From a virus, in the IMG/VR virus record IMGVR_UViG_3300024353_000005, positions 1 to 64,000 of that record: 64,000 nucleotides of DNA. The stretch is one strand, 5' to 3'. Below the pieces are notes generated by a model. That model worked only from the letters and a program-made list of their open reading frames with translations. It was not told the origin of the DNA and searched no databases. Both the position numbers and the translations under genes were made by a program. Each line of letters begins with the position of its first letter. Positions within the stretch are counted from its first letter, which is position 1. Shown here piece after piece: positions 1 to 64,000 of the stretch.

Positions 1-10783: not shown

Positions 10784-11803
10784 TTATTCTTCTTCATTTC
10801 CTCTAAACAGGGCTTTCTTTATGTCTGTCTTGAGTTTGCCTACTAATTTAGGATTAGCTTTTAGATGTTCAATTAAAGCAATCTTGCCCTTAAATTTCTT
10901 CTTTTCAAAAGTATAAATCGCCCCAGCTCTCTTAATATACTCATAAAATATCCCATACTGGATGATGCTCGCATAATTATCTATTGAACCGTCTTTAAAA
11001 TAAATGTTAAAAGTCCCCACTCGAAATGGTTCATAGGTTTTGTTCTTAACTGTTTTGAAGGCGATAACTTGCCCGATAGTCTTTTTATTCACACCAGTTC
11101 CTTCTTGAATCCACTCTTTTCTATTTAATCTAATTCGGATTGAGGCACAAAATCCAACACCCTTTCCGCAAGGCGTGGTTTCAGGATTGCCATATAGCAC
11201 TCCGATTTTCATTCTAATCTGGTTGATAAAGACCACGATACACCTATTATAAGACTCGCCCTTTCCCAAATCAACTGGTTGCAATGCTGACTGGACTTTC
11301 CTAACCATTTTATTAGCAAGCCGAGCAGCTACCCCCATTTGCTGGTCTTCTGCTGAGCTCTCAATTTCCACTAATGGAGTCATACTCGCCAAACTGTCAA
11401 TCACAATAATTCCCAGTTCCCTGCTCCTAACCAATTTGTCAACAGTGTCTATCGCCTGCTCTGCCGAGGAAGGCTGGGAGATAATCAGTTCTTTGGTGTT
11501 TACCCCCAATTTTTCGCACCATTCCAAATCAATGGCATTTTCCAAATCGATATAGGCAGCCTTCCTTCCGAGTTTTTGGACTTCGGCAACCAGTTTGAGT
11601 GCTGAAAATGTTTTGCCAGATGATAATGGGCCGAACATCTCGATTATGCTTCCTTCGGGGATGCCTCCGCCAGTCGCCATATTAAGTGCAAAAGAGCCAG
11701 TAGAAATCCTTTTCTTCTTGGTATAAGCACATTTTCCAAGTCGCATTACTGAACCTGGATATTGTTTGTTTATTTCGTTAATTATTTTTTCCAATTCTCC
11801 CAT
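10784..11803 (-). CDS. recA: RecA/UvsX recombinase
   Basis: ISTGS..L...GG.P.G, GPLSSGKT, IDS, INQIRMKIG...GNPETTP. Confidence 0.95.
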   Translation of the reverse strand: MGELEKIINEINKQYPGSVMRLGKCAYTKKKRISTGSFALNMATGGGIPEGSIIEMFGPLSSGKTFSALKLVAEVQKLGRKAAYIDLENAIDLEWCEKLGVNTKELIISQPSSAEQAIDTVDKLVRSRELGIIVIDSLASMTPLVEIESSAEDQQMGVAARLANKMVRKVQSALQPVDLGKGESYNRCIVVFINQIRMKIGVLYGNPETTPCGKGVGFCASIRIRLNRKEWIQEGTGVNKKTIGQVIAFKTVKNKTYEPFRVGTFNIYFKDGSIDNYASIIQYGIFYEYIKRAGAIYTFEKKKFKGKIALIEHLKANPKLVGKLKTDIKKALFRGNEEE

Positions 11804-11994
11804 TTATTTCTCCTTATTTTTCTGACAAATTAGAAGGAACTAAAGTTAATATCGCTATTATCCAGCCCAGTACAAATAAAGGTAGAGGCAAATAGTTTTT
11901 AAAGTATAAACTTACCCAAATCATTATAGTTAGTTGTGGGCAAAATATAAATCCTAAGAAATACCAGAACCAATGATATAGATAAATATTCATC

Positions 11995-12330
11995 TTACCT
12001 TCTCCTCTTGCTGAATATCCCTCTCTTTTCCTTCTCTCGCACATAAACAGTTCTGTCAATATACTTATTAACTGTTCCTATAACTTCTGGTTTAATATCT
12101 TCTGGAGCACATTTAGAACAATAAATATCCTGTTCGACAATCTCCCATCCAGAGGTTTCCTTCACAACTTTTGGGGCGGAAGGAATAAGTTTAGGAATCC
12201 CTGTAGCAGAATCAATTTGCCTACTAACATACATATTTCTAAATAAATATTTTATAGTCCTTATTTTTACAGTAACTTTTTGTTGTTTAATTTTTTTAGG
12301 AACCTGACCACATTTTTTACATATAAACAT
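11995..12330 (-). CDS. hypothetical zinc-ribbon protein
   Basis: CKKC...CSKC. Confidence 0.5.
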   Translation of the reverse strand: MFICKKCGQVPKKIKQQKVTVKIRTIKYLFRNMYVSRQIDSATGIPKLIPSAPKVVKETSGWEIVEQDIYCSKCAPEDIKPEVIGTVNKYIDRTVYVREKEKRGIFSKRRR

Positions 12331-12340
12331 TTTTAGCCTC

Positions 12341-12919
12341 CTATTGTATCCAATCTATTGTGGGCTTGCCTTTATAGGTTTTATCCCATATAAACCAAGC
12401 ATATGCTATTAAGCCAGAGTTTTTACCCATTTTACCATTTTTATAAATCTTCAATCTTTTACAGTAAGCCAAAACACTTTTGAGTGGCGAATTTTTGAAT
12501 AGTTTATACCTATTTGAACTTTCCAAAAAGACTAATTTTAATAACATTGCCACCTTACCATTATTAGAAACTACCTCTAATGCTCTGATAACAAATTGTT
12601 TTGCACACTTATATGGTGGGTTTGTGATTATGTATCTCGGCCTTTTCTTGCCTTTCAATTCGTAGGTCAAGAAATCTATATTTCCAACTCCATAATTTCT
12701 ATAAATTAAATCGGATGAATATACATTTTGCTTTCCATATATTTTCATAAGTGGTTTGCTCATTGCTCCATTACCACAAGCAGGTTCCCATATAAGCCCA
12801 TTGGAAAAATCTTCAAACTTAACTAAATCGTATATAGTATGTTCTGGGGAAGGGTAAAAATCGTTTACCTCTCTGCCAGTTTTCTTGAAGCCTACGATAG
12901 ATTGCGAGTTTAACATCAT
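12341..12919 (-). CDS. DNA adenine methyltransferase (orphan)
   Basis: DFYPSP, WEPACGNG, ITNPPY, C-terminal YAWFIW. Confidence 0.85.
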   Translation of the reverse strand: MMLNSQSIVGFKKTGREVNDFYPSPEHTIYDLVKFEDFSNGLIWEPACGNGAMSKPLMKIYGKQNVYSSDLIYRNYGVGNIDFLTYELKGKKRPRYIITNPPYKCAKQFVIRALEVVSNNGKVAMLLKLVFLESSNRYKLFKNSPLKSVLAYCKRLKIYKNGKMGKNSGLIAYAWFIWDKTYKGKPTIDWIQ

Positions 12920-13506
12920 TTTTCCTTTAATTTAGAAATTAATGCTCTAGCCAAGACTATCGCATCTGCTGAATGATTGTCTAATCCTGTTTCTTTTGTA
13001 AACTCCTCGCTAAACTTCTTATCCGCTCGGTAGTCAAACTGCCCTTTTGTTATTTTCTTGTCTTTATATTGTTGGTACAGATTTCCGATTTTGCCGTGAT
13101 ACTTATAGAAAATCTTATCATCCACCAGTCCATATTCTTTGGCAATTTTTAGCTGGGTCTCTATTTTTTTACAGTTACCCTTTAGTTCTGAATATCCACG
13201 TGCCTGCCTTGCCATAATAAAATGTGCCTCTTTATTAAATTTGCGATAACAGAGATATTCAACTGCTCCCGCTAATCTTGATAAATGCTTAAATGTTTTG
13301 GGATTTTTTGCCATAAAAGTATCTTCAATAACTACCTCATCAATTTCGCCCTTAATAGAATAGATATAAAAAGCCAATTCAATCATTTTCTGAATTTCCG
13401 TCTTGCCAGATAGAGTAAGGAGCTTTCGCTTAATTAAGCGTAGATTGTGGTCTAATATTGCAATGCCACAGTAATTCGTGTCTAAATCAAGTGCTAATAC
13501 TTTCAT
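12916..13506 (-). CDS. RuvC-like Holliday junction resolvase
   Basis: LALDLDT..CGIA, VVIED, C-terminal ADAIVLA. Confidence 0.75.
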   Translation of the reverse strand: MKVLALDLDTNYCGIAILDHNLRLIKRKLLTLSGKTEIQKMIELAFYIYSIKGEIDEVVIEDTFMAKNPKTFKHLSRLAGAVEYLCYRKFNKEAHFIMARQARGYSELKGNCKKIETQLKIAKEYGLVDDKIFYKYHGKIGNLYQQYKDKKITKGQFDYRADKKFSEEFTKETGLDNHSADAIVLARALISKLKEK

Positions 13507-13528
13507 TTCTTCTTCTATTTTTGCTTTA

Positions 13529-13555
13529 GGTGGGGCATCGCTTGGACACCCCACC
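13529..13555 (-). other. GC-rich hairpin after the SSB gene (RNA stabiliser or weak terminator)
   Basis: GGTGGGGTGTC-CAAGC-GATGCCCCACC, 11-bp stem; no U-tract on the minus strand. Confidence 0.55.
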
Positions 13556-13570
13556 GATTAAGCATTTTAA

Positions 13571-14113
13571 TTAGAAAGGAAGCTCTTCCTCGCTAATTTC
13601 CTCTTCTCGTGGTTCTGCCTGTGTTTCCTTCAAATCATTATCTACAAGTAAAGGTTCCTCTTCCTCCACAGGTCTGCGACGAGTAGTGACTTTGCCCTTT
13701 CCCTTGTAAGGCTTGACCTTGGTAACATTCTGGTAAGTATTTTCACCGACTTCTTTATTGTCCAAAGAAATCAGATAAACTTTGCCAGTCAAATCGCCAA
13801 GTTTAACGCTCTCGTCAACTTCCAAGGCTCTGCCAAGATGCTCGGATATGGTTACATATAAATCAGCCTTCTCTGTAACAGTCTTATGAAGCGGAACAGA
13901 ACGATATCCCCTGCGAGTTTCTCCGTCATATTCCTTGACCGTTTCATAGACAAAGTTGGCTCTCTGCCCCTTCTGAGTATTCTTGGATTTTACAGCGATT
14001 AATTTTGCTGCTAACCAAGTCCGTTCGGGCAGAAGATAATAGTCGCCACCCTGACCATCACTAACTTTAACCTCGAAGTTGGCAAGGTCGTTATTGTCTT
14101 TTCTGTCAGCCAT
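13571..14113 (-). CDS. putative single-stranded DNA-binding protein
   Basis: beta-rich core, acidic tail ending EEELPF; replication context. Confidence 0.65.
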   Translation of the reverse strand: MADRKDNNDLANFEVKVSDGQGGDYYLLPERTWLAAKLIAVKSKNTQKGQRANFVYETVKEYDGETRRGYRSVPLHKTVTEKADLYVTISEHLGRALEVDESVKLGDLTGKVYLISLDNKEVGENTYQNVTKVKPYKGKGKVTTRRRPVEEEEPLLVDNDLKETQAEPREEEISEEELPF

Positions 14114-14335
14114 TTTCACACCTCCTTATCATTTATTTTTGTTCGCTTACTTTATTTCTAATTTCTTCCTCTGCATAGCGCATTAAAAGATGAAATCTGT
14201 CCTCAAAATCATCATCTTCAAAAGCATGCTGATAATTATATACCTGTCCATTTACTTTGGTTGCTACTCTCAAAGTTTTAGCTCCTTCCCGATAAATAAA
14301 TGGTTCTATTCTCACTTCTAAATAATATATCTTTT

Positions 14336-14716
14336 TCACTTTTCTCCTTTCTGTTCTTTGGTATAGACATCATTCTCTTTAGGGACTAATCCAATGCTAA
14401 ACAAATCAAATTTGTCAATTACATTTATATCTTTGCCATTAACTTTCTGTTTATGGGCTTCCAAAACTCTCCCTTGAACCCTGAATACAAAATCTTTCAA
14501 AGGAAATTTTTTATTGGGTTCTATAGTCGCTATTAGTTGATTTTGTTTAGGAGTAATTTCTACAATTCTGCCAACTATTTTTGAACTATTAAAATTGTAT
14601 GTTACAGGTAAGCCTTTTGCCTTTTTAATATTCTGTAAAGATTGGCTATCCAAAATTTCACCCTGCTTATCTATAACATTAAAGTAAGCGATAATAGCTT
14701 TTATCCTTTCAAACAT
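14336..14716 (-). CDS. prohead-protease-fold protein, probably catalytically degenerate
   Basis: YFNVIDKQGEIL resembles the HK97-type protease N-terminus; His/Ser motif positions appear replaced. Confidence 0.45.
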   Translation of the reverse strand: MFERIKAIIAYFNVIDKQGEILDSQSLQNIKKAKGLPVTYNFNSSKIVGRIVEITPKQNQLIATIEPNKKFPLKDFVFRVQGRVLEAHKQKVNGKDINVIDKFDLFSIGLVPKENDVYTKEQKGEK

Positions 14717-14732
14717 TATTCACCTCCCTATC

Positions 14733-15173
14733 TTATTTCTGTTCTTGGTTTTTATCCTCCCGCACAAACTTTAATGTTTCCCTGCACATAATAGAAGCAT
14801 CCCCAAAATCCCTACGCTTGTTCATAAGCCAGTCTACCAGAATTTCTGCATTTACCCTTTCTTCCTGCAAAATCTGCCACTCCTTATTGCCATGTGCTAT
14901 TCTTAATTTTGCTGCCTCGCTTTTTTCGCCAGACTTGGATGTGAGCAGATTTAGCTTGTTGTTCCTCGTTATCTTGATGTGCTGCTCATACCTCTTAGCT
15001 TTCGTTACCAAGTCCGTCAGCTTCATCTTGGCTTGCAGGAATAGCACATGCAATATCATGGCATCGTTCTCTGGGATAATACCATTTCTGGGAATTCGCT
15101 GCTCGACCTTTGAAATCCGCTTGATGTCGTCGGTCAGCTTAAGTTCCCTGATAATTCTGTCCAAGGTTTTCAT
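14733..15173 (-). CDS. helical protein, possible UvsY-like recombination mediator
   Basis: all-helical 146 aa, located near recA/SSB; weak. Confidence 0.35.
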   Translation of the reverse strand: MKTLDRIIRELKLTDDIKRISKVEQRIPRNGIIPENDAMILHVLFLQAKMKLTDLVTKAKRYEQHIKITRNNKLNLLTSKSGEKSEAAKLRIAHGNKEWQILQEERVNAEILVDWLMNKRRDFGDASIMCRETLKFVREDKNQEQK

Positions 15174-15342
15174 ATTAACCTCCTATTCGCTTATTGGGTG
15201 TTTTTTACAAACCCAAATTTTTTTATCTTTATATTCTATTACTTTAAAATCTGTTCCAATAGGTTTTTTGCAAAAAGGACATAATCCTTGCTCGCTTCGA
15301 GATAATATAATATCTTCTTTTTCCATATTCCAAAGCTCCTAT

Positions 15343-15531
15343 TTAATTTTTATATTTCTTAATATCCTGATTAACGAGATGTTCTACGCCCTTTTGAAGC
15401 TGCTTGGAAACTTTCTTGACATCATCGCCATCGTTGACTTCGGCTTCCAATGAGGCAAAGAACCGAGCCGATTCGTAGTTGCCCAGATTTATATTTTTCC
15501 CGAACCCACGAACAACTTTGGTTATCTTCAT
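15343..15531 (-). CDS. small conserved phage protein
   Basis: INLGNYESAR motif typical of phage replication modules. Confidence 0.55.
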   Translation of the reverse strand: MKITKVVRGFGKNINLGNYESARFFASLEAEVNDGDDVKKVSKQLQKGVEHLVNQDIKKYKN

Positions 15532-15710
15532 TTTACCCTCCTTTAATTCTCATTTATCTCTTTTACCTCAACTTTTCCAGTAATTCGGATATTAATTTTT
15601 GTTCTGCACTAAATAAATTACATTTTTCTTCGTGCATTATCTCAAGAATCCTTTTCTTTAATTCTAATGGAAAAGTAGGACTTGTTAAACATGTTTCCAT
15701 ATTATTACTC

Positions 15711-16157
15711 CTATATTAACTTATTCTCCTTTAAATATATCAGCATCTTTGCTCTTGCGTTGGCTTCGGTGTCGGCATAAATCCATTCATTTAAAAATGT
15801 TTTTTCTATTCCCCCATAGTAATTACAACCCCACCTAATAGGATATTTGTCTGTGGACATTTTCTTTGTTATCATTGGACAGAATAATTCACTACTAGAA
15901 AGAAATTCAGGCAACATCTCTCCCAATTCAGCAACGGTGAAGGCGGAGTATTCTTTTTCAATTTGATTGAGGCTAAAACTAATACTACCGTCCGCTAACT
16001 GATATTTATAGAGATTAGCTTCGGGGTGATAAATTGCTAATTCATAGTTAGAAAAACGTATAAGTTTTACCCACCACCACAAACTCTCTTGCTTAATGCC
16101 TAACTCCTTTAATCGTTTAGCTAATTCTAAACTACAAACTTGGTCTTTAAGTTTCAT
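15711..16157 (-). CDS. hypothetical phage protein
   Basis: SLELAKRLKELG...AFTVAELGEMLP...TEANARAKML pattern; RBS GGAG. Confidence 0.6.
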   Translation of the reverse strand: MKLKDQVCSLELAKRLKELGIKQESLWWWVKLIRFSNYELAIYHPEANLYKYQLADGSISFSLNQIEKEYSAFTVAELGEMLPEFLSSSELFCPMITKKMSTDKYPIRWGCNYYGGIEKTFLNEWIYADTEANARAKMLIYLKENKLI

Positions 16158-16158
16158 C

Positions 16159-18699
16159 TTACTCCTCCTCGTTTTCAACATTATCCGAATCGTGCATAGA
16201 ACCCCACTGTTCCCCGACCTTAATATCGGTATCCAAAGGAACTCTGAATCCTTCAGGGGCTTTGGTCATTTCCTCTTTTACTATCTTTGAAACTTTTTCA
16301 ATCTCATTATCAGGGACTTCACTTACAATACTGTCGTGGATGGTCAGCACAATTCTGGATTTGGTATTCGCTTTTAGCCTCTTATACACTTCAACCATTT
16401 GCAAGGCGACAATATCTGAAGCGGTTGACTGGACAGCCGAAGCTACAACTTTTCTCTCGTCTTTTTCGCTTAACATCTTATCTCTATCGTTAATATGAAA
16501 TAATGGTCTTTTTCTCCCAAACCAGCTCTTGACATATTCATGCCTTTTAGCACCGCTCACCGCAGCCCTGTTCCACCTTGAAGCCCTCGGATAAATCTGG
16601 TTAAAGTATCTTAACTGTTCCTCTGCCTCTTTTAAGGTTAATTTATATTGTTCGGCAATGGCCTTCGCACCACGACCATAAGGCACGCCGAAAACAAATG
16701 GCTTGCTCTTATCACGCTGTTCCTTGGTAATGTCCTCTTCTTTTGTCCTATATAATCTTGAGGCAGTGATGGTATGAATATCCTTTCCACTTTTAATATC
16801 GGATATCATTCGCTGGTCTTGGGATAAATGGGCTAAGACCCTAAACTCGATTTGCTTGCTGTCAGCCTCCAATAATCTGCATCCTTTTTTCGCTATAAAG
16901 CAGTCCCTAAAGTCTTTGCCATATTCCTTCGGAACATTCTGGAGATTTGGCCTGCTTGACGAAATTCTTCCAGTCCGAGTAATATGCTGATTATATTCTG
17001 TGTGTATCCTGTCATTCTCGTCCAAGGATTCGAGAGTTGGGCAGATATAAGTGTTATACATTTTCGTCAGCTTTTTATATTTGAGAATCAGTTTTATAAC
17101 GGGATGCTTTCCTTCCAACTTTTCCAGTGTCTTTTTATCTGTGGATAAGGCTGTTCCCTTTTTAGTCTTTTCTGGCTTGGGCATTTTTAAAACATCATAG
17201 AATAACTCGGCCAATTGTTGATGAGATTTGAAATTGAACTTGGGTCGTTCAACCTTATCCAGATATTCCTTCAGTGTATTCCGCTTCTTAATTATTTTAG
17301 AGCTTTTATACTTGGCCTTCTGCTTATTGACAAGTTTCTTGTATTGCCTGTTCCCAACTGTTTTAATCGCTGGCAGAGAGTATAGTTTGGTTTCCGTTTC
17401 CTTCAAGTTGCGAGCATACTGTAATTTTAATCGTTCCAATTTTTTCCTGTCAATCTGGACACCATTCAGCTCAATATCTGCCAAGACTATTGATTCTGGA
17501 AGCATTATATTATAAAGAACGAAGTCCATTTTTTCTTTTGTAATCTGTGGCGACAATTTATGATAAATCCTGAAAGTGCAATCTGCATCCGCACAGGCAT
17601 ACCACAATATATCGTCGTAATGTTCTTTGATATATTTTGGGTCACTGAATTGTTTCGGGTCAACCTTTTCAGCATAATTACCCATATCTGTGTAAGTCCA
17701 AGCCATTTCCTTTAATCCGTGGCTATGTCGGGGCGATTCCATATTCAGGGAGTAGTGAGCCAATTGCGTATCAAACTCTATCGTGCTTTCTATACCGAGA
17801 TGATATTTGAACCATTGAATATCGTGCTTGCCATTTTGGTATATTTTTTTAAGGTCTTCCCTATCAAAGTATTTGCGAAGTTCATTTAGAATCCAATTAT
17901 ATTGCTGATTGTTCCAAATCCGCTTAAGGTTTCTGTCCAATATGGGCAAGACTATCCCAGTATTCTCCTTCCAGCTAAAAGATATACAAAGCAATTTGCC
18001 ATTATAAGGTCGCAGGGCGGTAGATTCTGTGTCAATGGAGTTTTCCTTAATCTGCCTTAATCTGTAAAATAACAGTTTAACCTTTTTCATATCATTGCAA
18101 ACAACATATTTCACAGGGGATGTTTTCCTTTTAATCCGCCCCTTGGTTTTGCTCGCCTCTTTTACAAATTCCAGAGCCTTGATAAACTTATCCCTTATCT
18201 CATTATTCTGCGAATTTCTAATAATATAGCTCGGATGAATTAGCGGTATGCAAGTAACCTGAAACTCGTCGCTCCAAAATGGCTGCCCCTGAAATTTGAG
18301 GGAGCCAGTTTTGTTCAGCACCTGTTTCATAGCGACATTTCCAAGCAAGCCGATTACATTGGGCTTGATAGTGTTGATTTCGTTGACCAGAAATTCCCTG
18401 CAAGCCTTCATCTCTTTAGCCATTGGAGTTCTATTCTGGGGCGGTCGGCAACGGCAACTATTGCTCAAGAATATATCTGCTCTGTTTATACCAGCTTCTT
18501 TCAAACATTTATCAAGTTCCTTGCCTGCTTTGCCCACAAATGGCTCTTTCTTAAGTAGCTCGTCGTTTCCAGGAGCCTCACCAATGAGCATAATTTTGGC
18601 AGATTTAGAACCACAACCAGAAAGGCAGATTACCTTGTGCCTACCATCGTTGGTCGTGCTTGTCAAATGTAAAGGGCATTTTGTGCAGTATACTGACAT
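16159..18699 (-). CDS. polA: family A DNA polymerase with N-terminal family-4 uracil-DNA glycosylase domain (SPO1-like)
   Basis: GEAPG..E....PFVG, CRPPQNR, HPSY (UDG); DTES 3'-5' exo; TGRISS..PNLQN, DSKQIE, R...K...FG..YG, HDS. Confidence 0.93.
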   Translation of the reverse strand: MSVYCTKCPLHLTSTTNDGRHKVICLSGCGSKSAKIMLIGEAPGNDELLKKEPFVGKAGKELDKCLKEAGINRADIFLSNSCRCRPPQNRTPMAKEMKACREFLVNEINTIKPNVIGLLGNVAMKQVLNKTGSLKFQGQPFWSDEFQVTCIPLIHPSYIIRNSQNNEIRDKFIKALEFVKEASKTKGRIKRKTSPVKYVVCNDMKKVKLLFYRLRQIKENSIDTESTALRPYNGKLLCISFSWKENTGIVLPILDRNLKRIWNNQQYNWILNELRKYFDREDLKKIYQNGKHDIQWFKYHLGIESTIEFDTQLAHYSLNMESPRHSHGLKEMAWTYTDMGNYAEKVDPKQFSDPKYIKEHYDDILWYACADADCTFRIYHKLSPQITKEKMDFVLYNIMLPESIVLADIELNGVQIDRKKLERLKLQYARNLKETETKLYSLPAIKTVGNRQYKKLVNKQKAKYKSSKIIKKRNTLKEYLDKVERPKFNFKSHQQLAELFYDVLKMPKPEKTKKGTALSTDKKTLEKLEGKHPVIKLILKYKKLTKMYNTYICPTLESLDENDRIHTEYNQHITRTGRISSSRPNLQNVPKEYGKDFRDCFIAKKGCRLLEADSKQIEFRVLAHLSQDQRMISDIKSGKDIHTITASRLYRTKEEDITKEQRDKSKPFVFGVPYGRGAKAIAEQYKLTLKEAEEQLRYFNQIYPRASRWNRAAVSGAKRHEYVKSWFGRKRPLFHINDRDKMLSEKDERKVVASAVQSTASDIVALQMVEVYKRLKANTKSRIVLTIHDSIVSEVPDNEIEKVSKIVKEEMTKAPEGFRVPLDTDIKVGEQWGSMHDSDNVENEEE

Positions 18700-20136
18700 T
18701 TAATTTCCCTTTATTCTATGTTTCGCTATTTCAGAATATTCTTTGCTCATCTCAATACCAATAAACTTGCGATTAAGTAATTTAGCCGATATACCAGTTG
18801 TACCTGAACCCACGAAAGGGTCTAAAATAATATCTCCCTCCCTTGAACCCAAAATAATGAGATAGCTCATAAGTTTAATGGGTTTTACTGTGGGATGATT
18901 ATTCTTATACTTATAGCCATTTTTCTTTGAAGTAACTTTTTTTTCTGCTGGACAGTGGCATCTCGGCTCTCCACCAATAAATTTTAATCCACAATTTCCA
19001 CATTTATCTGCCCAAACTCGATTTTTGGCATCTTGATCTTGCGTTTTATCTGTTAAATTTTCACACCCTTTATTCTTCTCACTTTTACTAGCTTTAGGCA
19101 CTATTAAATAAGGAAATACTTTCTGGACTTCTGGTGGTAATTTTTTAATTCGTTCAGCCCACCACGAATCTAAATCGAAATAACGGGAATATGAACCAGA
19201 ATCATTATGAGTGATTTGTCTTTGTCCTTTTCCTCCTAATTTATGTTCGACAAATCTTCCTTCTTGTCTCCGAATACAATTCTGTCCAGATTTGCTAATT
19301 TTCCCATTATTTAATACATCATTACTTACTATTAAATTAGCAGGGAAACGACCTTTTTGATTAATATGTGCATCACCAGCTTGTTGCTTTGTTTTACTAG
19401 GTAGAAGACTTGTGCCACCATATTTTTGAATACCTTCTTTATGTCCAACTTTGCTTTTTTCTTTATCTTTCTCACTTTTATAAGGTATTCTACAATTATC
19501 TAACCAAGTAATTCCTTTACCATTCTTTAATGCTTGGTCTACGTAGGTTTTTTCAGATAAAGATTTCATCGCTATTACTATTATTTCAACTGCGGGCTTC
19601 ATTTGACATCCACCATAGGAACCTTCTAATGCAGATGTTCCTTCAGTTTCAAATATTTCTCTTCTTTTCAGTTTACCATTATGGGCTTGATTTATCGGCA
19701 TACCTTTTTCTGTTGAGACATAAGAACCTTTACTTTTAATAACTTTTCTTTTTCTTCCTAGTCTCTTATCTATCTTCTTCCCAATGTTACTTGCCTTCGG
19801 AAATCCACTAGCATATGCCCAATAAATACTGCTAAACCCAGTTTCAAATCCAGCTTCTTGTAAATTATAAATCATCCTACTTAATACATCTTGTCTTGGT
19901 GCAGACATTATAAATGCAAATGCTCCAGGTTTTAATACTCGCAAACATTCTTTCCAATGGGAAACAGGAATAACTACTTTATCCCAATTTTTGCCCATAA
20001 AAGAATATCCATAAGGTGGGTCAGTTACTATTAAATCCATATAATCATCTGGCAGTTTCCGCATAACATCCAGACAGTTACCATTATATAGCCTAATCCC
20101 ATTTTCCGAATAATATAGATAGTCTTTAAGTTTCAT
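18700..20136 (-). CDS. N4/N6 DNA methyltransferase (orphan, beta class)
   Basis: VTDPPY, GFPK, RFPAN, HPTVKP, LDPFVGSGTT. Confidence 0.9.
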   Translation of the reverse strand: MKLKDYLYYSENGIRLYNGNCLDVMRKLPDDYMDLIVTDPPYGYSFMGKNWDKVVIPVSHWKECLRVLKPGAFAFIMSAPRQDVLSRMIYNLQEAGFETGFSSIYWAYASGFPKASNIGKKIDKRLGRKRKVIKSKGSYVSTEKGMPINQAHNGKLKRREIFETEGTSALEGSYGGCQMKPAVEIIVIAMKSLSEKTYVDQALKNGKGITWLDNCRIPYKSEKDKEKSKVGHKEGIQKYGGTSLLPSKTKQQAGDAHINQKGRFPANLIVSNDVLNNGKISKSGQNCIRRQEGRFVEHKLGGKGQRQITHNDSGSYSRYFDLDSWWAERIKKLPPEVQKVFPYLIVPKASKSEKNKGCENLTDKTQDQDAKNRVWADKCGNCGLKFIGGEPRCHCPAEKKVTSKKNGYKYKNNHPTVKPIKLMSYLIILGSREGDIILDPFVGSGTTGISAKLLNRKFIGIEMSKEYSEIAKHRIKGN

Positions 20137-20605
20137 TTTTTCTCTTGGTTTGCTTTTTAAATGTGATAACTAATATTCCATTTTTCTCTTCGGTCTCAAT
20201 AGTATTCAAATCAATCATTCGAGGTAATAATATTTCATCTTTTTCGCCTATTGAAAGAATATCGTCTTTAAGAGCATATTGATTAGTCCCGCTTACTATT
20301 ATTTTAAATTTATCTTTCTCATTAAATTTATCAATCATAACATTATTCTTTTCAACTTTTACCCTATGGCTTTTAATCTTTCTACGGACTGTTCCTGCTT
20401 TAGTCCGATACCTTTTTACACTTCTTATTCCAAAATTAAATGCTTCTGGATTACCTAAATTAAATGAGTTCCCTAAAACACGCCCCCTTATCCCAGTAAG
20501 TATTTTTGCTTTTTTAGTTTCTGGTAAAATTTCGGAAAATCTTTTTACTATGTTCACAGGACTTCTCCCTGTGCTGGTTCTAGGTGGTATACTTCTAAGA
20601 GCCAT
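20126..20605 (-). CDS. divergent Hsp20/alpha-crystallin-like protein
   Basis: C-terminal ILLP..ID...IET.EKNGILVITFKK resembles the sHSP end motif. Confidence 0.45.
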   Translation of the reverse strand: MALRSIPPRTSTGRSPVNIVKRFSEILPETKKAKILTGIRGRVLGNSFNLGNPEAFNFGIRSVKRYRTKAGTVRRKIKSHRVKVEKNNVMIDKFNEKDKFKIIVSGTNQYALKDDILSIGEKDEILLPRMIDLNTIETEEKNGILVITFKKQTKRKNET

Positions 20606-21142
20606 TTTTCAAATCCTTCATTATCTGGTTAAATTTTATATCAATCTCATCAGATTTACAATAATCTGGCAATTTTTCTTTTAAGAAATGAGCAAGCCCC
20701 TGATTGGCTCTCGCTAAATTTAATATAAGTTCAGACAGTTCATTTCGTCTTTTTCTATTAGTTTCTTCCTTCATAAGCACAGATAAATTTTCTGTGGCTT
20801 TAAGGACTATTTTGACACATTCTTTGAGATTGTCAAATCGTTGCAGGCTTTGATTCATCACAATTTTTTCTCTATTCTGCTTAAGTAAGACTTGATTTTG
20901 ATTAGTTCTTTCAATATTTCCTTTAAGACAGCCTTAAATTCCTTAACCTCTGATATAAACAATCCTAAATTAAACATTATTCTCTCCAAAACTTTCCAAT
21001 AAACTATTGATTTTCTCTAAATGATTTTTGGCTTCTTCAACTGCTTTTTTCTGCTTTTCGGTATGTGGAAAATTTGCTATAATAGTCTCCAGCATCTTTT
21101 TCTGCTCTTTTAATTTTTCAACTACATCCTTAAGATTGTTCA

Positions 21143-21433
21143 TTATTTCCTACCTGTGGTCTCATTCTTGGACTTTTTCTGCTTCTTATCCTTTTCAATT
21201 CTTTCCTTCGCCAGCTTATGTTGTTCTAAAAGGTCTACTTTACCTAATGTTGTTCCTTCCTCTTCTTCTTTCTTTTTAATTTTAAACCTTGGAGGATTAA
21301 ACTTAGGTAAACCATATGCACCCATCTCTTTTAGCCAATTCCGTTCCCTGATGGCCTTTGACAATCTTTCATGTCTTTTTAATACTGAACGAGCCTTCTG
21401 TCTTCTTCGTTTTAAGGATTTATGCAAACTCAT
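21143..21433 (-). CDS. PVC-superphylum signature small basic protein homolog
   Basis: MSLHKSLK...RSVLKRHERL......W......GLPK matches the Planctomycetes/Verrucomicrobia/Chlamydiae signature protein pattern. Confidence 0.75.
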   Translation of the reverse strand: MSLHKSLKRRRQKARSVLKRHERLSKAIRERNWLKEMGAYGLPKFNPPRFKIKKKEEEEGTTLGKVDLLEQHKLAKERIEKDKKQKKSKNETTGRK

Positions 21434-21842
21434 TTGATATTCTCCATTTAATTTTCATCCCCAATATCCGCCATATCTCATGTCAATTGAGAACCATACT
21501 ATTTCAAGTGCAACCCAAACAAATTCTAATAAAAGAATAAATGCAGTAGTTATCTTAATGTATCTATCAGTAACTTTTCCATCTAATAAGAAGTAAAGAA
21601 ATCTTCCTATAAGACCCTTTTTCTGAAGTTTATATTTATTTCTTCTTCGTTTTTTTATTTTTCTTCTTGTTTTTCTTGGCATTGATAATTCCTCGTTTTT
21701 TCAAATAACGCATAACATCATCTACAATATACCAACGAATATCTCGCAAGCAATCATCTACAATTTCTGTAAGGTCTTGTTTAGTTTTACGGATATTTGT
21801 TAATCTTACTTTTTTTCTTGTCCGTAATTTGGGATGTTTCAT

Positions 21843-22136
21843 TTATTTACCTTTCGCAGTATCATTCTTTTTCCTTCTTTCCAATTCCTTAAGATTTAAT
21901 ATTTTCAAGCCTTCTTCACGAAGATTACCCGCTACTAAATCCACATCTTTATCGGAAGTCCCTAGATGTTTGATTTCGCCTTTCCTCTTTTCTAAAATTT
22001 CCTTAAACTCCTCAGTCATCGAATCTCCAGCCTTCTTACCATGCTTCATAGCCAATTCGTATATTTCCATATAGATTTCGGGAGTCATAAGCCATACATC
22101 ATTTGCCATTATACTCTCCCTTATTCCATTTGTCAT
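21843..22136 (-). CDS. hypothetical protein
   Basis: 97-aa ORF in packed operon. Confidence 0.5.
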   Translation of the reverse strand: MTNGIRESIMANDVWLMTPEIYMEIYELAMKHGKKAGDSMTEEFKEILEKRKGEIKHLGTSDKDVDLVAGNLREEGLKILNLKELERRKKNDTAKGK

Positions 22137-22557
22137 AAATCTTCTTCAATTTGGCTTGCAGATAGGTATTGCCTATGTTCTGCATACAGAACTCATCAAT
22201 TTTATAGAATAGTTTTTGGGCATCTACCAATTGCTTTTTATAGGCTTCTGCTATATCTTTCCAGTAGTCTGGGACTTTACTATTATCAACCATATAAATT
22301 GGTCTATGGCAATTTGGACATTTTATTTTATATTCCTGCAAAACTGGCTTTGATAAATCTAAAGATTCGCCCTCAAAAATACTCATCTAATCCTCCTCAT
22401 AAAATACAATATCGCCAGTTTCTGGGTCATTATATCTTATCGCCTTTGGGTTGTTTATAACATTTTTACCTATGAGCATCCCTATCAAAGATTTGAAAGG
22501 CGAGGTTACTATATCTAATTCACTTATTCTTGCTAATATTTTCATTTCGTCCTCTTT

Positions 22558-22932
22558 TTAACTAAATTCGTAACTAGCAAATTCAAAACCATCTATATCC
22601 ATTATCGTATCCTTTAAATACTCAAGGTTATAGGGAAAATTCTTTTTCATATAATTATTGTGGCTTCTATTCTTCTTATCTCTTTGGAGTTTTTGAACTA
22701 ATCTTATAAAACTATTTAAATTAATTTCTTCTCCATACTCATCAAATATTTTTCCGCCCCCTTCAATTTTTTCTTTTAACCATTTTTTCATTTGCTCCCA
22801 AGTTGTGTAAAATTTGCCATTATTATATTGCAAGTGAAATACCCAACCAAAACTATGTTTACCTAAATGCAAGGTATCATATCTTCTACATTCTTTACAT
22901 ATAGCAGTTCTCAAATAATAATTCGTTCCCAT
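22558..22932 (-). CDS. conserved phage hypothetical protein
   Basis: MGTNYY...HLGK.S.GW.F pattern. Confidence 0.6.
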   Translation of the reverse strand: MGTNYYLRTAICKECRRYDTLHLGKHSFGWVFHLQYNNGKFYTTWEQMKKWLKEKIEGGGKIFDEYGEEINLNSFIRLVQKLQRDKKNRSHNNYMKKNFPYNLEYLKDTIMDIDGFEFASYEFS

Positions 22933-23062
22933 TACATTTCTCCTTTTACCTTATAAGCAAAATATTTTACTAAATTTTTGAAGTCTTTTCTAACTCTCCA
23001 ACATCTTCTCAATCCTAATGCTCTATATCTATACCAAAATTGAAAAAATCTAATAGCCTCCA

Positions 23063-23665
23063 TTATATCTCCCGCTTCATTCTATAATTAAAAAACTTGA
23101 TAAGAATCCTATATGCCAGTTGTTCTGCCAGTTTCGGGTTTCCAGCGAATACAACTTTTATGTTGTGCTTTATCATGAGGCTAATTAAAGTGGCTACTAT
23201 TAGTTTAACACTTACCTCGCCTGGGACTTTTCTCATCTGGGCTAAATCCCTAAACGAGCCTTCTATCAGAAGAAACTTATATGGAATTTTTTCCATGCGT
23301 TCTATTTCTCGCATAAATCGTTCCCTGTCCCCAGCGAAGTTTCCGAAGAGTTCGTTTATCCTTTTTCGCTCAATAATAATCTCGTTTTCAAAACCCTCTA
23401 AACTATAATCACCTGTTACCAGTTTTTTCATAACTATTTTTGCTTCTGCCTCTTTACCCTTAAATAAGTAGCCACAATTTTCTCTGGTATCAGTAATTAT
23501 CACAGGGATATGAATCCCTTTCTTGCGTCGCTTTATCCGCTTAAGCCAGTCCTCGCATTTGTAGCTGGTAACTTTGGTATAAGGGCAGTGCCTCACTCTG
23601 TCAAGACCACAGATTTTGCCCTGATTCCAGTATTCGCATAATAGTTTTTCGGTTTTCTTTTTCAT
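23063..23665 (-). CDS. ERCC4/XPF-domain nuclease
   Basis: DTRE, GDY, IERK, LLIEG motifs. Confidence 0.85.
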   Translation of the reverse strand: MKKKTEKLLCEYWNQGKICGLDRVRHCPYTKVTSYKCEDWLKRIKRRKKGIHIPVIITDTRENCGYLFKGKEAEAKIVMKKLVTGDYSLEGFENEIIIERKRINELFGNFAGDRERFMREIERMEKIPYKFLLIEGSFRDLAQMRKVPGEVSVKLIVATLISLMIKHNIKVVFAGNPKLAEQLAYRILIKFFNYRMKREI

Positions 23666-24473
23666 TAGAATGGTGAGGTTATCTGTATTTCCTGTAGTTG
23701 CTTCCATCGATAGACTCTTCCACATTGGCACTGTAAAAGTTCTCCTGCTACAATAGGAAAGAGTAATAACTCCCTTTTATTAGGTTTGTATCTAATATCC
23801 AATAATTTCATTTTTCTTGAATGAGTATGACAAATTGGACATCTATAATTAGATATTGAGACCCATTGAGTTTTCATTTTTATCCCAACCTATTCTGGTC
23901 GTTTATCCAAAGGCAAAGATCGTTTCATCTGTTCGACATATTCATCCAGATAGCCCTTCACATAGGTAATCATATCAAAGCCAAGTTGAAAGGTGGCGAT
24001 TTCTTGATAGTCGTCTTTGACCTTTTCCTCCACTATATACCGCCCATTCTCCTGTGTAATCCTGATGACTTTGCCTATTGTGATGATGTTTTTTTCAGCC
24101 ATTTTCACACCTCTTTATATCCCTATACATTTTATTAATTTGTAAAATCGTCGATAAGCAAAAACCGCTTTTTCTACTTTCTTTATTAAATATTCTCTTT
24201 CACGTTTACTTTTACAATTTTTGACACAAAAACTATTTCCTCGACCATTTAATCTTAAAATTTGAATATTACTCATTTATTCCTCCTTTCTATGGTTTCA
24301 AAATAGTTTTCAATAACTCCATAGCCTCTTTTTTCTTGAAGCCTGCTTCTTGATATGCTTTATACATCTCATAAAGACCTTTAGCCATCTCATCTTTTAC
24401 TTTAAGTAAATTAGCTACAGCTTCCTGCATTTGTCGAAATTGAACATCTGTCATTTTATTATCCTTTCCAAAA

Positions 24474-24839
24474 TTATAGAATTTCCCCATATTCATTTAG
24501 CCGAGTTGTATCCTTTGGCTCTTCCACAGGAGCTGATGTTGGGATCGTTTCCAAGCCATCTATTTTGCCCTGCAAAATAACCAGTTCCTGCCTGATTTCC
24601 TCATACTTGGCATTGGTCGTTCCGACATCGCCTGCCACCTGCTCAACTTGCTTCTGAACAGAATCATTCAGCCTTCTCAAGAGCTGATGGACTGGGGTGT
24701 TACGCATTTCTTCACGATTTTGGGCTGTGTCGTGTTCGGGACACAGTTTCGCTATCGCCTTGTCTTCCACTGCTTCAACTAATGTGCCACAAACAAAACA
24801 TGGTATCTGTTTAGCCATTCTACACCTCCTTATCCTCAC
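24474..24839 (-). CDS. hypothetical protein (Cys/His motif plus coiled coil)
   Basis: CFVC...CPEH. Confidence 0.5.
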   Translation of the reverse strand: MRIRRCRMAKQIPCFVCGTLVEAVEDKAIAKLCPEHDTAQNREEMRNTPVHQLLRRLNDSVQKQVEQVAGDVGTTNAKYEEIRQELVILQGKIDGLETIPTSAPVEEPKDTTRLNEYGEIL

Positions 24840-25396
24840 TTAAATAAATTGTTGAAATGGACCGTGTTCCACAAATTTCTTTCTCTTTAAATACTCGAAT
24901 AACCTCACTACCTGTTCCATTATCGTAAGCTAAATATACAGGTAAGGCACCATCATATTTTTGTAATTCATATATAAGTTCAAGAACTGTCATTCATCCC
25001 CCTATCTATAAATAAATTTTTATCTGGTTTTCCCATAGTAGAATAATTATGATAATTGCCACACCTGTTACACCATATTTCTAATAAGTATTGTTGCTCA
25101 TAACCATATCCTAAATCACAACCATCATTATGACAATTTAATCTTTTAGTCAGAAACCATTTTAGTAGATGAAACATTCGCTAACCTATTCCTCTTTGTC
25201 TTCCAAGAAATTATTACATTTCCTGATATGGCTTGTAATCTTTATGATATATTGATTAGGATCTATATTTTCTATCATATCCAAAAGCTTCTTATACTTT
25301 GTATAGATTCCACAAGTATTGGCATGCTGGCACTTTTGGCATATACATCTATGAGAATCGATTACCACAGACTTTTTCAGCGACATGGCTACTACC

Positions 25397-25657
25397 CTAT
25401 CCTTCTTTATTGACTTTATACTTTCTTCCAGAATCTATCTTGCCTAAACCATGGCATACAGGACAAAGTTTCGTGCCATACATCTTTCTTCCAGCACCCG
25501 AAATGGTAACTGTTATCACTCGGCCTTCTTTACATCTTGAGCATTTTATATATACCCTCATGTCGTCATCTGTTATATTAACTTCTTGCTGCTTTTTCGT
25601 GCTGTGTATCTGTTCAGCAGGATTTCGTTTCCAGAATTTTCTAAACTTGATGATCAT
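25397..25657 (-). CDS. zinc-finger (DnaJ-CxxCxGxG-like) protein
   Basis: CSRCKEG...CPVCHGLG. Confidence 0.55.
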   Translation of the reverse strand: MIIKFRKFWKRNPAEQIHSTKKQQEVNITDDDMRVYIKCSRCKEGRVITVTISGAGRKMYGTKLCPVCHGLGKIDSGRKYKVNKEG

Positions 25658-26164
25658 TTACTTTCCTTTACTAACTCCACGAACATTAAATCCCTTGGTA
25701 AATTTAGCCCGTAGCAAAACCAAGCTGTTTGGAACCATGCTCCACTTCCCTTTCCAGAAGGGAGTTTCAAAATTGATCCTCTTGTTTGGTATTAGCAGTT
25801 GTATTCCATATTTTTTGTATAATTTACCTCTTTTTTTGCCCTCTAAAGCAGTTAGTGGCATAAGCAAAGCAAAAGGTTTTTCCAACTCATAACACCTAGC
25901 TAAAAATTTATCTTTAATTGAGTATGGTGGATTTGTAACTATACAATCACACTCTTTATAACTGTTTAAAAAATCAAAATCCTTATCACTCCCTATTACA
26001 TCAAACCCTTCACTTTTTAAAAAATTAAATAGATTTCCTTTCCCCCACGCACACTCCCATATAATCCACTCCCTTTTCAAATAAGGTAATAAGAAATCTA
26101 ATGCTATTTTAGGTGTTTGGAAATTATCGGGTCTTCCATTACTCTGAATTTTTAATTTTTTCAT
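25654..26164 (-). CDS. DNA adenine methyltransferase with +1 frameshift near 25760
   Basis: WECAWGKG, VTNPPY, RINF; a family-like C-terminus SGKGSGAWFQTAWFC appears only in the +1 frame and ends at TGA 25654. Confidence 0.75.
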
Positions 26165-26489
26165 CTTTATCCTTATAAAATTTTAGTAATAGGTAACACC
26201 AGACAGCAATTTTAATTATATCCCTTTCTCTCCTATCATTCTTGAATCTAATTAATCTTTTTAGTATATCACAAATAATAAAGCTCACATACCCATCTTC
26301 TCCCACAACCTGTGGCATAATGTCTATTGTTTCTGCCTTATCTTTTTCTGCTCCAGTATATTTATCTGTCCCTTGAAGTATAATACTTTTCATATGTCCT
26401 ATGAACTCATCGAAATAAGATAACTTTCTCGGAATATCCTTCTCTTTAGCTTGAATTTTTCTGCTTTTGTCCCTGTCATTTTTTAACAT
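26139..26489 (-). CDS. possible all-alpha NTP-pyrophosphohydrolase-like protein
   Basis: G..KY and DI.K pattern; weak. Confidence 0.3.
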   Translation of the reverse strand: MLKNDRDKSRKIQAKEKDIPRKLSYFDEFIGHMKSIILQGTDKYTGAEKDKAETIDIMPQVVGEDGYVSFIICDILKRLIRFKNDRRERDIIKIAVWCYLLLKFYKDKDEKIKNSE

Positions 26490-26740
26490 TCTTCAATCTC
26501 CTTTTCCAAAGGTTTCACAATATTATCAAACCTGTCCTTATCAACCTCTTTCGGAATCGCCTTTAATAAGTCTATCGAAAATTCTGTGTTTAATCTTTGC
26601 TGTCTTACTACATAGTCCATAATCATCTTCTTAAAATCATCTGGCTTATCGTTTTTTATGGTCTCTTATAATTTGCTCGTGAGGGCTGTGTAAGCCTTCT
26701 GGAATTTCTGTATCTGCTGGATTTTCTTAAGCCGTTTCAT
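26483..26740 (-). pseudogene. 86-codon ORF with one internal TAA
   Basis: MKRLKK...SKL*ETIKND...EEC*; TAA at 26666-26668; fills the gap between clpP and the next gene exactly. Confidence 0.55.
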
Positions 26741-27277
26741 TTACAATTCCTTATCAGCCAACCCATATTTTATGGCTTCTTTGGCAGTCAACCATTTTTC
26801 TTTAGCTTTGGCTTCTTCCAATATCTTTTTAGGCAAATCACTCCTATCCAAAACATAATCATCGTATAATTTCTCATATTGTTCAGCATTTAATATCCTT
26901 GATTTGACAAAACTTACATAGTCATTTGTACCGATAGAAACAGGATGTATCATAACAAAAGCCCGCTTAGAGATATATCGCCTTCCTTGAGTACCAGCCA
27001 ATAGAATAGGAAGGGCCATCGAACAGATTTCTCCGACACCGATAGTCTTAATAGAACATCTACATTTTTCCATAACATCGACAAGTGCCCAGCCATCGCC
27101 TGTAAATCCACCTGGACTATTAATATAAATAGTAATGGGTCTTCGCTTCCTATCCCTATCGAGTTCAAGAAGCCTCATAATAATCTTTTCAACACTCTCG
27201 CTGTTGATTTCCTTGAAAAGATGGAGAACACGGGATTTATCTCTTCGCTGTTTCTTATTTTTCCTCTTCTTGGTCAT
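26741..27277 (-). CDS. clpP: ClpP-like serine protease
   Basis: YINSPGG, ICSMA (catalytic Ser), MIHP, A.EA..YGLAD. Confidence 0.88.
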   Translation of the reverse strand: MTKKRKNKKQRRDKSRVLHLFKEINSESVEKIIMRLLELDRDRKRRPITIYINSPGGFTGDGWALVDVMEKCRCSIKTIGVGEICSMALPILLAGTQGRRYISKRAFVMIHPVSIGTNDYVSFVKSRILNAEQYEKLYDDYVLDRSDLPKKILEEAKAKEKWLTAKEAIKYGLADKEL

Positions 27278-27293
27278 TTTCTCTGCTTTCTTT

Positions 27294-27728
27294 TCATTTC
27301 TTATCTTTTTGTTTAATTATTTTAATTTGAACATATTTTAATTTTAAAGTTAAATAAATTGCTCCTGCACAAATTGTAGCCAATAAATATTCACCCATTC
27401 CACATAAAATTCCGATACCTACAATCGCCCAAAGTGTACTTGCTGTAGTAATACCCTCAATTTTCTTTTTATTAGTTATCATTACCCCACCACCGAGAAA
27501 GCCAACGCCTGCAATAGTATAAGCAATTATTCTTCCTAAATCATACTTAATCCCCTCAGAAGTAGGAACATCTCTCAAAATAAGTGAAATAATGGTGAAC
27601 ATAGTAGCACCAAGACAAATTAACATAGCATCTCTTAAACCCGCTGGTTTCTTTTGAGACTCTCGTTCCCACCCAATTAAGGCACTTAAAAGTAGACTTA
27701 AACCTATACCTATTAGATGATTAATCAT
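27294..27728 (-). CDS. MgtC/SapB family membrane protein
   Basis: IGWERE....PAGLR, RII.....GVGFLGGG, GITTA..W. Confidence 0.88.
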   Translation of the reverse strand: MINHLIGIGLSLLLSALIGWERESQKKPAGLRDAMLICLGATMFTIISLILRDVPTSEGIKYDLGRIIAYTIAGVGFLGGGVMITNKKKIEGITTASTLWAIVGIGILCGMGEYLLATICAGAIYLTLKLKYVQIKIIKQKDKK

Positions 27729-28375
27729 TTTTCACCTTTACCTTCTTTAACAGGCTTGTCTGGTTTTTGCTCGGATTTGAACTCTTCTAATGCTTTTTCA
27801 GCTTCTTTTTTGAGTGCTTTAAAATCCTTATAATCCTCTTTAATCGCTTCTAATGCTTGAGTAAAATTGGGATAGATTTTTCTTTGGTCAATAGGTTTGG
27901 TTTTGCCTCTACCCATTCTAACTATCCAAGAATTTTTGTCGAAAATAGATTCTTGCACAACTGTATAAATTGGAATACGATGCCTATAAGCATATGAGAG
28001 TTCGCTAATTGTCCCACCCATTTGGACTTTTTTGCCCTTACTATCGTGGAACTTTAAAAATACTATGATAAAATCACTTTTTTCAACACAATCCAAATCC
28101 ATATCTATTATTCTTTCCATCGCTGGGTCAAATTTATCCCAATGTCCCCCCTGTCTCCATCCCTGTAATACTTCTTTAACCTTTTCTAATGGAATATTTG
28201 GGTCAACATATCCTTTCAACTTCTCATTCTCCATTCGACAGGGATCTTGAATTACAATTTTAGAACCAAAATATTCAATCAGTTCTGGAGTAATCTTATC
28301 CCTCCACTGGACACCCCCATCTGGAATGTCCTCCATCGCCCCACACAAATAGGTAACCAATTTTTCGTCTATCAT
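27725..28375 (-). CDS. nucleoside 2-deoxyribosyltransferase-like protein
   Basis: YLCGAM, WR, DL..V..SD, GT.SEL..A. Confidence 0.7.
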   Translation of the reverse strand: MIDEKLVTYLCGAMEDIPDGGVQWRDKITPELIEYFGSKIVIQDPCRMENEKLKGYVDPNIPLEKVKEVLQGWRQGGHWDKFDPAMERIIDMDLDCVEKSDFIIVFLKFHDSKGKKVQMGGTISELSYAYRHRIPIYTVVQESIFDKNSWIVRMGRGKTKPIDQRKIYPNFTQALEAIKEDYKDFKALKKEAEKALEEFKSEQKPDKPVKEGKGEK

Positions 28376-29175
28376 TTTATATCCTTATTTCTAACTCGCA
28401 GATTTAACCGCCAAATTTCTTCCAATAAATATGGGCAATAACCTGCTTCCCTTGACCTGTAAATTAGTGCATTTAGGTCTTTTGGAAAGCAAACTCCACC
28501 AAATCCTAATTTACCATCTAAACCTGGCATTTTAATATTCGTTCCTATTCTTTTATCGTAACTTAAAACTTGCTCAATTATTTTATATTCTATTCCTAAT
28601 CGCCTACAAATTTGATATAACTCGTTGGCGAGTGCTATCTGCCCAGCCAGCATTATATTAGAGGCATATTTAACTATTTCAGCCTCGGCGAAAGTGACTC
28701 TGATAATTGGGATGTCTTTGAATACTTCACGATACATTTTTTCGAGTGTCTGAAAGATTTCATTTTTATCTGTGCCAATTACTATTCGTTTGGAATTGAG
28801 CATATCTTCATAGGCATATTTAGCCCTTAAAAACTCTGGGTTGTGTGCAAAATTAAATTGTGGAAATCTGCTAGCAAATCGTGTGGTCGTGCCTGGGACT
28901 ACTGTACTCTTGATAACGATTATCTTATTGGATTTGGTTAATCTTTGTATTTGTATTAGGGAGTCTTTTATATCTCTTAGGCCAATTCTACCGCTTCTCA
29001 ACATAGGCGTAGGAACTGCGATGAAAATAATCTGACAGTTATCCACCAATTCTTTGTCGGTAGATACTATTTCATCCTTCTTATACTTGTCATAGTAATA
29101 GACCCTGTGTGCCTGTTCAAGCACTTTGCCTGTTGCCGAGCCTACTATGCCAGTTCCCCAGATACCTATGTTCAT
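28372..29175 (-). CDS. UDP-glucose/GDP-mannose dehydrogenase family (lacks C-terminal domain)
   Basis: GTGIVG, VPTP, KSTVVPG, NPEFLR, AEIVKY..N, GFGGVCFPKD. Confidence 0.9.
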   Translation of the reverse strand: MNIGIWGTGIVGSATGKVLEQAHRVYYYDKYKKDEIVSTDKELVDNCQIIFIAVPTPMLRSGRIGLRDIKDSLIQIQRLTKSNKIIVIKSTVVPGTTTRFASRFPQFNFAHNPEFLRAKYAYEDMLNSKRIVIGTDKNEIFQTLEKMYREVFKDIPIIRVTFAEAEIVKYASNIMLAGQIALANELYQICRRLGIEYKIIEQVLSYDKRIGTNIKMPGLDGKLGFGGVCFPKDLNALIYRSREAGYCPYLLEEIWRLNLRVRNKDIK

Positions 29176-29453
29176 TTTACCACCCTTAAAGAATTTTGTG
29201 TAAAACAAATTGGACATATAGTATTACCACTTTCGTTATCTAAAAACCATTCAGTAAAATACTGCACTTTGCAGGCTAAACATTTAAAGAGTTTTCTATA
29301 TCCTTTGCCAATTTGGAAAACTTTAATCATTTTATTCTCTTTAATGTTAGTTCGTGAATATCCTTAATAAATTTCTTGATTTGATATACCACATACTTTC
29401 GTTCATCCCATAATCTAAGTAAAAACCATTTTAAATAATAAATAAATTTCATT

Positions 29454-32400
29454 TTATCCTCCTAATCTAACCAACCAACTTGTGTCCTTAAAAGTTTCTA
29501 TTCTTTGTTTCCCAAATATCTCATCAACTGCTTTCGTAACATCTGGTAAATACCCGTAATCGTGTCCACCAATCATTCCATTCGGCTTTATCTTTGGTAG
29601 CCAAGTTTCAATATCTTCTTTCACATTTTCATACTGGTGATTACCATCTATATAAACAAAATTAAAAGCCTTGTCCCCAGATTTTTTACTCTCTTTTGCA
29701 CTCTCGCCTTTTATTTTTATTACATTATTAAATTTCTTCATTCTAATATCAAAAGCCTGTTCTATTAATTCCATAGGATATTGTTGATAAAACGATTTAT
29801 CATCCCCATCATAGTAATTCTTCCAAGGGTCAATAGCATAAACTCTTTTACATTTCTTGGCGAATAGTTCGGTAGACTCCCCTATGTAACTTCCAACCTC
29901 TACCATAACACATTCCTTCGGCAATCCGCTAATCAGTTCTTGTAATCCTTCTTTTCCTCCTACAAAGTTCCTCACATACATCCCTTTTGGAATATCGCTT
30001 TCTTTTATTATTTTACTTTTTTCCACAGTCTTATCAGTAACCTCATAAAAATAAGTCAAATTATATGGGTTAAATTGCGCTGTAGATTTATAACCAAAAG
30101 ATGCTAAATAATTATCTATTCTTTGTTTCAAAATAGCCGATTTCGCTTCTATAAATAAGTATGGATGACATTTCTGCAAAGTCTTTTTAGCACCCTGTAA
30201 TACATTATACTCATAATCTTCAACATCTATTTTGATAAGTGATATTTCCTCATCTTTCAATACTTCATCAAGGGTAATCATTTTTATAGAGTTTCCCTCT
30301 TTTATATAAGTCCTTCCATCATATTCTATTCCTGATCCACTTGGGGATTTTTCTAAATCACAAAAACCTGCTTTCGCTCCCACAGCATAAGGAAAAACTT
30401 TAATGTCCCTCAACTTATTCATTTTTATATGATTTTCTAATACTTTTCTAACCTTATCATATGGCTCAAAAGCAAAAATTTTAGAGTGTGGACAAAATAA
30501 ACTAAAAAATATAGTATGATTTCCTATATTAGCCCCCACATCTACTATAACTTTATTTTTATCAAGCTTTAATTTTCTTGAGAACTCCAATAACTCCTCT
30601 TCATAGAAATTCCCATTCCACAAAAACCTCTGATTACTAACATCATTATTCGTAATAGATGTATCTATCCAAATTACCTTGTTGTAATTCTTTAATAGAA
30701 CTTCTCTTTTTTCAGCTAAGATTGCTTTCCATTTTCCATATTGCTCATTTTTAGTCAATATATTCGGCTTTGTTATATGTCCACCATTTTCGTGTGCCTC
30801 TAAAATCTCTCGCATAAATTTATCTTTATCATCTGTCAATAAATCGCTGTTTACGGCCTCTCTCAAAGCACCATAGCCTTTCGTGCAAAGTATATGAGTT
30901 CGGCAACCCAATATTTCCGCCAAATAAGGGGATACCCCAAATGTTTCTGGGAAATCGTTGACATAAAACATTCCTACCGAACTTGCTATCTCCCTTATTA
31001 CATCTTCTAATGTAGAGAGACTCCCTAAAAATACTATCCCAGCTTCCTTTAATTTTTGCTCGTTCACCTTATCATACCCAGGTGTGCAAACATATAACTT
31101 TGCACCTATAAATCGACCATCCTTTTTTAGTTCCGACCATAGTTTAATCGTGCTATCTAATCCTTTCACATTAGCACTTGCATAGATATATTTATTCTTA
31201 TCTTTCTCTGCTTTGTAATTATAAATCCAATCTGGAAGCCACAATTTTATCGTTTCAATATTCTTAACATATTTTTCGAAGAGAGATTTCTGCCAATCTG
31301 ATACTGTAATAAGAGTAGCGTTATCCTTATTTAAAGCCTCGAATAAATGCTTATGAGCAAGCGGTGGTGCATCGTGTGCCCATACAATAAGTCTTTTATA
31401 TTTAATTGGAGGCAAACTGCTATATCTAAAAACTATCAGGGTATCGCACTCGTAATTATAACAGTTATTATAGTTTTTCCACAATATTCTATCATGCACC
31501 TTTGGTTTATCAGTTCTAGAGAAAGCCAGCACTTTCTTTTCTTTAGCAAGCTCGGTTAGTAAAAGTGATGCTTCTAATATTGAAGCCCCGACCCCTCTCT
31601 CTTTCCAAGTTCTTGAGGTAAATGGTGTCGTAACATCATCGTAAAAGATAATATCATATTTTATAGGTTTCTTCTCTTTATAGTTAATCACAGCAAACTT
31701 TTTATTTGTAGTATTGTATTCAACATATTTCTTTCTTAATTTCTTTGATACATTTTCGAGTAATTGCTTTTCCATTCCACGATTTGTATCATCGATTAGT
31801 ATAGGAACTTTGGTATTAAATAATTTGAGATTTTCATAAAAACCCTTTCTTCCTATATACCCAGGTGGGCCATCTACTAATATTATGTCATACTTGGTCG
31901 GAAGTTCCTTTTTTAATATATCCACATCATACCAGCCATTTTTTATAGATGCATAAATATATTTAGCCCTATTTGTAAGATTAAGCCACTCTTTATCATG
32001 CTCCACAGAATATACTTTGTAGTCCTTCGCCAAATCTATTGTGCTTTTCCCACTTCCAAGTTCTAGTATGGTGCTTCCTCTTGGGATATTCCTTCTTATC
32101 CAATTATACATTTCCTTATCCATAGACCACTCTGAAATTTTGTTCAGTGAAAATTCTCGATTCTTTATATTCTGCTCTTTAATAGATTTAGGAATTCCTG
32201 TCATAGAATCTATCCTATTACATACCCTAATCGACTCCGCATATTTTCCTACATAATAAAGAGCAATTGAATACTCAAACAACATCAAATAACTGTAGAT
32301 ATTCTGCTCAACGAATAACACATCTAATTTGGGATATTTTATTCCGATTCCTATTCTGGAGAACTCGTATGCCAGTTGCCTCTGTCCAAGATTGCGATAT

Positions 32401-33215
32401 AAAAGTGTCAGTTTAAAAATGGCTTCTGCTCTCGTTGGTCTGTAGTTATATGCCTTTAGATAACTGGTAATAGCTTTATTGTTATCTTTGAGTAATAAAT
32501 AACAGTTGCCTATCTGATATAAACTGCGATAAACTTCCTCTTGCCAACCTCCGAAATTTACTCGTTTCCGATAATATCTGATAGCCTGCTGGTATCTACC
32601 ATCTTCCCGCAAAGATTGAGCCAAATAAAATGTATATCTCACCTTATTTTCTGGGTCTGTCTTTATAGCATTTTTCAAAATCTCAATATCCCTCTTTATC
32701 TTTGTGGAATAATTCATAGCTCGCTTCCCGTCGTGCAAATCCATAAATCTGATATTATTTAATTGTCCAACAGTTGCTTTATTAGTGGATAAGAAGTTGT
32801 GTATAATTCCCTTATACTTACATCCACAATCAGGCTTAAAAATCTTGGGGAAATGGTGCTGCAATGTTGGATATTTTACGATACAGTTATAAATGTCTTT
32901 ATCCAGTTTATCCTTATCAAAATCCTTATCAACTTCTAAAACTTGGTCGGCATCCATTACCAAGATATAATCTGCTTTGCCCTTTGCTTCCTCGATATAA
33001 TAGTTTCTGGTTTCGCCAAATCCAGCCCAATCCTTTATGATTATTTCCCCTGGAATATCCTTGAGAACATCACGAATAATCTCCACAGTATTATCAGTAG
33101 ATTTGGTATCCTCTATTATCACATAGGAGTCAATGATGCCCTTGACGGAATCGAGGCAACGTTTTATCACCCTCGATTCGTTTTTGACTATCATTGCTAA
33201 TGCTAAAGTTTTCAT
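29454..33215 (-). CDS. giant multidomain glycosyltransferase/methyltransferase (GT2-TPR-MTase-GT-B-FkbM MTase-class I MTase)
   Basis: MIVKNE/DAD (GT2), TPR helices, ELGSG..VDGP, PETFG (GT-B), DVGANIG..KIDVE (FkbM), EVGSY.G..IDGNH..GHDY. Confidence 0.85.
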   Translation of the reverse strand: MKTLALAMIVKNESRVIKRCLDSVKGIIDSYVIIEDTKSTDNTVEIIRDVLKDIPGEIIIKDWAGFGETRNYYIEEAKGKADYILVMDADQVLEVDKDFDKDKLDKDIYNCIVKYPTLQHHFPKIFKPDCGCKYKGIIHNFLSTNKATVGQLNNIRFMDLHDGKRAMNYSTKIKRDIEILKNAIKTDPENKVRYTFYLAQSLREDGRYQQAIRYYRKRVNFGGWQEEVYRSLYQIGNCYLLLKDNNKAITSYLKAYNYRPTRAEAIFKLTLLYRNLGQRQLAYEFSRIGIGIKYPKLDVLFVEQNIYSYLMLFEYSIALYYVGKYAESIRVCNRIDSMTGIPKSIKEQNIKNREFSLNKISEWSMDKEMYNWIRRNIPRGSTILELGSGKSTIDLAKDYKVYSVEHDKEWLNLTNRAKYIYASIKNGWYDVDILKKELPTKYDIILVDGPPGYIGRKGFYENLKLFNTKVPILIDDTNRGMEKQLLENVSKKLRKKYVEYNTTNKKFAVINYKEKKPIKYDIIFYDDVTTPFTSRTWKERGVGASILEASLLLTELAKEKKVLAFSRTDKPKVHDRILWKNYNNCYNYECDTLIVFRYSSLPPIKYKRLIVWAHDAPPLAHKHLFEALNKDNATLITVSDWQKSLFEKYVKNIETIKLWLPDWIYNYKAEKDKNKYIYASANVKGLDSTIKLWSELKKDGRFIGAKLYVCTPGYDKVNEQKLKEAGIVFLGSLSTLEDVIREIASSVGMFYVNDFPETFGVSPYLAEILGCRTHILCTKGYGALREAVNSDLLTDDKDKFMREILEAHENGGHITKPNILTKNEQYGKWKAILAEKREVLLKNYNKVIWIDTSITNNDVSNQRFLWNGNFYEEELLEFSRKLKLDKNKVIVDVGANIGNHTIFFSLFCPHSKIFAFEPYDKVRKVLENHIKMNKLRDIKVFPYAVGAKAGFCDLEKSPSGSGIEYDGRTYIKEGNSIKMITLDEVLKDEEISLIKIDVEDYEYNVLQGAKKTLQKCHPYLFIEAKSAILKQRIDNYLASFGYKSTAQFNPYNLTYFYEVTDKTVEKSKIIKESDIPKGMYVRNFVGGKEGLQELISGLPKECVMVEVGSYIGESTELFAKKCKRVYAIDPWKNYYDGDDKSFYQQYPMELIEQAFDIRMKKFNNVIKIKGESAKESKKSGDKAFNFVYIDGNHQYENVKEDIETWLPKIKPNGMIGGHDYGYLPDVTKAVDEIFGKQRIETFKDTSWLVRLGG

Positions 33216-33383
33216 TATCTTTCTTTCCTAAATATTATTTCTTCTTGCCTTCTACAAATCTGCCAGTACTGGCCGAGTAAGCACTAATTGTGATTCTCTG
33301 TTTCCATTTAGGCCATCTTTGGACTATATCATAATCGTCAGAAACAGTTTTCCAAAAGGAACTATTATCCTTATCTCGTCTTT

Positions 33384-33635
33384 TCATTTCACATCTCCCG
33401 ATTCTTTTATTTTTTGGTCTTCATATCCCGCTAAAATTCTTCTTTCAATTTCTGTGGCACATTGTCTTAGTTCCCCACAATAATTTTTGTAATTATTATA
33501 GGAAGGTTTAACATACCTCTTACAAAAAGCATAAAGGATATAATTCAAATCTCCGTTGGCACAGACTCCCATTTCTCTCATTTTATTTATTACATTGTCC
33601 ATCCGTTTTCTATTTTCTTGATGTATATAAGGCAT
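33384..33635 (-). CDS. conserved phage hypothetical protein
   Basis: MPYI...GDLNY...YED.KI..GDV pattern. Confidence 0.6.
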   Translation of the reverse strand: MPYIHQENRKRMDNVINKMREMGVCANGDLNYILYAFCKRYVKPSYNNYKNYCGELRQCATEIERRILAGYEDQKIKESGDVK

Positions 33636-33880
33636 CTTAATCCTCCAATTTATTTCTATGTATTAATTTCATAGTTCTTTCTGCATTTCCTATTCCTGCA
33701 AATTCTCCATCACAAAAATAAAACTCGATACCCTTTATCCCAGTTTCATGTTCCATCATTTTTTCTAATTCAGCTAATCTCCTATGATATTCTCCTTCAA
33801 TTCTGCTATGTAATTTAGTGTATACTTTGAGTATTCGTAGTAATTTTCTGGTTATTTTAATTTTTTGCATCTATTCCTCC

Positions 33881-35098
33881 TTAAATATCGGCTAAATCAA
33901 CTGCATAACTAAAGGTTAAAATCCTCTCCTTTGAAACGCCCCAGACTAACTGAACTGGGTCTGCCCTCTTAGCCAGCGATTCGGCAAACTCGTCTGCACC
34001 GATAGGCGAACCGCCCCTGAACACTCTCGTTCCATTTGCATCGAAAATGCCAAAGTGGTGAAAGTGGCCATAGACGATTGCATCGGCCTCGTGCATGCTC
34101 GCCCACCCACCAAATTTTGCTCTGCTAGCAGATGTATCAGATTGCTCTGGTGCAATGTGCCTGATATGGTATTTCCAACCCTGTATCTCAAAGTTAAGAT
34201 AGTCAAGCGTGGAAAAATGAATCTCTACCTTTTTATTATTGGCATATGCTTGATATTTAAGGACAAGGTATATCATTATATCCCAGTTGGAATTTGGGTC
34301 TTTATCCTTGCCAAGACGACCATGATTTCCCTTTACTCCGTAAAACTTGACATTTAGCTTCCTATCAAGAAGAGCCTGAATCAGCTTGGTAAATACTTCC
34401 ACAACCAGCATTACTTGATAAGGTGGAGCGAGTTCCTGTTCATATGCCTGTGTTGCATATATATCTTCGCCATTAGCATTATCGCCAGTTGAGATAAGAA
34501 CCACATCATTGATTTTAGTCCCTTTCTTAATATGGTTATCCAACAGCTTTAATATCTGGGCACAGAATTTGTCCATTCTCCGCTTAAACACAGCCTCATT
34601 ATAGACTATATTGCCCTGCTGGTCTTTAACTACCTTGCCAGCGTGCCAGTCAGATAAGTGGATTACTAATGTTTCCCCAGTAATATGAGAGTGAGTTTTG
34701 GCAGCCTGATATGGTTTAATATCCTTTGTAAGTTCCTGCAAGGACTCTACCAAAAGTTTAGAACGAGTTGTTGAGTCAATTATATTGTATTGCTTACATA
34801 AGCTCCTCACTTTATCCTCACTTATACCGAGTTTCTTAGCGACTACCGATTTAGTTTCATAAAGAGCAAGTAATTTCAACAATTCTTTCTGTGTTACAGA
34901 AGAGTCTTCCTTAATGACCTCTGATTTGGTGATATATTTTTTATAGTTAAGCTCACCTTTTGCTCTTTGTTTGGCTGCAATCCTCTCAACAGTCCTTTCG
35001 CTGATACCGTATTTAATGGACAGTTGGGTAGTAGTCAGCCCTTTATTGTAATCCTTATTAAACTGAACTAAATTAGTTTTATTTTTCATTTTAATCAT
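33881..35098 (-). CDS. HTH-fused metallophosphoesterase/nuclease
   Basis: two N-terminal HTH-like segments; SDWH, GD, GNHGR, GHFH. Confidence 0.82.
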   Translation of the reverse strand: MIKMKNKTNLVQFNKDYNKGLTTTQLSIKYGISERTVERIAAKQRAKGELNYKKYITKSEVIKEDSSVTQKELLKLLALYETKSVVAKKLGISEDKVRSLCKQYNIIDSTTRSKLLVESLQELTKDIKPYQAAKTHSHITGETLVIHLSDWHAGKVVKDQQGNIVYNEAVFKRRMDKFCAQILKLLDNHIKKGTKINDVVLISTGDNANGEDIYATQAYEQELAPPYQVMLVVEVFTKLIQALLDRKLNVKFYGVKGNHGRLGKDKDPNSNWDIMIYLVLKYQAYANNKKVEIHFSTLDYLNFEIQGWKYHIRHIAPEQSDTSASRAKFGGWASMHEADAIVYGHFHHFGIFDANGTRVFRGGSPIGADEFAESLAKRADPVQLVWGVSKERILTFSYAVDLADI

Positions 35099-35117
35099 CT
35101 CCTATTTTTAATAGTTT

Positions 35118-35981
35118 CTATTTCTCTATTTCAAAAATATACACTGGAACTTTGCTGCAAATACCAATAATTTCTCCTCGATTATTAAAAACCGCTCCTC
35201 CAGAATTACCAAAGGTAGTAAGAGCATCGATTCCAAAATAAGTAGAATCAATATCTGTGTTACTGACTATGCCTTTTGAGAGATTATATTTTCTTCCCAA
35301 TGGATGCCCCAGAACATAAACTTCATCTCCCACTTTAGGATAAGTTTCAGCCAATTCTAATATCTCAAGTTCCACTCCTTCATTTTTGTATATTCTCAAT
35401 AATGCAAGATCTAAATCAGGATTGACAAATAAAAATTCGCCAGCCACCATAATAGAATTCTTTATTTGCACAGTTGTATTTACAACATCTTTTTGAGGAG
35501 CAAGCAGTTGTAGTGCTTCTTCCTCCAAAAATTGCTGCATCATTTCCAATTTAACAGCCAACCCCATATTCGATTCAGGAACTAGACCTATGTGCTTTGA
35601 GGTTTTGTTCTTTTTATCACCAAGTAGATGTTGGACTGTCAAGATATAATAAAAATCCTCATCCTCTTTTATACATACTCCAGCAGCTACATATTTTTCA
35701 TTATAAATGGTAACCGTTCCATTCATCATTCTTTCAAAATCTGGTTTTACCCACTTTTCAGAAAGAATACTAGCTCTTTTATATAAATCGGTAATAGCTC
35801 TGGCTTGGACATCCAAAATATCGGCAATCATTCGAATGGAAAGGTGCAATACAGTTTCATTTCTCTCTACTCTATCTTCTGTTATCACAGATTTCTTAAC
35901 TTCCACTATATGGATAAAAGCATTAGACAAAACAGCGATTACCAAGATTGTGTATAATATTCGTCTTAATGTCTTTCTCAT
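35118..35981 (-). CDS. membrane-anchored trypsin-like serine protease
   Basis: N-terminal TM; LTVQH, DLALL, GNSGG. Confidence 0.85.
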   Translation of the reverse strand: MRKTLRRILYTILVIAVLSNAFIHIVEVKKSVITEDRVERNETVLHLSIRMIADILDVQARAITDLYKRASILSEKWVKPDFERMMNGTVTIYNEKYVAAGVCIKEDEDFYYILTVQHLLGDKKNKTSKHIGLVPESNMGLAVKLEMMQQFLEEEALQLLAPQKDVVNTTVQIKNSIMVAGEFLFVNPDLDLALLRIYKNEGVELEILELAETYPKVGDEVYVLGHPLGRKYNLSKGIVSNTDIDSTYFGIDALTTFGNSGGAVFNNRGEIIGICSKVPVYIFEIEK

Positions 35982-35982
35982 T

Positions 35983-36525
35983 TTAATCAATCTCCCCTTT
36001 TGGAACAAATCCATGATTGGAATTTGTATGCTTTTTGTATTTCATACTGCAAACTTTGCATTTCTCGTTCCTGCCTATCTTTCTTTCTGGTCTTTGATAA
36101 GGTTGTGCTTTTTCATCCAACATCAATCGCCCTTCCAAATGTCCGATTTCGTGCTGTGCCACTATCGCTTCCATCCCACATAAAACATATTTCGCCCTGT
36201 CAAACCCATTCTCAATGGTTATCTGCTCGTATCTCTGGGTCGTTATCTCTTTTTTCTGGTCAGGCAAACTTAAACATCCCTCTTTGTAGAATACTATTTC
36301 TCCATTATGCTCAACAATTTTGGGATTTACTAGGTCAAGCTTTTCCTTATTAGGAATACGAATGATAGCAACTTTAGCATCAATGCCGATTTGATTTGCT
36401 GATAAACCTATTCCATTTTTGTGCTGGGTTAATTCGGCTTCAAGTTTTGAAATGATTTCCTTTACCTGTTCCTGACTAACATCTTTGCAAGGAACTCGTA
36501 ATTGTTTAACATTAGTGACTATCAT
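35983..36525 (-). CDS. def: peptide deformylase with C-terminal SEC-C-like motif
   Basis: GIGLSANQ, EGCLS, QHEIGH; tail KIGRNEKCKVCSMKYKKH. Confidence 0.9.
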   Translation of the reverse strand: MIVTNVKQLRVPCKDVSQEQVKEIISKLEAELTQHKNGIGLSANQIGIDAKVAIIRIPNKEKLDLVNPKIVEHNGEIVFYKEGCLSLPDQKKEITTQRYEQITIENGFDRAKYVLCGMEAIVAQHEIGHLEGRLMLDEKAQPYQRPERKIGRNEKCKVCSMKYKKHTNSNHGFVPKGEID

Positions 36526-37094
36526 TTATTTTCCTTATAAGCTAATGATACGATTTTGAAAGGCTCAGAAACCCCACCACTAAAATAAGAAGCACATTTT
36601 AATGCCCTTTGAACTTTAACTTTAGCACAAATTTTCCAACCTTGTAACGCATATATGACTCCGAGAGCGTAGTCCTCTCCACAACCTGTTGCAATATAAT
36701 CTGTTTCATCACATGCTACCTGAAAATCATTCTCAACAGTATATAAATTATCTTTATAGCCAATTATAAATGTTCCCCCTGTTTCCTGATTATTTTCAAC
36801 TTTGGTATAGCCATTTTTCTTTAGGCACTTTTTAACAGCATCGATAAAATCTGTTACTAAATATTCGTAATCGCTTTTAGATGATTTTTGCTTCGGAATC
36901 TTTAACTTATATCTTAATAGTTGCCCCATTCTAAAAGAGGAAGTGAAACCAAATATCATATTCCCATTCTGAAATACTTTTTCATCTTTCCTAATTCTGA
37001 CATCTAAACCAGATACTCCAGCCGAGTCTCCACCGATGTAAAGTATTCCAGCCTCTCTATCATTATATCCGACTATACAAGTGGTAGTTTTCAT
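36522..37094 (-). CDS. HslV-like Ntn-hydrolase peptidase
   Basis: N-terminal TTCIVG...GGDS, TGCG..YALG. Confidence 0.75.
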   Translation of the reverse strand: MKTTTCIVGYNDREAGILYIGGDSAGVSGLDVRIRKDEKVFQNGNMIFGFTSSFRMGQLLRYKLKIPKQKSSKSDYEYLVTDFIDAVKKCLKKNGYTKVENNQETGGTFIIGYKDNLYTVENDFQVACDETDYIATGCGEDYALGVIYALQGWKICAKVKVQRALKCASYFSGGVSEPFKIVSLAYKENK

Positions 37095-37420
37095 TTTATT
37101 CTTTTCCTAATGTTCTTATAAGGAGTTGGTTTATGACCAAGTATCCCACCAGTTTCTGTGTCTATCTTAATCCAATATTTGGCTCTCGGATTAAAAACTT
37201 GAACTCTATTTTTAATATTCCTATTTCTCATTTTTATCATCCTTAATCTCTTTCGCCTCGAATAGAACCAAGTGCGCAATCTTATCTAATTTTTCAACTG
37301 CTTCAAGTATAATCTGTTTAAAGTGCTTATGAGATTCGTGCCTTAGTTCTATCTCCAAAAGCTCGACTTCCAGTTCTTTGAGTTCGAGATAGATTTTTCC
37401 GAGTCTGCGACAATCCGAGT

Positions 37421-37801
37421 TCATTTTATTTTCTCCCAATCTTTTCCATTCCAAATTTTATTATACTTCTCCTTCATCACAAACGCTAGCCAGAGTTGTT
37501 CAAATGATTTGAATTGTAACCAAGGTTTATCTTTTTCATTAAACAATGCTCCTACTCTATTATAAAAATGTAACAGTAAATGCTGAACATCTTCTTTTGG
37601 TGCTACCATCTCCTGCAACTGGTCTTGGCGAGGGAGCCAGATTTCTTTATACTTATCATTCAAAAAGTATACACAACTCTCGTCAAAATAAGTTACAGAA
37701 GTTTGAGAATAAGCAGTCATTGTTCTACATCTAAAAGGACATAAATTCTGTATCTCCTCCGCCTTCTCGCACATCTTTATGTATTCTTTGGAAGTGTCCA
37801 T
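37421..37801 (-). CDS. hypothetical phage protein
   Basis: YIKMCEKA.EIQ...WLPRQDQLQEM...EQLWLAFVM pattern. Confidence 0.6.
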   Translation of the reverse strand: MDTSKEYIKMCEKAEEIQNLCPFRCRTMTAYSQTSVTYFDESCVYFLNDKYKEIWLPRQDQLQEMVAPKEDVQHLLLHFYNRVGALFNEKDKPWLQFKSFEQLWLAFVMKEKYNKIWNGKDWEKIK

Positions 37802-37802
37802 T

Positions 37803-40097
37803 TTACCTCCCGATAAAATCCTGAAAGTAAGTTTCCATTTCCTCTCTCGAAGCCTCTACTATCTTAGAAAAATTCTTATAAAACTTGTAATATAATTTTC
37901 CCTTAAAACCGCCTGTTTTATTCTTGATAACGCTTATCTCGATAACAGGCTGTGATTTCCCATTCTCATCCACAAAATATAAAGTGCTGTCATCCCGCAA
38001 ATCAAAATCATTATAGAGCAGTGCCGTAAAATCGGAATCGAACTGCAAGTCAACGCACTCCTTTATATCGTCGCCCAGTGGCCTTCGTAGCGAGTTTATT
38101 TTCTTGAGTTCGGCTGTAGCCACGACTGGAATGTCATAATCGGTTTTCCACCTTTTCAACGTATCCGATACATACATATATGTTTCCCTTACCGAGCCGA
38201 ATCTTAATTCGCTTTTTATCCTGTGCAGATTATCAACGATTACAATCAACTGTTTCTTGCCTGCAATTTCCTTATAAATCCTGATGTATTTTTCCATTTC
38301 CTCTATGCTACGAATATCGTTTTCCTCTTTTACAGCAAACGAACTCGACAAGGATTTCAAGTTGGTCATCGCTTTTTCACGGACTTTGAGCAATTCTTCG
38401 GCTCTTTCGGGTTCGAGTTCCTTATTATATTTAATCTTGAATTTTGGATTTGACACAGTATTTATTTCCAAGTTGGTATCGGCAGCAATTATTCTAGGAA
38501 GTATCTGCCTGATATTATCGTCAATAGAAAAGAACAATACAAAAACATCATTATATTTCGTAAGATTTAGGGCTAAATTTAATAAGACTGCCGACTTTCC
38601 TATGTTTGTTTGTCCAGCAAGCAAATAGAAAGCATTTTGTAATCCATCTAATTTTTTTGTGAGTATTGGATAACCAGTTTTCAGACCCAAAAGTCCACTG
38701 CCCCTTGACCAAGCCCAAGACTCGAATTGGTTTACCTCAGTTTCAAGAGACGATTTTTCTTTCAGTATATCCCGTGAGGTTAATAAATACCTTCCCTGTC
38801 CCAACTTCTTATTCCGTTCTACTTCCTTTTTAAGTGCCTCAAAAGTAACATCCAAAACCTCGGCTAAATCCCTTATCATCTGCTCAGTAGTTACATAATC
38901 TTCCTCGCTGACTACTAATTGTATCAGGTCATTTTTAAGAAATTCGTTCCCCTTATTATTTTTTAAGTCCTTGAGTTTCCACTCAAAAATGGTAAACTCT
39001 GGCAGATTAAGAAAATCCTCTGTGCTATGGCTTTGCAAATATTCATCTGGGTCTTTGTTCCCATTTGGCTCCTTGATAAAAACCTCTATATCCCTTTTCG
39101 CTTTTAATTTCTCCTCGATAATTCGGGTGGTCGCCTCTTTTCCCGCCTCATCATTGTCAAGGCAGAGTGTTAATTGTTTAATTCGGTTATATACCAAGAG
39201 GTCATATTGTTTGTCGCTAAATCCCAAGCCACCCAAAGCGATAACATTATCTACTCCTCGCAAAGCCAAAGACCACACATCAGCATAGCCTTCAACAAGA
39301 TAGACTTTGGGATGATTTTTCGCCTCTTTTAAATTATATAATATCTCGGCTTTCTTATACAAATTAGTCGCCCTAAAGTTAATATATTTCTGTTCCCCAT
39401 TTTTATCGCTTAATCTCCTGCTGGCGAACCCAGTTATCCTGCCATAGCCATCTCTGATAGGAAATACTAATCTGTTATTTAAAACGCCTTTGGCACTATT
39501 CTGGTTTTTCTCATTTGCTTTATCTGTTAAACCAGCCATTTCAAGTTGCTCTCTGGTATATCCCCGCTTTAAAAGATTAGCGATTAACTTGTCATAAAGA
39601 CAGTAGCCAAACTCAAACTTGTCTATGATTTTATCCCATCGCCTTTTTCTGATATAATCCTTGACTTTTTTCAACGATGAGTGTTCTTGTTTTATTACTG
39701 CTTTCATCATCTTGTTAGCCACTTCCAAAATTTCCCTTAACTGGCTTGCTTGCTTTTCTCTATCGCTTATATCCTCTACCTCATAAGAGATACCAAATTT
39801 TTTTGCCAAGTATAAAACATTGTCGGTAATAAACTCGTTTCCTGTAAGTGGCTTGCCTTCCAAAAAATAAGCACAAGCAAATATATCAGCATTGGATACA
39901 TCATCGCACACGAAACATTTGATATGCTCATCATCAGGAAAAAATGTTGCTGATGGAGAGTTATCATCATTTCTGTGATTAGAACGACAGGGACAAGTCA
40001 GGTGATTTCCCTCAAAATTTGTATCATGTTCTTCTAAATAATCCCGCAGATATGGTCTTATTTTATTTTTAAGTTCTTCTAAATTTTTTATTCGCAT
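37803..40097 (-). CDS. DnaG primase-DnaB helicase fusion
   Basis: Zn-binding CPC...H...CFVC, RLVFPI, KYIN, TOPRIM VEGYAD/DND.AG, Walker A GQTNIGKS, VDN. Confidence 0.92.
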   Translation of the reverse strand: MRIKNLEELKNKIRPYLRDYLEEHDTNFEGNHLTCPCRSNHRNDDNSPSATFFPDDEHIKCFVCDDVSNADIFACAYFLEGKPLTGNEFITDNVLYLAKKFGISYEVEDISDREKQASQLREILEVANKMMKAVIKQEHSSLKKVKDYIRKRRWDKIIDKFEFGYCLYDKLIANLLKRGYTREQLEMAGLTDKANEKNQNSAKGVLNNRLVFPIRDGYGRITGFASRRLSDKNGEQKYINFRATNLYKKAEILYNLKEAKNHPKVYLVEGYADVWSLALRGVDNVIALGGLGFSDKQYDLLVYNRIKQLTLCLDNDEAGKEATTRIIEEKLKAKRDIEVFIKEPNGNKDPDEYLQSHSTEDFLNLPEFTIFEWKLKDLKNNKGNEFLKNDLIQLVVSEEDYVTTEQMIRDLAEVLDVTFEALKKEVERNKKLGQGRYLLTSRDILKEKSSLETEVNQFESWAWSRGSGLLGLKTGYPILTKKLDGLQNAFYLLAGQTNIGKSAVLLNLALNLTKYNDVFVLFFSIDDNIRQILPRIIAADTNLEINTVSNPKFKIKYNKELEPERAEELLKVREKAMTNLKSLSSSFAVKEENDIRSIEEMEKYIRIYKEIAGKKQLIVIVDNLHRIKSELRFGSVRETYMYVSDTLKRWKTDYDIPVVATAELKKINSLRRPLGDDIKECVDLQFDSDFTALLYNDFDLRDDSTLYFVDENGKSQPVIEISVIKNKTGGFKGKLYYKFYKNFSKIVEASREEMETYFQDFIGR

Positions 40098-40592
40098 AGA
40101 TTATAATTATCCTCTCCAAAATATCTGCCACAAACCTTTAATAACTGTAGCAACTAAAAATCCCACCAGTCCAATAAGACAGAGCATAAGAAATCCTGCT
40201 ATTATTTGATAAAGTATTGTCATTTATTTTCTTTCTGGGTAGTTAAATACCCTTCTGTTCCATATAATTCCATACTTATTGTCTTTAAATCATTTAGTTT
40301 TGCATAAATAGCAGGAAATGTGGAATGTTCTGATTTATCTGCCGACCAAAAATATAAATCTTTAAATATATTTGACTTTAACCAAGTATTGTGTTTTGCC
40401 TTATAACAATGAGGCATCATATTTCTTAGTTCTTCTTTAGACAATACTTTCATTTCTCCACCTTTATATGCAATCGTTCCAAGATAGTGTCCACGACAAA
40501 ATACTCCCTCGCAACATCGTATTCCTCTCCCGAAGAAAGTATTTTCTCCACAAGGTTAATCAGTTTCCTGTATTTTCGCTTGCTAATATATC

Positions 40593-40820
40593 TCATACTT
40601 TTTTTAAAGTTCTCTTCTTTATTGTCCACTCACTTACCCAAACAAGTGCTCTATCATTTTTAAGTCGGATTTGATATCTAGTCACAGAATTATGTGAACC
40701 CATTGGTACTCTCATTCTATCCATAAGTATTCCTGTTTGACCACTATAAAATCCTGCAATAATTTCAACCCTATCTTTATAATGAAACTTTACGATTTTC
40801 TTTTTCTTTCGCCCAAACAT
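40593..40820 (-). CDS. KOW/SH3-like small protein
   Basis: DRVEIIAGFYSGQTG KOW-like motif. Confidence 0.45.
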   Translation of the reverse strand: MFGRKKKKIVKFHYKDRVEIIAGFYSGQTGILMDRMRVPMGSHNSVTRYQIRLKNDRALVWVSEWTIKKRTLKKV

Positions 40821-40822
40821 TC

Positions 40823-41701
40823 TTATCTGCTCCTTTCATTATTTTTAATAAATTTATCACCATCTATCGTTTCCCGAAACTTGCGATTTCGCTTTATCCG
40901 ATGAATATCCTTTATCACATACTCGTTTGCAAAAGTCCGCAATAATCCTGTGTGCATAGATAGCCGTCTTTCCTCAGCTTTCTTGAAAGACCAGTCCAGA
41001 AAATCTGGGACATCGTTTGCGGTCATATTGTTTTTCTCGAACTGCCTGATGAGGTTATTCATCTTAATACTGTCCATCGCCCAGTTCGGTGTGTATTTCT
41101 TCCCATAGGCATTGTTAAATTTGGACAGGAACACTCTCACCAGATAAGGTGCGTTTATCCTTCCCTCTTTGTCGGTAACTTTCTTCCTTGTATTCTTGGA
41201 ATTTTTTTCAAGTGTGGTTGACAGATTTTTCAGAAACTCGTTTGCTGGAAATCTTCCACCCAAAATTTTAAGTGCTTTTCTCAACTTATACCAGCTCGGA
41301 TATTTCCAACTGTCCAAAACTGGATTAAAGACATAAATCTTCGTTCCCTCTTTGATAAAAAATCCCACCCTATCAATGGCCTGCTTGACCAGATTTTTCT
41401 TTCCCTTCAAGGTCTGCAAGAAATCCTGCTGAAAATGCTGTGCGATTTCCTTCTTGACTATAAACTCTTTCAAGACAACAGAACCCACAATATTATAATC
41501 TATCAGGCTATCCAGAGTAAGCGAGCCAACTGTGCTGTCTAATCCGATTTGGAGGCTAAGGTCTTTTAGGCTGACTTTTTCGAAATTTCCCTTATCTGAA
41601 TAAAAATAATATGTAAATAGCAGAAGCAAAACATTAATCTGCCTCTTGTTCAGTGGTAACAGATTTAGTGCGATGAGTAAATCTTGGAAATCGGTTTTCA
41701 T
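40823..41701 (-). CDS. hypothetical protein, possible replication initiator (wHTH-like N-terminus)
   Basis: located upstream of the primase-helicase; weak HTH-like pattern. Confidence 0.35.
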   Translation of the reverse strand: MKTDFQDLLIALNLLPLNKRQINVLLLLFTYYFYSDKGNFEKVSLKDLSLQIGLDSTVGSLTLDSLIDYNIVGSVVLKEFIVKKEIAQHFQQDFLQTLKGKKNLVKQAIDRVGFFIKEGTKIYVFNPVLDSWKYPSWYKLRKALKILGGRFPANEFLKNLSTTLEKNSKNTRKKVTDKEGRINAPYLVRVFLSKFNNAYGKKYTPNWAMDSIKMNNLIRQFEKNNMTANDVPDFLDWSFKKAEERRLSMHTGLLRTFANEYVIKDIHRIKRNRKFRETIDGDKFIKNNERSR

Positions 41702-42357
41702 TTACTCTCCTCTATGTTATTTAGGGTTTTTTTTACACCAAATTATAAAATGAATAGCTATAGCTATAAAAATTATAACCAGAGCCCAAAAACAGTTCCT
41801 TGCTATTCCCTTACATATTGTATAAATTATCTCATAGCCTTCTATCTGTGTCATTTAATCTCCACATCTTTTATTTGGTTGCACCCTGTATAATTAACAA
41901 AATCAATATACTTCATAAGTTCATATTCTTGTCTATATTTTATTACCTTCCAAATTTCTATAAACAAACCATAATCTGTTTCCTGTACCAAATTGATTTT
42001 ATTTGGATTAATCAGAGTTCCATTAGTATCGTTCTCAGCTAAACATTCATGATATATTTGCCTATTTTTTTCTGTGTAAATTCTAACCCTAAAATGTAGA
42101 GAAAATAGCCCAATGATAAATACTAAACTAAAAAGTAATAGTATTCCTCTATATAAAAATATTTTTTTCATTTTTTCCTCCTATCTGCCTAAAATTTTAG
42201 CCCCGTAAAAAATAAAGAAATTGATAGCCCCAAGCAAATAGTTAATAATACCTGTAGTCAACTGTATCGGTCTGATTAACAAGCAGCAAGTTCCTGATAT
42301 TATAAAGGCGATTACTGTTATAGGTTGGGCTATTCTTAAAATTATCTCTAACATTTT

Positions 42358-43071
42358 TTATTCTCCCCGATTAAATTTTAGAATTTTTTGTTTCGCTTTA
42401 TGTAAATCTTTTAGTTCATGTTCCCAAAAGATTAAAGTCTGATAACCGTAGGCTCCATAAACTATTGATCTTCGCTTATCTCTTTTTTTAGTATCTTTTC
42501 TATTGTGCCAATAATCGCCATAGAGTTCTATTATTTTCTTCTGACCATTATAATTTATGAAATCTGGATTTAATCCTCCCAATATAACTTTTCCATTTCC
42601 GACATATTTATATTCATTTGGCAAGATTTTCTGAAGAAATTTATCTAATAGTTTCTCTGGTTTATTAGGCTTTATCCTTAAAGATTTCATCCATTTTTTA
42701 ATTACTCTATTTTTATACTCTTTATTCTGCCATCTCTTTAACATATTTCTTTTAAATTTTCTTTTCGTTTCTAAACTATGTTTATAACCTTCCAACGATT
42801 TACTAATTCGATCTTTAATATTTTTGGAGATAATATGACCTTTTAGGGCTTCGCTTTTAGTTCTTATTTTTATACTGTATTTTTTCAAATATTGTCTAAT
42901 GGTTACATCGCTACAATTAAATATTTTAGCAATTTTCATTGATGATTTTCTATTCTCGATATATTCTTTAATCAAATATTGTTTAGTTATGGGGTATTTT
43001 TTGGGCCTTTTTAAAGCCGCTAATCTCATTTTCTGTTTAGTCTCTTTTGTATGTTTTGAGTTCAGCTTCAT
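42358..43071 (-). CDS. homing endonuclease, NUMOD3/HTH plus Vsr/DUF559-like (EDxHD) domain
   Basis: KHTKETKQKM and HSLETKRK NUMOD3 repeats; PDF...IIELYGDYWH...D...WEHE. Confidence 0.85.
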   Translation of the reverse strand: MKLNSKHTKETKQKMRLAALKRPKKYPITKQYLIKEYIENRKSSMKIAKIFNCSDVTIRQYLKKYSIKIRTKSEALKGHIISKNIKDRISKSLEGYKHSLETKRKFKRNMLKRWQNKEYKNRVIKKWMKSLRIKPNKPEKLLDKFLQKILPNEYKYVGNGKVILGGLNPDFINYNGQKKIIELYGDYWHNRKDTKKRDKRRSIVYGAYGYQTLIFWEHELKDLHKAKQKILKFNRGE

Positions 43072-43231
43072 TTCAAAGTGTCCGCAGAATAGGCATAGCC
43101 ATCTACGATAAAGAAATAAGTCTTGTCCTTATAAATGCCAGTTCCACCACAAGCCCTACAGTTCTTATCCTTGCCTTTGCAGATATAGCACTTTGCCTTG
43201 TTTATTCTGGTTATGACCTCTAATTTCTTTT

Positions 43232-43594
43232 TCATTTTATCTCCTCTATAACTTTATGTATTTTTATCATTTCATTTGCAAAATTTTCTGCTTCGGTTTT
43301 TTCATCTAAATTAATTGTTAAACATTGATTAGGTTCTTCTGTAGGAATATAAGTTACTGTTTTAGTAATTTTAGTTTCAGAATTAGTAGCATAAATCTTA
43401 AAAGTATATTTCTTATTTGGTTCAAGTATCATTATAAAGGAATTTTCACCAGATAATCGCATATCATTAGAGAATACTGCATCTATATTATAAGTAAGGC
43501 TTGGTTCTATATTTATCTTTACATACACTACATCCAAAGAAGAACAACCCATAACAAATAAACTAATTAAAAATAAGCAAATTAATTTCTTCAT
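43232..43594 (-). CDS. putative lipoprotein
   Basis: signal peptide with lipobox VMGC. Confidence 0.6.
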   Translation of the reverse strand: MKKLICLFLISLFVMGCSSLDVVYVKINIEPSLTYNIDAVFSNDMRLSGENSFIMILEPNKKYTFKIYATNSETKITKTVTYIPTEEPNQCLTINLDEKTEAENFANEMIKIHKVIEEIK

Positions 43595-43863
43595 TTCATA
43601 TCTCCTTTCTATCCAGTTTCTCCCTAATCGCTAAAGCCCTATCTATAAGCCTATCCCAGTTCTTTCGCAAATTTCTGGCTGTATCAAAACGAAAGCCCTC
43701 TTCCTTCAATTGGTCAAGGGCCATTTTGAATATACTTGGTGGGTTCTGGCGTTCAAAAGCATTGTAGATAAATTCTTCAACCTCTCTGTCTGTAACAGGA
43801 TAGGTCATTTTTCTATCTTTTCTCAACTTTTTACCCCTCACTATATAGTGTTTTTCAGACATT

Positions 43864-44205
43864 TTACAAGTACCCCTTAAGAGATTTTTTCAAATTATTT
43901 TTAGCACAATTGAGATACTCACTAACAGCTTGTTGACTAATTCCCAAAATTTTCCCTATTTCCTTCTGCTTCTTATTCTTTATGAAGTATAATTTAATAC
44001 ATTGTCTTTGTTTTGGTGTCAAACTTTTTAGGGCCTTTCTAACTACTTTAGCAAGGTGCTCATGCTTCTTCTGAGTAACATCAAACTCGTTTTCCTCCTC
44101 CTCAATGAGAATTTCCAAAGGAGTCTTGGGTTCTTGTTCCTCTCTTAACAGTTCCAAAGTTCGAGCAGTCTTACCTCGAAATATTTCCTTGTATTGTTTG
44201 GGCAT
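43864..44205 (-). CDS. sigma-70 region 4 domain protein (transcription regulator)
   Basis: LTPKQRQCIKLYF......EIGKILGISQQAVS. Confidence 0.8.
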   Translation of the reverse strand: MPKQYKEIFRGKTARTLELLREEQEPKTPLEILIEEEENEFDVTQKKHEHLAKVVRKALKSLTPKQRQCIKLYFIKNKKQKEIGKILGISQQAVSEYLNCAKNNLKKSLKGYL

Positions 44206-44214
44206 AATTTTCTC

Positions 44215-44775
44215 CTATCTCACAGTTACATTAACATCAGTCTCTACATCTGTTTCATTAGTATTCTCATTGGTGTTAGTATTATTATTTGTTGTTGTAG
44301 CAGTTCCAGACCCACCTGTTGCAGAATTAGTTATAGTTCCTGTATAAGCTGTAGAAGTTATATTGCCCACAGAAGAACTACTTTGAGAAGCAATAGTACC
44401 CATATTTACACTTTGATTAAATCTTATTCTTTTAATAGCGTCTGTTACTTCTCGTAATGGCATACCTTGAGCAATTAAGTACTCTCTCATTGCTTGAGCT
44501 TTAATAATTTCTATCTTAATTTCGTGTTCTCTTTGTATCTCAGTCTCGACTTGTCTTGTCCTCTCAATCATCCGTTGTTTATAATGCTCCTGCTCGGATA
44601 ATCTTTCTTTCTCAGTTAAATTTCCCTGCAAATAGATACACCCATCTTTTTCGTAGTACTCACCTTTTAAATCTAATTCATTAGCTTTTGCTCCCCTTCC
44701 AAAAATTAGCAGAAAACCTACTATCACCAAAATTGTCACCACCATCCTAATTAAGCCTACTACTTCTTTTCTCAT
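44215..44775 (-). CDS. secreted/membrane protein with Thr/Asn/Ser-rich tail
   Basis: N-terminal hydrophobic segment with AKA cleavage-like site; low-complexity C-terminus. Confidence 0.6.
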   Translation of the reverse strand: MRKEVVGLIRMVVTILVIVGFLLIFGRGAKANELDLKGEYYEKDGCIYLQGNLTEKERLSEQEHYKQRMIERTRQVETEIQREHEIKIEIIKAQAMREYLIAQGMPLREVTDAIKRIRFNQSVNMGTIASQSSSSVGNITSTAYTGTITNSATGGSGTATTTNNNTNTNENTNETDVETDVNVTVR

Positions 44776-44964
44776 TCTATCCTCTTTCTGCTTGTATTAT
44801 AGCCAAATTTTTCTCTGGCCTCTATGAGCTATTTCTGAAGTTGCTACTTTACTATTCCATTTACAGTTTTTATTTTGACAATCTTTACAACCATTAAGCC
44901 TATCGAGTTCCTTTTTATAAAATTTATCCTTCTTTTCTCCCCTTTTCCAAGCCTCCTTTTCCAG

Positions 44965-45066
44965 AAAATAAAAAAGCCGAACCACCACAATATTCGGTAG
45001 CTCGGCTATCATTTCTGACCCGTAGCTTTGCGCTTCGCTATTTCAGCGAATTGCCTTTATCGTAAT
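44965..45066 (-). ncRNA. c-di-GMP-I (GEMM) riboswitch 2 with intrinsic terminator
   Basis: AAAGGCAA-TTCGCT-GAAAT-AGCGAA-GCGCAAAGC...GGGTCA-GAAA-TGATAGCC-GAGCTACCGAA; terminator AGCCGAGCTACC/GGTGGTTCGGCT + TTTTTATTTT. Confidence 0.9.
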
Positions 45067-45120
45067 CTAAATTGTATATTAAAGTTACACTACTTTAGAG
45101 ATCCTCCAATTTCTCTCCTA

Positions 45121-45224
45121 AAATAAAAAGCCGAATTGCCTATCCTTCGGCAACTCGGCTTCGCTTAAAGCGACCTTGAGTTTTGCGCCCCACTAATTCA
45201 GTGGGTAGCCCTTTCGGAGATAGT
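45121..45224 (-). ncRNA. c-di-GMP-I (GEMM) riboswitch 1 with intrinsic terminator
   Basis: CGAAAGGGCTA-CCCACT-GAATT-AGTGGG-GCGCAAAAC...GGTCGC-TTTAA-GCGAAGCC-GAGTTGCCGAA; terminator AGCCGAGTTGCC/GGCAATTCGGCT + TTTTATTT. Confidence 0.85.
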
Positions 45225-45248
45225 ATTAAATTTCAACCTGTAATATTA

Positions 45249-45277
45249 AGTATACACTATAAAATCTAATTTGTCAA
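45249..45277 (-). promoter_or_regulatory. sigma70-type promoter driving the riboswitch leader
   Basis: TTGACA-N17-TATACT. Confidence 0.85.
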
Positions 45278-45281
45278 GTCC

Positions 45282-46787
45282 CTAATTTTTATTTTTTTCA
45301 AATCTACTTTTTTCTCGTAATACCTGCAAAAATATATCTACTAATTCTGGATCAAATTGTTTTCCCTTCTCTCGTTCCAATTCTTCTATTGCTTGTTCCT
45401 TAGTTTTAGGATTTCCATTATAGGGTCTTTTGTGTATCATTGTATCATAACTATCTAAAATAGCAGTAATACGAGAAAGTAAAGGGATATTCTGACCTCT
45501 CAATCCATCAGGATAACCAGTTCCATCCCATCTTTCGTGGTGGCGTAATATGTAATCCGCTATATGAGAAAATTGCCTTACCCCTTTTAAAATGTTATAG
45601 CCTAAAATTGGATGAGTTTTCAGCTTTTTCCATTCTTTTTCAGTTAAAGGTTCTTTTTTATGAAGTATTCTGTCTGGAATGCCTATCTTACCTATATCGT
45701 GAAATTTAATAGTATAATGTAAATCTCTTATTTCTTGAAGTGATAAATGAAGTCTTTTAGCGAATTTAGCTCCCAATTTTATTAATCTATTATGATGTAT
45801 TTGAGTTCCCATATCTTTTTGTTTCATAACTTCAATTAAACTATTAATAAATTCTTTCTGAGCAGTGCCTTCTTTATCCATTTTATCTTTATACATTTCT
45901 TCATCTGCTTTAGATATATATCTATTTAAATCTTCTTTTTTAAATTCAGTTATTGTAATAGATCCAATAGCATAGTTAATATTAATTTTTTTAACTTCTA
46001 AAGAATAAGATTTACATTTTCTATTTAATTTCTTAATAATTTCTTCTGCACGACTTCGGTCTGTTTGTTTAAGAAGGATTGAAAATTCGTCCCCCCCAAT
46101 TCGTGCTACTACATCGTCTTGTCTTACGCAATTTCTCATAGACTTTCCAAAATATCGAAGTATCTTATCCCCTGCTGGATGTCCCCAAGTATCATTAATA
46201 ATTTTTAAATGATTTACATCTATTGAGATTATAGAAATGGGATAGTTTCTTTTAGTATTTATTCTTCTCAATTCTTCTTCAAAATAAGTTCTGTTATATA
46301 ACTCTGTCAACGAGTCGTGATAGGCATTATATTTTATCTGCTCTTGTAATTTTCTGTGCTCAATTCTACTTTTTTGTAATTGCAATTTTATTTGTCGCTT
46401 TGTTTGTCTTGCCATATACTCTTGAAAACTTGTTTTTATAACCTCCAGAAAAGTTAATGTGTCATAGGGTTTTATCAAAAGCTTTTTAATTCCTATTTCT
46501 AACAATTGTTGTGTTTGTTTTAATGTTAAAATTAAACCAGTTATTACTATAATACAAGTGTCAGGATAATTTAATTTTATATAATAAGCTAAATCTACCC
46601 CATTTCCATCAGGTAATTCAATATCAATTATTACTACTCCAATATTATTTTCTTTGAAGATTTTCAACCCTTCCTGAAAAGAATTAGCAATTAAAGTTTT
46701 ATAACCCTGAGCTTGAAGATTTATAGAAATAGCTTTTGCTAATTCTTTGTCATCTTCTATAATAGCTATTTTAGGAATATTATTCAT
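45282..46787 (-). CDS. REC-GGDEF-HD-GYP c-di-GMP synthase/phosphodiesterase
   Basis: REC: IEDD, DIELP, ITG, KP; GGDEF: NDTWGHPAGD, I-site RQDD, GGDEF; HD-GYP: HDIGK, HHERWDGTGYP. Confidence 0.95.
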   Translation of the reverse strand: MNNIPKIAIIEDDKELAKAISINLQAQGYKTLIANSFQEGLKIFKENNIGVVIIDIELPDGNGVDLAYYIKLNYPDTCIIVITGLILTLKQTQQLLEIGIKKLLIKPYDTLTFLEVIKTSFQEYMARQTKRQIKLQLQKSRIEHRKLQEQIKYNAYHDSLTELYNRTYFEEELRRINTKRNYPISIISIDVNHLKIINDTWGHPAGDKILRYFGKSMRNCVRQDDVVARIGGDEFSILLKQTDRSRAEEIIKKLNRKCKSYSLEVKKININYAIGSITITEFKKEDLNRYISKADEEMYKDKMDKEGTAQKEFINSLIEVMKQKDMGTQIHHNRLIKLGAKFAKRLHLSLQEIRDLHYTIKFHDIGKIGIPDRILHKKEPLTEKEWKKLKTHPILGYNILKGVRQFSHIADYILRHHERWDGTGYPDGLRGQNIPLLSRITAILDSYDTMIHKRPYNGNPKTKEQAIEELEREKGKQFDPELVDIFLQVLREKSRFEKNKN

Positions 46788-48610
46788 TTTTTCTCTCTCA
46801 AATAAACCATTCGTCTTACACATCCCGCAGGAATTAGTATAGGCTCATCTTCAGGATGACCATTTATTCTCTTCAGAACAACTTTCTCTTTATCCTTATG
46901 CCATAAATAACCAACGATTTTTATTTCAGGCAATACTAAATCTTCTATTTTCCATACTCCTTTACCATAAGAAATCATATCTACGAGGGTAATCTCTACT
47001 CGCTTGTATTCTCTTTTCCTTTTACCCATCTTTATTCTCCTTTATATTTCCATAATTTTGATAATCAGCCAACAAATTAAAAGAATTAATAATACTGCTA
47101 ATAACAGCATCTCATTTCCCCTTCTTTCGATACTCATTAAATAATCTATTTCTTTCCAGCGGACAATCCTTACAACTCTTTCTCTTACAAATCCAACAAA
47201 GAGGCTCTGTGTTCTTTAAGATATAATCAACATTTTCCTCTAAATGTTTAATTGCCATTGCTTTTTGTAAAAATACTCTTGGATTAATTTTCATTTATGT
47301 CCCTTTTTTATACTAAAAATCTTCTTACAACTCATACAAAGACTTACTCGTTGTTCCTGACTATTTGAAAATTTAATGACTACCTTCTGTGTATTCTCAC
47401 TTTTACAATATGGACAACAATTATTTTTCATTATATCTCCTTTATCTATCTGGTTTATATTCCTCTTTTTCCCGATAAATTAAGTAAGAAACTAGAAACA
47501 AGAAAACGATTAATCCTATTCCTATCTTAAGTAAAAACATTTTATAGTCCCCCTTGCTATTTTATATTAAAGATGAAAGAAGACAAGATAAAATCTCTGT
47601 TAAGATATAGCCAATCCGTAAAATCAACAAGCCAAAAACTATTGCAAGACTAACAACTGCTACAGTAAATATGTTTTTATAAGTCATTTTATCCTCCTTA
47701 TTTATAGTTCTACTATTTTGTAATCTTGGGCACAATTCACTCTCGCCCATTGTTCGGCACTATGCCCACTTCCAAAAAAGATAACATCCCCCTCTTCATT
47801 TCTATCTATACTACAATTGTCATAAGTATCTTTAACATACTCGATTACGATGTACATTATTTTATTCTCCTATTAAAATTCTTTTTTTACTCCGAGATAC
47901 TTTGCTATCTTCTCTGCAATTTCTGCTTTCTTCTTAAGGTCAGTCAAATCAATATGAAAATAGTTAGCATACTCTCTTAATTGTTTTGTGGTTAATTCAC
48001 ATCTTAGCATTTGCCAATCGGTTTTTCTCATTCCTTTATGCCTCCATTCCAATATGTTTACAACAAGTTTTACACATTAAAACTACTGCTTCTTCATTAT
48101 TTTTTTCCAGAACCAAATTAGCTTTTTCATATTTTATCATTAAATCTATTCCGATATCTTTAATAGTAAAAGCAAAGGGTGATTGTTCATTGCCACAAGT
48201 CTTACAATTAGGATATAATACATTTTCATCTCTACTATATACTTTTGTGCCTAAGATTAATTTACTCATTTTTTCTTTCCCTTTATTATCTCTACTAATT
48301 TAGAACATTCATCCAATATTTGACTTTCGTTTACTTATCCTAGCCCTTCTAAATACAAAGTCTGTATTAACATAATAATAATCATAATATAAATCTGAAG
48401 ATATAACTAAATTATTATGTCTTCCCTTATCTTTTCCAAGAACTTCTAATAATTTTTGGGTTTCTTCAGGAGATAACCAATCTACCAATGTAAAAGCCTT
48501 ATCATTCATAGTCCACTTAGCATCCATTATCTTTCTCCAACTTTTGTTAATCTCTATTTTTCTTTACTCCCTTTAATTGCTTTCGACCCGCCATTGATTT
48601 AACCTATATC

Positions 48611-48683
48611 AGGCTGTCCCGTTCTTTCGGTAGCCTACCACTTTTAATCTATATGGTTTCTTGACAGGCAAACAAGACAGCCT
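48611..48683 (-). ncRNA. putative structured intergenic RNA (long bulged hairpin)
   Basis: 13-bp outer stem AGGCTGTCTTGTT/AACGGGACAGCCT and 8-bp inner stem GCCTGTCA/TGGTAGGC, with G-U pairs. Confidence 0.4.
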
Positions 48684-48840
48684 ATTTTATTCCTTTTCAA
48701 TATCTAATTCTAATAGTATATCATCTAAAATATCCGAAGCGGAAGGCAACTGTATTTCCTCATTTTCAACATAGATGCCGCTTAAATATTTGTCAATGAG
48801 TTTTTCTACTGTTGCATAATCCTGTCTATCAATTTTAATT

Positions 48841-49368
48841 TTAGGCATTACCTTCCTCCTTTGGTTCTATTGGAGAATTACTACTCCCTCCCTGTGATTG
48901 ACTATAACAATATATTGTTTGTTTTAATTTATTTGCTATTGGTTGAGCTAATTTTTCGCCCCTGTCAAATTCTCCAATCGTTGGTTTTTCATCTTGATAT
49001 AATACTTCTATTATTTTGTCAACCCAACCCTGTCTTGTTCTATAAGTTTTTCTTCCCTTGCCTACCACCACAAAAGTTAAATGCTTATCTCTTAAATCAA
49101 CTCCTGTATTACTATATAAATCATCAGAATTAGTGTGCCAGGGTGCTTTTAATTCTTCTATTGTTCCATCTTCCAAAGTAAAAGATAGTGTTCTTCCACC
49201 AAAACCATCGGAATTTTTGCCACCAGATACATAGATATTATCAGCAGGATTATCCTGAATAGCGTATAACCAAATTCTGCCTGACTTTCCAATTACCTTT
49301 TTGTATCGTCTTTCCTCTGCTTCAGAATGACCGCATAGCATCGGTTGTCTATCAATTATATAATCCAT
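48841..49368 (-). CDS. hypothetical phage protein
   Basis: GFGGR..F..EDG....L..PW pattern; RBS GGAG. Confidence 0.6.
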   Translation of the reverse strand: MDYIIDRQPMLCGHSEAEERRYKKVIGKSGRIWLYAIQDNPADNIYVSGGKNSDGFGGRTLSFTLEDGTIEELKAPWHTNSDDLYSNTGVDLRDKHLTFVVVGKGRKTYRTRQGWVDKIIEVLYQDEKPTIGEFDRGEKLAQPIANKLKQTIYCYSQSQGGSSNSPIEPKEEGNA

Positions 49369-50213
49369 TTTTCCATCTCCCTTATTCTTGAAAATCAACT
49401 TTAGTCCCATTCTCATAATAAGCCTCGTCTGGATGATTTTGGCAGTATCCAAACTCTATCCCAAAGTCATTGTAAGCCCAGAAAGACTTGAGGCACTTCG
49501 GGCACCTGCCCCTTGATACCCAGAATTTTGTCCCTAAGTGTTTAATCAAAGCATAACAAATATCTAAAAACCAAATTATTACAAATATAATATATATTAA
49601 CAAAAATTTATTCATTTTTATTCTCCTAATCCTCATCGTAAATAAATCCGCACTCGCTACAAACAACCTCATAACTGCCCCTACTGCTTCGCATAACTAT
49701 ATCCCCACCGCAGACTATACAAGGTCTTTTCCTGTTGGTATATTCCAGCCTTTCTTCAGAAGATAAATTTCTAAATCTCGCCTCACCATCCAAAAACTGT
49801 AACCCTCTGAGGGCATTTTTTATGTTGGCAAGCTCAGTTTCTAAAGTCCGCAATTCTTGGTCTGTTAGGTAGTAATACATTTTATTTCTCTTGCCCCTTT
49901 AACTTCTTACTAAAACATTCTTCCGAACAGATAGTATGACAACAGTTCTCTATAAACCATTTTTTGCGATAAGGATTATCAAAATCTTCTTCTTTGCCAC
50001 ATATATCACAAATAATAATTCTTTTTATCCCCATTTTATTTCTCCCAATTTTCTCTCGGTCTCAATTCCTCGACCTTATACTGCCTGCAAGCTGGGCAAT
50101 AGCAGTCATCATTCAAATCGCATTCACAGTCGATACATCTGCCCGTCTTTATCATTTCCTCTGCTCTCTGTTCCTGATTTATAAAGTAAAGTAAATCGCC
50201 TAATTCTCCCATC

Positions 50214-50570
50214 TTACTCTCCTTTTAATAATTCTGGGCTTTCATATATGTTGCCTATAATCTCTATCATTTTAGTTTGTTTTAATATATTGCTATAACC
50301 GCTTTCCTCGAACTTCACAATAAAACTTCTATCTATTATTATATCTTTGCCCTCTTCTGTTTTGACTTTAGGAACAAAAAGTCTAACTATATTTTTTTCA
50401 TATATTTCTTTACCATTCTTATCCTTAAGGCCAGTATATTGTTGAATATCTATCGCTGTAATAAATCTTAATTCGCATTTAGTAAAAAATCTACTTAAAG
50501 TCAGGAACTTATCAGAATAGATAAATCTATTTGCTCTTTTATCCCAAGCCCTAAACTTTATCTCTCTCAT
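50214..50570 (-). CDS. YopX family protein
   Basis: MREIKFRAWD...QYTGLKDKNGKEIYE...IGNIYE. Confidence 0.9.
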   Translation of the reverse strand: MREIKFRAWDKRANRFIYSDKFLTLSRFFTKCELRFITAIDIQQYTGLKDKNGKEIYEKNIVRLFVPKVKTEEGKDIIIDRSFIVKFEESGYSNILKQTKMIEIIGNIYESPELLKGE

Positions 50571-50571
50571 C

Positions 50572-50829
50572 TCAATACTCCTTCCCAGCAACCTTAACTC
50601 GTTCTATGGTTTGCAAATTGACAGTTCGGAAAGCATTTTTATTCATATCAAAAACAGTAAGCAATCCCTTGAGAATAGGATAGTATCTCATACCCTTACC
50701 AGTAACCCCTTTCTTCACTCCGAGCCGACAATTCATACTTCGCCGAGTCCCGTCCTTCTTGGTAAAGACGATGTTCATTATCCTGCCATTGGAGTCTTGG
50801 ATTTTCTTCAGCATTTCGGATTGGGTCAT
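50572..50829 (-). CDS. WYL_2/SH3-fold small phage protein
   Basis: VFTKKDGTRR.M...VFD......R pattern. Confidence 0.7.
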   Translation of the reverse strand: MTQSEMLKKIQDSNGRIMNIVFTKKDGTRRSMNCRLGVKKGVTGKGMRYYPILKGLLTVFDMNKNAFRTVNLQTIERVKVAGKEY

Positions 50830-51028
50830 TTTAGTTTCCTTTCTTTAGCATACTTATCTATTTTTATATAACTTCCTTTTGCCACCATTCTTTTTGTATA
50901 ACATTGAGGACATAATTTCATAGCCACTACTTCTGGAGTATATGCTTTTACTCTAAATTTCTTTTTACAATCTTGGCAAGTAAATATTTTATCTTTCATT
51001 TAAAATCTCCTTTCCAAGTCTCACTATA

Positions 51029-51057
51029 AGTATACCATATTTTAGGGTGTTTGTCAA
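51029..51057 (-). promoter_or_regulatory. sigma70-type early promoter
   Basis: TTGACA-N17-TATACT. Confidence 0.8.
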
Positions 51058-51512
51058 GTTTTATTTTTATATTCTTTTAGCAGAATGCTCGCTATTCTGG
51101 ATGCGTTTCTTTCTAACTTCTGCCTAACATGGCTATTTATATCCACGACATTCGTTCTCCATTCCTCAAAATATTTTCCAAACCATCTGGGGTATCTATA
51201 TTTCTGCAAGTAATGAGCGGTTTCGTGTGCTACTATAAAATATAGTCTATCAAAAAACTTCATTGGTGGGACTGCTTCTGCGTATCTATTTATATCCTTA
51301 AATTCCTTTAAAAACTTTAATCCATACAATAAAAAATTTTCGTTTTGTTTATAAGTACAATTTGGATATAAAAAGTTAAATTCTATTTCAATAAGAGGCA
51401 GTTCAAGCCTCTTCATAATTTCCCAACTCCACTGCCTAATCACATTTTTTAATTGCTCATTCTCATCCATTTTAACATCCTCGATTTTGGGGTTTACTTT
51501 TCTAAGTTGCAT
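51054..51512 (-). CDS. HExxH zinc metallopeptidase-like protein
   Basis: VAHETAH...LERNA. Confidence 0.65.
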   Translation of the reverse strand: MQLRKVNPKIEDVKMDENEQLKNVIRQWSWEIMKRLELPLIEIEFNFLYPNCTYKQNENFLLYGLKFLKEFKDINRYAEAVPPMKFFDRLYFIVAHETAHYLQKYRYPRWFGKYFEEWRTNVVDINSHVRQKLERNASRIASILLKEYKNKT

Positions 51513-53821
51513 TTCCCTACTTTTTCACTTTTCGCAATATCAGTTAAGCAACTCATTATTTTTGCTATCATAACCTCGTTCGCATTAAGAAGTTATATCC
51601 ATTTACTACACAATGTAGTATTACTATAAGATATAGATTTATTATAATCTGAAGCAAGTCTAGTTCTCAAAATCGCCAATTTTTCGCCTATATCCTCCTA
51701 TCATAAAAAGAGTTATGCCAATCTTCAACAAAATATAGTAGAAATCGTACTATTGTTATATATTATATATGCTCTATATAGTAACTGATAATATAGGATC
51801 GGTTTAGGGATTTAGTTTATCATTTACTTGAAATTTCTTATATGCCTTTTCTGCCCGTTCAGCATAAGCAAACCAGTAATCCTTTTTCTTGGTATTGCCA
51901 GCTTTTTCAAACTGTTCGGCTTTCTTAAGTGCCTCGTTTACCAGAGTCATATTGTAAGACATTTTAGTTCTCCTTTTTTATATTTCTCATAAACGCAATT
52001 AAATCTACAATTCTTTTCTGTAGCTATTAAATTAGTCCATTGTCTCCATTTTTTAACAAATCTATATATTTTACAATAGAAAAACCTAAGACTAAACCAC
52101 CTAAAGGCTCTCCAATTAATAATGCGATTAATCCTATAACAGAGAAAACAGTAAACCCTACAGTATGAAATATTTTTTTTCGCAATGTAAGTTTAATCAT
52201 TTTATTCTTCCTTTCAATTATATATACTCGTTATGATAACTTAATTCTCTAACACAATTTTCATAAGTTCCAGTATAAACACAATGGCTAAAGATATAAG
52301 CTGAATAAGTCCCATCATTATTTTTAATAATTCTAACTGCTCGCACTTTATTTACTCCTTATATTCTGCATTTGTAGATTTTCTTATAGTAACATTATTT
52401 ACATTTAATTCTGCATCAATAGCTACTGCTAATCTTTCAGCGTATTTAAAAGCACATTCATATGGTTGTCCTAGTCCTAATTCTAATTTCATTGTTACAG
52501 TATAAATTTCTACAACTTCTAAGTCATATCCTCCAGCGTCTCCTAATTTCCATACATTAATTTTTAAACCATTATACATTTTAGCCATTATTTTTTCTCT
52601 TTCTCTTTAGTTTCTTTTTCCGTCTTGTTCTTTTCTTAGGCTGTTTCTCAAAGTATTCCCTCTCCTTTTGTTTATGTATCTCAAGCCACCTTAAGTATTT
52701 TTGAGCTTGGTTAAGAGCCTTCCTCTGCCTCTCATTCCCTCTTTCTTCAAACTGTCGGCTCAATTCTAAATCTTCGGCTATTACGAGCCAGAAAGTCAAA
52801 TTTTTTGGCATCTTAGGCTTTTTCATTTTATCTCCTTTAAATATTTTTTAAGACATCTATTACAAGGAACATATCCAAAATGCCTCATATAAAATCTATC
52901 TAAAGAAAACTTTTCTTTCCGAGTTTTCCACGAAAGTAAACCATTATACCTTTCCCAGACAAACTGTAAGACACAACATAGAGGGTATCTATATCTAAAC
53001 ACTCCCCCCACAAAATCAGCTAATAAACCTTTGAAAGTTGTTTTTTTATAGCAACAAGCATAATCAATATCTTTCATTTTATTTACCCCATATAAAATAC
53101 AATATTTTAAGCATTTTTTCCATCAATTTCGGCACAGTATTGTAAGTTTCCTTAATTATATCTTCTGTTCGTTCAAGTCCATTTTTCTTTATAGACTCCC
53201 TCACACAGTCATATATTCTAGCCCTGGCCAAAATTTTAATCGCTTCTTCTGGAGTATATCCCTCTTTATTTTTATCAATAAAAGGATAATTCTCTCCCAT
53301 CTCATCATATTGTCTATCGCTATCGAATATCATTTAATCCTCCTCTAATAGTTCTTCTACCTCACAAAAATTATCTCCAAATTCTTCTTTGAGAAGTTTT
53401 ACATCTTCTTCGTCATTCAAATCCATACCAGCACTTTGTAAAATATCTTCAGCAATAGTATCTTGCCCATACATTAATACTGTTCTTACTGCTATAAGTA
53501 TTCCTCTTGTTAAATACTCTTTTTGTATCTTTGTTAAATTACTCATTTTATTCTCCTTTTATAATTAGATTTTCTAACAATAATACTTGCTATCAAAAGA
53601 GGGATTAGCAAAACCAATAAAGTGCCGAGTAATATGTTTACAAATTCATTCATTTTATCCTCCTGTATATTTATCCTTTATGCTTTGCTCGTCTCCGATA
53701 CTTCTTGTTTCTATAGTTCTATTGCAAGTTTTACAAAGGCCAGCATAAACTCTTTTAGTTTCATCATATTGCAATTCTATAATCTCTCTACATTTTGAGC
53801 ATTTAAAGACTTTGTAGATAA

Positions 53822-54283
53822 TCATTTTAAATCCTTTCCCTCGATTTGGTATTGTAGTGCTTCTGCTATATGCTGGCCTTTGAGTTCTTTGGAGTCGTCT
53901 AATTCTGCGATAGTCTTTCCTACCCTAATAGTAGAAGATAACTCTTTACAATTAAGGTTAAGTTCTTTCATAGCAGTTTTCAAAAGTTCTTTTGCTTCCC
54001 CATCTATCTTTTCTTCAAAAGTGATATCTTCAAATCTAATATCTGGAGCTTTAACTGTAATATCTGTATAAGGTAAAGCCTTTTGATATTCTTCTATTTC
54101 TTTTAGTTCGCAAGAACATTCCCTATTTTTACTCAAATAATTTCCACAGGGGCAAGGTTTGAAGGCAGGAAGAGTAGCCCCCTCGTAAATTTCAGGATTG
54201 TTCGTAATAATTTTATAGGTGTGTTTACCTGCTTTTGCTACCTCAATAGCTCTTTCAACTAAAGGGCTAATTTTTACTTTCAT
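53822..54283 (-). CDS. miniaturised ComM/YifB (Mg-chelatase-like) homolog
   Basis: VERAIEVAKAGKH, PCPCG.....CSC...I..Y, R...TIA.LD.......HIAEALQY; no Walker A/B. Confidence 0.75.
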   Translation of the reverse strand: MKVKISPLVERAIEVAKAGKHTYKIITNNPEIYEGATLPAFKPCPCGNYLSKNRECSCELKEIEEYQKALPYTDITVKAPDIRFEDITFEEKIDGEAKELLKTAMKELNLNCKELSSTIRVGKTIAELDDSKELKGQHIAEALQYQIEGKDLK

Positions 54284-54611
54284 TTGATTTTCCTTTCTTT
54301 TAAAGTAAGTAGCGGTTTAACCCTATATCCACCGCAAAGGTTTCGGGAAGCAGGAGGCGACCTGCAATATCCTTATTTTATCCTTCAAGTTTTCCAAGTA
54401 TTAACAAACTTAATATGATTATTGATGTTGTCAAAACAATCCTTAATGTGCTTCTATATATTTTTATTCTCTTATTATCTCTTTCATTTTTTCCTCCCAT
54501 ATATTCTATTATTTCAGCGGTCTTTCCAAATAAATCATACATAAAAGGATGATTTAACAATTTCATTTTACACCCCATTCTTAAAAAGTCAATAAGTATA
54601 ATCCTATCTTA

Positions 54612-54640
54612 AGTATACCACATAAAATCCATTTTGTCAA
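54612..54640 (-). promoter_or_regulatory. sigma70-type early promoter
   Basis: TTGACA-N17-TATACT. Confidence 0.8.
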
Positions 54641-56174
54641 GTGTCTATTTTAAAATTCTTTTTTAACCCTCAAGTATTTCAAGTTTAATTGTTAAGTAAA
54701 AAAGTCCCCATATTTCGCTTTTAAGCGATTATTTTATTTTGGCATAGCAAACCACTAAAAAAGTTAGTTCGTTAAAAATTCAAGGGCAAATCTGTCCAGA
54801 ATAAGAAGACAAAGCAAGTATGGCAACCTTAACCCAGTCATTTCTTTTGGCTCTCTTGTAAGTTCTTTTTCAAGTAATGATTAGCAAATACTCTGGCTGT
54901 TTCATTTAACATCATAAAATTGTCAACCTTTTGCCAAAGTTCTAAAGTTTCCTTAATCAAGCCTACCGCATAAAAGTATTTAAAATCTCTGCAATCCTCA
55001 TTTATAACTTCTGCTAATTCTCTGACTGTCATCATTTTATATCTCCACCTTTTGTTTTTATAGTTCTTCTTTATATAAACAATCAAAATTTTTACAATCA
55101 TTAGCTTTCTTACATCTAGAACACTTTAATTGCCTTATTTGTTTTTCTTGTCTTTGTATTTGCTTTTTCAAACTTTCATTTTCTTCCTTATACATTTCAA
55201 AAATAGTCTTTGGCATTCTATATCACCACCCTTTTTATTCTGGTAAGTTCTTTATAAGCTCTGTCTTTTTAGGATCATCCCTAAGTATAGCCAAAATAGT
55301 AATAATATCTCTTAAGTGTTGTCCTTCGTGTAAAGAGTAACCTAAGTCCTTTTGGCCTGTCAAGGCTTTTAATCTCGCCTCAAAGCCTTTTATTGCTCTG
55401 CTTCTTAACTGCTGATTAAGTGCCATTTTACTGCCTCCTTCTTTGTTTTTTATTTAGGCTCAAAATAATATGGAGTCCCACCTCTATAAGGATATATTGT
55501 AAATGTCCCATCTCCCCATACTCTTAAACAATGTTTACAACGATTGTCTTTCTTTACTTTTAAAACTAAATCGTCTATCCCCTTAAAAAACGGCTCTCTA
55601 ATACATTTTAAGTAAAGAGACTTTTTAGTATCGGTTGTTATTTTCCAATCCCCTCCATCGTATTCTGTACCACCTCCAGAAACATATACACACTTCAAAA
55701 AATCGTTTTTCATTTTATCTTACCAGTTCCTTTACAGTTAGGGCATTTTTTAACTATATTTTTATTGCCTTTTATTCCCAAAAATAAATATCCCCAACCT
55801 TTACAGCCTTTACAATATCCTTTAGGATAATTTTTATATTTAGCAATTAACTCTTTATCTGTTAGTCTTTCTGTTTTCATTTTTTAATCCTCCTCTATCT
55901 TATAAGTAAAAATAGTGTACATCTTTTGTAATATCATACAATATCAATAAGTTTTTATTCTGGCTATATTCTGCCCGCTTTATTTGTCGATGTAAAGGTA
56001 TAACATCGGATATATTATAAAAGTCTTTCTTTGATACTCTGCTCGCATTTTCTACAGCTTGAGCCATTTCTGTAGCATCGTTAAAAATCTCTGTGTAATT
56101 TATACAATTACAGGTATATTGAGCTTTCATTGTAAAGTCTCCTCCAAAAAAGTTAAGTAAATCTAATCTCTATA

Positions 56175-56203
56175 AGTATACCATAAAAATCCCGAAAAGT
56201 CAA
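56175..56203 (-). promoter_or_regulatory. sigma70-type early promoter
   Basis: TTGACT-N17-TATACT. Confidence 0.75.
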
Positions 56204-57307
56204 GAGCAAATCTTAAAATAAGCAATCGAGCTACGAGAAGCCAAAGTTAGAAATAATCAAAAAAAGCCACTCAAACAATCTAAACCAATCAAAAAAATTA
56301 ACAAAGCCAACCTATGCCCCAAATTCCCATAAGTGCCAAACGAGCCTAAAGTATCCAAAACAAACTTTCCGCAACCTTTAACAGTTAATAAAGTTAAGTA
56401 AGATACACAAGCCCAAAGTGTAGTAAGTGTATATAAGTGACAAGAGGGCCTGCCCAGCGACTCCACTCATACACTATCATAAAGAGCCATCGTCGGAGAA
56501 AGTGCAATCCCACTTTTTTATTTTCTAGCTCATTATAAATTTAGTCTCCATATCCTACGCCCGAATTGTACCCATCTCCAAAGCCATCGTCGTAAATTTT
56601 ATTTAGTATATCCCGCTTTTCCTCATTAGTCTTGGCCTTGTTTATAGCCTTTAAGTATTTTGTAATGTATTTGTCCATCTTTTCTCACCTCCCCTAAGTT
56701 TAAATCCTCGTCGAGCAAATAAGTATTCTCCTTTTATCCTAAGTTAATCATCACAAGAATAAAGCAGATCAAAGCAAGTACAGCATACCCCAGCAATATA
56801 ATTAGTAGTGGTCTCATTTTTTTATATCCCCAAAGTGTAACAGTTATTTTTAAGTGTTAAGATTATCTACGCCTTTTTTAAGTTTACTCTGCCGATCCAT
56901 AAGTGTCAAATTCCCCAGTCTCAAGATATCTTTTAAGCTGGGCCTGCGTTTCCTTTTTCGTCTTGTATAGTGCTGATATAAGGTTAGGATACTTTCGCTT
57001 GTCCCAGTAAACAGCGAAGTTCCAGCCTTTTTTATCGCCCAGAGTTCCCCTGGCTACTTCTGTTTTGGTAATCATTTTAACACCTCCTCAAAATTTTTTG
57101 TAAGTGTAAAGAGTATTTAAGTTCTTTTTGCTGGGATTATAAGTGAATATAAATTATTTCCTAAGTGTAGCTGAAAGTTATGCCAGCCTATTAAGCGATA
57201 ATAAGCAAAGACTGTTTTATCTCGTCTATTGCTGTAATACCTTTTAGTAAGTTTAGGCCATCTCATTTTTAGTACCTCCATCGAGTTTTATAAAGTGTAA
57301 AGTCTAT

Positions 57308-57613
57308 TTAAGCGTTCCCAAGTTCTCTATCTAAGTTTTTAACAAGTTTTCCCTCGCCCTCGAATGTAAAGCCCAGGCGTGCATATTTTTTGCAAAAGGC
57401 TTTATCGCTTGCTCTTATAAAGTTCCTAAGCTGTTTTAGCAAGTCCGAATTGTCGAAGGGTAAGCCATACCAGCCATTTAAACCGCCATTGTGTAAGATC
57501 GTTTCTCCTTCTTCTGTAAGTATATCGGGGCAGTCTGAGTTTACCCATTCCGCAGAAGCTCTTTTTAAGGTTATGGTATTTTTGCCTCGCCAGTCCTCAA
57601 AGTAGTATCTCAT
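57308..57613 (-). CDS. hypothetical early protein
   Basis: strong GGAGGTGA RBS. Confidence 0.55.
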   Translation of the reverse strand: MRYYFEDWRGKNTITLKRASAEWVNSDCPDILTEEGETILHNGGLNGWYGLPFDNSDLLKQLRNFIRASDKAFCKKYARLGFTFEGEGKLVKNLDRELGNA

Positions 57614-58259
57614 TATTTATCACCTCCTCGCCTTTAAAGTTTACCTCAATTTATAGAGTTACTATATTTTATAGCAAGTTTATCAAGTTAAGTTAAAAGT
57701 CCGCACTCTGTCAAGTTTTCGCCTTAGCAAGCCTCAATAAGTCCTCGTCTTTAACCCTCTGCACTTGCCCCGTCTTTTTGCAAGTGATAAGTGGCAAGCC
57801 ATCCCTAAAGCCTGTCAAGGTCCAGTTTCGCTTGTTAAGTTTAAATTTTAGACCGATTTTTATAGTCATTTTTTAAGTCCTCAAGTTTACTTCCTATCTT
57901 TTAAAAGAGTCTTTACCGCCTCAAGTCTTTTGTTATCTTCTGGCGTGTTAAGTAGCTGTAATATAGAAAGTGCCTTCCTCATGTTTTTAAGTTCCCAAGT
58001 CGCTCGATCTCCGAGGATATTTTTTGCCTCTTGTAAAGTCATCTCAAGTCACCTCCTCAAGTTTTAAGCTCCTGGCAAGTCCTGCAAATTCCCTTCTCCG
58101 CCTCCTTGTCATCCAAAGCATAACCGCACTGCTTGCAAGTCCCGAAGCCCTTATAAACCCGAATCTTGCTCGCCAGCTTAGTCTTTCGCCCTGTAAGGTA
58201 TATTCTGCCCTTCATTTTAGCGTCACCGCCTTTGTGATAGGTTATTTTAGCTAATTATA

Positions 58260-58586
58260 TCAATCTGTCTTTTCTTCTTCTTTGTCTTGCAAATACCTTG
58301 CTACCTCTTCAAGTGCGAACCAAGCTAGAGCATTTTTAAAGGTCTCATCATCAACAATACTATCTACACAACCAAAAGAAGATATAACCTCAGTGGGTCT
58401 CTGCCCTAATTGCTCTGATACTTCGTTTAGCTGCTCCCATATTTCTGGAGCATATTCATCGTAAAACTCGACAGTATCTTTGTAATAAGTAAATCCCGCA
58501 TAGCCATCGTTTGCATTTCTAACACCAAGTAAATCCTCTTCTGTCATTCCAGAGTGATTTTTTACTGCTTTGATAAGTTCTGTCAT
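58260..58586 (-). CDS. acidic early phage protein
   Basis: GFTYY..T..FY...NALAWFALEEVA; about 25 D/E versus 9 K/R by hand count. Confidence 0.6.
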   Translation of the reverse strand: MTELIKAVKNHSGMTEEDLLGVRNANDGYAGFTYYKDTVEFYDEYAPEIWEQLNEVSEQLGQRPTEVISSFGCVDSIVDDETFKNALAWFALEEVARYLQDKEEEKTD

Positions 58587-58626
58587 TTTAAAGCACCTCC
58601 TATCGCTTTTAGATTTTTAAAGTCCT

Positions 58627-58866
58627 TTAGTCCTTAACAATAACAAGCTCGCTTTTTATTTTAGCAAGTGCCAAGTTATCACTTTTGCAGTCTGGGCAAG
58701 TCAAAACCTTGTCAAGTGGGAGCATAAATAAATCGCCTCTTGTCCCTCCACTCTCCCAGTCGCAATCTTGACAAACTATAAACTCGCCTTGTCTTTTCTT
58801 ATAGTCTTTGTCTGCAATGTCTACTAAGTCCTTACGCCTTAACATTTTTAGCGCCTCCTTTATCAT
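58627..58866 (-). CDS. zinc-ribbon early protein
   Basis: CQDC...CPDC. Confidence 0.5.
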   Translation of the reverse strand: MIKEALKMLRRKDLVDIADKDYKKRQGEFIVCQDCDWESGGTRGDLFMLPLDKVLTCPDCKSDNLALAKIKSELVIVKD

Positions 58867-59000
58867 TTAATTTTGTTAAGCAATCTAATCTTTAATCGCT
58901 CCGCTATCGCATAAGATAAAATATGCCAGCCCCGTTCCCCGTCTATCTTTTCAAGTATGCGATATAAGCAAATGTAAAGTAAAATCATTTTAAATATCTC

Positions 59001-59423
59001 CTAGAGTAGCTTTTTTAGTAACCTATAGCCTATATTCCCATATTGCTTTTTAACAAAACTGTAAGTCGAGACTCCAGATGGGGTCTCTATTAGCTTATCG
59101 AATCTTACGGGGTCTATAGTCTTTGTCCCCAGCATCAGCCCGACTCGACAGACTGGGATATCAAAACCGAAGATCTTTTTAAATAGTGGCCTGACCTTGT
59201 CAAAAAATATAGTCTGTCTTTGTCTTTTTAGACAGTTATTATATGCTTGAGTAATTTCCTTAGCAGTTTTTGTACTCAAAAACTCTTGAGCCTCCTGGTA
59301 TACTCCTTTGTATGTTCTAGCCGTTGCTCGGAATAGTGTTATATTTTCCAGTCCCTCAACATAGACTTTTTTACTATTCGCAATATAGAATGTAATCCCA
59401 GCTTTTTTAAATTCTCTTTTCAT
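59001..59423 (-). CDS. hypothetical early protein
   Basis: AGGAGG RBS. Confidence 0.55.
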   Translation of the reverse strand: MKREFKKAGITFYIANSKKVYVEGLENITLFRATARTYKGVYQEAQEFLSTKTAKEITQAYNNCLKRQRQTIFFDKVRPLFKKIFGFDIPVCRVGLMLGTKTIDPVRFDKLIETPSGVSTYSFVKKQYGNIGYRLLKKLL

Positions 59424-59657
59424 TTTAAAAACCTCCTTTAGTATGTAACATGAGGATATATCTTCCTAAGCTGTAAGGTTACAATATAGAGTCGTCCCTC
59501 TTTTCTTATGGTATGCTTAAAATTTTTCTGCAATAATCTGGCCTGGTATCTATCCGAAGTAATAACGCAAGGGTATCCCTGGCTGTAAGCACTAAAATAT
59601 CTGGGCCTGACTGTCTTAGCATATTCTCTATTATAGTGTAACATTTTAAATCGCCTC

Positions 59658-60083
59658 CTATTCGTTCCAGTCTGCTCGCCTTGAACGCTTTAGTTTACTC
59701 AAAGCATAACTGTCAGCCTGATATTCTCTTCTCCTCTCAGGCCATCTATTATAGTCCTTATTATTAGAGCGGTCTATGCTATGCTTTAGCTCATGATATA
59801 TTAAGAAGCGGATCTCATTGTGCAAGTTATGCAAGGTATATTTAGCTAATAATTCTTTACGTCCTTGATAGTAACAGTCTGTATATCCTTCTTTTATGCG
59901 AATTTTAGCCCCAGCTATGGAGAGAGTTATTTTATAGCTCCCATCAAAGTAGGAGTAGCAATGGGAGAAGGAAGTGCGGTTATCTATACTTACAGATAGT
60001 CCTTGTCTGTCTATCTTTTCATTCTTGACTATATTCCAGAATAACTGCTTGACTAATTTCTTTTCTACTTCCTGTCTCTTCAT
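59658..60083 (-). CDS. HExxH zinc metallopeptidase-like early protein
   Basis: start MKRQEV with GGAGG RBS; IYHELKH...EYQAD. Confidence 0.65.
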   Translation of the reverse strand: MKRQEVEKKLVKQLFWNIVKNEKIDRQGLSVSIDNRTSFSHCYSYFDGSYKITLSIAGAKIRIKEGYTDCYYQGRKELLAKYTLHNLHNEIRFLIYHELKHSIDRSNNKDYNRWPERRREYQADSYALSKLKRSRRADWNE

Positions 60084-60241
60084 TTTAACCGCCTCCCTTA
60101 AAATATACAGAGTACCACTATCACCATCAAACCTAAATAAACTAAACCTACTAAACCTAACAGATTGACTTCGCCTTTGCTTCTCCTTGCCCTTGTATCT
60201 TGTTTTATCGTTCTCATCGTCTTTTCCTCCTTCCACTCTAT

Positions 60242-60269
60242 AGCTTACCACAAAATCCCGAAATGTCAA
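60242..60269 (-). promoter_or_regulatory. probable first early promoter
   Basis: TTGACA-N16-TAAGCT; spacer resembles that of the 56175 promoter (TTTCGGGATTTT). Confidence 0.55.
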
Positions 60270-60787
60270 GGGTCTTTTTTAAAATAAATTTTTTGCCTTA
60301 ACTAATAATATACTATTGTAATATATGTATAGAGAAAAACTGGGATACTCCAGCCCGTAGCATACAATTATAATACAATAGTGAGCGAATAAAATACTGG
60401 TATAAATACAAAATAATATAATGAGCAGTAACAGGGAGATAGAGGGAGAGAACCGCTCCGACGCTGGCCGACGACGATGGGCGACAAACGTGCTTGAGCT
60501 GGCGGAGGCGATAAAATGTCATAACTGTAATGGCTAACGAAACTTATGAGCGATTTCCGAAAATTAGAGTGAAAATGGTGGTGGGTGGGTATCTATATAT
60601 GCACATTCATATACTTTTTATGGTGATTGTATTTAACTCTTTTTATTCATTAGAGTTAGGACATTTATTACCTTAGCTCGCTTTGCAGTATTATTCAAAG
60701 GTTTGATTTAGCCCAGATTTACTATATCCTGTAGTAAGATTTATGCTTGGTAGAGTCTTACTATATTCTATAGCAACTTTTATCTCT

Positions 60788-60876
60788 TGTTCTACTGCAT
60801 AGAACAGTTGTTCTATCTTATAGAACATTTTGATGGTACTGTTCACTTTTCTATATTGTTCACTTAATATTGAACA
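60788..60876. repeat. tandem palindromes TGTTCTA-N5-TAGAACA x2 plus related TGTTCA half-sites
   Basis: 60788-60806, 60809-60827, 60840-60848, 60857-60876. Confidence 0.7.
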
Positions 60877-61293
60877 TTAGATATATCTTATAGTAACTCG
60901 TTACCTAACAGTATAGCCTCAATGTAATATTTCGTTTGGCAATCATTTTTAGTGACTTAAAGAAATAAGATTATCTAGTTTTATACAGCTCCCTATAGGT
61001 TTTCATACAACTTATAAGTAGTAATTGATAGTTCCAGATTTCTGTAGTGCCTGGGATCACATCTTAACTTTCTGCGGAAAAATCAGAAAAGTTCCAAAAT
61101 TCACAGGTAGAGGTTATAGTATCTCGGCTTTTTGCGAGAGATTCAAAGAAAGCAGCCTCCATAACTGGTTCAAAATACTTGAATTAAATTATTTTAAAAT
61201 TTTACTTATAATTTTCCGACTTTTTACGTATAATAGTAGTGAGGGGTATTGAACCCCAATATCTTTTTTTGGTCTTAATTTGACAATTTAGGA

Positions 61294-62652
61294 GTGAATT
61301 TGACCTTTCCTTTCTTTAATAGGCATAAGCGAGAAAAAGACAAGCTTATTGCCGAGATACAAGATTTACAGAAAAAAGCAGTTCAAGAACCCAAAATAGA
61401 CCCAGCATCCTATATTCACGATTATAGTGAAAGTGATGAAACTAAGGGTAGGGATACTCGTGTTAGCTACTCGATGCTGGAGCAGATATACAAGAAAGAA
61501 TCTTGGGTGAGAGCATGCGTAGATGTTATAGTTAGAACCGCCACCTCAAATGGGTGGCGTTTACTTTCTATAGAGAGTAAAATTGACTTAAAAGGAGCTG
61601 AGTTAAGCAAAGCTTTATCCTCAAATTTAAAAATAATGGCTTTAAAGGACTTGCTAGAAGAACCCAATGCGGATGACACATTTTCAGATATAGTCGCTGA
61701 AATTATCACAGATTTGCATATTTATGGCGATGCTTATGTTGAGGTTGTAAGAGATAAGGCTACTGATTTGCCAGTAGCCCTTTATAATGTATATTGTCCA
61801 TCAATGAGAATCAAAGTTGACGAGCATGGTCGGGTGTTGGGTTATGTTCAGGTTTTTGATTGGCAGATAGTTGCCGAGTTTAAACTTAACCAGATTATCC
61901 ATTTTAGACTAATTAATCCTGGTTCAGAAGTTTATGGCTTATCACCTCTGGAAAGTTTAATCATACCCATTGAAACCGATCTTTATGCTCAAGCATATAA
62001 CAAAAACTTTTTCAAAAATGATGCGACACCAAGATTGCATGTTGATTTAGGTAATTGTACGCTACCTCAGTTAAAGAGAATGAGGGAATATTGGCGAACT
62101 GTTTATAAGGGTAGTGGTAAATCCCATAAAACAATTATAACTGAGGGTGGGGCAAAAATAACTCCCATCGGAACTCCTCCAAAGGATATGGAGTTCTTGA
62201 ATCAGAGGAAATTTAACCGAGATGAGATTTTGGCTGTTCTCGGTGTGCCTCCGATTATGGTTGGAATAGTTGAAAGTTCAAACAGGGCAAACTCAAAAGA
62301 ACAAGCAAATGCTTTTAAAACAGAGAAAATTATTCCACTTCAAAAAATGGTAGCAGCCAAATTAAATAAGCTATTGATTTCTGAGTTCACAAATAAATAC
62401 ACTTTCAAATTCGCTGAATTAGATTTGCGAGATGCTTTGGATGCAGCAAGGATAGACCAGATGGATTTGAAAGCTGGAATTCGTGATATTGAGGAAGTTC
62501 GCAGAGACAGGGGATTACCTCCCAAGAAGAAACATTCGATTGAGCAAGAAGAAATTGAAGAGCCACAGGAAAAGCCAAAAAAGAAGACCAAAAGAGATAA
62601 GAAGTCGAAGAAGATTATCAGATTTTTGAAAGAAGACAAGGAAAGGGAATAG
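61294..62652 (+). CDS. phage portal protein (HK97-like family)
   Basis: WVRACVDVI, PN, GDAY, IIHFR....SEVYGLSPLE, FFKN.A.P, DMEFL......RDEILAVLGVPP. Confidence 0.92.
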   Translation: MNLTFPFFNRHKREKDKLIAEIQDLQKKAVQEPKIDPASYIHDYSESDETKGRDTRVSYSMLEQIYKKESWVRACVDVIVRTATSNGWRLLSIESKIDLKGAELSKALSSNLKIMALKDLLEEPNADDTFSDIVAEIITDLHIYGDAYVEVVRDKATDLPVALYNVYCPSMRIKVDEHGRVLGYVQVFDWQIVAEFKLNQIIHFRLINPGSEVYGLSPLESLIIPIETDLYAQAYNKNFFKNDATPRLHVDLGNCTLPQLKRMREYWRTVYKGSGKSHKTIITEGGAKITPIGTPPKDMEFLNQRKFNRDEILAVLGVPPIMVGIVESSNRANSKEQANAFKTEKIIPLQKMVAAKLNKLLISEFTNKYTFKFAELDLRDALDAARIDQMDLKAGIRDIEEVRRDRGLPPKKKHSIEQEEIEEPQEKPKKKTKRDKKSKKIIRFLKEDKERE

Positions 62653-62748
62653 GCGGGTAAATTGAGTTTACTCAGCGAAAAAAAAGATAACTCAATTTAG
62701 GGCTGGCACGAAATAAGGTTTGCCCGCCCTCCTAATATTTTAAAAAAT

Positions 62749-64000: not shown

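Follow-up and report, generated by a model that had tools for sequence, protein, structure and literature searches.

We found that a large phage of subsurface origin (IMG/VR record IMGVR_UViG_3300024353_000005, here G000; 81,674 bp, approximately 77% complete) carries a conserved c-di-GMP module. A gene encoding a REC-GGDEF-HD-GYP enzyme is followed by a promoter, by two tandem c-di-GMP-I (GEMM-I) riboswitches whose structure gives an ON logic, and by a string of phage genes. We suggest that the next phage genes are unlocked by a signal of the phage's own making. On balance, we lean towards the interpretation that the module is genuine and conserved, and that the early phage enzyme supplies the ligand to the tandem ON switches, giving a relay or delay before later genes. 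We infer that the enzyme feeds the switches, and likewise the reach of the gated transcript and a role of the module in timing.

Coordinates (Table 1) refer to the window, the stretch of 64,000 nucleotides that was analysed (positions 1-64,000 of G000). The whole module is on the negative strand. An earlier sequence-only reading of the window had described synthase and degrader motifs in one protein, a consensus promoter 5 nt from its stop, two GEMM-I aptamers with G and C at the G20 and C92 equivalents, and, as the first downstream genes, a secreted protein and a sigma-region-4 regulator. All of these elements were recovered.

Table 1. Position and basis of the features of the c-di-GMP module in the window
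Feature	Position	Strand	Basis
Upstream conserved phage gene, 81 aa	46784..47029	-	ORF list; stop overlaps enzyme start (ATGA)
REC-GGDEF-HD-GYP enzyme gene, 501 aa from the likely start	45282..46787	-	Pfam
Enzyme domain REC	~46437-46769	-	Pfam
Enzyme domain GGDEF	~45873-46325	-	Pfam
Enzyme domain HD-GYP	~45342-45821	-	Pfam
Sigma70-type promoter, TTGACA-17-TATACT	45249..45277	-	11/12 consensus matches
c-di-GMP-I (GEMM-I) aptamer 1	45145..45221	-	RF01051 33.5 bits; RF03167 31.0 bits
Intrinsic terminator 1, 14-pair stem and T run	45117..45162	-	Terminator scan
c-di-GMP-I (GEMM-I) aptamer 2	44992..45066	-	RF01051 57.1 bits, E 1.6e-08
Intrinsic terminator 2, 13-pair stem and T run	44965..45007	-	Terminator scan
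First putative gated gene, 186 aa	44215..44775	-	Translation; predicted secreted type
Second putative gated gene, sigma-70 region 4 only, 113 aa	43864..44205	-	Pfam, PHROG
Third putative gated gene, 88 aa	43596..43862	-	90% identical in G017

Promoter and early region

The promoter is the best among 28 promoter-like sites in the 43-48 kb region. The TAG stop of the enzyme gene is separated from the -35 hexamer by four bases (offset 5). It is one of three copies of an early-promoter family, ACTTGACAAA...TATACTTA, the other two being located at 51057 and 54640. Upstream of the module there is an enrichment of sigma70-like sites (77 vs 55.4 +/- 8.2); downstream of it there is none (70 vs 76.6 +/- 7.9). 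In 26-45.3 kb, no strong negative strand terminators occur apart from those of the two switches.

Conservation in a related phage

Searching with a DNA pattern derived from the expression platform gave two IMG/VR records. The relative G017, an IMG/VR record, is a complete genome of 106,111 bp, collinear with G000 at approximately 70-92% nucleotide identity. A further record, G018, is a near-identical copy of G017 (99.98%), and the conservation spans two lineages only. As in G000, the G017 module has an early-class promoter, two GEMM-I switches predicted to be ON-type and their terminators, all orthologous to those of G000, followed by the same downstream genes, encoding the secreted, sigma-region-4 and 88-aa proteins. 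The promoter family has three counterparts in G017, and the ortholog of the module promoter was aligned.

Homology breaks exactly over the enzyme gene (45300-46815 in G000, 29061-29582 in G017) and resumes at 46816. In this slot G017 encodes a 172-aa stand-alone GGDEF-family cyclase, 30% identical over 144 aa to the REC-GGDEF-HD-GYP enzyme of G000, with the motif RETD-RAYRP-SGDEF. SGDEF variants of GGDEF can be active. Among 14 sequences of this short type, SGDEF is invariant and RxxD nearly invariant. The G017 cyclase gene ends at the -35 box and overlaps the preceding gene by ATGA; this gene encodes an 84-aa homologue of the 81-aa protein whose gene ties the G000 enzyme to the early gene string. 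The module measures approximately 2.3 kb in G000 and 0.8 kb in G017. G000 further differs by an extra spacer of approximately 190 nt and a homing-endonuclease-like gene downstream.

The swap of a non-orthologous cyclase beside a kept promoter and kept switches argues that maker and sensor work together. We regard the pairing of writer next to reader, kept in a collinear relative, as the best available evidence that the parts belong together. The receiver and HD-GYP domains are absent in the complete G017 and are thus lineage-specific additions, not core parts. The sequence-only reading held that the phage writes, erases and reads c-di-GMP; the parts exist and writing next to reading stood the comparison with G017, whereas the eraser did not.

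The strongest competing explanation is that the enzyme and the switches are independent neighbours. The enzyme would then manipulate the host (motility, surface or biofilm), and the switches would read host c-di-GMP, with expression only in sessile cells high in c-di-GMP. Host c-di-GMP alone could operate the switches. Phage cyclases without a nearby GEMM-I are the rule: using a custom covariance model with default filters on flanks of 2.5-8 kb, by which divergent or distant aptamers could be missed, we found no convincing GEMM-I within 4 kb of the 71 other viral GGDEF loci in IMG/VR (one match of 15.8 bits), and none at six sampled GenBank phage GGDEF loci, including those of phages SP-15 and G. 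GEMM-I also occurs in viral records without GGDEF, as in all seven that fitted a stringent GEMM-I DNA pattern (aptamers confirmed by Rfam in five), and is described in Clostridioides difficile prophages (PMC3649979).

We nevertheless consider independent neighbours rather unlikely. Two non-orthologous cyclases occupy the same slot, flush with the same promoter and switches, in collinear phages. Coincidence is unlikely because GGDEF, HD-GYP or REC matches are found in only 137 of 50,697 GenBank phage records. In addition, G017, a complete genome, lacks any further c-di-GMP part; EAL and PilZ are absent from both G000 and G017. The arrangement is also rare: the same covariance model gave no GEMM-I at nine viral HD-GYP loci and placed one at 2 of 160 loci of cellular homologues, adjacent in neither. 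Among the loci covered, a check of viral databases for GGDEF or HD-GYP genes beside GEMM motifs, proposed with the sequence-only reading, returned adjacency only in G000 and G017/G018. That reading had also supposed such a linked module to be undescribed in phages, and our literature search gave no description of a linked phage c-di-GMP enzyme and riboswitch module.

The c-di-GMP enzyme

The ORF at 45282-46823 (-) matches three Pfam families, Response_reg (PF00072; 1.4e-16, residues 19-129, 61 bits vs a cut-off of 30.2), GGDEF (PF00990; 3.8e-39, residues 167-317, 134.5 bits vs 23.8) and HD_5 (PF13487; 8.5e-35, residues 335-494, 120.4 bits vs 27.2). A six-frame search gave 137.2 bits for GGDEF and 64.2 bits for REC. 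The ATG at 46787, giving 501 aa, is the likely start, since it is shared by four close relatives and overlaps the stop of the 81-aa gene (ATGA).

The translation contains RQDD-VVARI-GGDEF, with the RxxD inhibitory site five residues ahead of GGDEF, and the HD-GYP motifs HDIGK and HHERWDGTGYP. GGDEF, RxxD, HD, HHE and GYP are invariant across six aligned sequences of the long type, as are the DxLT..NR motif, INDTxGH and GD. Both cyclase types, long and short, look to be under selection. The enzyme has relatives that are 81-85% identical. Its cellular homologues are 37-45% identical, and most of them have PAS or GAF sensors, not REC. The enzyme probably makes c-di-GMP, and a breakdown activity is also probable.

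A bifunctional enzyme might be mainly a phosphodiesterase, in which case it would close the gate, not open it. A further explanation, which we find improbable, is that the G000 enzyme acts mainly as a phosphodiesterase or as a phosphorylation toggle, holding c-di-GMP low and the gate closed up to the arrival of a signal from a host kinase that flips it to synthesis; the module would then be a decision switch and not a timer. The HD-GYP domain is well conserved and has PmGH (4mcw; 2.6e-36) as its best solved relative, the REC-GGDEF part having 6zxm (1.1e-25). PmGH is an active enzyme with eight metal ligands, according to PMC4159591. Seven of the eight (E185, H189, H221, D222, H250, H276, H277 and D305) are identical in the phage domain, but the E185 equivalent is missing, a Gly standing in its place (DMGTQIHH vs DPETQNH in the PmGH alignment). 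The same source describes reduced activity retained in an E185A mutant of PmGH and differences in this ligand among subfamilies (PMC4159591).

The acidic pair, Asp, Thr and Lys of the receiver (IIEDD, IID, ITG and IKP) have aligned counterparts in solved REC-GGDEF proteins. Since neither the 81.7-kb G000 nor the complete G017 has a HATPase_c (kinase ATPase) domain, any kinase input to the receiver would come from the host. However, the module of the complete G017 does without REC or HD-GYP, the relative P0003 has Asn at the receiver phospho-acceptor site, and the relative P0005 (372 aa) begins past the receiver. G000 and the complete G017 gave no integrase and nothing else pointing to a waiting state. 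With no tyrosine integrase in either genome, the replicate-versus-wait decision put forward in the sequence-only reading found no support.

Tandem riboswitches

Aptamer 2, matched by RF01051 at 44993-45065 (-), is well over the gathering score of 35 bits, and aptamer 1, matched at 45146-45220 (-), falls 1.5 bits below it. We accepted aptamer 1 as real because its G017 ortholog scores 50.9 bits; the ortholog of aptamer 2 scores 49.3 bits. In isolation aptamer 1 folds as a two-hairpin shape, and its outer pair changes from C-G in G000 to U-A in G017. An RNAalifold consensus of a small set of ten viral aptamers, the phage's own included, has 18 pairs, 11 of which show a change on both sides. The first-hairpin loops of both G000 aptamers and of G017 aptamer 2 have five bases and are not GNRA.

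In the cmscan alignments, both aptamers carry a G immediately 5' to the first GC pair, an A at the start of the A run in GCAAA, and CC within the 3' ..CCGAA. We take these G, A and C contact positions to be those of Vc2 G20, A47 and C92. By these canonical contact nucleotides, both aptamers are predicted to be of the c-di-GMP type.

Use of another dinucleotide by the switches or enzymes, for instance 3'3'-cGAMP, is very improbable. Position 20 of GEMM-I discriminates c-di-GMP from cGAMP, and the class has cGAMP-selective members that differ by one nucleotide, as described in PMC6456294. Among solved structures, the cGAMP phosphodiesterase 5z7c ranks second as a match to the HD-GYP domain, and a local scan listed both aptamers under the variant family RF03167. 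Both aptamers, however, carry a G instead of an A at the equivalent of position 20 and A where the RF03167 consensus is G, and both fall short of the RF03167 cut-off of 59. In the two cyclase types alike, an Asp occupies the GHxxGD position, which is Ser in Hypr enzymes (PMC6456294); if this position is mapped correctly as the base-reading one, the Asp argues for GTP specificity.

As each terminator overlaps the 3' strand of its own aptamer, both riboswitches are predicted to be ON-type. The 5' arm of terminator 1 is the 3' strand of the second helix of aptamer 1. The minimum free energy fold of unit 1 consists of the first hairpin and the terminator (-46.1 kcal/mol; -28.7 with the terminator 3' arm blocked), and unit 2 gave -37.1 kcal/mol with the terminator vs -21.9 with the 3' arm blocked. 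Folding of the G017 units gave the same terminator-favoured result. In terminator 2 of G017 the 3' arm is altered, with pairing retained and perfect.

Genes behind the switches

In the 186-aa protein, a hydrophobic N-terminus resembling a signal peptide precedes a charged, helical central part and a tail rich in Ser, Thr and Asn. The protein gave no match in Pfam or PHROG and has only six relatives among approximately 5.8 billion proteins. Its G017 counterpart has 193 aa and starts approximately 20 nt past terminator 2. The 113-aa protein matches Sigma70_r4 (4.6e-12) and Sigma70_r4_2 (1.2e-10) in Pfam, as well as sigma-factor families in PHROG, and is kept in G017 as 114 aa with 83% identical DNA. 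With sigma region 4 only, it is a candidate transcription regulator.

Source record and assembly

The identity of G000 as a phage is indicated by PHROGs matches to portal, primase/helicase, PolA, UvsX-like and SbcC-like proteins. A chimeric assembly, or a host fragment misjoined into the phage contig, which the sequence-only reading had named as a risk, is scarcely credible: the nearest named relatives of the enzyme are cellular (37-45% identity) and the sequence is held by a single run, probably the source sample, but a 66,977-nt Logan contig, from a second assembly of that run, spans 38000-52000 at even depth with 0 differences, synteny with G017 and G018, from other samples, holds on either flank, the enzyme gene overlaps the upstream phage gene by ATGA, and its G+C content (28.4%) resembles that of the AT-rich early region (30.5%).

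Proposed mechanism

We propose that the module, which belongs to a probably virulent lineage of large phages, operates as a relay. In brief, the c-di-GMP enzyme gene lies at the end of an AT-rich, promoter-rich early string, to which it would be translationally coupled, and the host main sigma factor would read the early-class promoter right behind the enzyme stop codon. Transcripts from this promoter, together with read-through from upstream, would meet two complete c-di-GMP-I riboswitches in series. With no ligand the terminator fold would form; with c-di-GMP bound, the second helix would keep the 5' arm of the terminator and RNA polymerase would continue. Opening of both switches would be needed, which may sharpen the threshold. 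The genes unlocked would be a packed string encoding the secreted orphan protein, the sigma-region-4-only regulator and small proteins, and replication genes may share the same gated transcript if it extends as far as we infer. The phage cyclase would supply at least part of the ligand, resulting in a self-made second-messenger relay or delay from early to later genes. In G000, the receiver and HD-GYP fusion could connect this relay with a host kinase and allow a reset.

More tentatively, we speculate that a virulent lineage times its development by self-made c-di-GMP, through an early cyclase that would flood the cell with the messenger, a sharp and delayed release of transcription by the tandem switches into the next gene block, and a swappable cyclase socket. 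The sigma-region-4-only protein encoded in that block could then re-aim the host polymerase or shut it off at early promoters. Since one phage has a cyclase alone in the slot and the other a receiver-cyclase-phosphodiesterase, the same gate would be coupled to different host signals.

Reading of bacterial signals by phages is known, and cyclases occur in a few of them. To our knowledge, a small-molecule relay between temporal gene classes is not known for any virus. If our interpretation is true, a maker and an RNA sensor placed before the phage's own regulator, and perhaps before its replication genes, would constitute a private viral second-messenger circuit in the host. The module is compact and built from well-understood parts, and thus directly testable by standard assays. 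The natural enzyme swap in an otherwise identical frame offers a ready comparison of a plain and a sensor-controlled version, and the module may become the source of a small, steeply responding ON-type genetic switch.

Comparison with known systems

Stand-alone phage diguanylate cyclases exist (PMC12484599). Such stand-alone GGDEF genes include SP15_150 of Bacillus phage SP-15, gp350 of Bacillus phage G and several PHROG families; unlike in G000, there is no GEMM-I within 5 kb of the SP-15 and G cyclase loci. No phage gene found shares the REC-GGDEF-HD-GYP architecture: among the 137 matching GenBank phage records, 0 cover at least 80% of the query. PmGH (4mcw), PleD (1w25), WspR (3bre) and 6zxm are cellular proteins that share domains and motifs with the phage enzyme. 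The cellular GGDEF-HD-GYP and REC-GGDEF relatives differ from G000 in having no adjacent GEMM-I at the 160 loci covered.

The first report of c-di-GMP-I riboswitches in C. difficile prophages is said to be that of Sudarsan et al. 2008. They are carried by prophages with a PhiCD119-type lysis module (PMC3649979). As in G000, a phage genome here reads c-di-GMP through a GEMM-I aptamer. However, these prophages are temperate, and the source describes single aptamers and no adjacent phage cyclase, whereas G000 has tandem switches, predicted to be ON-type, beside an enzyme.

Bacillus thuringiensis has the triple tandem c-di-GMP-I riboswitches Bc3-5 (PMC4759541, PMC9481103, PMC11218506). These, and tandem riboswitches generally, resemble G000 in that complete aptamer-terminator units of the same class are serial in a 5' leader. 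Tandems of the B. thuringiensis type are described as chromosomal and controlling surface or adhesion genes, whereas the G000 doublet is located in a phage, behind a cyclase, and is predicted to gate phage genes.

Finally, the phage peptide Yip raises host c-di-GMP early in infection via the host cyclase YfiN (PMC11461919). Yip is a small peptide acting on a host enzyme, with no phage messenger sensor described in that source, whereas G000 carries its own enzyme and its own switches.

Synthase and degrader domains in one protein

The predicted c-di-GMP enzyme of the window combines synthase and degrader motifs, as the sequence-only reading had claimed. Its open reading frame matches the receiver, GGDEF and HD_5 families of Pfam (see table), and its translation contains RQDD-x5-GGDEF, HDIGK and HHERWDGTGYP. 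The GGDEF, RxxD, HD, HHE and GYP motifs are invariant across six aligned sequences of this long type. In the HD-GYP domain, seven of the eight metal ligands of the solved enzyme PmGH are present, and a Gly occupies the E185 position. A PmGH E185A mutant is described, in a passage of PMC4159591, as having reduced but retained activity.

Four close relatives begin at the ATG at 46787, which is therefore most likely the true start and gives a protein of 501 aa. In the sequence ATGA, this codon overlaps with the stop of the 81-aa gene before it. The closest relatives (P0002-P0005), encoded on JGI contigs of 5-8 kb, are 81-85% identical. In P0003 (84% identical), Asn stands at the receiver phospho-acceptor position, and P0005 (372 aa) starts past the receiver, so the sensor end is variable among close relatives. 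Named cellular relatives are GGDEF-HD-GYP proteins with 37-45% identity, scattered over Atribacterota, Bacillota and others; identity was 32-43% among the matches listed in a metagenome scan. A scan of the viral collection with the enzyme sequence alone found nothing, and with an enzyme alignment it gave nine loci, which matched in HD-GYP only.

Features of the cyclase-riboswitch module and its promoter family
Feature	Position	Strand	Details
REC-GGDEF-HD-GYP enzyme ORF	45282-46823	(-)	Pfam Response_reg 1.4e-16, GGDEF 3.8e-39, HD_5 8.5e-35
Promoter TTGACA-17-TATACT	45277-45249	(-)	top site of 28 promoter-like in 43-48 kb
Aptamer 1	45146-45220	(-)	RF01051 33.5 bits, gathering score 35
Terminator 1	45117-45162	(-)	14-pair stem
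Aptamer 2	44993-45065	(-)	RF01051 57.1 bits
Terminator 2	44965-45007	(-)	13-pair stem
ACTTGACAAA-N-TATACTTA family copies, phage of the window (G000)	54612-54640, 51029-51057, 45277	(-)	
ACTTGACAAA-N-TATACTTA family copies, relative (G017)	21543, 25543, 29604	(+)	

Tandem riboswitches

Two GEMM-I aptamers had been proposed 3' of the enzyme gene. Against the Rfam c-di-GMP-I family (RF01051), aptamer 2 was recovered, while aptamer 1 fell slightly below the gathering score. The variant family RF03167, first for both in a local scan, was rejected as their family: the scores are below its cut-off of 59, and both aptamers have A where its consensus has the diagnostic G. The G and C expected at the specificity positions are present in both aptamers. 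In the cmscan alignments the G precedes the first GC pair and the C lies in the 3' CCGAA, in model columns that we take to correspond to the contact positions numbered after the reference aptamer Vc2. By these alignments both aptamers carry the contact nucleotides of the canonical c-di-GMP class, and the predicted ligand is c-di-GMP. Part of PMC6456294 states that position 20 of GEMM-I discriminates between c-di-GMP and cGAMP. The first-hairpin loop is not GNRA in three of the four aptamers of the two phages compared below.

In both units, each consisting of an aptamer and its terminator, one strand is shared: the 3' strand of the second aptamer helix also serves as the terminator 5' arm. Folded by itself, each aptamer takes the two-hairpin GEMM-I shape. 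In the folds of the whole units (-46.1 and -37.1 kcal/mol for units 1 and 2, respectively), the first hairpin is present together with the terminator; blocking the 3' arm of the terminator gives energies of -28.7 and -21.9 kcal/mol. Because of this strand overlap and these fold energies, the default should be termination and bound ligand should permit read-through, which would make the pair two ON switches in series. In the minimum free energy fold of unit 1 (45112-45225, minus strand), UCUCC, 5 nt just 5' of aptamer 1, pairs with GGAGA right after the terminator T run; this could be chance or an additional long-range helix.

Two different cyclase genes in one slot

A DNA pattern of the shared expression platform matched two IMG/VR records, G017 (106,111 bp, rated complete) and G018 (35,414 bp). 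As G018 is 99.98% identical to G017, it was counted as the same phage from a second sample. G017 and G018 were also the only records found when the viral collection was scanned with the 88-aa protein encoded behind the switches. G017 is collinear with the phage of the window along its whole length, at approximately 70-92% nucleotide identity. It has the same promoter, both terminators and orthologous aptamers of 50.9 and 49.3 bits, both above the RF01051 cut-off. The gene order after the switches is also the same: a secreted protein, a sigma-region-4 protein and the 88-aa protein.

Nucleotide homology is interrupted exactly across the enzyme gene (45300-46815 in the window versus 29061-29582 in G017). 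In G017 the slot encodes a 172-aa protein made up of a short coiled-coil lead and a GGDEF domain, in which we found neither an HD-GYP domain nor a receiver. It is 30% identical to the GGDEF domain of the enzyme, whereas the neighbouring 88-aa proteins are 90% identical, and the enzyme is nearer to its cellular relatives than to this cyclase. Based on these observations, the same slot holds two different, non-orthologous cyclase genes. Both overlap the upstream gene as ATGA, and both have their 3' end at or inside the -35 box. What is new in the window is the second, more elaborate, non-orthologous enzyme in a conserved slot.

The G017 cyclase (L188 9090-9608) and P0130-P0143 form a stand-alone family of approximately 160 aa, with an N-terminal coiled-coil-like lead and SGDEF replacing GGDEF. 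Its 14 sequences come chiefly from short metagenome contigs; SGDEF is invariant in them and RxxD nearly so. Both cyclase genes are AT-richer than their own genomes, with a G+C content of 28.4% versus 34.6% for the window gene (45282-46787) and 26.2% versus 35.0% for the G017 gene (29089-29607).

Promoter and genes behind the switches

The enzyme stop is indeed close to a consensus promoter, with four bases between TAG and TTGACA. This promoter belongs to a family, ACTTGACAAA..TATACTTA, of which each phage has three members in its early region. TG precedes the -10 box in two of three copies of this early family, which is kept in both phages. Sigma70-like sites are enriched in 46.7-61.4 kb (77 versus 55.4 +/- 8.2) and not in 26-45.3 kb (70 versus 76.6 +/- 7.9), and the only strong minus-strand terminators of the latter region are those of the two switches. 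From these distributions, the module lies where an early block rich in promoters gives way to a promoter-poor one that leads into the primase/helicase and polymerase genes. The 17 intergenic gaps downstream of the switches contain no recurring phage-specific promoter motif; only Shine-Dalgarno-like words recur. Control by the gate may extend over the entire block as far as the replication genes.

The first genes behind the switches are as predicted: a 186-aa protein that matches no family and has a signal-peptide-like N-terminus, then a 113-aa protein consisting of sigma-70 region 4 (4.6e-12). Pfam and PHROGs gave no match for the 186-, 88-, 120-, 57-, 106- and 292-aa proteins. A 71-aa ORF (44797-45012) was rejected as a gene; it begins within aptamer 2 and its spacer is missing in G017. 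Terminator 2 and the 186-aa gene are separated by this spacer of approximately 190 nt (44776-44964, minus strand), which is probably non-coding; the G017 gene begins approximately 20 nt past the terminator. Further along the gene string, 42358-43071 (minus strand) encodes a 237-aa DUF559/NUMOD3 homing-endonuclease-like protein. G017 has no gene at this site and has nucleotide relatives of it at approximately 65.0 and 100.3 kb; by this comparison the gene looks like a mobile insertion.

Phage genome and assembly

The source record is linear, 81,674 bp long and approximately 77% complete according to CheckV, with a G+C content of 34.6%. Because PHROGs matches include a portal protein, a primase/helicase, a family-A DNA polymerase, a UvsX-like recombinase and an SbcC-like nuclease, its predicted proteins mark it clearly as a tailed phage. 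Nearly all genes from approximately 60 kb to base 1 are on the minus strand, and the structural genes, from 61 kb, are on the plus strand. No GenBank phage matched 43-48 kb in a blastn search. Tyrosine integrase, EAL, PilZ and kinase ATPase domains are absent from both phages, and G017 has no tRNA genes. The 'direct terminal repeat' of G017 is 99 nt, and its first 60 nt reappear at 106012; instead of a physical repeat, this may be an overlap left by the assembly of a circular or permuted genome.

If the enzyme segment were a host insert joined in assembly, the module would be an artefact. One public run, a subsurface metagenome (2017), contains the stretch and is probably the source sample. 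A Logan contig of 66,977 nt, independently built from that run, covers 38000-52000 with 0 differences and a single depth of 26.9. With a G+C content of 28.4%, against 30.5% in its upstream flank, the enzyme gene shares the AT-richness of the early region, and both its flanks are syntenic with phages of other samples (G017/G018). Contig continuity is thus upheld, and a chimera is very unlikely.

Rarity of the arrangement

The rarity scans were samples, run with default filters and limited flanks, using a covariance model from 10 viral GEMM-I aptamers, four of them from the lineage of the two phages. Among 160 cellular loci encoding enzyme homologs there were two GEMM-I matches, one 4.8 kb away and one 2.9 kb away on the opposite strand. 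We did not find GEMM-I at the nine viral HD-GYP loci, within 4-kb flanks of 71 other viral GGDEF loci (save one 15.8-bit match), or in the six scanned of 137 GenBank phage records matching the enzyme, including Bacillus phages SP-15 and G. Conversely, seven viral records with a strict GEMM-I pattern lack GGDEF; in five of these, Rfam confirmed aptamers, six in all. Within the sampled sets, the adjacency of GGDEF or HD-GYP genes and GEMM is confined to this lineage.

Two unrelated IMG/VR contigs share another pairing, a GEMM-I aptamer followed approximately 1.2-1.3 kb away by the pemK RNA motif RF02913: L093 (2237-2324 and 3601-3681; 87.6 and 69.4 bits) and L094 (25-119 and 1230-1310; 69.3 and 67.3 bits).

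Interpretation and known systems

The observation made in the sequence-only reading is confirmed, and its interpretation is partly supported. In the main rival reading, the enzyme would serve to manipulate the host, with the switches independently reading host c-di-GMP. Conservation of the slot, with two cyclases in one place, argues against mere coincidence, and is compatible with host c-di-GMP as the main input. The most economical reading would be a self-supplied messenger relay with a sharpened threshold. In brief, the early cyclase would produce c-di-GMP, its rise would open both switches, and transcription would proceed into the next genes. In the phage of the window, the receiver and HD-GYP domains of the enzyme would add host input and a reset to such a relay.

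The sequence-only reading knew of no linked module of this kind in a phage, and we found no description of a c-di-GMP riboswitch linked with a phage cyclase in the full-text literature, with most subscription journals outside the search. There is precedent for each of the parts in the following papers: tandem c-di-GMP-I switches (PMC4759541, PMC9481103), GEMM-I within Clostridioides difficile prophages (PMC3649979), annotated phage cyclases (PMC12484599) and a phage peptide raising host c-di-GMP (PMC11461919). Annotated phage cyclases are also present in GenBank phage records, e.g. Bacillus phages SP-15 and G. The parts are of known kinds; their wiring is conserved and so far undescribed.

What the first reader, a model, noticed from the sequence alone, without database searches (positions are those of the whole stretch)
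44965..45277. Tandem ON-type riboswitches positioned to gate the ~45 kb replication block
Seen: in both units the terminator's 5' arm (AGCCGAG.T.CC) is the aptamer's own P3/P1 3' strand, so ligand binding should prevent termination. By eye I found no further consensus sigma70 promoter downstream, and genes are co-oriented and often overlapping down to position 1. Known: tandem riboswitches sharpen dose response. Inference: a near-digital c-di-GMP gate on the early-to-middle transition. Internal phage-specific promoters cannot be excluded.
Basis: partly seen in the sequence, partly recalled or inferred. Interest (0 to 1): 0.85.

Follow-up and report, generated by a model that had tools for sequence, protein, structure and literature searches.

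The report
Tandem c-di-GMP riboswitches in a phage
A roughly 100-kb bacteriophage carries two c-di-GMP-sensing RNA switches in a row, each built to stop transcription unless the signal is present, placed between its early genes and its replication genes, right after the phage's own c-di-GMP enzyme gene.

Summary
On the minus strand, a near-consensus promoter (45277-45249) is followed by two c-di-GMP-I aptamers. Unit 2 scores 57.1 bits and unit 1 scores 33.5, just under Rfam's cut-off of 35. Unit 1's ortholog in a complete related phage scores 50.9. Each aptamer's 3' strand is also the 5' arm of a strong intrinsic terminator, so the layout is ON-type, as in the tested Bacillus thuringiensis Bc3-5 tandem.

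The placement is unusual. The promoter is the last of four near-identical early promoters in the 81.7-kb record. The two switch terminators are the only coding-strand terminators my scan found there. A complete 106-kb relative has the same arrangement at the same collinear position.

Both lineages carry a GGDEF gene directly upstream, and the two enzymes are only 30% identical. The first gated genes encode a membrane or secreted orphan protein and a stand-alone sigma-70 region-4 protein.

Three points count against "gates all 45 kb". Close relatives have the same replication block with no switch. No expression data exist. Internal promoters cannot be excluded.

Verdict: a real tandem ON riboswitch, so a new member of a known kind. 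The whole-block gate, and a timer fed by the phage's own enzyme, are plausible but unproven.

The parts
45249..45277 (-). Promoter-like site TTGACA-17-TATACT. It is the last of four near-identical early promoters.
   Evidence: repeat family D1. Both hexamers are conserved in relative G001 at 29583-29649.
45146..45220 (-). Aptamer 1, c-di-GMP-I-like, the weaker copy.
   Evidence: RF01051 33.5 bits, below the gathering score of 35. RF03167 31.0 bits. Its ortholog in G001 scores 50.9 bits. Helices P2 and P3 are kept through changes on both sides.
45118..45162 (-). Terminator 1 (14-pair hairpin plus U tract). Its 5' arm is the 3' strand of aptamer 1.
   Evidence: (-21.6 kcal/mol), and folds.
44993..45065 (-). 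Aptamer 2, c-di-GMP-I.
   Evidence: RF01051 57.1 bits, E 1.6e-08. Its ortholog in G001 scores 49.3 bits.
44965..45007 (-). Terminator 2 (13-pair hairpin plus U tract). Its 5' arm is the 3' strand of aptamer 2.
   Evidence: (-20.5 kcal/mol), and folds.
45282..46823 (-). 513-aa REC-GGDEF-HD-GYP protein gene. Its stop codon is 5 nt from the promoter's first hexamer.
   Evidence: Pfam GGDEF 3.8e-39, HD_5 8.5e-35, Response_reg 1.4e-16. GGDEF, RxxD and HD..GYP motifs were read in the translation.
44799..44960 (-). Spacer between terminator 2 and the first gene. It is a remnant of a 55-aa Zn-finger gene and has no in-frame start codon.
   Evidence: Similar to the stretch that holds an intact 55-aa ORF in L017 (987..1154).
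44215..44775 (-). First gated gene: a 186-aa orphan protein. By eye it has an N-terminal hydrophobic segment, a charged helical middle and a Ser/Thr/Asn-rich tail.
   Evidence: No Pfam or PHROG family. Homologs sit in the same slot in L004, and elsewhere in L006 and L017. Atlas hits are all below 0.8.
43864..44205 (-). Second gated gene: a 113-aa stand-alone sigma-70 region-4 protein.
   Evidence: Pfam Sigma70_r4 4.6e-12. PHROG sigma-factor families. The best PDB sequence matches are C-terminal parts of FliA/WhiG-type sigmas, best E 1.5e-4.
51029..56203 (-). Early region holding the other three promoters of the family, at 56203..56175, 54640..54612 and 51057..51029.
45..43862 (-). Co-oriented downstream arm. 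It includes primase-helicase (37803-40097), a PolA-type polymerase (16159-18699), RecA (10784-11803), an SbcC-like gene (1469-3139), methylases and homing endonucleases.
   Evidence: No coding-strand terminator passes my scan. Collinear with G001 30.0-73.7 kb at about 82% nucleotide identity.

Best explanation
These are two complete c-di-GMP-I riboswitches in series, both transcriptional ON switches. Host RNA polymerase starts at the last early promoter (45277) or reads in from upstream early promoters through the GGDEF gene, which has no terminator of its own. It then meets two strong intrinsic terminators.

In each unit the terminator's 5' arm is the P3/P1 3' strand of the aptamer. If c-di-GMP locks the aptamer while the RNA is being made, the terminator cannot form and polymerase passes. 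Both units must be open for a transcript to continue.

The genes released first are a membrane or secreted orphan protein and a stand-alone sigma region-4 protein. No further coding-strand terminator was found, so read-through probably continues into the replication genes.

The ligand is probably set at least partly by the phage itself. A c-di-GMP enzyme gene lies directly upstream in both lineages that carry the switch.

Shown: the sequence anatomy, the family match, conservation in a second lineage, and the promoter and terminator distribution. Inferred: ligand binding, ON behaviour in vivo, how far read-through reaches, and the role of the phage enzyme.
For: Family match. Unit 2 scores 57.1 bits. 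Unit 1 scores 33.5 bits. The orthologs in the complete relative G001 score 50.9 and 49.3 bits, both above the gathering score of 35, and they are the only 2 matches in 106,111 b.

Ligand-contact positions. In the alignment both units have G, C, A, G and C at RF03167 model positions 10, 34, 37, 66 and 75. By my offset arithmetic these are Vc2 G20, C44, A47, G83 and C92. The roles of G20, A47, C92 and of the conserved inter-helix pair come from passages of PMC4744006 and PMC5888326. The numbers C44 and G83 come from that arithmetic and my recollection.

Structure. RNAalifold on 10 sequences recovers P2 and P3, and 5 of 13 predicted pairs keep pairing through changes on both sides. Ligand-free minimum-energy folds form both terminators, while truncated nascent RNAs form P2 and P3.

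Same architecture elsewhere. Look-alike units in Omnitrophota assemblies are built the same way, as is the Bc3-5 tandem (PMC4759541 section 4).

Placement. The promoter family has 4 of 4 copies on the coding strand, and this one is the last. The terminator scan gives 2 minus-strand hits in 81,674 b, both of them the switch terminators. In G001 it gives 4 plus-strand hits: two at about 13 kb, which lie in the oppositely oriented gene block, and the two switch terminators. No multi-subunit RNA polymerase gene was found in G000 or G001, so host polymerase, which obeys intrinsic terminators, is the likely enzyme.

Coupling to an enzyme. GGDEF genes occur in 3 of 3 records with the switch and in 0 of 2 related records without it. 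The window's GGDEF domain is only 30% identical to G001's, although neighbouring proteins are 78-94% identical. Two different c-di-GMP enzymes therefore occupy the same slot.
Against: There is no binding or expression data of any kind.

Unit 1 of this window is below Rfam's cut-off. Compared with its ortholog it has a one-nucleotide-shorter J1/2 joint, UA in place of the AAA bulge, and a GAAUU loop in place of a GNRA tetraloop. It may bind weakly or not at all.

Relatives L006 and L010 (primase 84% identical) have the sigma-like gene and the replication genes with no switch, no GGDEF gene, and no terminator or family promoter within the 18.8 kb held for L006. L017 has a GGDEF gene but no switch. 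The gate is therefore dispensable for this gene block, and the enzyme can exist without it.

Two generic 11-of-12 promoter matches lie downstream, at 22136 and 17453. The 17453 site is kept in G001, though within coding sequence that is 92% identical anyway.

G001 encodes a full ECF-type sigma about 45 kb downstream, so phage-specific promoters that my scans cannot see are likely.
Confidence: 0.65

Rival explanations
1. Local accessory cassette. The switches control only the genes just downstream: the 186-aa envelope protein and perhaps the sigma region-4 protein. Replication genes are driven by internal promoters that consensus scans do not recognise. The pair would then be the phage counterpart of c-di-GMP-ON control of surface proteins in bacteria, not a developmental gate.
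For: In both switch-bearing lineages the 186/193-aa gene is the first gene after terminator 2. In the Omnitrophota locus L025 a look-alike ON unit precedes a large protein whose N-terminus looks hydrophobic by eye. The region between the 81-aa gene and the sigma-like gene is a swap zone: GGDEF genes of different origin, homing endonucleases, and the 55-aa gene present, absent or decayed. Relatives run the same replication block without any switch.
Against: No terminator-like hairpin follows the 186-aa gene. The sigma-like gene starts 9 nt after its stop, and genes stay tightly packed for 44 kb. No repeated motif that could mark internal promoters was found. Promoter-like counts in 5-45 kb do not exceed shuffles.
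Confidence: 0.3
2. In this window only unit 2 is a working sensor. Unit 1's aptamer has decayed, so its terminator acts as a constitutive, leaky attenuator. The 'tandem' would then be functional only in the G001 lineage.
For: Unit 1 scores 33.5 bits against a cut-off of 35, while its ortholog scores 50.9. It is changed at conserved positions in J1/2, the P2 bulge and the P2 loop.
Against: The five positions I map to ligand contacts and to the inter-helix pair are intact. P2 and P3 differ from the ortholog by paired, compensating changes rather than by disruption. A dead aptamer on a -21.6 kcal/mol terminator would block the promoter's own transcripts, which selection should remove.
Confidence: 0.15
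3. The units are OFF switches, or they sense another dinucleotide such as 3'3'-cGAMP.
For: Rfam's clan competition listed both units under the c-di-GMP-I-GGC variant in the E-value search. GEMM-I relatives with other ligands exist (recalled, not checked here).
Against: Both units have A, not G, at the model position that names the GGC variant, and G at the G20-equivalent. Both are below that family's cut-off of 59. Unit 2 scores higher against RF01051 (57.1 against 50.4). No alternative antiterminator hairpin exists. The terminator itself consumes the aptamer strand.
Confidence: 0.05

Closest known systems
Bc3-5 triple-tandem c-di-GMP-I riboswitch of Bacillus thuringiensis (PMC4759541; abstract and section 4 read)
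   Same: Complete c-di-GMP-I units in series. In each, the terminator uses the binding-site C, the P1 3' strand and part of the P3 3' strand, so the units were predicted to be ON switches. In reporter tests the triple tandem was more stringent and more digital than the double tandem or a single unit.
   Different: That one is bacterial and chromosomal, with three units, in front of a surface-protein operon. Here there are two units in a phage, behind an early promoter, next to a phage c-di-GMP enzyme gene and ahead of a sigma-like regulator and replication genes. The two units here are not recent duplicates of each other.
c-di-GMP-I riboswitches in the lysis module of PhiCD119-like prophages of C. 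difficile (PMC3649979, passages read)
   Same: A c-di-GMP-I aptamer carried by a phage genome.
   Different: Those are single units in the lysis module of a temperate phage, with no adjacent c-di-GMP enzyme reported in the passage I read. Here there are back-to-back units at the early/replication boundary. No tyrosine integrase was found in the complete relative.
Tandem c-di-GMP riboswitches as a class (PMC12452182, passages read)
   Same: That survey finds c-di-GMP to be one of three riboswitch families enriched for contiguous arrangement. The enrichment is in the form of complete tandem units, which are expected to need both ligands bound.
   Different: The word 'phage' does not occur in that paper's main text (0 occurrences), so the survey appears to cover cellular genomes only.
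Look-alike ON units in Candidatus Omnitrophota assemblies (L025, L055, L063, L090)
   Same: These are the closest sequence matches to unit 1 among the 41 candidate units I compared, with crude identity of 0.73-0.79. They have the same terminator overlap.
   Different: They are single units in bacterial contigs. The margin over other phyla is small (Bipolaricaulia 0.74), and the candidates were pre-selected by my own pattern. This is a host hint only.

Membership tests
c-di-GMP-I riboswitch aptamer (Rfam RF01051, GEMM-I) | Covariance-model score at or above the gathering score (35 bits) | tested here: met
   Unit 2: 57.1 bits. Orthologs in G001: 50.9 and 49.3 bits.
c-di-GMP-I riboswitch aptamer (Rfam RF01051, GEMM-I) | The same score test, applied to unit 1 of this window | tested here: not met
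   33.5 bits against 35. E 2.8e-6 per genome. I accept it as a diverged member because of its ortholog and its kept helices, not because of the score.
c-di-GMP-I riboswitch aptamer (Rfam RF01051, GEMM-I) | Two helices (P2, P3) on a short P1, supported by covariation | tested here: met
   RNAalifold on 10 sequences: 13 predicted pairs, 5 with changes on both sides. The P2 stem and the distal P3 stem differ completely but still pair between unit 1, its ortholog and unit 2.
c-di-GMP-I riboswitch aptamer (Rfam RF01051, GEMM-I) | Ligand-contact nucleotides G20, A47 and C92, and the inter-helix pair C44-G83 (Vc2 numbering) | tested here: met
   Both units carry G, A, C and C, G at the aligned model positions. 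Mapping to Vc2 numbers is my arithmetic. The residue roles come from PMC4744006 and PMC5888326. The numbers C44 and G83 are recalled.
c-di-GMP-I riboswitch aptamer (Rfam RF01051, GEMM-I) | GNRA tetraloop on P2 docking into a receptor on P3 (recalled to be optional; 'type 2' members lack it) | tested here: not met
   The window's P2 loops are GAAUU and GAAAU. The unit 1 ortholog has GAAA and the Omnitrophota look-alikes have GUAA.
c-di-GMP-I riboswitch aptamer (Rfam RF01051, GEMM-I) | Binds c-di-GMP | not testable with these tools
   Needs in-line probing, ITC or equilibrium dialysis.
c-di-GMP-I-GGC variant (RF03167) | G at the A47-equivalent position and a score of at least 59 bits | tested here: not met
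   Both units have A there. Scores are 50.4 and 31.0 bits.
Transcriptional ON riboswitch with intrinsic terminator | G+C-rich hairpin plus U tract whose 5' arm overlaps the aptamer's 3' strand, with no separate antiterminator | tested here: met
   Overlaps of 17 and 15 nt. Hairpins of -21.6 and -20.5 kcal/mol with at least 6 T in 9. Mutually exclusive folds.
Transcriptional ON riboswitch with intrinsic terminator | Ligand-dependent read-through | not testable with these tools
   Needs single-round transcription or reporter assays.
Tandem riboswitch (complete units in series) | Each aptamer has its own expression platform, in one leader behind one promoter | tested here: met
   Order: promoter, aptamer 1, terminator 1, aptamer 2, terminator 2, within 313 nt. 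The order is conserved in G001 and G002.

The most novel reading that the evidence does not exclude
A phage-run second-messenger checkpoint. An early phage enzyme makes or tunes c-di-GMP. In the complete relative this enzyme is a bare 172-aa GGDEF protein. In this window it is a REC-GGDEF-HD-GYP protein that could take input from a host kinase. That ligand opens two serial riboswitch terminators, which are the only coding-strand terminators in the arm. Opening them lets host RNA polymerase leave the early region and enter the sigma-like regulator gene and the 45-55 kb replication arm. A full sigma-factor gene lies near the far end of that arm in the relative. The early-to-middle switch of a large phage would then be timed by a small molecule acting on RNA, rather than by a protein antiterminator or a new sigma factor.
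Probability: 0.25. Interest if true: 0.85.

Novelty: new member of a known kind. Interest (0 to 1): 0.6.

Why it matters
Temporal gene control in phages is known to run through proteins: new sigma factors, antiterminators, polymerase modifiers and phage polymerases. A small-molecule riboswitch pair placed as the only barrier between early and replication genes, next to a phage gene for the matching enzyme, would be a different solution. It would let the phage time its own programme, or couple it to the host's c-di-GMP (biofilm versus motile) state.

The idea is directly testable with a 550-nt template and purified polymerase.

Two different c-di-GMP enzymes have been slotted in front of the same conserved switch in two lineages. 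This suggests that the enzyme-switch pairing is selected for.

If only the local cassette is controlled, the finding is an ordinary c-di-GMP-ON surface-protein switch that happens to sit in a phage.

Tried and rejected
Expression data: no RNA holder listed. The look-up of sequencing runs returned one DNA run, a subsurface metagenome that may be the source sample.

Searches for named relatives that gave nothing:
- blastn (distant mode) of 43800-46900 against GenBank phages found no match.
- The search for related loci with the 513-aa protein alone and with the 186-aa protein alone found no relatives.
- Relatives came only through the primase-helicase and through protein alignments A1 and A2.

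Rfam labels rejected:
- RF03167 (the GGC variant), because both units have A at the naming position and score below 59 bits.
- The eeev_FSE hit (E 6.7), which is noise on the U tract.
- A third RF01051 hit at 63900-63983 (15.9 bits, E 0.055), which lies inside an ORF.

Search for internal promoter motifs:
- k-mers shared among 13 apparent gaps in 1-45 kb were only ribosome-binding and start contexts.
- The repeat finder families other than D1, D4 and D15 were coding repeats or start contexts.
- Nothing suggested a middle-promoter family, but short motifs would be missed.

Function of the 186-aa protein: no Pfam or PHROG family. Atlas feature scores were at most 0.79 and TM scores at most 0.35, below the tool's own levels for a lead.

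Host from riboswitch similarity: Omnitrophota units rank first for unit 1, but by a small margin. Unit 2 ranks nearest to Desulfosporosinus units. I do not rest anything on this.

Other limits:
- The T7-like RNA polymerase search (PF00940) gave no hit, but its control rang nowhere, so it shows nothing.
- My crude regular expression for GEMM-I units missed known units, so I replaced it with Rfam scans.
- Those scans found clan matches in 9 of 28 pattern-bearing viral loci. Only L132 has two aptamers, and they are 576 nt apart.
- The remaining 19 loci gave no hit at gathering threshold, and I did not look at them further.
- Literature searches for a phage-encoded diguanylate cyclase and for phage riboswitches as gates found no description of this arrangement.
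- The one phrase hit, PMC11461919, concerns a phage peptide that binds a host cyclase.
- These searches cover only the held open-access library.
Full report
WHAT THE WINDOW IS. The window is bases 1-64000 of an IMG/VR virus record of 81,674 b, estimated 77% complete. A minus-strand arm runs from about 60.5 kb down to base 45. A plus-strand arm with a portal gene starts at 61 kb.

The minus arm begins with about 15 kb of small ORFs. After the finding it carries a primase-helicase, a family-A DNA polymerase, RecA, an SbcC-like protein, methylases and homing endonucleases. No tRNA gene was found. Neither this record nor its complete relative has a tyrosine integrase.

THE OBSERVATION. On the minus strand the order is as follows.
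- The stop codon of a 513-aa REC-GGDEF-HD-GYP gene lies at 45284-45282.
- A TTGACA-17-TATACT promoter-like site lies at 45277..45249.
- Aptamer 1 lies at 45220..45146 and a 14-pair terminator hairpin at 45162..45127.
- Aptamer 2 lies at 45065..44993 and a 13-pair terminator hairpin at 45007..44975. Both hairpins are followed by U tracts.

Unit 2 is a clear c-di-GMP-I match: 57.1 bits against a gathering score of 35, E 1.6e-08 over the window. Unit 1 scores 33.5 bits, just under the cut-off, with E 2.8e-6 for the genome. The two units fold far better than shuffles (z -4.42 and -4.52, 0 of 200 shuffles as good). Aptamer and terminator overlap by 17 and 15 nt.

IS UNIT 1 REAL? Three related viral contigs were found through the primase-helicase. 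Two of them carry the same promoter and two aptamers at the collinear place. These are L004, which belongs to G001 (106,111 b, direct terminal repeats, 100% complete), and L005, which belongs to G002. They are near-identical to each other here, so they count as one lineage.

In G001 both aptamers pass the cut-off, at 50.9 and 49.3 bits, and they are the only two matches in the genome.

Between the window's unit 1 and its ortholog, the P2 stem is entirely different in sequence but still pairs. One pair of the short helix below it changes from C-G to U-A. The distal P3 stem differs from that of unit 2 at every pair and still pairs. RNAalifold on 10 sequences (4 phage units and 6 bacterial look-alikes) recovers P2 and P3, with 5 of 13 pairs changed on both sides.

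In the alignment both window units keep G, C, A, G and C at the model positions I map to Vc2 G20, C44, A47, G83 and C92. The mapping is my arithmetic. The roles of G20, A47, C92 and of the universally conserved inter-helix pair come from passages of PMC4744006 and PMC5888326. The numbers C44 and G83 are recalled.

Unit 1 of the window is nevertheless the weaker copy. Its J1/2 joint is one nucleotide shorter, the AAA bulge reads UA, and the loop is GAAUU rather than a GNRA tetraloop. I therefore treat it as a diverged member whose affinity is open.

ON OR OFF. Without ligand, the minimum-energy folds of each unit and of the whole 473-nt leader contain both terminators. RNAs cut just before the terminator's 3' arm fold into P2 and P3.

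There is no separate antiterminator. The terminator consumes the aptamer's own 3' strand, so a ligand-locked aptamer excludes it. This is the design described for Bc4 and its neighbours in the B. thuringiensis Bc3-5 tandem, whose reporter tests showed more stringent, more digital control with more units (PMC4759541, abstract and section 4). The Omnitrophota look-alikes have the same design.

ON-type is therefore well supported by anatomy, but it is not measured.

THE PLACEMENT. Four lines of evidence bear on the 'gate' idea.

(a) Promoters. The largest repeat family in the window is a set of four promoters (family D1). Written as TTGACW-N15-KGTATACT with up to one mismatch, it occurs 4 times in the 81.7-kb record. 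All four are on the minus strand, at 56203, 54640, 51057 and 45277, and a reversed control gives 0. G001 has 3 such sites at 19.6-25.5 kb, upstream of its switch, whose own promoter differs by two letters. A fifth, weaker look-alike sits at about 60270. The switch promoter is thus the last of the early promoters. Generic promoter-like counts exceed shuffles only in 45-64 kb (96 against 75.2 +/- 7.7). They do not in 25-45 kb (70 against 79.8 +/- 9.0) or in 5-25 kb (86 against 73.8 +/- 8.1).

(b) Terminators. My own scan required a hairpin of -11 kcal/mol or better and at least 6 T in 9. It finds 2 sites on the minus strand of the whole record, and both are the switch terminators. On the plus strand of G001 it finds 4: two near 13 kb, which lie in the oppositely oriented block, and the two switch terminators. 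It finds none in the following 55 kb of that arm.

(c) Gene packing. The downstream arm is tightly packed. Nearly all apparent gaps are small ORFs.

(d) Polymerase. No multi-subunit RNA polymerase gene was found. The single-subunit search had no working control. Host polymerase, which obeys intrinsic terminators, is the likely enzyme.

Together these make the pair the one recognisable barrier in the arm.

WHAT SPEAKS AGAINST A WHOLE-BLOCK GATE.
- L006 and L010 (primase 84% identical) have the sigma-like gene directly after the 78-aa gene. They have no GGDEF gene, no switch, no terminator and no family promoter in the stretch held. This shows that the block does not need the gate. It also suggests that in this phage group these genes are normally reached by read-through from further upstream.
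- L017 has a GGDEF gene, a homing endonuclease and an intact 55-aa gene, but no switch.
- Two 11-of-12 promoter matches lie inside ORFs at 22136 and 17453. The first is not kept in G001. The second is kept, but within sequence that is 92% identical.
- G001 has a full ECF-like sigma gene at 75.1-75.5 kb, about 1.4 kb beyond where the window's contig ends by collinearity. Phage-directed promoters must therefore exist somewhere.
- No RNA data were found.

WHAT IS GATED FIRST. After terminator 2 comes about 190 nt that is the remnant of a 55-aa Zn-finger gene with no start codon. That gene is intact in L017. Next comes a 186-aa orphan protein which, by eye, has an N-terminal hydrophobic segment. 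Nine nucleotides after its stop comes a 113-aa stand-alone sigma-70 region-4 protein. A regulator as the second gene means the switch could control later genes indirectly, even if read-through is limited.

THE ENZYME NEXT DOOR. GGDEF genes are present in 3 of 3 switch-bearing records and in 0 of 2 related records without the switch. The window's enzyme is REC-GGDEF-HD-GYP with intact GGDEF, RxxD and HD..GYP motifs. G001's is a 172-aa GGDEF-only protein with SGDEF and RxxD. Their GGDEF domains are 30% identical, whereas flanking proteins are 78-94% identical. L017's enzyme is 44% identical to G001's.

Two different enzymes in one slot in front of one conserved switch argue for a functional pairing. 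The simplest form is that an early phage cyclase supplies the ligand that opens the gate. This is inference.

COMPARISON WITH WHAT IS KNOWN.
- Tandem c-di-GMP riboswitches are known, and contiguous arrangement is enriched for this family in bacteria (PMC12452182 passages; PMC4759541).
- c-di-GMP-I aptamers in phage genomes are known from the lysis module of PhiCD119-like prophages (PMC3649979 passage).
- A strict pattern found 28 viral contigs. Rfam confirmed 9 of them, and only one has two aptamers, 576 nt apart.
- I found no description of a back-to-back pair in a phage, or of one paired with a phage c-di-GMP enzyme, in the held library. That library is partial.
- PHROG families that match GGDEF domains exist, so phage GGDEF genes as such are not new.

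VERDICT. The element is a genuine tandem c-di-GMP-I ON riboswitch, a new member of a known kind, in an unusual and suggestive place. I put 0.65 on the conditional-barrier explanation: an ON switch that controls at least the proximal genes and probably more. I put about 0.25 on the full reading, a self-supplied ligand gating the whole replication arm. Interest 0.6.

Noticed in passing
window 45282-46823 compared with L004 5340-5858: Two GGDEF genes of different origin occupy the same slot. Their domains are 30% identical while neighbouring proteins are 78-94% identical. One is REC-GGDEF-HD-GYP (513 aa) and the other is GGDEF-only (172 aa, SGDEF).
   Followed up: partly
window 44799-44960: Remnant of a 55-aa Zn-finger gene with no in-frame start codon, lying between terminator 2 and the 186-aa gene. 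The gene is intact in L017 at 987..1154. This hints that the switch module was recombined into an older gene order.
   Followed up: partly
window 60242-60270 (minus strand); also 51632-51661, 57652-57681 and 60751-60780: A fifth, weaker look-alike of the early promoter, with TAAGCT as its second hexamer, sits at the head of the minus-strand arm. A second repeat family of three copies (D4) also lies in the early region and may be another promoter or operator set.
   Followed up: no
G001 75103-75543 (plus strand): The complete relative encodes a full ECF-like sigma factor (regions 2 and 4, in a 175-aa open frame) near the far end of the arm. By collinearity the window's contig stops about 1.4 kb short of it.
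   Followed up: partly
L006 10001-13570: The primase-helicase of this relative is 1189 aa against 764 aa in the window. By eye the extra stretch looks like an intein with a homing-endonuclease-like insert inside the DnaB-like domain.
   Followed up: no
L017 1155-1817: The homolog of the 186-aa protein in this relative carries a run of collagen-like G-x-x repeats in place of the Ser/Thr/Asn-rich tail.
   Followed up: no
L025, L055, L063, L090 (Candidatus Omnitrophota assemblies): These hold the closest sequence look-alikes of unit 1, with the same ON-type terminator overlap. This is a weak hint at the host phylum, because the margin over other phyla is small.
   Followed up: partly
L055 2300-5500: No long plus-strand ORF follows the riboswitch look-alike in this Omnitrophota contig under table 11. 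The reason is unknown.
   Followed up: no
L132 2306-2392 and 2881-2968: Another viral contig has two strong c-di-GMP-I aptamers (87.9 and 88.9 bits) 576 nt apart.
   Followed up: no
window 42358-43071; L006 2373-3185 and 4115-4783; L017 401-1006: Homing-endonuclease-like genes are scattered through this variable region in every lineage. This may explain the gene shuffling around the switch.
   Followed up: no
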